Shown: piece by piece, positions 1 to 64,000 of the stretch
How positions within the stretch are numbered: position 1 is the first letter of the stretch
How the letters are laid out: the number at the start of each line of letters is the position of its first letter
NCBI GenBank assembly: GCA_040954595.2
Contig: CM082578.2
Location: forward strand, 11,229,166-11,293,165
DNA length: 64,000 nucleotides
Source of the DNA: Balanoglossus misakiensis
Lineage: Eukaryota > Animalia > Hemichordata
Direction of reading: 5' to 3'
The notes under the pieces: model-generated
Seen by the model: only the letters and a program-made list of their open reading frames with translations
Database searches by the model: none
Told to the model about the DNA's origin: nothing
Program-made: the position numbers and the translations under genes

Positions 1-3000
1 AGTTGATATCTGGCGCTGGCTTCGGACCAGTGGCGACGATTGGTGTTTCCTACATCGACGATTATGCAGGGAGTAAGTCACCTCTGTATATTGGTAAGTC
101 GGGTATTTTCTATATCCACTGACAACCGACCCCACAAGGGGTGCGGCTTGGCCAAATCATGTAAAATGCGTTAATACTTACATGTATTTGTGAAACCATT
201 CTTCTCTAACAAACTTTATGGTGCACAAGAAATTCAACTTTTATCATGGATTGGAACATTTCTTAGGAATCCCGATCGATTACCATGGGGTTCATTTTAA
301 TTTATTCAATTGCAAAGTTGATGCATTGCATTATTTATTTACTTATTTTTTATCGATTGATTGGTCGGTTGATCGATCGATCGAGTTATCAATCGATTGA
401 CTGATTGATTAATCGATTCTATCTGTCTGCCTGCCTGTCTGTCTTGATATTAGGAATTATTGAGTCTACCTGGGGAATTGGAATGCCTTGCGGTTTTTTT
501 GTTAGCGCCGTCGTACTGTTACTGTATGTGGATTTCTACCGTGTTGACATGACAACCTTGGAGATAGACCCCAGTGATTCGCGCTGGGTAGGAGCGTGGT
601 GGCTGGGCGGTATCATTGGGACATTCACCTACATCCTGGCGGCTCTGCCACTCTTCTGGTTCCCGCGGTGGCTCGGCGACGAAAGGCCACGCCCGCCCGC
701 TGTTCACAAGGAAGAGGAGAGCCGCAGTGAAGAGACGGCGTCTGCGCTGACAGCAACCAAGGGTACGTGCACGGCGGCATGGCAGTGGCACTCCCAGGAA
801 AAGTGGGCATCCACGCTTGTTCAACAAAATCTTAAGATATACCTGTTTTCCAGGACCTGTCATACAACACCATTTTAAGTGAAATATTGGAAGAAAATTT
901 GACACTGTGGCAAAACACCCACCGATTTAAGGCATAGGGCAGGGAATGGATTTGTGAGTTTGGAGTAACTCGTAGGCTTTCTAATCCTTTCTGTGGCCGT
1001 ACATGGTTTTAGAATAGGTGCCCCTTTCTTGCTTACACGGACTGTGATGATACATGCATGATGAACAGAACAAAACTCGCCCTTCGCTTTCTGACAGCTG
1101 GTCTTTCACTTCATTATTTCCAGGACTTTTGAGAGCGACGTGGTCTTTAATTAAAAATCCTGTTTTTATATTGACGAATCTGGCAGTCACGTTGTCTAGG
1201 ACGTTCGGTTTCCTCCTTTTCCTTCCAAAGTACTTCGTTAAAGATCTTTACTACACCATCACTATGACAAACGTCCTAATGGGTAAGTAACATTTACTAT
1301 ATTTCCTGACGGACCTTTAAAGGGGCGACGGTCATCTTCTTATGCCCATGTGCCAAACAGAATTCAAAATAAAAATCTCTCAACGGAAATAGTGTAGTCA
1401 ATGCTTTCCATTTCAGGGATACTGTGGTTGTTTCCCTTGGCACCGGCTCGAATAATCACCGGGATTCTCATCAAGAAGCTGAAACTGAGTGTGTACGGCC
1501 TGGTGAAGATGAGTATCATCATCACCTTGGGAGCGTTGTCAATGCTTGTCTTGATGATACCGTTTGGTTGCGAAGGAGAACCGATTGCTGCCTACACTGG
1601 GTATATAAACCCCCCTCCTCATACACACCGATCTTCATATATGTATATATTGATTTTATATTGATTGTCATTTCTCTTTTAACACGTCGGGCGACGGGAA
1701 TCTAGAACATGTATCTCCGAAAATTGGTCCGGGATTTTTGAAAAGATGCTGATCAGTTAAAGATCGGTGAAAAGCAGGACTGGTTAAATCTGCCGATCAC
1801 ACGAGAGTTATCTTGCTTTATTTCTTCTTAGCAATCATCCCGACATGACTGTATCGTGTAATGCGGACTGTGGCTGTACCACGGACCATTACCAGCCAGT
1901 CTGTGGATCTGACAACTTGAACTATTACTCTCCGTGCTATGCCGGCTGTCGATCCGCGAACGCTACGGTAAGTAACTATATGCATGTACCTGCTAAACCC
2001 GGGTTGTATCATATACTGACCAATATACCTTTCAAAAACTGCCATTTTGTGGCATTGTGGAATCCGTTGTCATGGGTAACTGCTATATCAATGGAAAACC
2101 AAATGCGCACTGATTATTTTACCGACTGGCAGGAACGAACCTGTAAGGCTCTTTGAAAAGGTGAATTAGATTCACCGGTACACTTTAACCAATAAATGCC
2201 ACTATTTACAGGGTTTCATCGACTGTCGGTGCCTGTCGCAGGGAGACGCACCGTCGTCACCAACGCCATCGGCAACTCACCCAGGGACTGCCTACAGTGG
2301 TTATTGCTCCTACGAGGTGTGTCGGTATGCAATCGTCTTTTGCGTGCTGCTGTTTGTATACTCGTGGTTCAACTCCTCCACTGTGGTTACATCCACAATG
2401 ATCACCATGAGGTAAGACGGGATCCAGGTAATTTAGATTAAAAAATGTATTTTGTATTTTTTCGCTTCGGCAGTTCTGTCGTTCAGTGTATCATCATCAC
2501 GATTTGATAGTTGGGACATGCGTATAGACTTAAACTAGAATTAACCAAAAATGCGTTTTATTGACCGTAATTTCTGTCTGTGGTCGATTTTACTTTTTCA
2601 GGTCGGTCAGTGAGCATCAGAAATCGTTTGCTTTGGGTTTCAGTCATGCGATGCTACGATTGCTATGTGAGTATACATGTACTTAATATATTCACGTTTC
2701 CATTTTTAAAGACAACTTTCAATCCCCGGTTCTCGTATTCAATTTAGTTCTATGTTGACATTTGATGGTTAATGTGGTGCAAAGTCGTCGTTTCCCAATG
2801 GACTACATGTATTTATGAAGTTGGCGCATTTTCTTTTCGCCGATAAAGATGCTGCGCCTCTAGTGGCGCTTATACGTGAAATTCTGGGTTTGGTAGCCTA
2901 GGTAACACTGAGTTGTCGCGAGTTGGTGCGGCTTGCCTGGACGATAGGTTCAGATTCAATGTCCACATTACACGTACCTCACTCGCAAATCCTTCCGTTT

Positions 3001-3696
3001 TCAGCTCTGATTCCGAGCCCCATCATATCCGGCTATCTGTTGGACACGACGTGTACTCAGTGGCACACACACTGTGGCCGGCGCGGCGCGTGTGTGGCGT
3101 ACGACAACCACGCCTTCCGAACGATTATTGTCGGAATGAACGTCGTTCTAACTGGAGCGGCGGTCGTCATCTTCGCCGTCCTCCTCGGCTATATTCACCG
3201 GAGGAAGAACCTTGGCCGACGAGTGCCGGGGACTGAAGATGATCGTGACCAGGAGCTTGACGGAGACGCCAGTGATGGGCCTGCTGTCACCCAGCGCTTG
3301 TATAAGTTTGAGGTAAGGGTAATAAGCTCGTATACTTCCTCGGGCATAAGTCTATATTGATTTACACATTGCTGACAATTTGAATTTTCCCAGGAGGTAC
3401 AGGTGACAACGTCAAACGTAATCTTCACGAGAGAAATAAAACGACGACACAAATTGTTGAATCAGCTTAATGATTTTACCGAACACCTTTATTTACTTCT
3501 CAGTTGGTGGAATCGAAGAAGAACAACAACACAGATAAGTAAGAGCTCGTGGACTGGTCTAAGATGGGCTCGGAATTCTTGGAAAGTGTTTGCAGCGCGA
3601 GAAGATTACAGGGCTTCGATTTACAATAGCGTCTGTAGATATGAATTTGTTATGGATATAAATTATGGAAATAAAGTATCGACAGCATTTTCATGA
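1..3696 (+). CDS. Solute carrier organic anion transporter (OATP/SLCO family), 5'-truncated by the window edge
   Basis: Exons <1-93, 454-762, 1124-1282, 1417-1600, 1832-1967, 2212-2411, 2602-2666, 3006-3312, then either read-through to the stop at 3360 or a last exon 3394-3696. OATP motifs: IGVSYIDD..SPLYIG, DSRWVGAWWLG, FLPKYF, Kazal-like CNADCGC..YQPVCGSDNLNYYSPCYAGC, IPSPIISGYLLDTTCTQW...CGRRGACVAYDN. The terminal exon choice is uncertain. Confidence 0.93.
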
Positions 3697-4163
3697 TGTA
3701 AGGTGATTGAGTAGTGATTTCAGGACTACCTTCTCATATTACTTGTCCAATGTAAGAGTGGAGAAAATCACACAGCAAAAAATGTATATATAATAGGATT
3801 AAATCAGATATACAGGTCTGATTCACGTACATGAGGAACTTTTGTTCTTCAGAACGTGTTGGACTTTATTCGGAAACTTCGTTAAGGCCATTTTAAGCTT
3901 TATGTTTCACAGATGTTGATTTTGCTAACGATATGCCTGAGAGGGTATGTGCTAAAGGTGAATCAAGATCGTATAAAGGTCGGGATTCGAGTATAAACTG
4001 AGGTAAAGAGTCGCTTGGTCACGTTTCGCATACGTGCAAGCATACACCCCTCTACAAATAACACCGCCGTCAGGGAGTGCAACATCACTACCATTTAATA
4101 TTTATGAGGACAGGTCAGCCACTGGGCGCAATTTGATTCGCCAAGTGTAATTCCGGAGAAACC

Positions 4164-6321
4164 ATGGGGCTGTGTCGGAAGATCGTTGGCCTGTCTGTCA
4201 TCGCGGTTGCTGTATACATAGGCTACGTATACAATACGAGGGACACGTTTCAGCCAGGTAGGTCAGGGTCACAAACTTGATTAACGTTAAACGTAGTAAC
4301 GTATATAGAGACCAGCTCGACCCGTACGTCAAGACTGATGGTACGGAGTTGGGATGAGACGAACATATACTCATTTGCCCTCCTCGTAAAAGACATATCA
4401 AAACGATGCTAAATGTTCTGTGAACCAATTTTCTGGGAATGCAATGTTAGTGTCACAGAATTCGCTCAAAAAGTTTTTCCCTATGTTATTGTCACTGTCG
4501 CACATGATTTTACGCGAATAAAGGACAACAGGGTCCGACGTGACTTGTCCCTGACTTCTGAAAGTTAAACCCGGGCACTGAACGACTGTCATTCACGTTC
4601 GAAATTAAATTTCTTTATCAGTTCAATGTATTTGGTTTCATGATGTGAAATGTATAATCAAATGTCAAAGATTACTGCGAAAAGTTAATCATTTCCTGAA
4701 TATAAAGAAAATATTTTGCTAAACGTGGACTACTGCGGTACCAGTCCACGACACAGAACACCGCTCGCTTGTTACTGCTTCATACACAGATGCAGGACTA
4801 CAGTCGTCACGCGTTGTGGTTGGGTTGGGGTGGAAGTTGTGTAATTATTTGCCTAATTACTATTTCATTATTTTGCAGAAAGCATCCGTGGAAAACGTGT
4901 TATTGTGACGGGTGCAAGCACTGGCATTGGAGAACAAATTGCCTATCACTACGCTCGGTTAGGGGCCAAGATTTTGATAACGGCTAGGCGTGAAAATCTC
5001 CTCGAAGAAGTATGAAATTATTAAATGTGCCTGTATTCTATTGAATTCACAGAAAAACCTTCATATCAGCGGATACCATGATATTAATTATAAAGGGGTT
5101 AACAGTTTTCTTTGCCGCGGTTTTAATATGGAATGCCCTATTTCCTGAGAAACTACACGGACATGATAACAATGTTGAGTTAGATATAGAAGTAACCACA
5201 TTGTAGGAAATAAATGATAACTTGAATTATTTATGAGGTTAGTTTAGTGTGAGAGAGACAGTGTTACGCCAACAGCTGCAAATATTTGACCACCGAGTTC
5301 TCTAAATAGCTTCGCCTATTGTCAAATCCCATTTTCCGCAGGTCACGGCAAAATGTGTGGAGCTGGGAGCCCAAGAAGTCCACTATTTACCCATGGACAT
5401 GGCAGTGGTCAACGAGACGGGAAAGTTGATCTCGGAAGCTGAGGAGAAACTTGGCGGGCTGGACTATCTCGTCTTGAACCACGCCCTGTACTACTGGGAA
5501 TTGTGGGATGGCAACATGGAGAAACTGCAGAATGTAATGAACGTGAATTTCATGTCGTTCGTCAACCTGGCCACAGAAGCTCTGCCCATGCTGACAAAGA
5601 CCAATGGCAGCATCGCTGTGGTGTCCTCACTTTCTGGTGAGTTTTGATTACTCACCATAGCAACCATAGGCAGTCTGGTGAATTGATTGCTCTGATTGGC
5701 GGTAAAAAAAATCCGCCATCTGGAGAAAAATTAGGGGCCTAAAGGATTTTTTTAACGAAAATAAGAAGTTGAACACAAGTTCTTTGTTTTCAAATTGGTG
5801 TCTCGCATACTTCAGTACATGTATAGCAAAGAATTGGAGGGATTTGCAGGTCTATCATCTGTTATGATTCAACCACCATGACGTTGCATTGTAAATGTTT
5901 ACTTGTGAGTTGATTTGCCCCAATTATCAATTTCTCTTTTTCAGGAATTTTTGCTCTACCATCAATGATTCCCTACTCGGTCTCCAAATCTGCCATAACC
6001 GGATTCTTCACCGGATGGCGACAAGAGCTGGCGTTGAGAAACACAAACGTATCCGTCACGCTGTGCCTCATTGGGTCGATTAAAACTGCCCATGCCGCCA
6101 TGGCAACGGAGGTGTTTTTGAACTTGGAAAGCAGGTTTGAGAGCTTGCCCTCTCCAGATGAGACTGCGCTGAGGATTATACAGGCGTCGGCATCAAGAGC
6201 GGCGGTGCTCATATTTCCTTATTTCCAAAGTAGGAAATGTCAATTATTGAATACCTTCTTCCCGGAGCTTCTCCAGCGGTTGACCTCCGACAATGTTGAT
6301 ACAAAGCATCTAGGATTGTGA
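4164..6321 (+). CDS. HSD11B1L: 11-beta-hydroxysteroid dehydrogenase 1-like SDR, copy A (~298 aa)
   Basis: Exons 4164-4257 (MGLCRKIVGLSVIAVAVYIGY, signal anchor), 4879-5009 (VIVTGASTGIGEQIAYHYARLGA..ITARRE), 5342-5636 (LGGLDYLVLNH, VNFMSFV, VVSS), 5945-6321 (YSVSK catalytic YxxxK). Phases sum in frame (897 nt). AATAAA at 6413. The symbol denotes family-level similarity. Confidence 0.9.
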
Positions 6322-7142
6322 AAAGGCCCGCCACGTGCACGATACTGAAATGAGTTTCAAACTAATGTATAGCCACGCCCGTCTCTACTAATTATGGCTG
6401 CAGTCTTTTCAAAATAAATGTATTCATACCACTTCTGTAAAAAAAAGTATTTCTGTCGCGTCCTTTCTTTTCTCAATGTCCACCTGCTTTTGTGCTACAT
6501 CTTTTTATTGGCATAATCTTTGGGTGTTTGAATATTAAGTTGATTATTATACGACATTGTGAGATCATGATGAACTTCGGCACAACTTTCATGCTTCGAT
6601 TGTTTAAACAAATGCATTCATTTCACAACGAATGCGGGCCCCTGAAAACTCGGTTATTTTATGCCGTTCAGTGACCCGTGTTCCATTCACTGCAGACAGA
6701 ACAAGGTCAGGTTGTCGCCAAAATAAACGGGGGTCCCGATAAATTATGATCGCATTGCTTTCGGGACAAGCCGCATCAGATTGTATGGTTCACTGCCCCT
6801 TTCTCCATGTTCTCACGCTGCTGGCGCTGCACTCACGAAAGAAGCGCAGCCAGCGGCGGGGATATGGCAGGGGACCGCGTGACCAGGCAACAGTATCACT
6901 GAGGCACAGTGTGCCCTCTGACCGCTGGCCATTGACCCGAACGACGTCCAACCAGTCCTAGCCCACGTAATAATCCTCTCTTGCATCAATGATAATCTGA
7001 TAGTGGTATACATGTAGATGTTAAATGATCAACTGACAACACTTGACCTTGCATTTGCAATATACCACACTGACACAACAGGCAAATCCTGGGCGCGCTA
7101 ACTTCACCCACTCCTTGAAGTTTATCGGAAGTAGAAGAAATC

Positions 7143-9169
7143 ATGGGTATGTTTCGGAAGATCCTGGTCCTGTGTATCATCGTGTTCGGCGTTTACATAG
7201 CCTATACTATGAGGGATACCTTTGACCCAGGTAGGTCACACGTGCGCAGGCACTGTCGAAGTCAGGCCCGCGCATTGCTATGTTAAGAAAGGGGGCGTGG
7301 CAACTTGGACGTGGCACGATATTTGTTGAAAGGACAATGAAACCGGTAAAATTCAATACATGTGATTTGTTTGTACACAACGCACCCGACTACGACAGGA
7401 CCTTGGTGTGGTATAGGTCTGTGTGCTTCCGGCAATCACATGCGACGTTAAACATAAAATTTAATTCGTGTGGCCATTATGCACGCAGCTACTTACAACT
7501 CAATGAAATGAATAGCAGGTTATATCACGCAAACTATTAGCCTCATGTTTTATGTTTCATGTCTTCACAAATAATAGTCACCCTCTGAGTGGAGTCAATG
7601 AACTGTCGTGGACCACATATGCTGGTGATGTGACTTTGATCTGCGACCTTGAACACTCGTCTGCCCAGCTTTCTCCTAGCATTAAACAAAATAACCTGAA
7701 TTTAATGCCTTATACCAGGACCAGAAGACCAAGATCAACTTTTTATCACTATTGCCTAAAGTGTGAAAGGGTGGAATAATTTGCAAATCATTGTTGTTTC
7801 CTGTTTTGCAGAAAGCATCCATGGAAAACGCGTTATTGTGACGGGTGCAAGCACTGGCATTGGTGAACAAATTGCCTATCACTACGCTCGGTTAGGGGCC
7901 AAGATTTTGATAACGGCAAGGCGTGAAAATCTCCTGAAGGAGGTGAGTTTGAATTGTTCACCCAGCATTCTCCACAATCTCTCATGATGTGAATGACACA
8001 AATGTCATAGCTGAGTGGTGTGTTAATTTACAAACAGGAAAGTCGCACACGTACAGTTTGGACAACACCGTCCCCCTCATTTAGAAAGTCAAAACCATAC
8101 ATGACTGACTCCTAGTACTCAACTTCCCACTACTGCAGGTCACGGCAAAATGCGTGGAGCTGGGAGCCCAAGAAGTCCACTATTTACCCATGGACATGGC
8201 AGTGGTCAACGAAACGGGAAAGTTGATCTCGGAAGCCGAGGAGAAACTGGGCGGGCTGGACTATCTCGTCTTGAACCACGCCCTGTACTACTGGGAATTG
8301 TGGGATGGCAACATGGAGAAACTGCAGAATGTCATGAACGTGAATTTCATGTCGTTCGTCAACCTGGCCACAGAAGCTCTGCCCATGCTGACGAAGACCA
8401 ATGGCAGCATCGTCGTGGTGTCCTCAGGAGCAGGTGAGGTTGAGTAGTTACCATGGTAACCAATGGGTTGACCAATCGGCTGCAGCTATAGTGATGATTT
8501 TTCAGGCATTGTGAGGCAATGTCAGCTGCAGACATTTTGCACTTGCACAGCTGAAGAGATAGGCTCTTCATGGCTGCAGTGTGTCACCCAGTCTTGAAAT
8601 TAAAGGGACATAAGCTGTAACTTTTGACTTTATTTCCAGTGTTTTTTGTTCTGTGTGTCAAATGCAATTGTTGCTCATCATATTTCAGAAATTTCAACAA
8701 GAATCTGCGGTAGATGCACAAAACAAAAATATTGAAACCATAGTGGAAAGTTACAGCTAATGGAGCTTTAACTTCATTTTCAGGAAATATTGCAGTACCG
8801 TCATTAATCCCCTACTCGGCCTCAAAGTTCTCTCTCCACGGTTTCTTCTCCGGTTTGCGCCAAGAGCTGGCGCTGAAAAGCGTCGACGTTTCGATAACCT
8901 TGTGTGTTCTCGGGCCGATTGACACCGACCACGCCGTCGTGGGAACGAAAGCTTACATAAACGCCCAGAAATGGATCAAGGACGAGGCAGATTTTGCCTC
9001 TGCCGGCGAGGCGGCCGCGCTCATCGTCCGGGCGTCAGCTGCAAAAGCCCGGACTCTCAATTTTCCTTATTTCCACACCAGAATTCTTCAATTATTGAAT
9101 ACCTTCCTACCGGAGCTTGTTGAGCAGTTGGTGTCGAGTAACGTTGATACCGAGGCTCTCGGACTGTGA
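7143..9169 (+). CDS. HSD11B1L: 11-beta-hydroxysteroid dehydrogenase 1-like SDR, copy B with proximal last exon 4a (~299 aa)
   Basis: Exons 7143-7230, 7812-7942, 8139-8433, 8784-9169. TGASTGIG, LDYLVLNH, VVSSGAG, YSASKF. In frame (900 nt). AATAAA at 9333. Confidence 0.9.
8600..8771. mobile_element. Short non-autonomous DNA transposon (MITE, TTAA-flanked, Kolobok-like ends)
   Basis: Left end TTAAagggacataagctgtaactttt; right end aaagttacagctaatggagctTTAA, an imperfect inverted repeat. Lies in intron 3 of copy B, 12 nt before exon 4a. Confidence 0.65.
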
Positions 9170-9644
9170 TGAGTTGATGCTGCTATACAATGCTGCCAGC
9201 TGATTTTCAAGGGCATGCTGTGGACATAAGTGATTTTTCCAGGAAATTCTAAAGCAGAATTAATCAGTGTGTTGCCAGTGAATACAGCTGAAGTGTATCA
9301 TTTACAGTCTCGTTAGAAAAACTGTTTAAGCTAATAAATAAACAATGACACAATTATCTGTCATGGCCACATTTTTCAAAATTGTTTTGCAAATACATTC
9401 AGTGTTCTGAAGTTGTGCAAACGTTGGCATGAACTGCTGTTTGATGAAGTTAAGCACGTCTATTGGATGTTGAAGTTTGAGCTGTCAGATGTGAATAGTG
9501 ATCTTTATAAAATCCTGACATTGTTAAGCTGCAGTCATAAATTTCCCCCAAATCTTCCAGATAACAAAAACTGTATTTCAGCTGGCAGAGCAGCCAAGGA
9601 TCTGTGACCGATCAACAATCCCAAACTACCGTAATTCTGTTGAG

Positions 9645-10039
9645 GTCACGTCGGGCTTCCCGCAATATCGTCGTACTGTGCAACAAAGCACGCCCTCGGA
9701 GGATTCTTTGAGGCCCTGCGACAGGAAGTAGAGTGGAAGAAAATCAATGTGGCCATAACGTACTTCATACCCGGCGTAATAGGAACCGAGCACGGGAAAT
9801 CCATAATGGAACGGTTGAAATCACCCGGATTTGTGAGAACGCTGGCGGCAACCCCGGACGACACCGCTCTGGCGTTGGTGAAAAGCGCAGCTGCGCGCGA
9901 GAAGATCGGGATGTATCCGTGGTTACACGTACGACCTCAGGAGGTTCTGCACACTCTGTGCCATGATTCATTTGAGTGGCTTTTTTCATTGTTCGCCACA
10001 ATGTACCTACCTCAAGTTGCAGAAAGTCAAAAAAACTAG
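9645..10039 (+). CDS. Orphan SDR last exon 4b (candidate alternative terminal exon of copy B)
   Basis: Phase-1 acceptor ttctgttgag|GT, open frame (G)HVGLPAISSYCATKHALGGFFEALRQEVEWKKINVAIT...SQKN*. YxxxK intact. AATAAA at 10165. The GAG acceptor is an uncommon type. Confidence 0.72.
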
Positions 10040-10613
10040 ATGTACTGGTATAAAGGTTTAGTATTGCTGCAATTAAAGTATCAGAATTGTGATTGAAATC
10101 TGTATTTCTCAATTGTGTTTTAACATATTGCATGTCTCGATGTGTATTTGAGGAAGGTCTTTGTAATAAAATAATTAAGCATCGATTCAGCTCTCAAAAC
10201 TTGATTAAATTCTTGTCATTTAAGTAAAAAAAATCCAAACATGTCCTGTTCTGTGCAGGGTCCCTGGGGGTGTTGGTCATTACACCCACCCCACATCCCC
10301 CCCCCCCCAAGTAGTATGCGTTCTGATCAAGTGGGACCATAGTGGCCTTAACGCTATTTTTGTGGTAGGTTGAAGTGTCTTTACTAATTACCATGTGATT
10401 TCTGCTTAATAACCACTATAAAAAAGTAACCTGTTGAACTCTCTTTAAGTATCAGTAACACAAGCACCCCTATGAATGAAAATTTATAGTATTACAAAAC
10501 TACATGTTCAGGAACGCTGCAACAGAAGGGGTCGATATGTTCATCCGGAAAGAGTGATAAAAGTAAAAAAAGCCATCATTATCATAATATATATCAAAAT
10601 CATCTATTGACAG

Positions 10614-11020
10614 GTATACTGGGACACCCTGGCTTGTCTGACTACTCTGCCTCCAAGTTTGCCATCGGTGGCTTCTTTGAAGCCCTGCGCTACGAGTTGA
10701 TGTGGAAGAAACAAGATGTCGCCGTGACGATCTGCATCTTGGGTGCCGTGGACACGGATACCATGACATCTCAATTGAAAAGGGTTACCACCCGAGAGCG
10801 CTACGAATCTTTCCGAAAGATGGTCATGTCGACAGAGGTTGTTGCATTGGACATCATCAAGTCGGGAGCGCGGAGGGACAGGGTGGCCTATTTCAGCTTC
10901 CCTCCAGCGATGATACGCGTGTCCCACATTGTGAACGTCATTGCCCCAAGCCTTTTCGACGGGGTTATGTTGGCTCAGGGAGAACGAGTTTTACAACGTC
11001 TTGAAGAAGACCGCACATAG
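10614..11020 (+). CDS. Orphan SDR last exon 4c (candidate alternative terminal exon of copy B)
   Basis: Phase-1 acceptor ctattgacag|GT, open frame (G)ILGHPGLSDYSASKFAIGGFFEALRYEL...EEDRT*. AATAAA at 11360. Confidence 0.8.
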
Positions 11021-11212
11021 TGCGATATTGGGAGACATAACAATACTTGACACTAACTTTCAAAGGTTATCACCTGTAAGGAAGGGTCCAATGTTACCGG
11101 TTGCTCTATGCATGAAAACACCAATGACAGAAGCTGCAACCTTAGTGTGTCAGACAGTCACAAGGAAATAGCAGAGATATTATGTGCCTTAGTATACGGT
11201 GTTAAGTTTTAA

Positions 11213-11354
11213 CATAGACAGTAGAGGGGGAAATATGGACGCGTCTCTACCCCAGAGAACAAAAGAAATCACACGTCGCGCTTCTTAACCTCTGTTGCCA
11301 ACGGGTCAACACCTCACCTCATTAACATAATCCGATAAACCTCTACTGTCTATG
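11213..11354. mobile_element. MITE-like element with 15-bp terminal inverted repeats
   Basis: catagacagtagagg at 11213 and its exact reverse complement cctctactgtctatg ending at 11354. Confidence 0.7.
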
Positions 11355-11929
11355 GTTTTAATAAAGGGACAAAGTTGCTATTTTTAACCTTTTTGTGATA
11401 TCAAGTATACATGGAATGCTTGTATAGAGTCCCTCATTGTGCAAAATGATGCCAATGCGTAACTTCAAAAGTGTCAAAAATTACCCTGTTTTTCCTTATG
11501 CATAGAGATATTTTGTTTGTGACTTCAGGTGAAATAAACATATTTTATGTAAACATAAGTATCTGATGTAAATGTGCTTTTCTTTGGGTGAGGATCGGCT
11601 GGTTATCAAATATTGACTGAAAATATACAGGTAAATAATTAAATAAATAAATAGTAAATTGGTTGCAACTAGAATATGGCAGCCTCCATCAAACTACACA
11701 AAAAGTTGCATCACAGTACACATATGCTAAGACTTCAGACATCGCCCGCCTTTTTATACATCTTGAGAAAGTAATTGTGCCAATATTAAATAATCTTCAA
11801 CCACTGAAAGACACACCTCTGTCTGTAATGACTACATAACAGAAATGGCAGAAATATACAAACACAAAACTGATTTTGTTTGCAAAAGATATCTCGTTAA
11901 TACAGTATATAATATTAATCTATTGACAG

Positions 11930-12321
11930 GTATAATGGGACGCCCTGGCGCAGCAGACTACTCTGCCTCCAAGTTTGCCATTGGTGGCTTCTTCGAGGCC
12001 CTGCGCTACGAGTTGATGTGGAAGAAACAAGATGTCGCCGTGACGATCTGCATCTTGGGTGCCGTGGACACAGACAACACTATTACTCAAATGAAAAGGG
12101 TGACCACCGGAGAGCGCATCGAATCGTTTCGAAAATTTTTCATGTCGGCAGACGTTGTTGCATTGGACATCATCAAGTCGGGAGCGCGGAGGGACAGGGT
12201 GGCCTATTTCAGCTTCCCTCCAGCGATGACACGCATGATCCACATTGTGAACGTCATTGCCCCAAGCCTTTTCGACGGGGTTATAAAAATTTTACAACAT
12301 CTTGCAGAAGACCGCACATAG
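11930..12321 (+). CDS. Orphan SDR last exon 4d (recent duplicate of 4c; candidate alternative terminal exon)
   Basis: Phase-1 acceptor ctattgacag|GT, open frame (G)IMGRPGAADYSASKFAIGGFFEALRYEL...AEDRT*. In-frame 15-nt deletion relative to 4c. AATAAA at 12499. Confidence 0.8.
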
Positions 12322-13173
12322 TGCTATATTGGAAGACATAACAGTTCACATACACAATCAATTTTAATATTGCTCTGTATAAAATAGATCATTGTTTTGG
12401 AAGAATAGACAGTTCGTTTGATGACCCACGTTCCACATTCAGAAGTTCGTGTTGTAAATATCACTACGCTAACATTGTACTTAAACTGTAAGACCCAAAA
12501 TAAAATAACAGGGTGGACAGAGCATGAACAGACAGGCACAAACTTGGCAAATTGTTACCAGTGCCAGAAATATACAAATACAAAACTGACTTTGTTTTCA
12601 TAAAAAATCTCTAGACTGTTCCAGACAGACAACTTGGATTAAAGACTGAACAGGAACTCTTCAACCCCTCACAATACACAAATAATATAATATAGCAATG
12701 TAATATAGCAATGTAAAGTACAAACAGAACTCCACAGGCAGTGTGAGCAATAAACTAAAACATTGACAAGGATTCTCGTGAGTTGTACTGGTATTGTTTT
12801 TTTTCTGGCAGTAAAATGGTAATGTATTTTCAGCAATCTAATCCTGTGCACCTGGTGCATACCTGTTTGAAGATTCAATAGGAGTGACATTTCAGAGAAA
12901 CAACTTTATATATTTTATACCACCACCTTCTATTCAAATTTTCGCAATCAATATTAGAGTTGAGTAAGAAGCTAATAGTACGGTACCAGTATTTATGTTG
13001 TCATGGTTACACTTCAATAACCACATGACTTGTCAAACCATGGTTTCCAAATCATTCAATGCAAATTACTTGTTAATTGCACAAAAAAGTAAATCCTACA
13101 ACCACACAAAATACATGAAATAAAATAAGTAGAAAAGTGTTCATCAAAATATGTTCTTCAAAAATAACAGCTA

Positions 13174-16100
13174 TCAATCTTCTTCGTCCGAAGAGAAAAA
13201 AGCGGAGTCTCGTTTACGATGTACGACCCTGGGCACTTTGGACAGCCTGCTGATGCGTTCGTTCAGTTCCACGGCATGCTTGACCATTTCCTGCACTGCC
13301 GGGCTCTGGATCGTCGAAGGGGTGTTTTTCTGTGGCGTGTTGCTGGCCGAGGAGGAAGGGGTGGTGTCCCGACTCCGCCTCCTCAGGTGGTACCTGCTGG
13401 GTTGGTTTGGCTGTGAGGGGTGAGGTGGGGGAGGGGAAACACGCTGTTACAACACTGATAAATTGGTGTCAAGGATAGACACATACGAAATGAAGAGTGG
13501 AGACCAATTACATATTGGGTAGATCTTTATAGGGACTTGTACAATCACCAGTCTCTCCGGTGAACATAAGATGACACTTCCTTGCCTTACATTCGTGAAG
13601 TTCAGGGGTAAGTATTCCCCTCGCTTGAAAGACATGGTTTTGTTGCAGTGAAAGATTTGCGCGATAGACAAAAAAATCACGAATCATGCCAAACAGGCGA
13701 CCATAAACCTTGTCTGAAGCAAAAATTGACCAACACACCTGCATGAATGGTGATGACAGTGGCAAAGATGTACGGTTTTTACTTCCTTTGGGGCGACCGC
13801 GCCGTTTTGCTGAAGACTGCTCATCCACATTTCCAAGGTCAGAAATGACTCCTGAAAGAAAGTGGTTTATCAGGAATGAATGAATGATAGCTGACAACAA
13901 AAACAAATAGGGGGACACTTCAGTAACTAAAAGAGCATGCCTCGTGAAAATAATTGGGCAGACGATGCTGCATTTGGGTTTTTGTGTATTCACAGAGGCA
14001 CACTCTTGCAATACTAGAGAGCGGCTGTACCCTCAGTAAAAAATAAAAAACGTATTTTGACACACACTCACTGGAGTTGATAAGTTTGGTTACAGACGGT
14101 TTGCTTTCATTGGATACAGACTCCTTCCTTTCAGCATCTTTTGGAGTGCCGAGTCTGGACGTCGATTCGTCTCTTGCAGACACGGATGGCGTGCTGGGGA
14201 CATTCCCGGGTTCGGAGGTGCTCTCATGTTCGGGTATGGTGGGAATGTTGCCAACGGTTGTCGAGTTGCTTTTGGGTGACGACGGCTTGCCACCACCACC
14301 TACCACTGTCACAAAACTTGTGTCAGAGTCGCTGTCGCTTGAGAGACCATGGCCGTCAATGGCTCGTAATTTCTCCTCTGTTATGGGAAGGTTAAAAGCA
14401 GTAAGAAAACAGTGTGGACTATATACGCACAAACACAACAAAATACTTTCCAAGCTAGGACCAGTTTGACAATAGTGAATGGAGTTTATACTGTGGTTTG
14501 AGTGGAATGCAATACAACGTGGGTGAAAGCAGTAAAAACAGCTAGCTGTTTGCAGAAAGACAGATGAAGTTTGTTCTATTAATCAAAGAAGAGGGAATGT
14601 TAATAAGAGTTATCAAAAGTAGAATCGAAGCCAGTATAGACATCTGGTAGGCAGCTAAATTATTCATACCTGCACTATCAGCCATATCACAGCCAACGGG
14701 AAGCGGTTTAAATAGCCCTTCCACGGGATGCAGCAAGGTATTGCTAGGCAATGGCAATGAACTTGAACTCTGACCTTGCAAGGCAACAGGCAAACACATG
14801 AGAGCTTAAGCCGCAAATGACTATGACGAATGCATCATAAATACTGTATAAACAGCAGGTCATAACCCATTCTGTTGGGGCCCTTTTTGTTGCGTACATT
14901 TAATGTTCCGGCCAGAGCAGAATGGTTTATGACAAAAGCATGGGGATATGCATGAAGCAACCAATTTACTGAGACTTCTGTATATTTCTTTTCATATTGT
15001 TTTACGTTTTAAAACTTTCCATACAGTTCTGTACTTTGATACTTACTTATTGAGAGAAGAAAATTCTTCAATTCTGAGTTCTGTTTTCTGATGTCCAGCA
15101 AGAGGCAGTTGTTGATTTTAGCAAAGTCCTTGTACCTGTAACCTGTGACCAGCAGGAGGATCAACGCCAATAAACAGAAGACTTGTCTGCATAGCCACAT
15201 CCTCTCATAAGCCAAGTCCTGACAAAATGCAATGATACAAAAATGCAGCTTGATACAAATGTAACGGCCAGAGTACTTTATGAATAGAAAAGTTGATTCA
15301 GTTCCTCCAGAAATGGAAAAAAATGGCATGCGATCATGTGTATAAATTTTATTCTTATTATACTATATCTGAGAAAAAAAAAACCATCACATCCATGGAA
15401 TTTGAATCTCACCGAATCATCAGTTGTCCTGGCTATTACCCTCTCAACACATATGTTGACAAACAGCACCAGGAACATCCAAACCCGGGCCCCACTCGTC
15501 CTCGGCGCGGATGTGAGTAGGTATGTGATCACTGCACCCAACACATAGAACAGCAGCGAGTAAAACCCAGTGAACTCGGTCAGCACAAGTTTCTGCAAGG
15601 CGGCAACTTTCTCGAATGCCTCTGAGAACAGCATCTTGTTCTCTTTGGCTGTTGCTTTCATTTCTTCAAACTCTTCATGTACGTCCTTCATTTGAGATTG
15701 CAGCAACTCCCGCATGCGATGTTCGTTGTCCAAAATTTCCTTCTGGTTTTTCAGCGACGTGTTTTGTTGTTGTATCATTTCCTCTTGCATTTTGCCGGCG
15801 ACTTCCAACTGATCGGCGACATTTTCAGAGCTCTCCGCCAGCCTCGAAACAGTGCGCTCGGTCTTCTCGTGCCATATTTGGTTTTGCAAGAAAAAGCACA
15901 GATTCTGCGTGTGTGTGAAGAATTCTGTATAAGCCATAAAGGCCCTGTCTGTAATGTCTGTCGTACACTCTGAAAACTTTTGTTCATATGAACATTCATA
16001 TTTTTCATGAATTCCTAGTTTTTCTAAATGGCAATTTGTAAATGCTAGCGCCAGCCGACTCTGCTCGTCATCGGTGAGTCTCCGGCAACCTTCTTCTACT

Positions 16101-16327
16101 CGTGCAAGGGCGTTTGTCCAGCACATACCATACCTTGGGTTTTTGCCGTACTCTTGTATTGTCGATAACTGCCTTTCCCCACTTTTAAATTTGCTTTGCT
16201 CGTCAGCGGACATTTCAAACCTTGGTCTGTAGCCGCCATCTTCATCGCCTCGGCTACCTGGAACATTACCGATTGCAACTGCCACAGCCAGTACACACAT
16301 CGACAAAAACGTTCTACATGGAAACAT
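13174..16327 (-). CDS. GEX1/Kar5/Brambleberry-family nuclear membrane fusion protein (~626 aa)
   Basis: Exons 16327-15413, 15218-15047, 14774-14670, 14377-14072, 13851-13739, 13443-13174, in frame (1881 nt). Signal peptide (MFPCRTFLSMCVLAVAVAIG), Cys-rich domain CWTNAL..GCRRLTDDEQSRLALAFTNCHL..YEC..C..AYTEFFTHTQNLCFFLQ, coiled coil, three hydrophobic segments, low-complexity tail ending FFSSDEED*. The ORF extends upstream in frame to 16465. Confidence 0.85.
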
Positions 16328-17471
16328 GACGTTTTTCTGTTTGGAGAGATGTCGACTGGAGTAAAGATACCTTTTTAACATGATTTCAAAGCTGTATTTG
16401 AGTCGATTGACCAAGTACCTTCCACAGGGTTCAAATTCAACCTTTGACCTCAACATAACAGCCAATCACGACAAGACGCTGGAGAAAAGTGACAGAAAAC
16501 AAATGTACAAATCGGAAGTGCTTGAACAAAAGAGCATCTCAAAACTGTACACATATCGAGAGGGGGTCGAGTTGAGGGATGAATTTTACCCACACTGGGC
16601 GACAGATGCCACCGTCACATATACAGTGAAAATGACATTAAAATATCATTTTTATTCATATAATACTGGTCGCTGCTACATTCTTGGGAAATAAAAGGCC
16701 TACAATCGGTACATATAGGCCTATATTGAATCGAAATAATTTCTTGATTCGGTGGATATGTTTGAAAATGATGACATCAAAACTGTGATTCAAAATTGAT
16801 ATTCTAGGAATTCACCACAGGAAAGTGAACATTTTTACCTAACTCTACTGGGTAAAGACAATGCTTACTTGGGAATGTTGAACCTTTACGCCAGTGCATA
16901 TGAAACGTTAACTATATTCTTAATTCGGAGTCTAGCCATCTACGGAGAAGGTCTGTTCTGCTTCCATGATTAGGATGTACGTGTATCCAAATTAAGCTAC
17001 AAAAATTGCACATAGTAATATAGAAATCATAAAACATGATTGTGACGCTCTAAAACGAACTGACAAAAAAGTGCTGACACAAAGAAAAGTACAAGTAAAA
17101 TTGCTTTCCAGGTACGATACAGTAACTTAAAACTTGATTCACATGTGAATTGTTCTAAAATTCGAGGTATTGGTGTATGTTATAGGCGAAGGTAGTCTCG
17201 CTTGTCAAACCTCGTGGATACCCGAGATTTCGACTGTGGTTATTAAAACCGGCGAGCGGGTCCGAACACTAGTCTAATGGTGACATAAGCTTGATTTGGC
17301 AGCTGACTTGACGCCCGACTACTACCACAAGGCGAAATCTGATTATTTCAAACGTTTCGTATAAAATCGAAGCCAATACCAAGCTCAGACAATAATCAGG
17401 CAGCAACGTAAGGCTTTCGAAGAAAATCTTCATAAACTTCTTTACACTGGGTAACGGGAAATCTGCATTAG

Positions 17472-19251
17472 CTATAAAGACGCCCCGTGATTAGCTGAAT
17501 CGGAGGTGCCGCCGTAAGCACCTTTCTCTTGTTCTAAAATTTCTATGTGTCGGTGCAACACTTTGTTTTCCGTCCTCAGCTCCTTGGCAATATCTACTAA
17601 CAAGTCGATCAATTTGTTGAACTGCTCTTCGGGCATTCCGCCAGTCTGCGCTCCCATCGCATATGCGCGCGCCCTCGCATCTTCCAGGCGGTCGTCAAAA
17701 CTGTGGTCCCTTATTGAGTCTCGAGACGGACGGGTTGGTTGGCTATCTCGAGAAGTTTCCTTGTCTGTAAGAAAAAAAGATGTTTCAACATATTTTAGGA
17801 AGTGGCATAGCACCGAGTACATGAGAGAGCAGTTCACCCTAACAAAATCGCAATTCTGGTCGTCAACTTTTGACACTGTATATTTCACCTGGGAGTGCCC
17901 CCACCCATTCATCAAAAGCTGTTGCACAGTTGCGGTGACTGCGGTACAACAAAGGGTTATTGTCCATGGGAAGCTGTGTGCTACTAGTATTGTGTACAAT
18001 TTGGCTTCGTGCTAATGCCTGGTATGTCCTCAAAAGTAAACAAAAAAGTCTGTCAAATTGGCATTGTGACATAACATAACGGACCACGCATCTTTTGTAT
18101 TCATAGGAGCATGGTGTTTGGTCAAGTTACAGTACCTCCACACACAGTAAAACGTGCCCATGGCCATAATTCAATGTATGTACTGGAATTTGGAGTTTTA
18201 ATATAAAAGACGTGGCCATGGGGCTGTGACATGTACAAGTAGAAAATTAAATAAACACAACTTCAAGGTCCGCCCCAGTCACACTGATATTATCACTAGT
18301 GTCGACCCCTGTCTTCAAATCATTTTTCGCTTACATATTCATGACTGGCCGAGAATAATGGCCCCAGGTACACAATGACGTATTTACCATACCTGTGTGG
18401 CCATGGTCCCGTTTGCCATTGTCGTCGCCAACGCCATTGTTTTGCACGGCGTCCCAAGCCAAGATAAACGCTGCGATTGTCCAGCTACATTGTCTGGTGA
18501 ACCAAATATCCCCCTGTAGAACCGACTGTGAAATAAATACATTTCCTAGCGTCAATCCTATGACACTTTTAGGAACAATAGTTTTGAAAGTCGTGAGTAA
18601 GCGTGGCGTTTAATTCCTGGAGCGTAATGGTATATACACAATATAATAATACAAGCTGGGTCGGTAACAGTAAGTAACTAGAGACACTTGTAAGAGGCGT
18701 TCCTCGGACCTTAAAATATTTTGTTTAAGAGAATCTAATTGAAGAGACGTGTCCCTTCTCTAAACTATGTGATCAGACAATTATATTCAGAGAGAGAGAG
18801 AGAGAGAGAGAATTCACAGTAGTTTTCAGACTCGAAGATAAGTTGATATGAAAAGACTAAAATTTCACTTCATCATGCACTTTAACTCAGAATCGGAGAA
18901 TCGGACGGACTGGAAGTTGCTTACCACATCCTTTGGGAAATCAATCCTCAGAGTTCGAGTGAGTTCGATGGCAGCGCCGACGAGAAGAACGATGTATATC
19001 TTCACCCTTGCCGTGGATATCCTCGGCAGAGACGTGAACACGAACGTCAAAACGATGGAAATCATGAAGTACCATATCGTGTGGGAGTCAATAATTTGAA
19101 ATGCCAGGACATCCTGGATCTTCTGCAGTTCCGATGTGAAATTGTTGGCGAATGCAACGATATCGTTCATTGTGGCGTTTTCATGATGTACACCATAGCT
19201 GTGCGTCGACGTCGATTCGCGACTGCACTGTTCGAAATTGTCGGGTATCAT
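17472..19251 (-). CDS. Short paralog of the adjacent GEX1/Brambleberry-like gene (TM block + coiled coil only, ~250 aa)
   Basis: Exons 19251-18925, 18525-18393, 17764-17472, in frame (753 nt). IWYFMISIVLTFVFTSLPRISTARVKIYIVLLVGAAIE aligns with LLFYVLGAVITYLLTSAPRTSGARVWMFLVLFVNICVE, and IWFTRQ with MWLCRQ. The true 5' end is uncertain because a possible acceptor (ttcag) lies just upstream of the ATG. Confidence 0.7.
18788..18811. repeat. (AG)n microsatellite
   Basis: Run of agagag in intron 1 of the short paralog. Confidence 0.9.
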
Positions 19252-19699
19252 TTTTTTCTGAATTTTATAAAGTCAATTAATTGCGATAAACAGTTTTTAA
19301 GTATGAGTTTTGTTTTATAGTTAGTTTGAATAATATTCACGGCAGTGCATACTATAAGATTTACGCGCTTATTCCAATCATCCGAAGTAAATAACAGGAA
19401 TCCTCCAATACACAGTGACCCCCTGCCCTTGTTTCAGGCCAAGCTTATCTCCATTCTGATTTTAAGTAGACAGACCCGTAAGTTTTATTACTACTTGAGC
19501 CCCCGTGGAATTCTCCGTAACAGCGCTGGAATAAAAAGTGTGAGACGGGTTTATTAAGTTGAAACGTGGTGGGAGAGGGAGTTTCGGGGTCAAAAGTTCG
19601 TGGAATGTAATTTTGAGGTGTTTGCAACGTAAACAAAATACCACATAGCCCAGTAGCGCAACAGCCATGATCCTATCCTAGCTACAGGTGTACTGGTTG

Positions 19700-20118
19700 C
19701 GGCCTAGCTTAGGGCTACAGGCCTGCTGCGTCGTCTGCTTTCTCGTTCTATCGCAGTCTGAAAACAATTTACACCAGTCACCACTGTCGTGTTTTCGCCG
19801 TGGTCTCATCATACTGACACTGTCAACTCACCAAACCGTATAGACAACACGTTTAGGCAGCTATATTACCTGTTTCCACGGCGATGTTAGGCTACAGGCG
19901 TTCTGTTGTCATGGCTATCAACTGGACGCGACGCTGTACGCGTCACGCAAGGACGTGATTTAAACTCAGTGGAGGAATGTGTATACAATAACAAACAACC
20001 CGGAAGTAAGTTGCAAATGCAGACGCCGATCGAAGTTTTTTTCTGTAAGACTGATTGACAGCGATGTAATATTATAAATACTGATCGCACCCGAAAACTT
20101 GAGACCTAATACGACAAC
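19700..20118. promoter_or_regulatory. Probable ATG7 promoter, possibly bidirectional
   Basis: CpG-rich stretch between divergent genes whose start codons are about 870 bp apart. ETS-type CCGGAAGT near 20000; cgcgtcacgc and gacgtga near 19940-19960. Confidence 0.45.
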
Positions 20119-23100
20119 ATGGAAACAGCAGAGAGTGCAGAGACACAGTTGCAGTTTGTTCCGTTCTGTAGCACCCTGGACGCAGGGTTTTGGCACAAGT
20201 TGACCCAAAACAAGCTGGATGTTTATAAACTGGATGACAAGGCTCGTAATATACACGGATTCTACTATAATGGTAGGCGCTTCCCGTTTCTTTTATTGAT
20301 TGTTAGTTTTAAACCTACGTTAAATTCTATGCGAGTGTGCTTGATTGCAAATGTTTGATGTGTATGAGGAATAGAGAGATCAACCTTAGAGAGATCGAAC
20401 CATGGTTGGCCTGAATATTATGAGTCATTCTCAGGCACTTAGTGTGTGATTTCTGCATGACCCTTATTCATATTGATCACAGGTGATGCTGCTGGATTAT
20501 CATGCAGGACGAGCCTGGAGTTCTCAGCTTTCAATGAGTAAGTCCGTAGTCTGCTTAGTATAGTTTGATGCAAACAACATGGTCAAATTCAAATGACCAG
20601 CTGCTACTGATTTTTAAACCAAGGTAATCTCTCTGCAGTCTGCAGTGTCAATGTCTTGGTAAGATAAAAAAGTACGTTTTTGTGAGGCCCTCTCTGGATA
20701 GACTGTTTTTGCTGAATGCATGATTACTGTGTGATTGTTTACACACTCAACTTCCTGCAGTGAAGTTTGTCAATGAATTCTGAGGGAGTGTCCTTTACTA
20801 ATAAACTGAACTCATGTCCACCACACAATTTCTAATCCTCCAGAGTACCATCCATTCCTCCCAACTGCTTCCTGAGTCACGGAGTACTCCACAATATGAA
20901 CACTATCGATCATTTTAAAACCTGCGACAAGAGGACACTGCTTGACCAAGCTGCAGGACAGGTGAGATCATAGAAATTCTATTATGAATGAATGAATGAA
21001 TGAATGAATGAATGAATGAATGAATGAATGAATAATTAATTAATTACTTATGTGTGTGCTTATGTGATTGAGAACATTTAAGGATTCTTGTCTGCATCAT
21101 GTTACAGCTTTGGAATGACATCACCAAGGGTGATGCCATCAAGGATCCCTCTCTCCTATCCAGGTTCCTGTTGCTAACATTTGCAGTAAGGCCATTCACT
21201 TTCTAATTTAGTCATTTCGTTTTGACAACTACTGGTTCATGGACGTATATAGAAGACAGTGATAGTGGTCTATCATCAAAGATATCAGACACTTGGCATT
21301 TATCATGTTTATCAGTATTACATTATGGAAGCGAATAGAAAGCTGCTAGAATTGGATAATACAATCTCAGATAAGTGTAGGTTGCAAAGCATTATACACT
21401 CTTCTCTTCGTAATGACTCAACTGTGATGGAGCTTGGCTGAGAGGATAGGGCGCCCTCTAGTGGATGAAAGATTCAGGAGCAGCGAGAGCAACACAACCT
21501 TGAGAAATTTCACTTTCTCACTATGATTCATGTCACCTGCAGGATTTGAAGAAATACCACTACTACTATTGGTTTGCATTCCCTGCTTTACTTGCTCCAG
21601 AGAAAGTGACCCAAACAAAACCGGCAGAGACCCTAGATAAGTACTTCACAGCAAAACAGGTATGTACTGATATTCTGTAGTCTTGCCCGAGTTGGAATTG
21701 AATGTCACGCACGTACTGACCAGTTTCACATCCAATTATTTTACAACTCTTCAATAATATGTACATGTAGATCCAACCATCGAAGTTTATGTGGATGTAA
21801 TAGTGCATGTGTGTTTACTTGTGTTTGTTGTTTTCATTTCAGATAGATGGGTTCCTCAGTGCATTTGATCAGTTCAGTAAAAGCAGCAGTAACCCTGGCT
21901 ACTTTCTGATGGGCGTTGATGGAGACAACGTCACAGTGGCGAATTTGACAGATTTTGGAGACATTTGCAAAGACAGAAAGGTAATATTACACAGGTACAA
22001 AACATCAGATTTTGGTGGATACATTGTAACAAAACTTTTGTAACATTAATTTGATATTAGCAATCAATACTGAGTGAATAACATGATTGATTGATTGATT
22101 AATTGACAGATTACAGTTGGTTTCTGTGATCCCAGTACTTTGGATGGATATCCCGGTTGGCCTTTGAGGAATCTGCTGACACTGATGGCTTATCATTGGT
22201 AGGTTGTGTGCCAGGTTGCATTCAGTGGACTTTTGCAAGCATACTTGTATTACATTGTAATGCATTGTAATGCCGTCCTTCAGTACATATCCTTTGGAAA
22301 CGTTTTTTTGAATGGACGTTTGTTCTAATTTTCGTTTCAGGGCGGACAAGGTGGACGAAGTCGTCGTCATTTGTTTCAGAGACAGACCCAGGGACGGTAA
22401 AAGAGAAGTCAATCATAGTTTGGTGTTGCACCTTGATGTCCCATCCATTGCAAGTATAACAGGTATGACACACTCCGATGGCTTTTACTTGAGATGATGT
22501 CAACCGCTTGTTAAAGCTGATCAGCGCACTAATCTCAATTTCTTTTATCTGTTATTTTCTTTCCATATATCACAGAATGCCCAAAGTGTGTCGGATGGGA
22601 GAAGAACCAGAGGCAAAAACTCGGACCCCGAATGGTGAATCTCAGCTCCAGCATGGATCCCACTAGGTGAGTTGTTGCCATGGTGAGAGAGGAGCTGACC
22701 TGCGTCAACACCTCTAACAGAGAATAACACAAATGATGTAGTTAAAACAATGCACCTTCAGACTTCATCATCTGCCTCTCTGCCAAATCAGTGGTCCATG
22801 CCCCTCCTCATCTTCCCCTAGTTTTAACCCTTGTCCACCACACTGTCAAACAATGTGATTCAACCCAGCTTGATGACTTGCCTTAAATAATAAGCCCCTC
22901 ACCTCTGTCAAATCTTCTAATCTTGCAGGTTAGCGGAGTCCTCAGTAGATTTGAATTTGAAATTGATGCGTTGGAGACTTCTGCCATCGCTGGATTTAGA
23001 CAGCATAGCACAGACTAAGTGTCTCTTACTGGGCTCAGGTACTCTGGGATGTAACGTAGCTAGGGGTCTGTTGGTAAGTATACAAAAGAGAGTTGCTAAT

Positions 23101-26100
23101 GAACAATCTGTCAGTGTTGATTTGGGCAAAACTTTTATGACTTATTAGCAAAGATTTAGAAAGCCCAAAAGGTTAGTTACACACACTTATCATGGCCGTT
23201 CATCTATTTCAAGAGGGGTTGAAATTTGGCCCCATCATCCGTGAGTAACTTCTGATGATCTATTTTGCTGTATATAAATATGACAATTGTAGATTTCATT
23301 TACAGGGCTGGGGAATCAGAACCATCACATTTGTGGACAATTCCAAAGTGTCCTACTCAAATCCTGTCAGACAGACGCTGTTCGAATTTGAAGATTGCCT
23401 GGAGGGAGGCAAAGCAAAGGCTGCAACAGCCGCAGAAAAATTGAAGAAAATCTTCCCTGGCGTGGTGAGTTGCAAATGTTACAGTTTTCTCGATTATGAC
23501 TATCGAAGACAACAATACCTGTAGGTATGTGAAGGAAAGGATGTTGCTTCATAAAGTGCGTAAATTTGCCAGTCAGGGAACGCCATTGTATAACGGACAT
23601 CTACAAGCATGTGAGTCTGTACTGCACATTGGAAATTGATAATCTCATGCAATCTTGTCTCTTCAGAATTCCACAGGTCATGATTTGTCGATACCTATGC
23701 CAGGCCATCCAGTTAGTACTTCAGGTGAGAGACAAGTGATCATTTGTGAAAGAAAAAGGTTTCTAACACCATTGTCTTCCCACACAATTCATAATTCTTT
23801 TTTCAAAGAACTCCTAAGTATAGAATATATAGTGGTGAGATTTAACTGTGCCAAAATGGGCGTGGCACTTCCACAGGAGACATAACAATTAGTATTACAA
23901 GAGTATGTTTAGCTTAATTAATCGACAGGCATCGGTGATATTGTCAGATCACATTGCTTGACAAACAGACTTTTATGATGTAAACCAGATGCCTACCATC
24001 CCAATCATGTGATACTTATTCTCACATTTGCAGCTGAAACACTAGCACAAGCGAAGAAAGAAGTGTCGAGGCTCGAAGAACTCATCGACGGCCATGATGT
24101 CGTCTTCTTGTTAATGGACACCAGGGAGAGCAGGTGGTTGCCAACGCTCGTTGGGGCGAGCAAGAGGAAGGTGCGTTATCTTTGTTATAATCATATCAGG
24201 ATCATTAGAATCATGGCAGGGGGTCACCATTGTTGGTGTGTTACAATTGTCTGGGAACTCTGCCACAACATTTCATTCCTTGCCCTAATTTCAAAGGTGC
24301 AGGCGCTACGAGTGCTACTGGTACATGTATATAATTGTAGGGTGCCCTCTACAGCAAGGACGTGCGATCCTTTTGTTTGAACGAGTACTTTCAAAATCAC
24401 CATAGTCGGTTCTGAGGTTGTGAATGTGACTATGAATGAATACTTGTGTGGCATATCTCATTCCTACAAATTTTAGAAGCACTGGGGTTAAGATGCAGTG
24501 GAATATTTGATACTATATTAGATAGTGATGACAATTGGCGACTGTGAAAGTGACACAGAACCTCCCAAGATGACGATCGAGGTGTCAACTCTGGAACAAT
24601 AATGTGCCTTTGATGGACGAGCTGGTGACAACAATTCCCTGTGGGAGTTTAAAGTGTCGATTGTAGACAGGCGCATGGGAGTTTTTAGCAACTGACAAAG
24701 GAACGGTTGTCATTGATGAATGTAAGCTTGGTGTGGAATTGACGCGTCGCCAGTTACATTTGTGTGTATTAGTTACATGAAATGGAATACTTTTAATAAT
24801 TGACACAAAACCTGCATCGTGGATCCCGGCAAGAATCGCTGGTGAAGTGGTGATATTCATGAGATACGTCGTTAGCTGATATCGACAAACTAAGACCCTT
24901 GGCCTCCTTACTTCTTAATTTTTTAAGTGTATTCTTTTCTTACAATTTACAGTGTATTTTCCTTTGCGAACTAGCTCAGCTGTGTATCTATTTTAAAAAG
25001 AGGAAAAGAATGTCAGCCACACTCAAGACTATATAAAATGAAAAATTAAATTAACAAACAGAATGTATATGTGTCCATTTTTTTTTCAACCTGCAGATTG
25101 TTATCAATGCTGCGCTGGGATTCGACACTTTTATGATAGTCAGGCACGGCCTCAAGTTACCCAAAGAGGGCGCCAGTCCCAAACCGGCCGGGAACCAAGC
25201 AGCTGCTGATGTAACTAAACCGTCGCCGAGCAGCGATGAACCCCGGCCGAAGACAGCCATCCCTGGCAGTGAACTTGGCTGCTATTTCTGTAACGATGTG
25301 GTTGCCCCGGGCAATGTGAGTAGTTTCATGTATAAAGCTAATAAACATGAACTTCGGGGGGAAATAAACTTGAACTTTCCCACCAGATTTGTTTTTCTTT
25401 TTGGTGTGGGTTTGCTTTATCCCTGGGATGGAATTTCCGCGCGATCCGTTTGGTCATTCCAGCAACACTTTGCCGGCACAGCGTGATAATAAGGAATTGC
25501 CCCGGAGCCAATGAAACAGTAAGGGATCAGGGGGAAAATCAAGGACAGAGAGATAAACTCTGGAATGGAATGAAATGGTCGGTGGGAAAAGTAGGATCAG
25601 CTTGGAGTGTCCCACTGACAGTGGTGGGAGGTATGGAAAGTGTCAGAAATCCACGGGATTTGACACTGTATAGATTATAAATATTATGGTAACTGTCACG
25701 TCATGCATACCAGGTAATTGGGTATTATTTCTGCATTTTAATACTGTTTTGACAAGGAATGGGAAAGCATCCAGGAAGCTTTAACGGAATCCAGGAAAAT
25801 GTGGATACAGTGAGGTGTCAGGAAATTGGATAAAAATGAAATCAGGGAATATTTGAAGGTGGAAAGAGTTGCATGGTAAGGGATATACCAGAATAAAGGA
25901 GGGAAACATGAACTCCAGGAAATCCTTTGAGGCACTGTGGGATATTGAATATAGGTCAGTCAGTAACTGTTTTCCAAGGAATTGGTGAGGGATAGCGACC
26001 AGATCGGGATGGGACTGAGAATGGATACAAAAGAAGGCATTGGGAGAATGATTGTTTTGGCATTGAAGCCAAAACCAGGATAATGTCAAGGGAGGCAGAC

Positions 26101-29100
26101 GCAATCTGGATCGATAGAAACAAAATACAGAATGACAGTCAAATAAGAAAGAAAGGGTAACCAGGGGATTATTAAGTCGGTGGGTTCTAGTCAGTGTTTT
26201 GTCAAACTTAACACTCACTGACACTCCGGAATCCGACAAGCAAGGAGTGATTGGTTTATGCACCCAAAACACCCTAAACAGATCCGAGAGTTTGCAAAGT
26301 TGCTCAATGATAATTGGGAAGGAGAGATGACTAAATATGATCGGCATTCTCCGTGTCACCATGCATCAGTGTCAACATCAAAGACAACTCCTGGCATTCC
26401 TGTCAGTGCTATTGGAGAATTTTCCGGACCTGGCTCTGATTTCCTGTACAGGAAGGATGTATACACCCGGGCAATGGTGATTTTCAGTGGCAGTCATTAC
26501 AGCCCTATTAACACCAGTTGTTCTCTTTATTTGAAAATTTAATTGACCTATAAAGACTTAAAGACCGCAGTGCATTCTAGTCAATCTGAGAAATCCCCAA
26601 TCACAACCTGTTCCTCGTAAAAAAAATGGCCAAGAAGTGTTGGAATGATCTAAAAGCACGTTTTGAATTTTCACGCGTGATGTGGTACTATCTGATAACT
26701 CAATTACCTGTTGATGTGAATGTTATCTTTTTTAATTGGACTCTGGTACGAGGGGCAGACTTATGTCTTCAGTGTCACATTGTTGCATTTTAGCATCAGT
26801 GTACAACGCAAATGGATGAGAAGGCATCTTCAGGATAGACACTTGACAAGTGTCTGTGATTGCGGTCTTTCTTTCAAATTCCACACACTTTTTAATTTCC
26901 CTGATACACTTGTAAATCACGCAAAAAATTACAAATATATTCATCACCAGTGACTGTGAAGAGATTTGGAACAACTGACCCTAAAGTGTACTTGAAAATG
27001 CAGAGTTTATGAATATGTACGAGTGTGTTGATCCCAACTCTTTTGGTTGTTGAGTTTACGTGCCATGTGACATTAGATGGTGACATGTCGAGCATTGGAA
27101 CCTCCAGATGTATTGGAAGGAGTTCCCTATCTGCAGTGCAGACTCCCAGGACTTGACCACTAATTACAACCCAAATCCAATTAGTCCTGTTTGTGTAATT
27201 TATTCTGGTATAAATTACAATTAACAACAGAGAATGTTGACTAATTGAGGTTCTTCTCCTCCCCTCATTTAGTAAGTCATGGCTGTTTGTTTGACTCTGT
27301 CCCAATGTTGTCTGTGTCAACATCATTCTTGGCAGGGAACATTCCAAGCATAATACCATATTAACCCTTTTGATAACCCTTGAGCTTGAGGGATAAAAAT
27401 AACCAAGTCATTGTGATTTCACGAGTGGTCTGAACTTGGATTGTCCTTCACGGTTCGTTTGAAAACCCTACGGTGGCCAAATTTTTGTGAAGGAATCCAG
27501 CCAGACTTCGGTTCAGATGATTGCGCTTGCAGATTCCAATGCTATGATTACGCATGTTAATCTGTTGGTATTTTGTCCGCTTGACCGTGACATTGATCTT
27601 TGGAGTGCCGTCAATATTTATGACACTGAATCATATTTGAAATTCGCACGTTGCAATTCTGTGTGATATGCCCGTCACGCTGCACTGGACCTTGAGATGT
27701 GAGTGAGCCACTTGACATTGGAAGACATGCAGTGCCACAGCACATGCAGCTGTAACATGTGACTTGAATAAAGCCAACAAACACATATCCATTTCTTCAA
27801 ATATCTGAGATTTACGTATGTATCTGCAGACTCAAGTGGGGGAAAATCTAACTGTGTCTACATGCATGGACTATATTAAAAGCTGACGACTGTGGCATCA
27901 CTGAATATGGCATTTCCCACTTCATAAAAATACCTCAAAAAATTATTTTTAATATATTGTACAGCGTTGCAAGGACATTTCAAACTGGATAGAGTCTATA
28001 GTCACTTTACAGCCATAGGCACTGCAATTTTGCTGTCATTTCAGATAGTTTCAAATAATAAGTTGCTTGCTTCACTAACATAAGTCCAATTTGTCTGATC
28101 TATTATACATAGTCCACCAAAGATAGGACACTTGACCAACAGTGTACTGTAACCAGACCAGGCATATCTATGTTGACCAGCGGTCTGGCCGTGGAGCTGT
28201 TAATGACCCTGCTGCAACATCCCGATGGGTAAGTTTTAAAGTTCCTCAATCATCCTCTTCTATGTACACTCACCTCCCAATTGTATTACTGACGCTTATA
28301 AATGAATTTACCCACTAAAAATCACCTGGAGTATAAAGTACATCGTTGTAGGGTAATTTGACAAGAATTAGTTTCTATCACATGTATCATTGACTATTTA
28401 TTACGGCCGGCCTCCCCTTCCCCTTGGAGCATTTTGAAATGCGATGTGTTATTTGTTGAATACTGAAGGCAATTCCAGACTATGCAGAGCCATTTTGACA
28501 GCACATAAACTCCTAAGGTACTGCGATGCCATCACATATATCACTCTAGTGTGACGCAATTCAACGAGTAAGCATCGACAATTAAAGGGCAAAAATATTA
28601 GTTTGCTTCACACGTCACACATCGTAGCAGCCCCTGAATCTGGAAAACTTCCGATTTTAAGAGAGGATTTTTAGGTTGGGTACTTGTTTGTATTTTCGAT
28701 CAATATTTCATTTAGATTTGTTGCAAATTGTGACAAAACCTTGCAAATTGTGACAAAAGCATCGGTTGAATTTTGTCGGGAGCCTCGATCCTCCTCCTTG
28801 ACCCCTTGACCGTTAAATGGATCATTATTCTGCAAGTAAATCTCGGGGCATGATATTGATATTGGCCTATACAGCTGTCAGAGTTCCCAGTTAATGTTAC
28901 AACGGCTTATAGGTATAAACATCTGCATAACGTGTAAATTTATTCCCGCCCCGGAAACTGTCTCCTCCAGGATTTAGTGGCATTTGCAACTTTAATACCT
29001 GTGAATTAATGACACCAGTGTTGTATAACAATCGGCCGAGTAACCAGAGATGTAAAAATACATTTGAACTCATCAACGCTATATTAACAAAGTCTCTAAT

Positions 29101-30531
29101 GGTAAACACAGCGGGGAGTTGCAGTCTAAATATTTGGCGCATTACGGACGGTGTACCGTTTCCAGATCAGAACACGGCAGATGTCTAAAGTTGTCGACTT
29201 TTATGTTGAGGCTGCCCCGTTTTTAGAACTTGCATGTGGTTGTCAACCGTGTGCGTGGGTGGTTGCCTAAATTGGAAGCTTAGCCATCATGGTCAAGGTT
29301 GGAGGGGGGGGGGTGGCTGAGGAGGGGGAGAGGAGAGAGGTGTATATCGCAGAAAGACTGTGAGGCATTAGCAGACCTCTGTTTAGTTGGCACTGTTTTC
29401 AGATAGACGTCATATAGTTATTTCTATTGGGAGATTTATCGATCCAACTTTTCAAGATGGTCACCGAAATTTACGAGAACTGATGTCCAGCAATAAAAAC
29501 AGGACACATTTTATGCAACAGCCAAATATAAGATTACACACCTCAAAAGTAACAATTGTCACATGTCAAACATATGACAAAGCCATTCAGGTCCAGAGGA
29601 AACTGCTTAGCTGATTAATTTCCCAGCCTGCACCAGGTCAGCAGAGATCATTCATGAAAGTGCCATGTTATGGGTTTTGTTGTGACCAACCAGAGAAATA
29701 CCAATCTGATTCAAATCAGATGTACCAGTAGAGTTGGTTCGATCTTTACAATTTGAATGAGAGAATGCTAATTTTTCTGTGTTTCTGTCTGTCTCTCTGT
29801 CTGTCTGCCTACTTCTCTGTCTGTCTATCTCTGTCTCTCTCATGCTGTTTATTCCTCTATCTCTTCCTTCCTTCTTTCCTTCTCCCCAACCCTGCTCTCG
29901 TTTGTAGGGGATATGCACCAGCTGATACCAGCGCCAAGGATGATCATCTGAGCTGTGAGTTTGTCTCACCACTGGGACTGGTACCCCATCAGGTGAGTGC
30001 ACATGTCTCTTACCTTCTGTCAATAACCACCAATCAAATATGGTGGACAACACAAAGAGCCTTTTTCCTTTAAAAAGCAAACAAGTGTAGCATATTATAA
30101 AACGCGCTGTTTTTGAACACTTTCAGATACGTGGGTTCCTGTCACGTTTCAATCTGGTGCTGCCAGCCAGCTTAGCATTCCATCGATGTACAGCATGTAG
30201 CGAGCATGTCCTACAAGCTTACGAGGAAAGAGGCTTTGAATTCCTTCTGGATGCTTTCAACAACCCGACTTACTTAGAGGACTTAACCGGCTTGACCGAG
30301 TTGCAGAAGGAAACACAAGATGCCGAGGTACGTGTGTGTGCCCCGCCCTCTAAACTTCTTAATGTTTTTATAATGGCTTTGGAACTCAGGAGAGGTGGAA
30401 TTTTACCTGGCATTTTAGAACTTTACATTTCTGCGATGTGAGAATATATAGTACATTTTTTAATTTTCTTTTTTTTCTGTCTGTAGATCTGGGATTTCAG
30501 TGATGATGAGAGCGTTCACTCCATGGATTGA
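20119..30531 (+). CDS. ATG7: Ubiquitin-like modifier-activating enzyme ATG7 (E1-like, ~708 aa)
   Basis: 18 exons: 20119-20272, 20483-20537, 20844-20961, 21108-21185, 21543-21659, 21843-21980, 22110-22198, 22341-22462, 22576-22666, 22929-23073, 23306-23464, 23667-23724, 24034-24170, 25097-25315, 28113-28228, 29908-29992, 30127-30327, 30487-30531. All phases are compatible (2127 nt). Motifs [75 protein letters not shown], catalytic [13 protein letters not shown]-terminal IWDFSDDE. Confidence 0.98.
20985..21033. repeat. (GAAT)n microsatellite
   Basis: About 12 tandem gaat units in ATG7 intron 3. Confidence 0.95.
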
Positions 30532-33500
30532 CTGGCCAGCACGTGAATATTATCGAACGCAGGGACAGTTCAAAATGCGCAATTTAACTGGACAATACAG
30601 CTCGATCTCAATAAAAAGTAGATAGGAGATAATTCAGGACATATACCAAATTTGATATAGTAGACATAAAGTTATATTATAGTATCAGAGGGACAGTTTT
30701 CGTTAATTTATGGATGTCACAACGATGCTGTCAAACAGCATTTCCAAAAAAGTAGACAAAGCTATTTTTATATCTAGTTTCGCTCTGTATAATATTTGTG
30801 CCATCTGAAACAAAGTCCAGATTCCGCGTACTCAATTTCAGCTGTGTCATTATTATACTTTTAAAAATAGAAAAAAATGACTTCTTGATAGCACTGTAGG
30901 GAGAGGGTTTCGTTTCAATATCGGCTTTTGGGCGCGCAACGATGGAATATCAGACCATGCGCACGACATAAATACTGGGGAAACTATCGAAAGCTTGCTG
31001 GATACTGTTTCTGTGATTGAAAATCGTTAAATTTCTCTTCAGGAAGTGCACGCTTTCGTAAAGAGTGTTATGTATAATTTAGTCGGTTGATCGAATGATT
31101 TTTGGAGAGGATACTTTTCACTGAACACGACTCATCAGTTTCCTTGGGTTCCGATTACTTTTTTCCTCCTAAAAATGATCGTGCGGGAAGATCCGGAATG
31201 AAATCAAAGCCTCGCTCGCCAAAAAAATCTCCCGTTTACAGCGCAATCAAGAGAAGAAAACAATTAACACCAAACAGCTAGATCCATTTTTTTCTCAGGG
31301 TGTTCAACTTTCTAGCCTGGAGCAAAACGAGTATCCCGTAACAAACTAGCCTGGCCTAGTGTTTCTTTAGATAGAAGATAGTCGCGTCTCTGTGAGAATT
31401 GTATTGAGTTTTAAATGACATGTACAGGGGAGGGATTTACCTGCACCCCTAATATTTCTCATTATTTCTCTTGAAATACATACTTTTCACCAAAGATTTG
31501 ATAGAAAATTGTGTGTACGTGCTTCTTTGTTTATATACAAAACACAGTCTACAGAAGGTACATGATGTACTTTAAAGTAAAATCGTTCATCAGGGATGTC
31601 TATATCCGTGAAATGCAAGTTATATTTTTAGCGGCTGCACTTTTATGGCACTGTCAGGACAGGAAGCTGTAAAAAATTAAACTGTTTGTATAATCAGTAA
31701 AAGATTTTTTTCTGCTCTAATATGTCAGTATTCCACCTGCAGGAATGTTTATATATTGCCTGGGTTATTGGAAAGTTTGGCCCCGATCACACAAAGTGGG
31801 ACAAGTGGGACATACTCCGTCTTGACCTTAAGAAATGTGACCCACTTTTTTGTCTCTGACCCACATAAAAGCACAGTGAGTTTGTGGACACCAGGGTACA
31901 TTTTTCCAAAAGAAAAATGCTGATGTCTGAAATAACGCCAGCGCTATCAACTGCAAATTTAGGTCAAGGATAATGTTAAAAGCAAAAGAACACTATGCAG
32001 ATACACATGTGCTCTGATATCAGACACTTAGCAAGAGAACCGCAGACAAAATGGCAGTTTCACCAGATAAGACATGACGGGGGCACTGTCTGTCTGTCGA
32101 TTGATCGGCTGCACATGCATGTGCCTGTCATAGCTGATACTTGAACCCTGTCTTAACAGTTGTGATTCTGTGTATATATACCTTCTGTCGTATTTCACCT
32201 AGAATAGCATGGCTGTATCAGATCTGCCCCTGGCCAAAAAATAAAAACATTTCTCGAGCAAATTCTCTCCCAGTTTCGAAACAAATTTGATAGTCGTGTC
32301 GTGCACACAATCTCAAGTGAACCTGAAAAGAAAAGATGGAATACGTGGAGAATTTTGCGCTATTTTTTTGGCGGGAAAGGCTGGCGACAACTCAGCTGGG
32401 ATAGTAATAAGCCGGAATGCCAACATTTTTCACGCATGTTTTACAATGTAATTACCACATTGCGAGCATTCTATAAGAAACATTTCCCTGGGATACACAA
32501 TTTGAAGTATTCAAGTTTCAAGTTGGCCCATTCTGAGAACCAGTTAACAATTTACTAAATTCTGTCCACTTTTGACAGCAGTGTAGTTATATGTGCTGGG
32601 AGCAATTACTTTGTGCACCAACCTGCAGTGCAGCAATATAATGTAGTTATAAAACAAAGCTAATAAAATATGATTGCTTTATCTTCAAGAAACATTCGTG
32701 TCATTGTGCTTTACTTTGTACGACAATGTGAACTGTTGAATACTTTATGAGAGGGTACACAATATATAGCCACTTATGGCATGAGAACCATGGCCGTTCA
32801 CAGACATTAATGCCCTGCCCGAGTTCATTCCAGTTGTCACTGACAATGACATAGTCGAGATAACACAAATATTTCAAGAAATATTTGTGTCATTACCACT
32901 TGTGCTAAAAAAATGTAGAGCAGTGTGAACTCGTGCACATGTATACTGTTCTTGTATTAAAATTATGGCCACATGTGGACATGCACATACATGCATGCCA
33001 GTCATGACAGATCCCTGCAAGCTGCAGTGTGCAAACGTATTCTATGATAGAATGCCACGGGTTACAACTTCAGCAATCATCAACATCATCTTCAGCGGTA
33101 TTCTGCATCAGCCATGCGGTTTCTTGCTGGTAGAGTCTTCTAATTTTACATCTTCCGCCCAAAATGGTGATAACATGTGAAATCATGTTTAGTACTGAAG
33201 TTGGACATACTATAACGCCAAACGGACACTTACTATTCCTGCGATACTGATAACTGGCAAATGCTTTTCACTTCGACATGATTCATAAAAGATTTAAGAG
33301 TTTGGGATGGGCGTCTTTGGTTCAAATATTAACCTCTGTCAAATGCCTTTCTCTGTCGTGTAATTCATAAAAGACTCACAGTTGGCATTGGCATACTTGT
33401 GTAGTTCATTTAGTCCCCTCAGTCACATTTATTTTTAACACGTGTGTGTGTTTTGGGATGCTTTGCACCAGGGCCTCTGTGCTTTCACATAAATGTCACA

Positions 33501-33580
33501 TTAAGTTAATACCATCACTGGTCCTATCAGATGCAGACAATTATACTATAGCTATCAAGTGGAAAATTTCGGTGTGTTTA

Positions 33581-33795
33581 TTAAAGGTATACGGTCACCT
33601 GTGTAAATTTAACCTAAATTTAATTTAATTTAATTGTTACCATGGAAAATTCAAACACAACCAATCACAGATTTCCAGAGGGTGGCACACATAAAAAAAT
33701 GCAGCACCATATGGTCATTTGAACACTTAGACACACACTTTTGATAATATATAGGCATGCATGTATATAAATTAGAGGTAACTGTATGTCTTTAA
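33581..33795. mobile_element. TTAA-flanked MITE (Kolobok-like ends), degenerate
   Basis: Left TTAAaggtatacggtcacctgt; right end reverse complement TTAAagacatacagttacctct. Confidence 0.6.
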
Positions 33796-36700
33796 GAAGG
33801 AATTCAAAATATGTTTGTTTAAATAGTTCACCTGTCTATGGTTAACATTGTTCAAGATTGTCTTCAGCATCCAAAAGCAAGTTCTTAAAATAACAAATTA
33901 GACAGGAGAAATTTCCTAGAGTGTAAACACAAATACATTTTATTGCATATCCAGTGTTGTGCCAACACTAAGGCAAAGACTGGAAAATATAAAGAATATA
34001 TCGACAGAAAAAGTAAACATTCAAACAATTTGTTGCTCTTTGTATTTTTCACTCTCTCTCTCTTGCTTGCTCCCTCGCTCACTCTCTTTCATGCACGTCA
34101 TTTGACAACTTTCTGAAGTAACGAAAGAAAATGTGAACCTTCCCCACATGGACAGACTGACCAAGTGCTGAGAACACACTGAATTTCATCGGATCTTAAA
34201 CCATCACTCAAGACGCACCAACAGATGGACATGCCCAACTGGATGCGACATTCTCCACGTCTGAAAATTTGGCACGACATATTAGATGTCTGAACACTTC
34301 CTAAAGAGTTCAGTTTCTCCAGGCCAATGGCAGTAAAAGGGCTTATTTTCACTCCAAATCGTCAGCCGTGTATACATACATTGTTCAGTCTCCAACATGC
34401 GGGAACGGCCCATAACAAAGGCTTGTTGCCATGGTAACCAGTACTGATTGCATCTTTAATAACCAACACCAAGAATCTCTTAATATTATTTTATATATTT
34501 ACAACGAATGTGATAATTAGTGTGTTTTTTTAATATATATATAATATGTATACATATATTATATATTTTTTTCTTTTTCCCCTTGAATGATAAGCTGTCG
34601 GAGAGTTCACCCAGTTGTGGAAAAAAAAGATTTTCCACCTTTATATGATGAATATATAGGGATGAAAGAGTTTTCAAATCATGACTATTAAAACACTGTC
34701 AACACCATTTTCGGGGAGAATACACCCAGCAGACTGTAACCCTTGTGAAAATTTCCTCACCCTCCTTACACCAAACGTGCATTTTACTTTATATCCCCAT
34801 GCAGTAGCACATATACTTTGTGATCAATTTTATAGTTTCAGCCGAACAAGAAACTGTGCTTGCTACAGAAATTCAAACACAAAATAAAGTGTTACCTTAC
34901 TTCAAAGACAAAAAGCGTATAAGCAAACTTCGTCAATTTTTTTGAATAATTATGTGTTTTTCTTTCAAGACTGATGTCATTTGGTGAAGTATGATCACCA
35001 CCAACTCGGTGATTCTTCAAATACAAAAAAAGGTGAAATTACAGCTCCACATCTAAACAGCTCGTCAATAACACACAACTTTCAAACTTCCTGGGTTACA
35101 TACGACAGGACAAAGATAATGATATAAAATGCTATATCTCTCTTGCAAAAAAACACAATGAACAAAATTATTTACAGATAGACCAACTCTGCCTCGTTGC
35201 TATGGTGATAGAACCTTGCCCAGGTGAAAACTGAAGTCAAAAAATGGTGAAGTGTCTGGAATTTGTCTTCCAGGTGAGCTACAGCAAAGAATCATAAGAT
35301 TTGGTAAATATTTTTGGGGATAAATTTTTGTGATGAAATGTGACCTTATGAACAACTTTCTTTAAAGATGATAGTTTCTGACACAATGATAACAGGACCT
35401 GCTTATATCATTGAATAAAATTTAAAAGATAAATATTAAAGTCAGTGGTGAGAGCCCCAATTTTAAATCAATCAACAGGATGACGGTTCTTATACACGCT
35501 GCATTATCAATGTTGTTTGTTTGTTTGCTTGATTGTTAAGTTTTTCCTCAGAACTTTGACAAAAGCGTAGAGATGACTGACTTAAACTGTGATTTGATCC
35601 GAAGGGATTTTCTATCATAACAATTACAGAGCTATCACAGTAAATCAGTTTTCACTGCAACTAAAACTGAGTCTAATTTGTAGCTCACTGATCAGATTGT
35701 GATATGATACTCACATTTGGATTATCTAAAAGATAGACTGTGTGGGGCTTTTGCAGGGGGGGGGGAGTGACTGACAGGCCATTTAAGAAACACTTGCTCA
35801 TCTGTTCAGCAACAGATGGGCTTAAAATGTGCCACTTCTTGAGCCTGCCTCTGGATCAAACCACAAAATGCCTAAAAACACACTTGAAGCAGCAGCTTCC
35901 TGTTGCCACGGGGACAATCACCACAGAGATTTGAAATGAGGAAGAGAAAATATCGCAATGATTGTACATTTCAGAGAGTAATATTTCAGCGGTGTGAAGT
36001 TGTAGAAGTTGTACAGTATAAAAAAAAGTAAAAGTTACTCAAAAGAGAGCAATATGCAAAGAAAGAAAGTATACATTGTAAATTTAAGTTCATGCAAAAA
36101 CAATATAAATATGCTATCTTTCAACAATATTTGCTGTTACCAAAATACCAGTTCCTGGCATTTATAGTACAGAATTTTTAAGTCCATGCATGTCCTTCTT
36201 TCTCTAAACCAAAGACATTGAATGCAGTGGTGCAGAGTACAGTGAAAAGCAGGTGCCAATATTTACAAAGTTCACTCAGCTGAAGACAAAAAATGGGATT
36301 TTTGTAGCAAACAGCCATGCAGTCTCTCTGAGTCTCGGAAGTTTTGATGGTGACCATGTAATGGGGGGCGAAACAATATTTATTTGTTAGTATGACTACC
36401 GGTATCTCAAACACAATGTTTAAAAGTTTACCAACTTTGTAATAGACAGCATCAGGAGAGTTAACCCCCATGGACATTGACCATGATACATGTACATAAT
36501 GGGCCCACCAGGTTAGGGTAATGGTCTGGTTTGATAAACATCCTCAGGGTAACCGTTCCAGAAGTAGTAATACTCTGATTTCTTGCTTATCACTCAAACT
36601 GTCTGCTGATCAGCAAGTAGAGTCTCCAGAAGGAACACTACTGTCTCTGAAGAAATCTTCTGGAATTTGTGAAAGTGAAATGATAACAAGGCTGGTAAAC

Positions 36701-37948
36701 ATTCAAAACATGCTTCTGTCAGGTATTACATGAGGTATCACAAATCAGCCAATTATGGCTTTGTCACTTAGTATTTTATACCCCTTACATGATCCAAACT
36801 CATCGCAACACAACACATTACGTATCTATAACCACTTTCAATGATGGGGGAGGGGGAGGGGGCACAGCTAGATGCCACAAATATCCCCCCTCCCCACCTT
36901 GTGTCACTTTTCTTCAAGACTGTCTGCATACTCACAATCTCTGCCACTTTCTAGCTAAGAAAAAAAAGTACCTCAGTGCTGGTTGCCAACACAAGCCAGG
37001 TATTATTAATGGCTGGCTTTTTTTTTGAAAAAAAAAGGTAAGAAATGAAAATATTTCTAAATATACATACCAGCATTTCAGTAAAGTATCTAAGTACTAT
37101 AATTCTGTGTCTTCCTTTTTGCGATAATACAGCTCGTAAAAATATGTTAAGCCACACAACTAGACTCTTAATAAAACCTTTGTTTTTTTAAAAATATAAC
37201 AACATGAGTCTGTTTTATAAGAAAAACCTCGTGTTTCAGCGACACATTCTGCCCGTTATAATAAACCGGCGTCACCTTGACAACCACCTTTCCTAGCATC
37301 CGTTCACTCGCAACATCTTGTAATATTATAAGACCACATAAAGGAGAGGGGGGAGGCCGCAAAATGGCGAACGACAACAGTCAATGCTGTAAAACTGGAT
37401 CCTGACAAATAAAAAATCCTTCAACAGAACTCTTGAAATGTTTGATAAAAAGACCATCGATCTTAAATCTCGAAAATGTGTTGTAAACATTTAAATATTT
37501 ATGCCATCTGTAATGTTGACCACTTCAGAGATGATTTTCACCCCAGATTTTACAAGAAAACGAAGAGTGACTTGAGCTGAGCTTGGCTGTGCGCACATTG
37601 CATTGTTGTTGTTTTTATATGACTTCCAATTGATTGCCATCAACACCTGCCTATTTCACAATTAAGTTTTCTAGCGTAAACAAAGAAAGGAAAAAAAAAC
37701 ACGACTGTACTTTCTGTGAAGCATTGGGAACAGTCCAATATATACCTGATGCGGAAATAGCATAGTCCAACCAAAAAAACGTAGAAGCATACAAAGTCAT
37801 GTAAATCTGTTGCCACAGCAACCACAAACTAAAACACCGTTTCTAGGAATTTAGCTGAACAAGCCCTGTACTCAAAAAACCTGAGGCAAAACCATCTCAA
37901 AGTGGTCAAGATTGAAAATAAAACTCTCTATAAAATAAAACAGGTGTT

Positions 37949-40900
37949 TTATATCGACACCATGGATCTTTGTAGATTGACGTGATTGTTTGGTTTCGGT
38001 GACGCCGTCTGCGTCTCGTGGTTTTTGGGTTCTGGGCTTTGCATCTGGTGCCACTTGTCGCCTAGCGCCTGAGCGAAGTGATCGTCGACCGTGCCCGTGA
38101 TGCTGATGGCGTTTGAGGGTTTGGAGGACCAGTATTCTTCTTTGTAGTCCTCCCCTAGACTCCTCCTGAAATGTTCATCGATGGCCGGGTCACACATGCC
38201 TGGGTCACAAGACAAAAACAAGACAAGACGTTACTTAAAACAGTCATTGATGTCAAATAATCAAATGAAAAATAATCATTCAAACTTTACTTTCAACTTA
38301 TCAGTACCCGGTATGTATCTGAGGGGCTCATTTAACCCCAGCCTAACCCGAATGTATCATATTATGGCCTAGCTGACTGGAGAAAACCTCGAGAGGTTTG
38401 CATGATTTAGGCATTTCAGAGGATGATAGCAGTGCCTGCATTATGTCACATGAAACGAGCTCGGGCAGTCTCCACGACTGCATTTAATCTAACTTTCAAC
38501 TCTGCATGTGGATGGAATCTGTGGATGCTGGATCTCTACGAATCGTCAGTAGCTCATTTCCTCCACGATCAATCACAACCTCAGAGCCTCCAATGCTTGA
38601 TTCTCTCAGTCGGACTGGTCACCAGATATTCTCTATCAGTCACGACAAGAGGATTTCCACAACTTGAAAAACCATGCCGAATCAGCTGAACACTGCAGAG
38701 GTGGGATTCCTGGCTGCATCATGGGGCATACATGTTTTTTCGGACATTTCAACCCCTTAATAATTCCAAATGCCCCTCCTTTTAAATTGTCCTTATGGGG
38801 ACACTAATCATTATGTTTCTGTGGCAATCTAAACGTAACACGTACTGCTTTAGAAGTGTACGATGTATCAGAAACAGGGAACCTAACAGATGGTGATCAA
38901 ATAGTTTGTGACATTTTATCTTCAAAGGCTGTGCTGCGCTACGTTCCCTGGGTATCGGCCGGTCGACATCCACAAAGCTCTAAAAAACCTAATCTTTTGG
39001 GGGAATTTCTGAACTGTATCGCAAGTGGGGGGCCCAGCTGACAATCAACAACCGCACAACAGGTCTGTCACCAGAACTTAATACACGATAATCTTGATGG
39101 GAAGAAAGATGAACCATCTCTAGACACTGAAAACATTACGGAACTCATTTGCAGTGTGAACAGGGCCAACCACCACTGAAATCAATCCAGCCAAATCATA
39201 TTGGCAGTGAGTAATTCCAATAACATACTAATAGGCCCTACTTTCATCTGGGATCCTTTCTATTGCACCTAGCATACATGTATTTCTGCCGTTTTTTACG
39301 GAGTAGAGATGACATGCAACTACACAGTATTTTCCCTTACAGAAACTGTTCTATAAAGCTTTAGAGCATTCTATGGAATTCACATTTCTATATGATTCAA
39401 AAGAAAAGGTGTTAAACACTATATAGAAATCTATAGACATCCATAGAAATTCTATAAACTTCTGATGTGGGCTATAGAATTCTATAGATATCTATAGAAT
39501 GCCTTTGTTAGGATTCTCACCTGTTGTGACCTCCTGCCTCGGATTGCTCTTCGCATGTGAAGCCAACTCAGCGCCGCTCCTTGCTGCATTCGTGTTGTTT
39601 TCTCGCACCACCTGTGGCGGGGGCGCGCACGCTATCACCGATGGCCTCATCATCTGCTGTGTGCTGGATGTCATGGTGATGGCCGCGTGATTGTTGTTGT
39701 TGTTGTTGTGGATGGGGGCGACCGCCGAGCCGGTTCTGGGTTCCCCTATGGCCGACTCTGGCAACGTCGTCATGTTGTGCAGGCACTGGCTGTTCGGGTA
39801 TTCTTTGACCGTGGACAAAACTCTGTAAGACAAAAAAACGAAGGAAAGAAGATAAACAGTTTGATAAAGTACTGTCAGAGGCGTACCTCAATCATCTACT
39901 TCAAGCCAGGCCGGGTAGAGCAGAAAACGATTGCCAAATTCAGCTGCAAGCTCTCTCCCCCGAGAAATGGGATTTTCCAGCCTTATCAGTGGATTCGTAG
40001 CGTGACCCGAAGGGGTAACTTGACCTTCGCAAGTATTCGCCACTGTTTACGTTAACTGTGACTTTCTGTGTATTAAACATGCCACTCAGCGATTTCGCGG
40101 TATTCTGTTAAAAGTTCTCAAAATAGCAATGCGATCTTCACCAGTGGCTGGAAGTGGGTTTGATGTCCAAGGGGGCTGGTCAGCGTGAAGTTTTGGCTGC
40201 CTCCCAGAAGATTTTCCACGGATTGGAAAATTCCAGGGATGTTTCAAACTATATTTACACTCCTAGTGTCAAAAGATTTATTGAGTGTCACATACTTTCA
40301 GATGGCGCAACAGATACACAGTATTCAACGAAAATAAGCTTTCTCATGGTTTTTTTTGGTCCGTAAATCTTCCAGTTTTACGTTCAGCATCGTAACAGCA
40401 CGACTAAAATACAGCGAATATCACATTCGTGTCATGTTCTACAAACTGGTCATATTTGTTATGGTGTGCATGTAACATACTGATCAGCAATTCTTTGGTT
40501 CAGACTTGCACTAAAAAGGATTTTTCAAAATTTCGCATGGGATGAACTCAAGCAGTGAAGCATAAGTGACAAAACTGGCAACGAGCTGGATGGCACTCCA
40601 TCAGTGAATGATTGATCCTCTGTTGACTGGATAAGGGCTTCAATTTTAAAGTGGAATGGTGTTGCAAAATATGAACTTTCATCCACTAACGTCAAGAGGA
40701 CAGATGGTCACATGTGTGCAATATCGCTGTCTTCTGGAGTTCTTCCCTCTCGCGTTCAACGTACATGTACAACTCTGCATTAGGCTTTGCATTGACAGAT
40801 TCCAGAGCAATTTACGCCACAAGTCGGGACTTCACGTCGAGGCAGACACCTATAGCTCTTAAGTGAAGGCCATCAATGTTGCATTTTCCTCATTCCCTTT

Positions 40901-43900
40901 TTTGGTGATATATTCTTTTCGATAAACAAACAAAGAAAGCAGAACTTAGTTTATATAGCGTCTCAAGGCCTGACATTCAAGTAGACCTTAAACTGCTGCA
41001 GTGCTTCTGCAGCCAACAACTGCACATCCAGTTTGCTGGTTACCTCATCAGGCCGATACACAATAATAACAGACCAGTATCAATATAAACTTGTACAGTA
41101 CATGTGCCGTTTTCAGTTCTGGGACATGCCAATGCTATTCCAACTGCCAATAAAATAACGGTATTAGGTCTGGCAGGCGCATCCGCTGACCACTTCAGCG
41201 AAACGTTGAATCCGACCCTAGAACACACACATGCGAAACATCACTGAACACTGGTACCATAACAGATGTGTATTCAGACATTTAACAGAAATGCTGCACA
41301 ATTTGGTGACGCGAAAAATTAATCTAAACAGACACAGACAGCAATTGCTAAAGACCAGTCAGCAGTGTAATTACTAAACCAGGCAAATAGCATCTACAGA
41401 ACAGGGAGGCCTGAAAGAAACCCAGAGTATTACTGCTTTACTGCACTTCACACATCTTTGTTACACCAAGGACCAAGCCACATTTTTTCGGATACTTTCA
41501 AACTCACAATTGTCTATAAATAGCAGATCAAACCCTGCTTATTTTTAACACAGCCAAAGGGTGCAAACGAACCCCGACTTTTTAATTGAGTTTTCTGGTA
41601 ATTAATAACAAGTAACACAAATACTTTCTAACAATAAATACAAAAGGTTATCACATCTTTAAAGCAGAATGGATTTTTATTTATGGAAAATTGCAGATGA
41701 CAGATACAGCAAATATGATTGGATCATGCTGTAGGCTATTTTACACGGGGGTGGACTCGTTTAGTTGCCAACCAAAGTGGACAAACAATACCTGATTAGT
41801 ACTTTAAACTATCATTCCATCAGAAATATTATAATCCTGCAGATACACAGGTTGAGTTGATGCTGCCCAGACGCAGACAAACTTCGACAATAACGGTTCT
41901 CGGATGGCCTGGTTGAAACGTAACATGCAAGCGTGGGATTGAACAGTGACCACCCTTGTACATCATTAGGCTCGAAGGCCGCTCTATGAAACTCAGACCA
42001 CACTGTTGGCATTCAAGTGAACTTTTAACAGCCTCGGTCAATTTGTGAAATGAAGTGTAACCGCCTGGAGTGTCTTAGCTTCGAGAATACCGCAAAAAAA
42101 TGTTATCTTCAGCAGATAAGCCCTCCATAAAAACCAAAATGTTGCATAAATGGCCATGATTGATAATCCGTTTGTGTTGGAATAATCAACCACCTGATTA
42201 CAGACTCAGATTATTTTATGGAAATCAAAAGGGAAAAAATACACATTTTTCATCTGTTCACAACCACCCTACCTGTCAACTGTGACCGCGACCCACACAC
42301 TGGTTGGGGAATTTCAACCTGTCAAACTCCGCCAAGGAACCCACAGAGGGCCCCTCTGCCAACAGACAAACTTTCTCTAAGTCCCGGCTAAACTTCAGAT
42401 ATCTGTGGAATGAACCTCAGCTAATGCAGTAGAGCCAGCAGTGGAATAGTTGACATACTCCAGTCCGATAGCTTGGCCAAGTCATTACCAATGCAAAAAC
42501 ACAAGAAAGTCATGCACCAATGAAATCATCTCCCACTGGAGGATTCAACACTGGGTGAAGTCTGACCGCTTGTCTCAAGGAGATCTTTCCATTTGCAGAA
42601 TACTGCATCCTCAGTCAGTGGATGTACATACATGTACTGTGCTGCACAGAGAGAAGAGGGTATTTAGCTCATTATGCAGTTCGAGTGATATGGAATTTGT
42701 TATACACGTACAATGTAGTAGAAGCTACAGAGCAGTTTATAACCAAGACACCAGCTTCTCAGCATGCCTTGATGTCAACATGCTTCACGACAACAGTCAG
42801 CCATTACTCCAGCCACTACTCGTGGCCGGTTAAAACTTCCGCACAACATCTTAGACAGTGTTTCTTGAGCCAATTCTCTCCTGATGATCGCCATGGCTAT
42901 AAAAAGGGCCAGACACGGGTCAACGTTCAGCAGGGTGATAATATTGATACACTGCACGTTCCGTAGTTCTTTAAATGATGTCCATCACTGTAATGTTGCT
43001 CTAACTGTCACGGGCGTTTTTACATGTACACTTGGGCAAGTATCACGCACCTCAAGACAGACTGTCTTATTCTTTTGAACTGGAGTGGTCTAATGTTGAC
43101 AAAATGTTTTCCAACTGCACTATTCAGAAAGACACGCTTCATCTTTGAGGAACTAAAAAAAATAATTTAATTGCAATGATTTATATCTTTAAAAATGCTG
43201 GGTTTTTTAGTAAAAAACTTGCAGAAAACTTCCAATTCGAACAAGCTTAGACTTAGAGTTTAACCTCAGAGTCAGACATTGGTCTCATTCTAGAGTTGTC
43301 ACAAACGCCAAGATAATGATGACCGCCAATAGATCAATCTCAACTCTCGCCTGTGAGCAAAGACATGAACTTAAGATGAAGAGACACACAGGGCCGATCT
43401 GGTATGCAACCAAGGACAACGACAAATACTTGTCATTGTTGGAAGACTTGCGGGCCTCAACACTGACCGAACCGCACGCCGAACCCAGATTAAGAACTTC
43501 ATTCCTAGAATCCCGCAACGTTGGCAGGCATCCCGCCAATGTGAACCCAATTGTTATTTAGTATGTAGCATTACAGATAATAGCACCACACAAATCAGCG
43601 CCAAAAGCCCCGCTCTTTATATCCCATCACAATCTGCCGACGTGGTCAAGGCGATTTTTCTTCGATAGCCGGGGTGAAAGTGTAACAGCTGCACAACTCG
43701 GTGACATTTAAAAGTCAGAGTTGCGCTGGCGTCAACTCTAAATTTCCTCATATAAATCCAGCACCCAGGTCAGTGACCTGACGCTTGTCGATCGACGGGA
43801 CCACAGCCAAAGATGGCGTTTGTTTTCATCAAATTACAGTTTTTGATCGTCACCCTGAGCCCATTTGGCTGGCACAGTGGCAATGTAAAAAACTCAGCAT

Positions 43901-46900
43901 TCAACTCACTTGGAAATCCGTGTTTTGATTTTTAACTGACAACCATATACATGTACGACACATGACACACATCAGACGAACCAGAAGCTGTACTATTGAA
44001 AACTATCATCAGGCCGACATCTTTTGTCTGTCAACTTTTGAAACGAGACTTGTGTGAGAAAATTCCTACTTCCAGCAATTTACACCCGGTCCCTGCAGAA
44101 AACACAGTTCCCAAACTCGGCAGTCGGGTCAAGTGAGCTGTGAATTTTCCCATGTATATCTTGCACCTGCAGTGGAAAGGGAATACCGTAACAGCACGGC
44201 TCAAAAATAATAGCTCTTGTATTTGATTTACACGGAAAGTTGACTGATCCGAAGAACATGTGTGTGGTGAAATAAAAGAGCATCCATGACCTCTGTGCAG
44301 AAACGAGTTCACACCTACAAGACAGGCGATGATGAAATCTTAGCGTGTGGACTTTAACTCTTCGTGATAGAAACTTTTTGTGATCTTACTGTTCAGAGAA
44401 AAGCTTTAAAACATGATATACAGGGCAAATGTTAGACCCTCTGCAAGCTGTCAAGACCTTCATGATATGTGAAAAGCAGTAAAAAGTTTACTTTCTATTA
44501 GATACTGCTTAACCCCAGGGTCATCAATGCTAAGATGGGTGGACAGCTGATCTGTACTGTATTACACAGGGATTAGCGAAGACGTAACGTTAACATGAAA
44601 ACCCCCCACATATTTGAACTGTTGCGGATATGGAAAAGTCATAACAACCGCATGCAAATAAGTAATCATGTATGCATATGATACACTGTATGCAAATTAG
44701 TGATGTGCTCCAATCCCTAGTGGCAGAGATGCAGTCTTGCATATATACTGGTGATTTGAAGACAATATCAAACAGCATACACAGTGATTCTCAGATTCCT
44801 CAAGAATCAGCTGCAGATTTTCTTCATTTGTTCACAACAAGAACACAAAACAAGCCTGTCGCTGCCAGTTCACACAACAGATGACAACACACCGTTTACT
44901 GCTTCTCCATCTATATGTATCGTCACCCTTGTACACTTGCAACATGCTTGCCTCTTTCCCACGACTTCCACATAACTGGCCCTTTCAACTCCAGTGACAG
45001 ACACACACTGGCAGGGCAGGCCGCACATATCTTCAGAGACATAGCTGCAGCTTTTTGGTACTAATGACCAGTAAAACCGCACTCGGGGAGATGATCAATT
45101 CAAAAGAACTCCCTTTCTTGGGAACATTCTAAAATGCTGCTCTCAGCGTGTTTTCTGGTTTAATATTCCAATGATCGATGCTGTGTTTTTTCTCCATTTT
45201 ATACAGTCAGTATCTTTCAATGTCTGCTACAATATCATTGTTATCACAACATTATTTCATTCTGCTCAACATTCTTGTGATGCTTGTCATTTCCTACATA
45301 CATGTACACACATACTGTACTTTAACACACTGGCCCGCGGAGGTTTCAAATTGAAGACACCGGAGACAATGTACGTGACTATTGAAAGTTTTCTGGCCAC
45401 CTTCCAGTTTAACTAAACACCAGATGAATACGGACAGAGCACACATCGATTCCCAATCGACAGAGAGAGAGAGAGAGACAACCAAACATCTCGTTCTAAG
45501 TGCCCAATCACTGTCCTCCCAACACTAGGTTCTCATGTTTCAAACCACTGAAGTTAATTTCCGACTGCTCCTTCATCTTTGGAAAACAATACAATCTGTA
45601 CGCGGACACAGCCACTCTTGGCAAAACGCAGGAATTTTTATATTCAGACAGAAAATTGGCAATGTGTGTCGTCGGATTTCATCCGAAGGTCAAACAGGGT
45701 CAGCTTTGGTTGGTCTGCAAGAGGCCAGGCTGCCGGCAGCACAGACTTTCAAATTATGAAATTCTGCAACTGTACACGATAAGGCAACCCCTGGGTCTGA
45801 CATTAATACAACAAACGGCTATAGTTACTTAACAGAACACTGCATTTTATTGGGCCACAAAACCTAGGGATAATGCAGCACAGGCTGCCATGTGCAGTGG
45901 TTGCAAGGCCATAAAATTGAAAGATACTGCCTCGTCATTCGACATGATGGCACTCAATGCCCAACAGCTGCAGGTATCATCATGTCACCAGCGATGGTCA
46001 TCAATTTGTTAGTGGACTTTATTGAAGTCCGATCTTTGCTAAAAATCTTTGTTCTCCTTCCTCCACAAGGCCAATGATGACATACAGGAATGTGATGATC
46101 ACACTGAAATGTTTGATCTCAAGGACTTTTGAGCACATATATTTTCTTCTTTTTCTTCTCTCTGTTTCTCTGTCTGTTTCTCTCCCCTCACTCTCCCCCT
46201 CCTCTCGACTTATGGCATTCGGCTGTGGGGGGTATCTACTTCACATACTGAACCCTATCCATTGACAGTTGCAAATGATATAGATACATGTATCGTGTGT
46301 GTACTGGTTCTGTCACAAGTTTTGAGAGACAAGGTACATGTAACCTGTGGGACTGCTATGAGTCCACACTCTTCTCTCTTGCACACTTATCACTTGCCGC
46401 AGTACAAACATCTTGACAGAAATAGCAAACCCAGATAGAGCTGGAATTAACATGACAACAGGTGATGAGACCCGATTTACACGTCTCTGATTATATACAT
46501 GTGAGTGACGGAGGTTGATCTCCAATTAAAACCCGAGATGACAGCTAGCAAATTAGATCTGGGATGCGAAGATGTCGGTCGCTGTTGGGTTCCCCCGGCA
46601 GAGTGGAAAGAGTGCCATCCTGGAATTAGTAAAGTGAGAAGGTTCTCCCGTATTTACCACCATATCCTCTGTCTTAAGACAACAATATAAATCACTCCAA
46701 CACGCGAAAGTGTCCAATTTGAAAATCTCAAAACTCTAGGCGAGAAAAAAAGAACAGGAAACCAATTGCATATATGGCGATTGTTTTTTCTTCTTCAAGT
46801 TTTCAAATGGTGCTGGGGTGGGGGGCATCAAAATACTGCGCCTCTCTTTCTCAAAGGTATCAGCTATCGTCCGAAGTGAAATTAACGTCACTCACTCACA

Positions 46901-49771
46901 ACTAGCATGGCTAAGTATGCCAACACAAAAATGTCCAGGGTCTAAACACAAAGGCAACCATTCTTTAATGGGGCTGAGCTAAATATTTGCCATTGAAATG
47001 ACAGAAATTGTTATCATTTCAGATGGCATTCAGCGTACAGTTTTCTTTCACAGAGTACAATGCCCTCTTATCCACACACGTCATCGCAGTCACCAACACA
47101 CTCAACCAATGAAGGCAGCATTTTTTTCTTCCTCTCATCACCTCCAGCTACCACATCATCATTGTCGTCATTATCACAACTACCACCACCACTATAATCA
47201 TCATCATCAGGTGAAAACCACCACCACCACCATCAAAACGCATCATCATCACCACCATGCATCATCATATGCTGGGAAATGTAACTCCTGCATAGCCAAA
47301 AAGACCGTTATTTGCGGATTAAAATTGACTGCCACAGGGGAAATGACAGAGGAGTCACTGGGCCAGTCCAGACGGATCAACACTTGGCCGTGCATTGCTT
47401 GTTTGTACTTTAAACTGTGTCTGAATGAGATGCATAAGCTGCTGTATTTTCTTGTGTTAGCAACACGGCTCTCTAAAACTAACAGACACCATTCCGTGCG
47501 TTGCATTCCAGGAACAGATGTCTCTCATTCCAGGCGATCTTTCCCACAAATCCAAGGTGCAGGAATGGTTTTCGGCCAGCAAGGCCATATTTTCTCTTTT
47601 ACAACCATGGGAAAGTCACTGCGTTATATGACAACTTTATGACACTTTTTCACCTCTTTATAATGAAGACATGCATAGTAGGCATTCTTGTTGTCTGAGC
47701 CACCTGGGGTTAACTTAAAAAACTGGTACACTTAAAGGGACAAAGTCTCTCTCTCGCTGCCCTTTTTCCATAACTTATGATTAATACATGACGTCGTTTA
47801 CGTCAATGTACACACGGACATATAGTGAATCAACGTTAGACCACGCACAACTTCCATGCCAATTGCACACACAAGAGTGAAAAACTCGCCAAAATGAATA
47901 ATCGGTGTTTACCATTTATTCATTTTGGCGGGACTTTTACTCTCATATCCTACAAACGGGGTGGAAGTTGTGTGTGGTCAAACATTGATTCTCTGTATAT
48001 CCACATGTAGAATAACATGAACGGTGTCTTGTATCAAACATAATTAATGGAAAAAGGGCAGCGAGAGAGAGACTTTGTCCCTTTAAGGACTTAACAAGCT
48101 TACAGCCATTGCAGCTTCGCACTCTTCTCTTTCCCTGTGCAGAGGTCCAACTTTATCATAGCAAGGTCTGGACCTCAGCACAGAGAAAATGGATTAATGA
48201 ATATAGCTACACTATGAAAATAGCTGGTGAAAAAGTTGAAAGATGATGGAAAGTGTTCGGAACTGCTAATGGCCGATACACACATTGATAATGATGTCTG
48301 AGTAGAAGAAATGTTATCATCTTATCTCAGGAAGGCAACTTCATTTGGGCAAACAAAAGTGCATCTGAATATCAGAAACAGAATTCACAGAGCACAGAAA
48401 CTAAATTTAGTGTTGCCACTGTGTCCTTGAGACGCTGTAATGAAAGAAACACTTCAGGGTGAGATTCAAGGTGAAGGCCAAGGCTGACAGAAGATCAGTG
48501 CTGATAAGACAACGTTGGACACATTTTCCACTGTCTAATTACTCTTGTTCAGAAGTTCATAACATGTAGGAGGAAAAAAACCTGTCAGCTCAGATTGCTC
48601 AGATTCTTGGTCAAACATCAACAGCTGTCTGGTGGACACACAGTCCTCTAAATGGATACAGCCAGACTTGTTTATTTTGGTTTCACAGAGAGTCCTCGGC
48701 ACCCAGGGTCATGATCTCACCAAGGCCAGTACCGCCTTCACTGTCAAATTAGTGTCATGTCTCAGGGCTTTGATTCATGCAACCCCATCAGTTCCAGACT
48801 TGGTCTTCAACCAGTCGATACAGTGAAAGTGAACATATAAAGGAGATTAAGGAACTGCTGCCTCAAAACTTTGTTTAACCACAGTCCCTCAAGAAAGAGG
48901 GACTGTAGTTTAACTACAACTCAGTGTTTTACTGCTATCTACAACTGAAAGTGATCACTAAAAATGTGTTTTACAACAAGATGGATGGGAAAGACAGCTA
49001 AGCAATAAAATGGAAGTTGTAACACTGATGATGTATACTTAGTACATGTACATTCTCTCTTTTACTTTTAAGTGTCCCTCCCGATCTGACACTTTAAGTG
49101 GTTAAATGTCCTGAGATCTGCCAGTGACTCAACTCTCCCGGGGCAGGGCAAGGTCAACTGTCTGTAGCATGCATCAACGCACTGTACAATTGTTCTTCTG
49201 CCTGAAGTTAGCTCCAGTGAAATACTGATTGGAGAGGGTGAATGCATGCAGTAATGTGTGGCAGGTCTGTTATAGAGGAAAATCTGGTTGACTCGACTTG
49301 GCGACTGGTGTACCTACACAGGGTTTGTATGTTCAACGGTTGTAATATTACCCAGTGTGGTCATCTCCCTGTGTTCCTGGCGTCACGATGTAATGTGTCG
49401 GAAATGGCACATTTCCAAGAAAACGCCGACCAACCGCGGGCTTCTTCTCGTACCACCAGCCGGTGCGGCAATGATCCGGTACAATTCCACTAAATTCTTA
49501 CATATATACTTATGTGGTGTATTTTACAGAGCACAGATAAAAACTACTCACGTCTGTGTTCCCGCACACTTGGTAGTGGTTGTCATGGGTTTGCTGAGCG
49601 GAGAGGTGCACGTGGTGACGTGATTCTCGTCAAACTTCAGCGCCTGCGACAGCTCCCTGCGCTCGGTGCTCCTCCTCTGTCGGTTGATCTTGGATGGCAG
49701 TTCCTTCGGCGAATCCGATCGGTTTTCGGCGTTGCCGTTGTTGTTGCTGCTGCTGCGTAATGCTGCTTCTC
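37949..49771 (-). CDS. VGLL4: Transcription cofactor vestigial-like 4 (three 3' coding exons; first coding exon uncertain)
   Basis: Exons 49771-49552 (GEAALR..., phase 1 to 2), 39822-39521 (MRPSVIACA), 38199-37949 with two Tondu motifs (CDPAIDEHFRRSLG and SITGTVDDHFAQALGDKW). Phases are compatible. Confidence 0.93.
39345..39500. repeat. Degenerate tandem repeat of palindromic TCTATAGA-like units
   Basis: Recurrent ttctataaa / atatagaaat / ctatagacat / ctatagaattctatagatatctatagaa next to a VGLL4 donor site. Confidence 0.6.
47135..47267. repeat. Imperfect (CAT/CAC)n trinucleotide repeat
   Basis: catcatcat and caccaccac runs in a VGLL4 intron. Confidence 0.85.
47732..48086. mobile_element. 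Palindromic (fold-back) non-autonomous DNA transposon, TTAA-flanked, Kolobok-like
   Basis: Perfect ~39-bp inverted ends ttaaagggacaaagtctctctctcgctgccctttttcca / tggaaaaagggcagcgagagagagactttgtccctttaa. Imperfect self-complementarity continues to the centre (cgccaaaatgaataa / ttattcattttggcg). Confidence 0.9.
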
Positions 49772-52700
49772 CTGCGAGAAAAAGAATCAAGAGAACGAAA
49801 CCGCGTTGAAAACCAAAACGTCCAGTCGTGTTATAGCAACGCATCCACTGACTAGTTACATGTGCGGCTCAACTGTTGCACAGTGAAAAGTGACACCGCG
49901 TCGAACGAGCGCAAGCTTTCCACCCAAGTATTATTTTATTAAACAGGAACTGAAGCAGACGCTGCAGTATTTGACCCCACGGTTCAACGGTTTGGGGACT
50001 ACTGGGAAGACACGCCATATGCCAGTGAGGCGGAACAATTTAACAGGCTAGCTCACAAGAAAAAAAAAACAGTCTCGGCGTTTTATGGGACGGCCACTTC
50101 CGGACGGTCAACAGGTACAACCGACACTTAAACTTCACAAACTGTCGGCCATTGTGGTTATCAACTGGGTTACATGGTGCAATGGGTCAACAAATATTAA
50201 AACCTTTTCAGTTTCTTTTTGTGGAGGTCAAACTTTGTCATATAAAACACTCGAATTAAACAAAATGAAAATGAGAATGAAAAGTATGATTTTTGTGAAC
50301 ACTATGCGATGAACATGTTTTTAAAGCAAAGTACTCAAAGGTTTGTAGAGTTATCATTTTCTGAAAATCTGTCCCCGTTGTGCTTGCTGCATTTAGTGGT
50401 TTAAGTGTGTGCTTGTGTGCTAGAGTCTACATTTGATTGAGATCAGATGTAGGGATTGGCTTATTGGCTTTCTTGTTGACACAATGTCGTTTACATTCAT
50501 ATGGACTAGATCTCGATCCTCGCCAAGAGACGAGGACAGTGGAAAGACTCTTTTAAGAGGGGCTCTATCATCCCTGCATATGATTTTAATCAGCTTGGAT
50601 TGAAACCAGCCCATAAAATTTACAGCGAAAATTAATTCCCCCTTGAAACATGATTATGGGTGATACATCTCAGTCATAACTTTCAGTTCCTGATCCTTGA
50701 AGGACGATCTGGATCGGGGGCTCAAGTTTCCGTCGTGCACCATCCGGACAAGTGCATGTGACAGCAAACTCATCAACAGTTTCCGGCATTCCTCAGTAAT
50801 TCAACCCCCCCCCCCCCCCAAGTGTCACAATATGAAACTCTGAGGAAAACTATCCAAGACTCACTGCATGTGGTGGCAGTGAAACAATATTTTCTAAATT
50901 TAAGAGCTGTGTTGTGTGTTCTAACTGGATTTCGAAATCTGTAATTTTAACTGAAGTCTTGCATTGATTCTCAGTGAAGTATCTTCTCTGACTTTTATAC
51001 AAGAAAACCCCTGTGACACTTCCACACGTGGCCACGGGGGTCTGCCAAAAGTACGACTTGGCAGTGTTTTAGTTTGCCGTCAAAAAGGCCCTCTTCAGAG
51101 TTGAAATATTAACACATTACGGTAAATGATAGCAACCCAAACTAGTTGACAGACTAAACAAGGCTTGGAAAATGTCAGATAGCTTTCGCAAGGTTGCAGT
51201 GTTTACGATCGGTCGGGACCACCATCTCCAGACAGAGCGGCAAAAATAAAATCCTGAACGCGATAAGTGGAAATCGCTGCATTCTTTTGAAGGGCTATGC
51301 AGAAACATTATCCAACTGCACAATCAGAAAACTGCATTCTTCACGGTTTATGGGAATATCATGGCAAGGTATTACGTGAGTTGCCAAGGCTATTAGCTGC
51401 CAGGCAGTTACGAGTGTTTCTTCTCAGCTTTTTTTCTGTGATCGTTAAAAACATGGTGGGCTGTATTCTGAGTATGGTACACACAACTAAGTCAATTTAA
51501 CCATAGAGTGAGTAATTTTCAACTCCTATATTTCTGAGAAAACAGTGCAGATATAACAAGTACCAACAAAAGGCAAGTACAAAAAACTTCACACTTGACC
51601 ATGCTGTATAAATGAGCCCCCCCCCCCCATCACTGTATTGATACGTGTATCATACAAATCAAGTTAGATTCAAAATAGTTTTTCATGGTGACAACAAGTT
51701 TTGAAATGAGTTATATTAATAGCCATTTAATGGGATCATCGGATCTCTAGAAACGTTTGCACACATCACTGTGTGCAACGGACCAAACTCGCTCGGCATT
51801 ATGTATGAGAGTAGGCTAACACACCGTGGCGGGACCACTCCCTCGCTTTGATAGTGTGTAACTCCTTTTAACTATGTCGATGTTTTCCATTAAAATTAGG
51901 CATTACATTCCCTGACATTTTGACACTTTTCCCATTGGGAATTTTATGAGTCAGTGGGTGGTACGCATTAAACTATGCCCGGAACTTCCTGCGTTGTGCC
52001 CCGAAAATTGAAGAAAGCATATTTCACGCCCGAGTTATGACAGATGAGTTGGGGGAGAGCAAATTAAACTTTTCATTGCCTACCACGTCACTCTGCCCCT
52101 GTCGTAAAGAGTTAGATAACCAAAACGAGACATAAATTACATCTTCTGATACACAGTGCTGTGGGTGGGAATTTTAGACAATGTGGCGAAAAAATATCAC
52201 TGTAAGAGAACACGTCTGTAAGCACTACACAGATCAGGGATTCTCACATATTACTAGTTCGTCATTGAACTTCACATTTCACAATCACAGGAAAGACTTG
52301 TATGACCTGACCGCCAATCCACCTGTTCCATCAAACTAAATCTAAAGTAATGCACAAAGATCCGATTTTTTTCAAATCAAAATTTTTCATACAAAACTTC
52401 AGGAATATAAAACAAAACATGGTCAGAAACTGCCCAAATTGTAACCTCCTCAGAAAGCTTTCACCTGTGGGGTTATCGAATCAGATATTGGGCCACTGAG
52501 CCTGACTCCTGAAGAGATGTCTGGTCAGCTTTCGATACATACAAGAAATTCCATTCACGCATTACACAGTGTAGCTGCATGCACTGTGGCATGGACGTTT
52601 TGTAAATGTCCCATATCATCATCAACATCCACGCACACACTGGCCATCATCAGTCATGATGTCAACAACATCACAAATCTACATAAAAACTGGGCCCTGC

Positions 52701-53362
52701 ACGTCAAATCGGTTTTACCAGCTACACACACACAAAAAAAAAAGAATTTCTCCCAAGTTGAAACCGAAGAGATATTCAATAGTTTTATATTCTTGACCTG
52801 TCGCTGCGTTGACTGCTGAGACTGTTTCAGATGAAGTTACCGAACAGCTGCATTGTGGGATAAGACTCCAAACCATGGAAATATTTTCTATATCTGGTAA
52901 TTGATTTGCGGGTCAGGGGTGACGGTGGTGTCAGGGGTCAGAATTTCCATCTGGCAATTACTGGTATATACAGTCTGTTCCCCCGTTTCACACACGTGTG
53001 AAAACGGAACGACTGGCGGAAGGGTTCAGGGACGCAATACGGAGTAAATTTGGAATAGAGACAGAAGGTCACTGTGTTGTTTATGATGTGGGTCACTTTC
53101 AATAACTGCCTGCGATCGTTCAAAGCGAGAATTCTAAAGCGGGGATACTTAATCACTTTCTGGAGGAAGCTATTTTGGGGGGAAGAAAAAATGTCCGTCT
53201 TCGGCTTGAAGAGAATCCTCAAAGGAGGCAGAGTGTAAATTATCCCCCGGCGTACTGATTGTGTTTCATTTTCCTAATTCATTGTGACACATTTCATTAC
53301 ACTGGCTAATCTACAACTCATTAATTTTTCCATTCAGATACACGAACGACAGCAAAACAAAC

Positions 53363-53542
53363 ACTATAAAACGGGAAATTTTCGCTACATAAAAAGAGGC
53401 AACTGTTAGGCGACGATTAATTTTCACATTCTCATATTTCACTAAGTGCATAAATATCTCCGAAAACATTTTATTTTTGCGTTTAGGCTCTCGCGAAGTT
53501 CGCGACATTTTATCCTTCGCAAAAATTTCCCGTTTTACAGTA
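53363..53542. mobile_element. MITE with ~24-bp terminal inverted repeats
   Basis: actataaaacgggaaattttcgc at the left end and gcaaaaatttcccgttttacagta at the right end. Confidence 0.7.
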
Positions 53543-55336
53543 TTCTCAACGAAATCATTCGGCTGGTTATACTACAAGAGAGCGACATATGTGCTTCCGG
53601 CCACCACGGCCCCAGCGTCTAATACTCCGTCTCCCCAGGGAGGACTGTTGCCATGACAACAAAGGCCAGGATCATGGTTTATTTTATATCAAGATATAAT
53701 CTGTAGGAATTTTTTTGATAAATTGGATCAGCACAGGTCAACAACTCAGTCATGTGTGACAAAATGTCTACAGATTCTACCAATCTCTTGCCTCTGCCAT
53801 GAATTCATCATTGCCAACCCCCAAAATGTCTATAAAAGTCCCATATGCTGAAAAACACAAACAAACAGAATATCTGCAATTTTTTTAGAGGAACGGCCCA
53901 AAAGATTTATGATAATGGCGATGTAAATTAGAAATCTGCAATCACTTTTGACAGGGAACACTGGTGTTGTGATATCACAGGCTTAACCGCGTGACAGTAC
54001 TTAGCCAGTAAATTGTACGTCTGCTACGACTGTTGACGTCAAAAGGAACTGAGCTATGCAGTCTGTGTGTGCTTCCCTCCACACAACACTCGGCTGCAAT
54101 CCCCTTGGCATTTCAATAAATATATGCCCGTCACTCAAAAATGCGTACAATCCCTCTCAGGGAATTCCTATTTTATAAAGATATCAATAAAGTGCTCTAA
54201 ACAGACAAAAGTCTGCACAATTTTGGAGCAAATCCGAAGTTTACACCCATCCCTAGTCGGGAAAAGGTGCATTAGCAGCGAACATTGCCGGTTTCCCTCA
54301 CAACGACATGCACACCATTCCATCGCAGGAATGACTTCCAGAGATACGACGGGATGAGTAATGCAGACACACTCTTGGCTTTCTTCCCACACATCTAAAG
54401 ACCAGGAGGCAACAGTGTGTATAGGGTTTTTTTTTTTTTTTTTTTTTCGCCGTGCCATGTGGTGTGGGCAGTCAGATGATCTCGAGTTTCGAAAAGTTAC
54501 AAAGTGGCGCGGGCACGGATCGAGAGTTTCACTTACATGTACGCAGCTGAGGGGCACATGAAGAGAAACCAAAAGTTCAGAGCTGAGTTTTGGAAGCCTG
54601 TCAAGGCAAGTGGTATTTCAACTTTGGGGCAGCAAGTGTTGGCTCTACTCCAAGTAGAAAACTTTGCGAAGCACGCACCATTCCACTGTTCCACCATCAT
54701 TCGCTCGGCTCTGGAGGTCAATGCTTCACATTTTTTTCATCAAAAGGCTTGGGCCAATAGACTGTATCATGAAATCCACTAGCCCCGCAAAGCGTGCATG
54801 GGAAAGAGCCATTATATGCACCCACATGTACGACAAACAAATTTGTTCTCTTTCTCTGACCAAGCAAAGACAACATGAAAAGACAACAGGCAACCAATAC
54901 CGGTAATGAACAAGACACTCGCATGGAGATTAATGCTATCGCAGTAAAAAAAAATGCTGGGCGAGACTTTAGCTCTGGTGGTGGCCACTTGTGTGTTATG
55001 GCTGTACCTAACCAACCACAGGTTAGCGGTTGAAATCAGAGCCTGTACAATCAACATCACACACACACACTACAGCCCTTCAAAACAGAGCATGGTCTTT
55101 ATATGTACTTGACCAACCACACCTTACAAACAGAAAATTTGACAAGATTCTCTTTTCATAAGATGTCCATCAAACTTCCTGATGCCATTGTCTCCGCAAG
55201 GAGTCAAGAATTAATTTCTTGTCAACGACGGCTGAACTTTGGTTCATATAAAAGACGTCATCGGTCTACACACGAAAAAACTTTGCATGAAAAGTTTCAG
55301 GTAAAACCATTAGGGGAAAAAAAACTGAGACATTAC

Positions 55337-55400
55337 CTTTAAAGAGCATGAATGGCACTGCTTCAAAGCTAGCCAGACCAGAATAGGTGAGTGTTTCCAT
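55337..55400 (-). CDS. Candidate first coding exon of VGLL4 (METLTYSGLASFEAVPFMLFK)
   Basis: gctgccATGG start context, 64 nt, phase-1 donor AAG|GTAATG compatible with the GEAALR exon. There is little protein similarity to known VGLL4 N-termini, so it may be coincidental. Confidence 0.3.
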
Positions 55401-56093
55401 GGCAGCCTGTAGTAGAAGGCGACGGAGATTCCCCCAAAGGTATATATATACAGTAGTACTAGTTTTTAAAAGTTCGGTGTACGTATTATTGACAACACCC
55501 AACGCTGTCGTCAACAGGCACTGAAGTGCTGGGTTCTTGCAACGGTTCACTTGTTCTCACAAGTTTAGCAACAGAGATATGCACACCATCCAAGCTATGT
55601 CATTCATGCAAATACCCCAACTTGTAAGGGAAATAGCAGCCGGTGGAAGGGTTTGCAAGGAATGTCCAACTAAACCCAACTTTCCGCAAAGCCTCTCAAC
55701 AAAGACTCTTGCTTGCGTGCTTGGCGGGTACGTGTGACGGTTTGACTGTCATGTGAGTGAGTGACTCCCAGCTAAAGAGGCAAGACGGATCGTATGTCAG
55801 TGCTCTCTGGGGGCGATGACATCATCCCCGTATCAAATGTCAATGCATGCAAAACGCTGCCTACTGCTGGTTGGCCTGTTAGGTTAATTAATTCTGACAA
55901 AGTTTTCGTGAATTTCGTGACTTCTTATGCATCTGGGACTGAATCAAGTCCTCAGATGAACCTGATGACATACCCACCATCCCTTATGAGGACACATTTT
56001 CACCAGAATTGGTCTCTATTTTGTGGGCCTTCTGGAGAAAACATGATACCATCTGAATGTATGAATTGCTATTCACGGTGTGGATTGTATCAT

Positions 56094-56129
<36 letters not shown>

Positions 56130-56190
56130 CGATGATGATGATGATGACAACGACGATGAGGAAGGTGATGGTCACGACGACTACCACTAC
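56094..56190. repeat. (GAT)n microsatellite with degenerate flank
   Basis: Long gatgatgat run. Confidence 0.95.
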
Positions 56191-59100
56191 GGTTTGGTCC
56201 AACTCCACTGTTTTCAATAGCAATGCCGGACCCTTATAGAGGGAAATGGGGTGATAGGGTTTTAATCCCTGGTGACCTATGACATCATTCTGAACTTCCG
56301 GGCTTGGTTTGTGTACATGTATACCCTGGTACACATGCAATCACGTCCACAACTGCATGTATGTGATCCTGATATTCTGACTATGTACATTGTAAGCTGA
56401 CTCTTGGCACCGTTGCTGCACGATGTACTCCCAAAAATTCTACGTCAGTAATTATCTTTCTAATTCACGGAGACAAGCGCCTACATCACTATTTGGACCA
56501 CTTCAAGCATGCAGACTTTCGCTAGCTAGCTGACGTAATAAGCCAAATAGCAAACGTTACGTACGCAGGTCCTCTGACATGTTGTCAATAACTCTCTCTG
56601 CTGCTTTTGGAATACTATGTGGTTACATCTCAAAAGGCGAATACCCTCACAAAACCATTATTATTGTATCGCGTATGGTCTATAAATATATGCGAATAGA
56701 TTAAAAAGCTCGTTTTGATAACAGTTCTGACAGAAATAGAAACCATAAAGCAGCATTCACAACAGACACATAAAAGTGGCTTTTAAAATGCTGGCACTGC
56801 GCCAGGAAATATGACTGCCGCCAAATTATGAAAGGGCTTTGGCCTCAACTAACCCCCACCTTAAACATCCACAATGTACACGTATATGAATGCATCAAAT
56901 GATTATATGAAGTATTGCACTGAGGACAAACTAGGCAAAAGTAGTCCTGAACATAATGGCCAGGCCTTCAGATTGGTGCAAACAAAATTTGAAAATATAC
57001 ATGTATGCAAAATAATGTTTCAAAATGTAACACTGCCACTGCTTTATACAGAAATACAGAAAGTGTCTTGATGGTCAATGCAGGCTGAAGGTTTTCTAAA
57101 AATATCCAAAGACTTTGGAGAAAATACCCGTAATTTTTCACCCACCACCGACAAGGCTGTGATCTCCGAAATCAGTCTGACATATCTCAGATGGATGTAA
57201 TACTGTGACGATTTCCACACATCATGTGGCGCGAACTGTTCAAGGGTAAACCAATCACTGGGGTTCATTAAAAGTTCCCCCGCCAGCACGCCCTGTTTAA
57301 GACCAGCAATGTGGAGTTCAAATGCGCCACGCATCGTTGGCATACTGGGAATCTCAAAGCCTCTTCTCACGATGGACAAACCGTCATAGCTGGCATGGCA
57401 AAGCTGTGAGTGTACTTGAATGCAGATGCAACACTGCCCGTAGGTAAAATGAAAACCATGCATTTCTCCGGCGTGCTAGATATCGCAAATTTTCATACAT
57501 TCTGAGTCAGCTTATGTTGTTTTGACCACTGAAATGTATTACCGGGTACATCAGATATAATTTGTCACTGCAGAACTTTGGGGGGGGGATTCAATTATAC
57601 AAGACATGTGTGGTGTGCATAGGGACAGTTAGATTTTAGCCACAATAATAATGTTCTAAATGCATTCTTGATGAGTGGTGATAGTTTTCCAAGGGTGTCA
57701 ACTTGGAGCAGTCTGGCCTTCTATTCACAGAAGAGGTACTTGGATTTTTGGACAAGTTCTGTGATCCAAACTTTGAGTAATGATTGACAGGTCAGCAATG
57801 AAAGTGGGTCATGTTTTGGCCAGGTTTCAGATGTATATTAGGTTAGGGTTCACAGATGACACCCCAGCTGCTCTGATATTCTCCACCGCCAAGCCCGATT
57901 ATTTGCCTCAAATGATATTTTTTGCATATTTCATCTATGCCTGGTATGATCAGACTGCAGCGGACGGCCATCCTAACCCCGGCACAGTTTATGAATGTTG
58001 GAATTTTCCAACTTGTGCCGAAATCTTCTGCCACATTCTTGACATGCGAGGAATAAGTGTCAATTAAAAACCGTCGCTGGTTTCAAACCGTGCTTACAAG
58101 CGAAGGCAGTAATTTTTAGAGGTTTTTGCATCCACTATAATTTTTATATTAATGACAAATAATAATGTATGAGCGTGGACTCCAACGCTTTATGAGCCAT
58201 TTGATGACGTATCATTTTCATCGTGATTAAGCGTTCTGAACATCATTCTATGACATTTCTACGGCGAATTCTTGGACTGTTCCAAACCTGAATCACCTCC
58301 AAGTTATGGGAACAACATTTATAGCCCAACTCCTACAAATCACCTTTCAATAAGCAGACACATAACCACATCTGAAAGAGCCCATTCGGGTATCATCTGC
58401 ATGTTGGAACTTAAAAACATCACCATTAAAAAATTGCAAAAAAAAAAAAAAACCAAAGGCAAAAACAAATACTAGTATATCATACACTTTATTGGCCATT
58501 AGATAAAAGCGCTGATTCTCCGAAATCAAATTGATGAGGACATAACGATGAGTTTACACTGGCTGCACTGGTATGAAGTCCTGGTGCCTGGAGATGATGT
58601 TTCAATTCATCAACAAATTCACCACAAGTCTGCTCAAACTGCAGCTCACAATGCAATGCTGTGGTTTTTACAAAGTATACAGACATTGTCCGCTTCACTT
58701 AACACGTCAGTCTATATTAAACGACACGGGCCATGCCGTGTCTGATGTCACACTGGTTTTGTGGAGGTACACTGGCACACACGTGTAGTCTACATGCAGG
58801 TTCTGTTTGTGACTTCTGGCCAAATCAACCCAAACATTCAGCTATACAGCATTGCACATTCAATTATTGTCAGGGTACAGGTGATTCATACACTCAGGTG
58901 GATTGTATGAGAGAATACACTGCAGAAAAGCAAGCAAGATCCGCATATTCTTAAGGGAAAATATCAACCACAGGAACCTTAACAGTAACACTGAAGAGAT
59001 TTCACAAAGCTGGAGTTACCACTTTAAGTATATGCATATGCTTGTCATGAACAGTGTACTGTACTAAGTGTGAAAATAACTTTGCATTCCCTCTAACAAT

Positions 59101-62100
59101 GTTTACAGAAGGTTAATTTAAAAGGAAACTCATCCGGTTGCCATCACGACGGCGAGAAAAACGATGCATGCAGTTTACTAATCGTACAGGAAGTATTTCC
59201 AAATGACGCCTTGTATGTTTATCTAGATGAAAGGTAGCCTCGTAGCCTTGTTCGTGCTAATTCAATGAAATGAGACACCCCCATTCCCAATTCAGGTTTT
59301 ATATATAGCTTATTGCAACCAGAGATGCTGTGCTGTGAATAAAAAAAAATATAAGAATGATAGACATACAAGGCTGTTTGGGGATGTGTCAACAGACGTT
59401 AACCAGAATCCTGACACGTATAACAGTTACTGTGCAAAATCTGTAATTGTCAGAGGAAAATCGCTTTTAATAACTACAGGGAACACTGTTAGGACAATTA
59501 TAATACATCATACAAATCAGAAGATTAATTTCTCAAAAAAGATTGTTTTTTCCAAATTATCCGTTCCATCTTTATGTTTAATACAGGACCAGTACTTGAT
59601 ATCTCCTCCAAGAATGGTTGCCTTATTGGTGAGCACAATTTACATGTATCTCTGATAACTTTTACAAGTGTCGGTGATAAGTGTCAAATCCGATGCCAAC
59701 ATGATATTGCCGTTGTATTACAAACACCTTAACTGTCACTCTAAGCCATCACATCTCATCAGTTGCTTGGAATCCATGCAATACTGTTTTCCCTGGACGG
59801 TTACACTCTCACGGGAACCCAGCAGTCCCTCGGCCAATAATCTCACAATTCTAAATTAATTAATGAGAGATATCTGAAACATTCAGGCGCTTCCAGGAAT
59901 TTGCTCTGATGTCACGCCGCCGCCAGCCCAGTCCTCGGCAGATAAGACCCCATCTTCTTCACTGTCAATATCTCCGACCAAAAAACCTTCTAAACCACAA
60001 GAAAGATCCAGAGAAAACAAACAATCTCCCTGAGCAAATAACTGAAAGATGTTGAATTTACTAACAAGACATCAAAAACAATTCATTAATAGTATCCTTG
60101 AGGGGGAATCACCTCCCGTTCGGATAACACGCTGTCTAAACACAGCCACTGTCTTCGGTTGTCAACTGTGCCACTGTAAGTTTGATTTGTAAACAAAAGG
60201 CCAAATCAGTCTGAGACTGATTCTTAATTACTAAAACAATATTTGTGATTGGACTGTGGGAAAATAATTTCAGTGGCTTCTAATATGTGAAGAGGTGGTG
60301 GTGACCTTATGGAACAGAGTGAGAAAGAGACTGCAGTACTGGTAGGCCACCACTGAAAAATTCTAACGTGTTTCAATGTCACAATAAAGGACAGGGGATT
60401 CAGAGTACCCAATATGCACTATCCTTAAGTTTTGTTTGGTATAAATAGTTGAATTTTTGGTCTTTGTAATACGGAGTGTTGACCGTGTTTATTTTTGCCC
60501 TGTTGGTATTCATGTATGTATTCATAAACAAATATTTACATGATATACAAAATATAAACAACACAGAGTTGGCGCTGTATGCAATCTCGAACCACTTCCA
60601 CACACGATACAAAGTATGGCGTATGCAATTACACAGCAGAAACGATCGTTTCACGTGTGAAATGAAATATGCGATAAGCGAGCCCGGATCAGTGGCGAGG
60701 GCCATCCAAAAGCTATCACTAATACCAGGGATCAGGCACAGTCAAGGCTGCCGCATGTCTTGTCAGGCCACTGATAAGGACGGGAATCTGATGGTTTCAA
60801 GATGCCGGCGCCCCCTTCTGCAATATTCCATGTTCCTCCGGTTGTTTGCGTTATGCCGGATGATGAGTGGCAGGTCTGCTGTCAGCGCGCGGAGAAGACG
60901 GCGATCCGGTTATAAGCACTTAATGCAAGTTACGAGAGTGCGAGGAAGAGGAGAGGGGAGATAATTTTCCCAGAGTGTTCCGTTATATCCAAAGGAAGGA
61001 ATTCACATGGAGTTGGCATGCGTGGCAGGAGTCATGGGTTTCATAAATCTTGGCGTTTACGTGGCACTGGTGTAAAGAGTAACTTCAGCGATGCAATTCA
61101 CTGGCAATCATTCAATATGACGCTGGAATTTTGACAATTCAAAGAATCACAACATCTAACACGCCTTACACAACAAGCCAGTGTCAAATTCAAATCTCCA
61201 CTTCCCATAACTCATTGAGGGCACTTTTTGGCAAACAAATATATTTTTATGACAAATCCCAAAGCAGAATTGTCAGTCAAGATCATGAGAAACACACATC
61301 AAAATGGAAACTAAATTCATTCACTCAGACACCTAGTATTGCTAGCTAGCACTGTAAAGAGATGGACTTAAAACAAAACTTCTGAGAAATTCTGCATACA
61401 TTAATAATGTCTGAAAAATAAACAGCATGATCTATAGGTGAGAACTTGCTAGTGCGATGCCACATATGGCAAAAAGAAAACAAAGTTGTAAAACCAGCGT
61501 GACAGCAACACCACTGGCGGCATGTAACTTGAAGTGTTCATGTATAGTTATGTACAAGTGCCATTGGAGGAAGGGAAAAATGCTCTGTTGACAGTAATCA
61601 TAACTCATGGAAGCATTCATTGAAAACCCCACTGAATGGAATATTCCCACAGACATACCATCCATTCCTTCCGTCACCAATATTCCTTCAAAACAGCTAT
61701 CAATTTCCCAACAAGAATTCTGCATTTACATTCCATTTCTGGGTCTGTGAGAACATCTCTTACATGGGAAAGAAATATAAAAGAGCGACTTCCCACGCAT
61801 TTCATCGCAGTCCGCCGAAACATCGCACCGTCAAGAGAGAGAGATCAAACCACTTCGAACAACTTGCTGCCAGTCTCCTCGGAATGCCGCCGTACGGCCC
61901 AAGCAGGTCAGCTACACACAGCAAACTCATTAAACAGAAATATAAGTCCACGACAATCAATCGGTGAATCAACAAATGCTGGCAAATAAATGGGCGAAGG
62001 AAACACTAGAAATGCCATGACTCTTAGATAAGCACGTCCCGTCAGTGATATACACGCACAGCCACTTTGAAAAACACACCAGTACATGATTTGTAACTTT

Positions 62101-64000
62101 AAGTTCAATCCAACAAAAGTGCAAGGTTGTTTGTACTGCGGTAACGTACACATACATCACTGCATCCTGTTTCATCTGTCCCATCCCATCCCGATCCATC
62201 TTTCTGTCAGTCACGCATACAAGTTCCACTTCATGTGCTCAGACTCTAAACTACACTGTGTAAAAAAGCCTTGGTATTTTTTCGTTCTATCTTTCCTTTC
62301 AACAAACAATTTCAAATACACACTGCCTTATGAAATACGTCAGTAGCTCGCTTGACAATTTAGAACACAGCTGTACAAAAAACGGGTTAATTGGTCTAAA
62401 CCTGAGAAGCCACTGGACGAGATGACTTAATCTGCGGAGGGGGGGGGGGGGGGGGCAGCCGGACAGCTCTGATGGGATACATCACCAAACAGGGATACAT
62501 GTACAAATGTATTACATCACAAATTTGGGGTACCGGTAATACATCATCAAAAGGGGGGCTGAGACTTAATACCACATCACAGAATGAACAACCTCCACCA
62601 AAGAGTGTCTAACGTCCACCTCCCGGTCTACTCCCCCCATTTCCGAGTAAGTGGAGCCCACTCAGCATATTAGGTGAGAAATTATCGAGTGAATGTAACA
62701 CTGTCACCGCAGCGTACCATATCGAGATTCCCGGCCACAAGTCATCCCACCCCCCGATGCAAGTAACACCGGGTGAACTGTGGAAGAAATTTCCTATTTA
62801 AGGAAGAGGATCTCTCGTAAACAAGAACGGATGCATATCTGCTGGTGTATTCGTGGAATCTTGGGTTAAGCCCCTTACACTGCATCAGGCGTAAACATCC
62901 ACCTCGGCCGAACGAACGAACGTGTTCATTCCTTCCCGCCACAAATTTACTGCCATTTTTTTTTTAATTGACTTTTGAACTTTTGTGGATGGCCACAAAG
63001 GGGCAACAGGATACGATTAAGATTTTGATGGTATGTCTTACAACTGGATACTCGACTTGTACTACAGAAGTTTGTTAATCTGGTGAAAAGGTACACCCAA
63101 ATCTAAATTGCTGGGAGTGACAATTACCCTAATCGCTGAGCTACGTGTGAATGGAACTTGCTCGTTCAGTGATAAAGGTAGTCACTCTCGCATGCAACAA
63201 CTTGCAGCCACAGAAATTCTTAAAAAAAGATATCAAAGATACACTGGCATTCCAGGTGTATGTAACCATGACAACAGACCTGGTAAAGTACTACATGTAC
63301 AGTACCAGTAATGGACACGTCACAGTGATGCCGTTTCATTGAAAACGGCACAGCAGCAGATGTATGTTCCAAGTACCCTGCAGTCAATCAGAGAAAAAAT
63401 GTTGTTGATTCTAAATGAGTGCCAATCTGTCAGGTGCAAGGCTATAGGGCCATATCTCAATTATCACCTGCAAGACAAAACCAATATAGAACGTGGTAAA
63501 GCAAGATCCAAAAAGAGAAAACATTTTGATCCATCAGCATACAGTATGTCACTTCACTCAAACATTCTTTATGTGTGATGGCGGCCCTCTCCGGAACAAT
63601 ATACGTCACACTTCATCTGCATCTGATAGAGTACACACAGTCCAGAATCCCCAACTCCATTGACGTCTTGTTGCGTGAAGCCAAAATCACCACCGAGCCT
63701 CACACACTTTTAAAAAATCCTGAATGGACTGGCATCTTCACCAGTACCATATATAGTATTACTATAAGGGCTGGTTCAATATGGAAGTTGTGTACATGTT
63801 CTAGATGATAACAAATGTTTCATTTTTAGAAATATCAGTCTAATTGATGTGGAGTCAGGAGTTATTTACTACGGGAACCATGGGAATAGGGTAGCCACGT
63901 ACTTGGTCATGTGCCAGCGCTGCGCTTGACATCGCCCCGGTAACAGAGAGGCCAGAAATCTTCAATGTGAGTTGTATAGGGACAGACAGAGGCCTAACCA

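Follow-up and report, generated by a model that had tools for sequence, protein, structure and literature searches.

The 64,000-nt stretch of Balanoglossus misakiensis DNA analysed here (the window) contains an SDR gene of the 11-beta-HSD1/HSD11B1L type, gene B, in which a common front half is followed by four last exons. Judging from its sequence and that of its relatives, we consider it likely (probability about 0.8) that these exons are used singly, giving rise to enzymes with different predicted pockets. The layout as such is a recognized type, that of tandem duplicated 3' terminal exons, which other gene families show as well; what appears new is that a real, conserved case of it occurs in an SDR. 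Given four intact last exons, and three kinds of them annotated as splice forms in a relative, several enzymes per gene are likely.

Organization of gene B and its paralogue

The three exons common to all products lie on the forward strand. Exon 1 (7143..7230) carries the ATG and a hydrophobic N-terminal anchor, residues 2-23 of which form a helix in the structure model of the Ptychodera flava orthologue. Exon 2 (7812..7942) carries the TGxxxGxG cofactor motif, present in its classical SDR form as TGASTGIG, and exon 3 (8139..8433) encodes the remaining Rossmann half and the catalytic Ser. Scripted splicing bore out the exons 1-3 and the phase-1 donor at 8433 proposed in an earlier note: the exons sum to 514 nt (phase 1), and every donor is GT. 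The four open frames of that note, each with a YxxxK motif and its own stop, were likewise confirmed by splicing to the acceptors at 8784, 9645, 10614 and 11930. These last exons, all on the forward strand, are 4a (8784..9169; class a, YSASK, stop TGA, 299-aa product), 4b (9645..10039; class b, YCATK, 302 aa), 4c (10614..11020; class c, YSASK, 306 aa) and 4d (11930..12321; apparently a younger duplicate of 4c, YSASK, stop TAG, 301 aa). The catalytic Tyr is residue 11 in all four, at the correct SDR spacing from the Ser in exon 3, and Pfam adh_short (PF00106) scores above the cut-off in exon 3 and in each last exon. At the stop frequency of the gaps, even a single 128-codon open frame would arise by chance with a probability of 1.7e-4.

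The gaps between successive last exons measure 475, 574 and 909 nt. That exons 1-3 are absent from them held up, tblastn with these exons giving no match in the three gaps, and all 12 DNA local alignments in search of exon 1-3 or promoter-like remnants there scored within shuffles. Downstream of 4d, one of four remnant tests exceeded 100 shuffles, but it represents a 22-nt match on the reverse strand. Candidate AATAAA poly(A) signals follow each last exon, as claimed, at 9333..9342 after 4a, 10165 after 4b, 11360 and 11533 after 4c and 12499 after 4d (all forward strand), although individually they are weak evidence, with a chance expectation of 0.27-0.45 per gap. The gene thus displays both hallmarks of tandem duplicated 3' terminal exons, namely, homologous last exons of equal phase, each with its own stop and candidate poly(A) signal, and no 5' exons of their own between the copies.

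The acceptors are not uniform. The one of 4b has an unusual -3 base, reading GAG rather than YAG, a rare form that had escaped the earlier account. Among the 20 AGs in 9400-9720, 19 would lose the YCATK frame, leaving the GAG as the sole acceptor to keep it. The pyrimidine tracts of 4c and 4d are weaker (7/12) than those of all five other SDR acceptors (10/12).

Upstream lies gene A, a complete four-exon paralogue (4164..6321, forward strand; exons 4164-4257, 4879-5009, 5342-5636 and 5945-6321), which encodes a 298-aa product with a YSVSK motif and has one class-a last exon, A4. Its front half is 89% identical to that of gene B, and its last exon 51% identical to 4a.

Conservation in other acorn worms

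Three P. flava RefSeq proteins (XP_070559671-3, isoforms X1, X2 and X3), which are computational models compared here at the protein level, have identical 171-residue front halves that stop at the same Gly as the exon junction in the window and are 84% identical to the front half of gene B, with exon 3 at 85%. Their ends are one-to-one orthologues of the window's exon classes (60-67% identity). Class a unites 4a with X3 (60%) in a clade that includes A4 (support 98/96). The nearest relative of 4b is X2 (67%), followed by a Glandiceps protein (58%) and Saccoglossus P0030 (48%; class-b clade 99/99). Exon 4c is 64% identical to X1, and 4c/4d form a clade with X1 (100/98). The paralogue P0031 of P. 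flava is nearer to vertebrates in the tree of C-terminal halves (96/93). One vertebrate protein, whose motif could not be parsed, was left out of one tree, and four vertebrate rows and P0046 were left out of another.

In Saccoglossus, the old model XP_006820986.1 passes from a class-b exon to another last exon, whose entry point is the equivalent Gly; in the newer annotation, the latter exon stands as a 144-aa orphan (XP_077868449.1). Together, the models suggest that two last exons serve a single front half. Saccoglossus also carries four full tandem genes on one scaffold. Such exons can be lost in annotation, as orphaned and fused models from Saccoglossus and amphioxus illustrate. The 29 sequence matches include a single Glandiceps protein, of class b; 25 have names, being HSD11B1L-like or unnamed products, and four have none. 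A separate search for class-c ends gave none outside P. flava among its two matches. Among eight matches to a profile of five last exons, there were no transcript-derived fragments spanning a junction, and none of 30 metagenomic loci (28 with intron-containing relatives), on contigs of just 1.3-10 kb, had two catalytic exons. Alternative use of the last exons, as the earlier note proposed, is supported by P. flava X1, X2 and X3, by the intact, constrained frames and by the placement of pocket residues in the variable exon; that all four are used in B. misakiensis we infer.

Enzyme family and substrate pocket

Membership in the HSD11B1/HSD11B1L subfamily is indicated by the closest relatives and the N-terminal anchor, and the top 23 PDB sequence matches are all 11b-HSD1. 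Structural evidence for a Rossmann-fold SDR comes from one orthologue, P. flava X1, whose model adopts an 11b-HSD1-like SDR fold (pLDDT 85.7; Foldseek E 4e-29, TMq 0.75). Taking as pocket positions the cleft residues of human 11b-HSD1 named in PMC3179505, 8 of the 11 hydrophobic ones and 10 of the 18 overall fall within the variable exon, as do the catalytic Tyr and Lys, and they vary between exon classes. The proposal that the isoforms differ in substrate specificity is supported insofar as pocket residues map to the variable exon, whereas the specificity differences themselves remain a prediction. The substrates would be sterols, steroids or xenobiotics, lipophilic and carrying a carbonyl or hydroxyl group, and NADP(H) would serve as the cofactor.

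The exon classes are only 28-38% identical to each other, not above their identity to vertebrate proteins, and all retain intact frames and YxxxK motifs. The earlier argument that intact extra exons are not dead fragments is sustained by these frames and by the constraint on them (dN/dS 0.32 between 4a and A4). Exons 4c and 4d are much closer (82% amino acid identity; dS 0.157), with a dN/dS of 0.65 and a wide confidence interval (0.34-1.36) that also fits relaxed selection. Their differences affect 5 of 10 pocket positions versus 18 of 120 elsewhere (p=0.016, uncorrected; the sole enriched pair of seven). Exon 4d is probably the more recent of the two and may be undergoing divergence of its pocket.

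A hairpin over the first acceptor

A long imperfect hairpin occupies the end of intron 3 (8592..8785, forward strand), its 3' arm pairing across the pyrimidine tract and AG of 4a. Its minimum free energy is -61.5 kcal/mol (z -5.66), and none of 200 shuffles was as stable; the other eight SDR acceptors have z of at least -1.24, and the minimum among 30 background windows was -3.0. No second copy exists within the 64-kb window, so that a repeated element is unsupported there; the hairpin may be an old palindromic insertion, and its position on the first acceptor may let the distal exons compete. Candidate docking/selector pairings were rejected: the best duplexes (-22.8 to -24.1 kcal/mol) were equalled by 21-24 of 30 random windows, in a single-species test that short conserved pairings could escape. 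As we picture the mechanism, the hairpin would damp the 4a acceptor such that the weaker distal ones are reached, the exon-3 donor (8433) would join whichever last-exon acceptor wins, and the mRNA would end at the poly(A) signal of the chosen exon. The products would share the membrane anchor and the cofactor site and differ in the substrate pocket.

Alternative explanations

The most serious competing possibility, to which we give a clear minority weight, is a cassette that is genuine for the lineage but used only in part in B. misakiensis, where 4b and/or one of 4c/4d has recently been silenced. The GAG acceptor of 4b, without a frame-keeping alternative, would fit such silencing, as would the longer branch of this exon in the tree (0.47 compared to 0.10 for its P. 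flava orthologue) and the breadth of the 4c/4d dN/dS interval. However, none of the four exons has a stop or frameshift, the identity of 4b to P. flava X2 is still 67%, and the core of 4c/4d past the Tyr contains synonymous changes only.

It is improbable that the extra last exons are relics of separate tandem genes stripped of their 5' exons, with no splicing link to gene B, and that annotation artefacts account for the isoforms in P. flava. Whole-gene tandem paralogues do occur, as exemplified by gene A and the four Saccoglossus genes, but the same three classes stand behind one front half in two species, with front halves 84% identical, and the intact frames and lack of exon 1-3 remnants in gaps of 475-909 nt also speak against relics. 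Still less credible is an assembly collapse that removed near-identical 5' exons, or 4d being a duplicated haplotype. Paralogous front halves are indeed very similar (dS 0.165 for exons 2+3 of A and B); yet the introns of A and B are not alignable, so that the two copies are separable in the assembly, the window contains no N, 4c and 4d differ by 13% in DNA and have unrelated flanks, and the same layout recurs in the annotation of an independent assembly.

Beyond single use of the four exons, a broader and so far doubtful picture is that of a modular SDR repertoire in acorn worms, with one cofactor half and ancient catalytic halves that diversify the pocket. Its elements, which we entertain only jointly and tentatively, are that exon-limited gene conversion might keep the cofactor half uniform between paralogues, that catalytic halves might shift between alternative exons and stand-alone genes (gene A; the four genes and orphan exon of Saccoglossus), and that all four isoforms might be made, at a ratio set by the hairpin, each with a different sterol or xenobiotic. 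If true, gene B would provide the first example among SDRs of an active site switched by splicing.

Comparison with known systems

Two insect genes offer close parallels: Pip is a sulfotransferase, and in Anopheles GSTD1 a common 5' exon is joined to four alternative 3' exons, the common part being short. The layout that the earlier note called 'reverse UGT1' has precedents and is less novel than the note implied, since genes that place variable 3' cassettes behind constant 5' exons have already been described as a class (PMC6191721, PMC8373072). Like gene B, tandem 3' terminal exons with alternative poly(A) are tandem homologous last exons behind constant 5' exons, one per mRNA. C-terminal events make up 77 of 236 human tandem-exon substitutions, and such regions are said to tend to exposed tails and to avoid ligand sites (PMC8373072, PMC9741552). 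The swap in gene B, by contrast, covers 43% of the enzyme and runs through the active site. The supplements of the human tandem-exon papers contain no match to DHRS, HSD, RDH or SDR names.

Drosophila Pip (10 cassettes), CG42235 and PGRP-LC have 3' variable regions, and PGRP-LC isoforms are functionally distinct (PMC6191721). As in gene B, three or more homologous cassettes at the 3' end share one set of 5' exons; however, their cassettes are multi-exon or whole-domain and chosen by docking/selector pairing, whereas in gene B pairing does not exceed chance and a local hairpin is found instead. Anopheles GSTD1 is a detoxification enzyme whose splice variants differ in properties (PMC3634070; bioRxiv 10.64898/2026.07.24.740637), differing from gene B in its GST fold and its occurrence in insects; passages of PMC4195677 and PMC12692679 do not describe its exon layout. 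Vertebrate UGT1A and protocadherin clusters similarly combine a constant half with a variable, substrate-determining half (PMC8373072), but there the variable first exons have their own promoters, whereas gene B varies at the 3' end and the choice must fall at splicing and 3'-end formation.

In the open-access literature searched, we found no SDR gene with alternative duplicated last exons among the titles and abstracts listed, and nothing on hemichordate HSD11B1L or P. flava dehydrogenase splice isoforms. Human 11b-HSD1 and vertebrate HSD11B1L, the best sequence and fold matches, share the anchor, TGxxxGxG and the Ser/Tyr/Lys residues, but have one C-terminal half; glucocorticoid activity of the window's proteins would be conjecture. 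Gene B would add the SDR superfamily to the families diversified by variable 3' exons, here through a swap that crosses the active site. Exon duplication and whole-gene duplication emerge as alternative routes to one repertoire within one animal group. With one cofactor half and four substrate halves, it would also offer a natural set of chimeras for testing the determinants of 11b-HSD-type specificity.

Anatomy and setting of an SDR gene with four last exons

Gene B, an SDR gene on the forward strand, consists of three shared exons (7143-7230, 7812-7942 and 8139-8433; 514 nt in total, ending in a phase-1 GT donor) and four homologous last exons, 4a (8784-9169), 4b (9645-10039), 4c (10614-11020) and 4d (11930-12321). 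When recomputed by script, the coordinates and lengths in the earlier note all proved correct: splicing exons 1-3 to 8784, 9645, 10614 and 11930 yields uninterrupted reading frames that encode 299, 302, 306 and 301 aa, and in every last exon the YxxxK motif starts at residue 11. The reported strong divergence of the last exons was borne out (28-33% pairwise identity), except between 4c and 4d (82%). Exon 4b is entered through a GAG acceptor, the sole one of 20 nearby AGs to keep the frame. In the gaps between last exons, where the earlier note had recognized no copy of exons 1-3, neither tblastn nor DNA alignment detected a remnant of these exons, all 12 alignment tests scoring within the range of shuffled sequence. 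The AATAAA described 3' of each last exon is present, but constitutes weak evidence, given its 27-45% chance occurrence per gap.

The top matches of exon 3 are enteropneust HSD11B1L-like proteins, with identities of 85% in Ptychodera flava, 81% in Glandiceps, 68-73% in Saccoglossus and 43-54% in vertebrates. The top PDB match is 11b-HSD1, both by sequence and by fold, the latter modelled on the P. flava X1 orthologue of the gene B product (20-row alignment; pLDDT 85.7). Basic residues C-terminal of the second strand, together with general knowledge of SDRs, point to a preference for NADP(H).

Closely 5' of gene B is gene A (4164-6321), a complete four-exon paralogue encoding 298 aa. Directly 5' of the pair, positions 1-3330 (forward strand; Pfam PF03137) hold the 3' portion of a transporter gene of the OATP/SLCO family; a transporter of steroid-like anions adjoins steroid-type SDRs, a neighbourhood that may be due to chance. 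The reverse-strand gene at 13200-19300, presumably brambleberry-like, has a 395-codon open frame (15278-16465) without a Pfam match, along with an incomplete paralogous frame (18865-19272; 27% across 100 aa, E 3e-9). Exons at 23900-30450 (forward strand), of which two frames were tested and lack Pfam matches, are taken by us to resemble ATG7.

Conservation of the cassette

The cassette is real and conserved. In P. flava, XP_070559671.1, -672.1 and -673.1, annotated as isoforms X1, X2 and X3, are identical over residues 1-171 and split at the Gly equivalent to the gene B exon 3/4 junction, so that the layout is, as read from these protein models, already implicit in the annotation. Their ends match those of gene B class by class (X1 with 4c/4d, class c, 64/63%; X2 with 4b, class b, 67%; X3 with 4a, class a, 60%), compared to 28-38% between classes. 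The three are computational RefSeq models; RefSeq isoforms of this kind usually require transcript support. In a tree of 23 C-halves, the parts encoded by last exons, support is 98/96 for class a, 100/98 for class c and 99/99 for the b clade, which includes Glandiceps and Saccoglossus ends besides 4b and P. flava X2. In a quick, unrooted 40-row tree, a branch with support 97 separates the three classes and one unnamed protein from the other rows, which fits duplication within one lineage.

Saccoglossus has four full genes on a single scaffold, with front halves 85-96% and C-halves 38-63% identical. In an old model, XP_006820986.1, a class-b exon runs on into another last exon whose entry point is the junction Gly; in the newer annotation this other exon stands alone as a 144-aa orphan, XP_077868449.1. 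These gene models suggest a two-exon cassette with an unannotated alternative last exon in a second family; the P. flava and Saccoglossus families split ~370 million years ago. Against a broad distribution count the single Glandiceps protein among the exon 3 matches and the failure of the relatives search to find class-c ends outside P. flava. A 420-aa Branchiostoma lanceolatum model, CAH1268523.1, combines one front half with two C-halves and may represent either a parallel, independent amphioxus duplication or two fused genes.

Active site and substrate pocket

Human 11b-HSD1 has catalytic S170, Y183 and K187 and 18 cleft residues, as described in PMC3179505. When these are mapped by a gap-free alignment from the Ser to position 230, the shared exons hold the Ser, L126, L171, A172 and the polar floor, and the variable exon the Tyr, the Lys and 8 of the 11 hydrophobic cleft positions. 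Because the mapped cleft positions vary from class to class, the isoforms are predicted to differ in substrate specificity. Between 4c and 4d, 5 of 10 cleft positions differ, compared to 18 of the 120 remaining positions (p=0.016 without correction for multiple tests); none of the remaining 6 exon pairs tested showed such enrichment. Genes A and B have a dN/dS of 0.11 in exons 2+3; the ratio is 0.32 for the gene A last exon versus 4a and 0.65 (0.34-1.36) for 4c versus 4d.

Origin of the layout

Between genes A and B, dS is 0.165 in the near-identical exons 2+3 but 1.07 in the divergent last exon, and the introns are unalignable; the front halves were therefore likely homogenized by exon-limited gene conversion, a process that the Saccoglossus contrast between front halves and C-halves would likewise fit. 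Intron-containing relatives from metagenome loci have the junction intron at the equivalent place and a second intron splitting the C-half, which in gene B is a single exon and thus would be easily duplicated as a unit. In one metagenome HSD11B1L-like gene, the exon with the cofactor motif is partially repeated in tandem (L003:953-1324, L005:2196-2559). A 50-nt direct repeat (86%) flanks 4d (11846-11895 and 12562-12611), and a perfect 15-nt inverted repeat, its copies 112 nt apart, lies 3' of 4c (11213-11354); these are possibly traces of the 4c/4d duplication or small mobile elements.

Choice of last exon

Acceptor strength by itself would favour 4a, with pyrimidine tracts of 9/12 in 4a, 8/12 (with GAG) in 4b and 7/12 in both 4c and 4d. 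A 190-nt hairpin (8592-8785; z -5.66) is paired across the 4a pyrimidine tract and AG, and nothing comparable was found at 8 other SDR acceptors, one constitutive acceptor being placed 1 nt off, or in 30 background windows. By damping 4a, the hairpin might allow the exon 3 donor to reach the distal last exons, each of which, when chosen, would end the mRNA at its own poly(A) signal; alternatively, the hairpin could represent an old insertion. At gene B, no docking/selector pairing like those of PGRP-LC stood out above random windows, and 3' cassettes can be selected without such pairings, according to PMC6191721.

Comparison with known systems

That gene B uses alternative catalytic last exons is probable (roughly 80%); that all four are used in B. 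misakiensis, with distinct substrates, is only slightly favoured. We found no paper on gene B in the literature outside subscription journals and bioRxiv supplements, and no DHRS, HSD, RDH or SDR entries in the supplements of two tandem-exon surveys. The locus is not of the UGT1A type, to which the earlier note had related it. The closest enzyme analogue is the set of Anopheles GSTD1 splice variants, and gene B would work like pipe and GSTD1. Anatomically, it falls into the tandem terminal-exon class, an established one that comprises 77 human C-terminal events (PMC8373072, PMC9741552) as well as Drosophila Pip, CG42235 and PGRP-LC (PMC6191721).

What the first reader, a model, noticed from the sequence alone, without database searches (positions are those of the whole stretch)
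17472..19251. Truncated tandem paralog of the GEX1/Brambleberry-like gene lacking the luminal Cys-rich domain
Seen: a three-exon open frame directly upstream on the same strand. It shares the TS.PR.S.ARV transmembrane hairpin, the W..RQ third helix, a phase-0 intron at the equivalent position (SVLQGDIW versus DLAYERMW at the exon start) and a LL.DI.K coiled-coil-like segment. The space up to ATG7 (<900 bp) shows no Cys-rich domain. It is highly diverged yet has no stops, so it looks old and maintained. Known: the Cys-rich domain is the conserved hallmark of Kar5/GEX1/Brambleberry nuclear-fusion proteins. Inference: a membrane-embedded partner or dominant-negative modulator of pronuclear/karyomere fusion, or a neofunctionalised ER/nuclear-envelope protein.
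Basis: partly seen in the sequence, partly recalled or inferred. Interest (0 to 1): 0.7.

Follow-up and report, generated by a model that had tools for sequence, protein, structure and literature searches.

The report
Ancient headless GEX1 paralog of acorn worms
Acorn worms keep an old, intact copy of a GEX1-type nuclear-fusion gene that has lost the family's signal peptide and hallmark cysteine-rich domain but kept its three membrane helices, and it likely works as a non-fusing helper or damper of the full-length protein encoded next door.

Summary
The gene is real. Three exons (19251-18925, 18525-18393, 17764-17472, minus strand) give a 250-aa open frame. It is homologous to the membrane region of the neighbouring GEX1-type gene (profile match 98%, E 3e-13; intron 1 at the same place, both intron phases equal). 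Short orthologs of 209-261 aa exist in Ptychodera, Glandiceps and Saccoglossus, and nothing of this short type was found elsewhere among 1.84 billion representatives. The clade therefore likely predates the split of acorn-worm families (>370 My by one paper). No Cys-rich domain lies upstream. New here: N-glycosylation sequons are kept at fixed positions in the short N-terminus (4 of 4, and 3 of 3), which points to the GEX1 topology without a signal peptide. Also, 27 of 42 invariant core residues are clade-specific, which suggests specialisation rather than a simple decoy. Function is inferred only: a non-fusing accessory or damper of GEX1 (0.45), or a repurposed membrane glycoprotein (0.4). 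No paper describing it was found.

The parts
18925..19251 (-). Short gene exon 1 (aa 1-109): ATG, glycosylation sequons, last lumenal helix, TM1, basic loop, TM2; phase-0 donor
   Evidence: 68% identity to the P. flava ortholog
18393..18525 (-). Short gene exon 2 (aa 110-153): TM3-equivalent helix; phase-1 donor
   Evidence: 89% identity to P. flava
17472..17764 (-). Short gene exon 3 (aa 154-250): variable linker, helix, conserved C-terminal coiled-coil-like helix, TAG stop
19171..19179 (-). Sequon 1 (N25-A-T), 32 aa before the start of TM1; a sequon at the same position in 3 of 3 sequences that reach it
19135..19143 (-). Sequon 2 (N37-F-T), 20 aa before the start of TM1; a sequon at the same position in 4 of 4
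19024..19080 (-). Predicted TM1 (aa 58-76)
   Evidence: hydropathy 1.70; AF2 helix
18949..19005 (-). Predicted TM2 (aa 83-101), after a loop with 3-4 basic and no acidic residues
18448..18504 (-). TM3-equivalent helix (aa 117-135), only weakly hydrophobic but highly conserved
17526..17633 (-). C-terminal heptad helix (aa 198-233), conserved in all four short proteins
   Evidence: 29/36 identical to Ptychodera, 22/35 to Glandiceps
19252..20118 (.). Head-to-head spacer to ATG7; no Cys-domain remnant; acceptor-like AG just before the ATG and donor-like sites at 19869 and 19831 (possible 5' UTR intron)
15413..16327 (-). Neighbour (full GEX1-type gene) exon 1: hydrophobic leader, six-Cys domain (16123-15896), long lumenal helix, TM1, TM2
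15047..15218 (-). Neighbour exon 2: TM3 and post-TM3 coil
13174..14377 (-). Neighbour exons 3-5 (14377-14072, 13851-13739, 13410 or 13443 to 13174): low-complexity tail with an RGRP motif

Best explanation
This is an intact, conserved acorn-worm gene for a 250-aa membrane protein that is homologous to the membrane part of the GEX1-type protein next door and lacks its signal peptide and Cys-rich domain; it is predicted to cross the membrane three times with a glycosylated lumenal N-terminus, and it likely acts as a non-fusing accessory or damper of GEX1-dependent nuclear-envelope fusion. Shown: gene structure, homology, domain loss, orthologs in three genera (confidence about 0.9). Inferred: it arose by partial duplication of an ancestral GEX1-type gene that cut exon 1 inside the lumenal coil, then changed fast and was later held under constraint. 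TM1 would serve as an uncleaved N-out anchor, giving lumen-TM1-basic cytosolic loop-TM2-TM3-cytosolic tail, as in GEX1. By analogy with yeast Kar5, a Cys-domain-less protein would still reach the nuclear envelope and recruit membrane partners through its helices, but could not concentrate at the fusion site or link membranes. It would thus tune when or where GEX1 complexes form, by joining them or by competing for their membrane partner, with its C-terminal helix serving as its own docking site.
For: Gene model. Homology; independently, a profile of the short proteins retrieved four GEX1-type membrane fragments at E 3e-5 to 6e-4 from 1.84 billion proteins. Orthologs: Ptychodera flava 250 aa (67%), Glandiceps talaboti 209 aa (49%), Saccoglossus kowalevskii 258/261 aa (E 7e-54). 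Constraint follows structure: TM1-TM2 36/44 and 28/44, loop-TM3 30/35 and 24/35, C-helix 29/36 and 22/35 identical, against linker 36/61 and 12/57. Six positions invariant in all six GEX1-type rows (Q46, T73, A81, R82, L89, E96), plus R120 (4 of 4 rows that reach it), are invariant in all four short proteins too. Sequons; the upstream one persists between the window and Saccoglossus with 0 of 17 flanking residues identical. AF2 gives one helix running from the lumenal segment into TM1, then two more helices, the same order as in the neighbour's low-confidence model. Yeast analogy: Kar5 without its conserved domain is well expressed and on the nuclear envelope, does not enrich at the fusion site, does not fuse, and still modestly recruits Prm3, which needs the TM region (PMC4291462). 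The gene lies 1.1 kb from the full gene on the same strand.
Against: The short clade is only 16-25% identical to the hemichordate full-length proteins in the core and sits on a long stem. 27 of 42 invariant core positions are clade-specific, which fits a new role as well as a helper role. It lacks the post-TM3 Y.YKD motif and the basic RGRP tail of the neighbour, and plant GEX1 is reported to dimerise through its cytoplasmic domain (PMC7586128 citing a 2011 study), the part that is not shared. It faces ATG7 across 867 bp, so it may share a housekeeping promoter (inference). TM3 falls below the hydropathy cut-off in 2 of the 3 short proteins tested. The functional step rests on analogy with yeast Kar5, a distant relative.
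Confidence: 0.45

Rival explanations
1. Neofunctionalised protein: the GEX1 three-helix module was recycled as an acorn-worm-specific ER or cell-surface glycoprotein that works apart from nuclear fusion, with its own partners bound by the clade-specific membrane residues and C-terminal helix, possibly expressed broadly from the ATG7 promoter.
For: Long stem followed by strong conservation; 27 of 42 invariant positions clade-specific, including polar or aromatic residues in the membrane helices; sequons absent at these positions in the neighbour; C-terminal helix not clearly homologous to any neighbour segment (best hhalign 14%); head-to-head with ATG7.
Against: The GEX1-family invariant residues are all kept; linkage to the full gene in this genome, and both Glandiceps genes lie on contigs of the same length, 35,921,338.
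Confidence: 0.4
2. Subfunctionalised two-part system: the short protein supplies an obligatory membrane and cytosolic half for one membrane (inner or outer), while the full-length protein supplies the Cys-rich link, so both are needed for fusion.
For: Kar5 functions are separable by domain and it sits in both nuclear membranes (PMC4291462); the short protein lacks the RGRP tail that could hold the neighbour on the chromatin side (the AT-hook label is recalled).
Against: The neighbour keeps its own complete three-TM module under constraint (39/48 identical to Glandiceps in TM1-2), so it shows no sign of having handed a part over.
Confidence: 0.1
3. Artefact or relic: a mis-modelled fragment whose Cys-domain exons lie elsewhere, or a decaying pseudogene.
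For: An acceptor-like AG lies just before the ATG. The RefSeq model of the Glandiceps full-length gene also starts after the Cys domain, which shows that such models can be truncated.
Against: No Cys-domain similarity in 44.7 kb upstream; in the neighbour the Cys domain and TM1-2 share one exon; similar N-terminal length in window, Ptychodera and Saccoglossus; intact frames and structured conservation in four species.
Confidence: 0.05

Closest known systems
GEX1 (Arabidopsis, cotton, Chlamydomonas, Plasmodium), three-TM branch of the Kar5/Tht1/GEX1/Brambleberry family
   Same: Lumenal helix followed by three TM helices and a cytosolic tail (architecture from PMC10609895 and PMC7586128; homology was shown here to the neighbour and to unnamed GEX1-type fragments, not to plant GEX1 directly).
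   Different: No signal peptide, no six-Cys domain, most of the lumenal coiled coil missing; two conserved sequons in a 57-aa N-terminus; own C-terminal helix.
Zebrafish Brambleberry and yeast Kar5 (Pfam Tht1, PF04163)
   Same: Same wider family, through the neighbour (Atlas feature hit to a Tht1 cluster, 0.89, a lead only).
   Different: They have two TM helices and the Cys-rich domain. No Pfam Tht1 hit for either gene by hmmscan.
Engineered Kar5 conserved-domain deletion (Rogers and Rose, PMC4291462)
   Same: Membrane module kept, Cys-rich region missing.
   Different: A laboratory mutant that keeps its signal peptide and long lumenal part; dominance is not mentioned in the text (0 hits for 'dominant'). 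Here the form is natural and conserved.

Membership tests
Kar5/Tht1/GEX1/Brambleberry (short gene) | N-terminal signal peptide | tested here: not met
   No hydrophobic N-terminal segment in the three short proteins scanned; Saccoglossus N-terminus is polar by inspection. Hydropathy only, no SignalP.
Kar5/Tht1/GEX1/Brambleberry (short gene) | Cys-rich domain with six conserved cysteines | tested here: not met
   At most one Cys before TM1 in each of 4 proteins; no remnant upstream.
Kar5/Tht1/GEX1/Brambleberry (short gene) | One to three lumenal coiled coils | tested here: inconclusive
   Only the last lumenal helix is kept (hhalign match starts at residue 41; AF2 helix 15-71).
Kar5/Tht1/GEX1/Brambleberry (short gene) | Two or three TM helices homologous to those of GEX1-type proteins | tested here: met
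   TM3 weakly hydrophobic
Kar5/Tht1/GEX1/Brambleberry (short gene) | Nuclear-envelope location, reproductive-stage expression, needed for nuclear fusion | not testable with these tools
   Needs imaging, expression data and loss of function.
Kar5/Tht1/GEX1/Brambleberry (neighbour gene) | Signal peptide, six-Cys domain, coiled coil, three TM helices in that order | tested here: met
   Hydrophobic aa 1-19; C69, C81, C99, C112, C121, C144; long helix; TM at about 253-272, 280-300, 312-330.
Kar5/Tht1/GEX1/Brambleberry (neighbour gene) | Sequence match to a named family model or named member | tested here: inconclusive
   No Pfam Tht1 hit; Atlas features: unnamed eukaryote clusters 0.91-0.92, Tht1 cluster 0.89 with 197 shared features, 10 of the 10 best named hits in one family or clan; recognition score under the bar.

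The most novel reading that the evidence does not exclude
Acorn worms evolved a dedicated, Cys-domain-less GEX1 subunit that co-assembles with the full-length protein and gates pronuclear or karyomere fusion: the first natural regulator built from the Kar5/GEX1 family itself, showing that the family's membrane module has a conserved activity of its own.
Probability: 0.3. Interest if true: 0.75.

Novelty: new variant of a known kind. Interest (0 to 1): 0.55.

Why it matters
How Kar5/GEX1/Brambleberry proteins fuse nuclear membranes is still open (PMC4291462). The Cys-rich domain is described as the one conserved part, present in every ortholog. A natural clade that dropped this domain yet kept the invariant membrane residues for likely hundreds of millions of years is a ready-made separation of function. 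It points to Q46, T73, R77, A81, R82, L89, E96 and R120 as a core worth mutating in yeast, plant or fish systems, and it offers a candidate inhibitor or accessory that can be tested in sea-urchin, acorn-worm or zebrafish eggs. GEX1 loss is also used for haploid induction in crops (PMC13763932), so a natural damper would have practical interest. The reach is limited: it was found only in acorn worms, and no function is shown.

Tried and rejected
No genome is held for this window, so other paralogs, including a separate Brambleberry gene, could not be sought. RNA run search: no RNA holder listed, no evidence either way; read laying not used. Co-folding of the Glandiceps full protein (aa 35-190) with the Glandiceps short protein (aa 1-200): no answer, score 0.01, alignments not used by the service, no evidence either way. 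Pfam: no significant family for either gene (and P0004 in 109). PDB sequence searches: nothing below E 0.05. Foldseek of the short model against PDB: 0 of 51 matches at E <= 0.001; the wider structure search was not run. Atlas for the short protein: no feature hit, structure rows all under the bar. Single-sequence AF2 of the neighbour's exon 1: pLDDT 55.7, Cys domain under 50, not searched. Metagenome scans and one viral scan: no relatives. Rfam on 12-21 kb: 0. DNA-level similarity between the two genes: none (best E 0.13). LL.DI.K homology rejected as unproven; a different register scores a little better (14%, E 0.002; reversed control E 0.045) but is generic heptad similarity. dN/dS not possible: no ortholog DNA. 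Ning 2013 and Abrams 2012 are not held, so the known animal distribution of GEX1-type and Brambleberry-type genes was not checked at source. Earlier scan notes: none on this stretch or protein; one unrelated note.

Full report
1. Observation. On the minus strand, exons 19251-18925, 18525-18393 and 17764-17472 splice at GT-AG sites into a 250-aa frame without stops. The gene sits 1.1 kb upstream of a five-exon gene of about 580 aa on the same strand and faces ATG7 across 867 bp (Pfam ATG7_N, E 5e-15). Coding GC3 is 0.58 against 0.37-0.42 GC in its introns.

2. The neighbour. It has a hydrophobic leader, six cysteines (69, 81, 99, 112, 121, 144), a long helix and three hydrophobic segments. This is the architecture given for the Kar5/GEX1/Brambleberry family: signal peptide, six-Cys domain, coiled coils, two or three TM helices (PMC4291462; passages and sections 12 and 20 read). 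Three TM helices mark the GEX1 type, two mark Kar5 and Brambleberry (PMC10609895 and PMC7586128, passages). Pfam did not recognise it. The Atlas gave unnamed animal clusters at 0.91-0.92 and a Tht1 cluster at 0.89, a lead only. I call it GEX1-type on architecture, with moderate sequence support.

3. Homology. The short protein matches the neighbour from the last lumenal helix through TM3: 24% over 116 aa, E 8e-9; 0 of 1000 global and 0 of 1000 block shuffles reached the score. The weakest pair, the two Glandiceps proteins, was reached by 1 and 2 of 1000. Profile-profile comparison gave 97.95%, E 3.2e-13, 99 columns. Intron 1 lies between TM2 and TM3 in phase 0 in both genes and intron 2 is phase 1 in both. 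The C-terminal helix is not shown to be homologous: LL.DI.K scores p 0.10-0.20, the best profile match is 14% in another register, and it lies in a different exon.

4. Domain loss. An in-frame stop lies 8 codons before the ATG, and the neighbour's Cys domain finds nothing in 19252-64000 (best E 1.1). In the neighbour the Cys domain shares exon 1 with TM1-2, so a full paralog should show it in the same exon. An acceptor-like AG just before the ATG and two donor-like sites upstream suggest an untranslated first exon; this is untested.

5. Orthologs. Word-indexed searches found Ptychodera flava (250 aa; 1 of 147 candidates) and Glandiceps talaboti (209 aa; 2 of 988 with the query itself). A full HMMER search of 1,835,955,588 representatives gave 7 hits at E <= 0.001. 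Three were strong: these two and Saccoglossus kowalevskii LOC102803861 (258/261 aa, E 7e-54). Four were weak (E 3e-5 to 6e-4) unnamed pieces on short contigs that carry GEX1-type membrane motifs. All named records say 'uncharacterized'. The P. flava protein has two RefSeq accessions, which likely reflects transcript variants (inference). Ptychodera and Glandiceps belong to Ptychoderidae and Spengelidae; a ptychoderid-spengelid ancestor is dated to more than 370 My in PMC11175523 (passages). Saccoglossus as Harrimaniidae is recalled. The window is closest to Ptychodera (98/95 support). Absence outside acorn worms means not found in this library at this sensitivity.

6. Pattern of conservation. 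Membrane helices and the C-terminal helix are conserved, the linker and ends are not. In the core the short proteins keep 61% between window and Glandiceps, the full proteins 72%. The four short proteins form one group (100/99) on a long branch, and are no closer to the hemichordate full proteins (16-25%) than to the other fragments (22-32%) (10 rows, midpoint root for drawing only). Tandem origin therefore rests on position and introns. Both Glandiceps genes lie on contigs of equal length; adjacency there was not tested, and their accession numbers are not neighbours. Of 104 core positions 42 are invariant in the four short proteins; 15 are shared with at least half of the GEX1-type rows and 27 are clade-specific.

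7. Predicted topology. A sequon sits exactly 20 residues before the start of TM1 in 4 of 4 proteins (N-F-T, N-F-T, N-Y-T, N-V-T) and another 32 residues before it in 3 of 3 that reach that far (N-A-T, N-I-T, N-E-S); the Glandiceps model starts later. The upstream one persists where window and Saccoglossus share 0 of 17 flanking residues. The TM1-TM2 loop has 3-4 basic and no acidic residues. By the positive-inside rule (recalled) the loop is cytosolic and the N-terminus lumenal, as in GEX1, with TM1 as an uncleaved anchor. AF2 on a 12-row alignment, with the P. flava protein as target, gave pLDDT 70.6 but pTM 0.34: helices 15-71, 75-101, 108-138, a disordered linker, then 171-196 and 202-240. 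Local structure is credible, the packing is not.

8. Mechanism. In yeast, Kar5 lacking the conserved domain is expressed, reaches the nuclear envelope, fails to gather at the fusion site, cannot fuse, and still modestly recruits Prm3; the TM region is needed for that recruitment (PMC4291462). A natural Cys-domain-less form would thus be a non-fusing partner-recruiting module. I favour an accessory or damping role in the GEX1 pathway (0.45) because the family-invariant membrane residues are kept and the genes are linked. Repurposing is nearly as likely (0.4): most invariant residues are new, the cytosolic tail through which plant GEX1 is said to dimerise (PMC7586128) is not shared, and the promoter may be shared with ATG7.

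9. Novelty. Ten literature searches found no description. GEX1 with hemichordate: 0 papers. Saccoglossus with karyomere: 0. Brambleberry: 32 papers, none on a truncated paralog by title or abstract start. Other searches: (listings only). Further papers read as passages: PMC13763932, PMC8391622, PMC10120013. The two founding papers were not available, and their supplements may list invertebrate paralogs. The short protein fails two defining features, so it is a derivative of the family, not a member in the strict sense. Verdict: new variant of a known kind, interest 0.55.

Noticed in passing
window 13739-13851 (-), neighbour aa 482: An RGRP motif in a basic patch is conserved in the tail of the full-length protein in the window and in Glandiceps. 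It resembles an AT-hook (label recalled) and could tie an animal GEX1 to chromatin; absent from the short proteins.
   Followed up: partly
window 13174-13300 (-): The neighbour's last helix and its C-terminal FFSSD-acidic end are conserved in Glandiceps; the end resembles a phospho-FFAT motif (recalled, untested).
   Followed up: no
P0002 (Glandiceps LOC144442814): The RefSeq model of the full-length ortholog starts at the Met matching M180 of the window protein, so it lacks signal peptide and Cys domain. Annotation error or a second real loss: unexplained.
   Followed up: no
window 19252-20118: Short gene and ATG7 are head to head, 867 bp between start codons, with a CCGGAAG (ETS-like, recalled) site near 20001; possible shared promoter.
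   Followed up: partly
window about 4800-12350 (+): Tandem cluster of short-chain dehydrogenase gene segments with recent duplications of 70-95% DNA identity.
   Followed up: no
window about 400-3400 (+): Exons of an OATP/SLCO transporter gene.
   Followed up: no
window 13410 / 13443 (-): Two in-frame acceptor candidates for the neighbour's last exon (580 or 591 aa).
   Followed up: no
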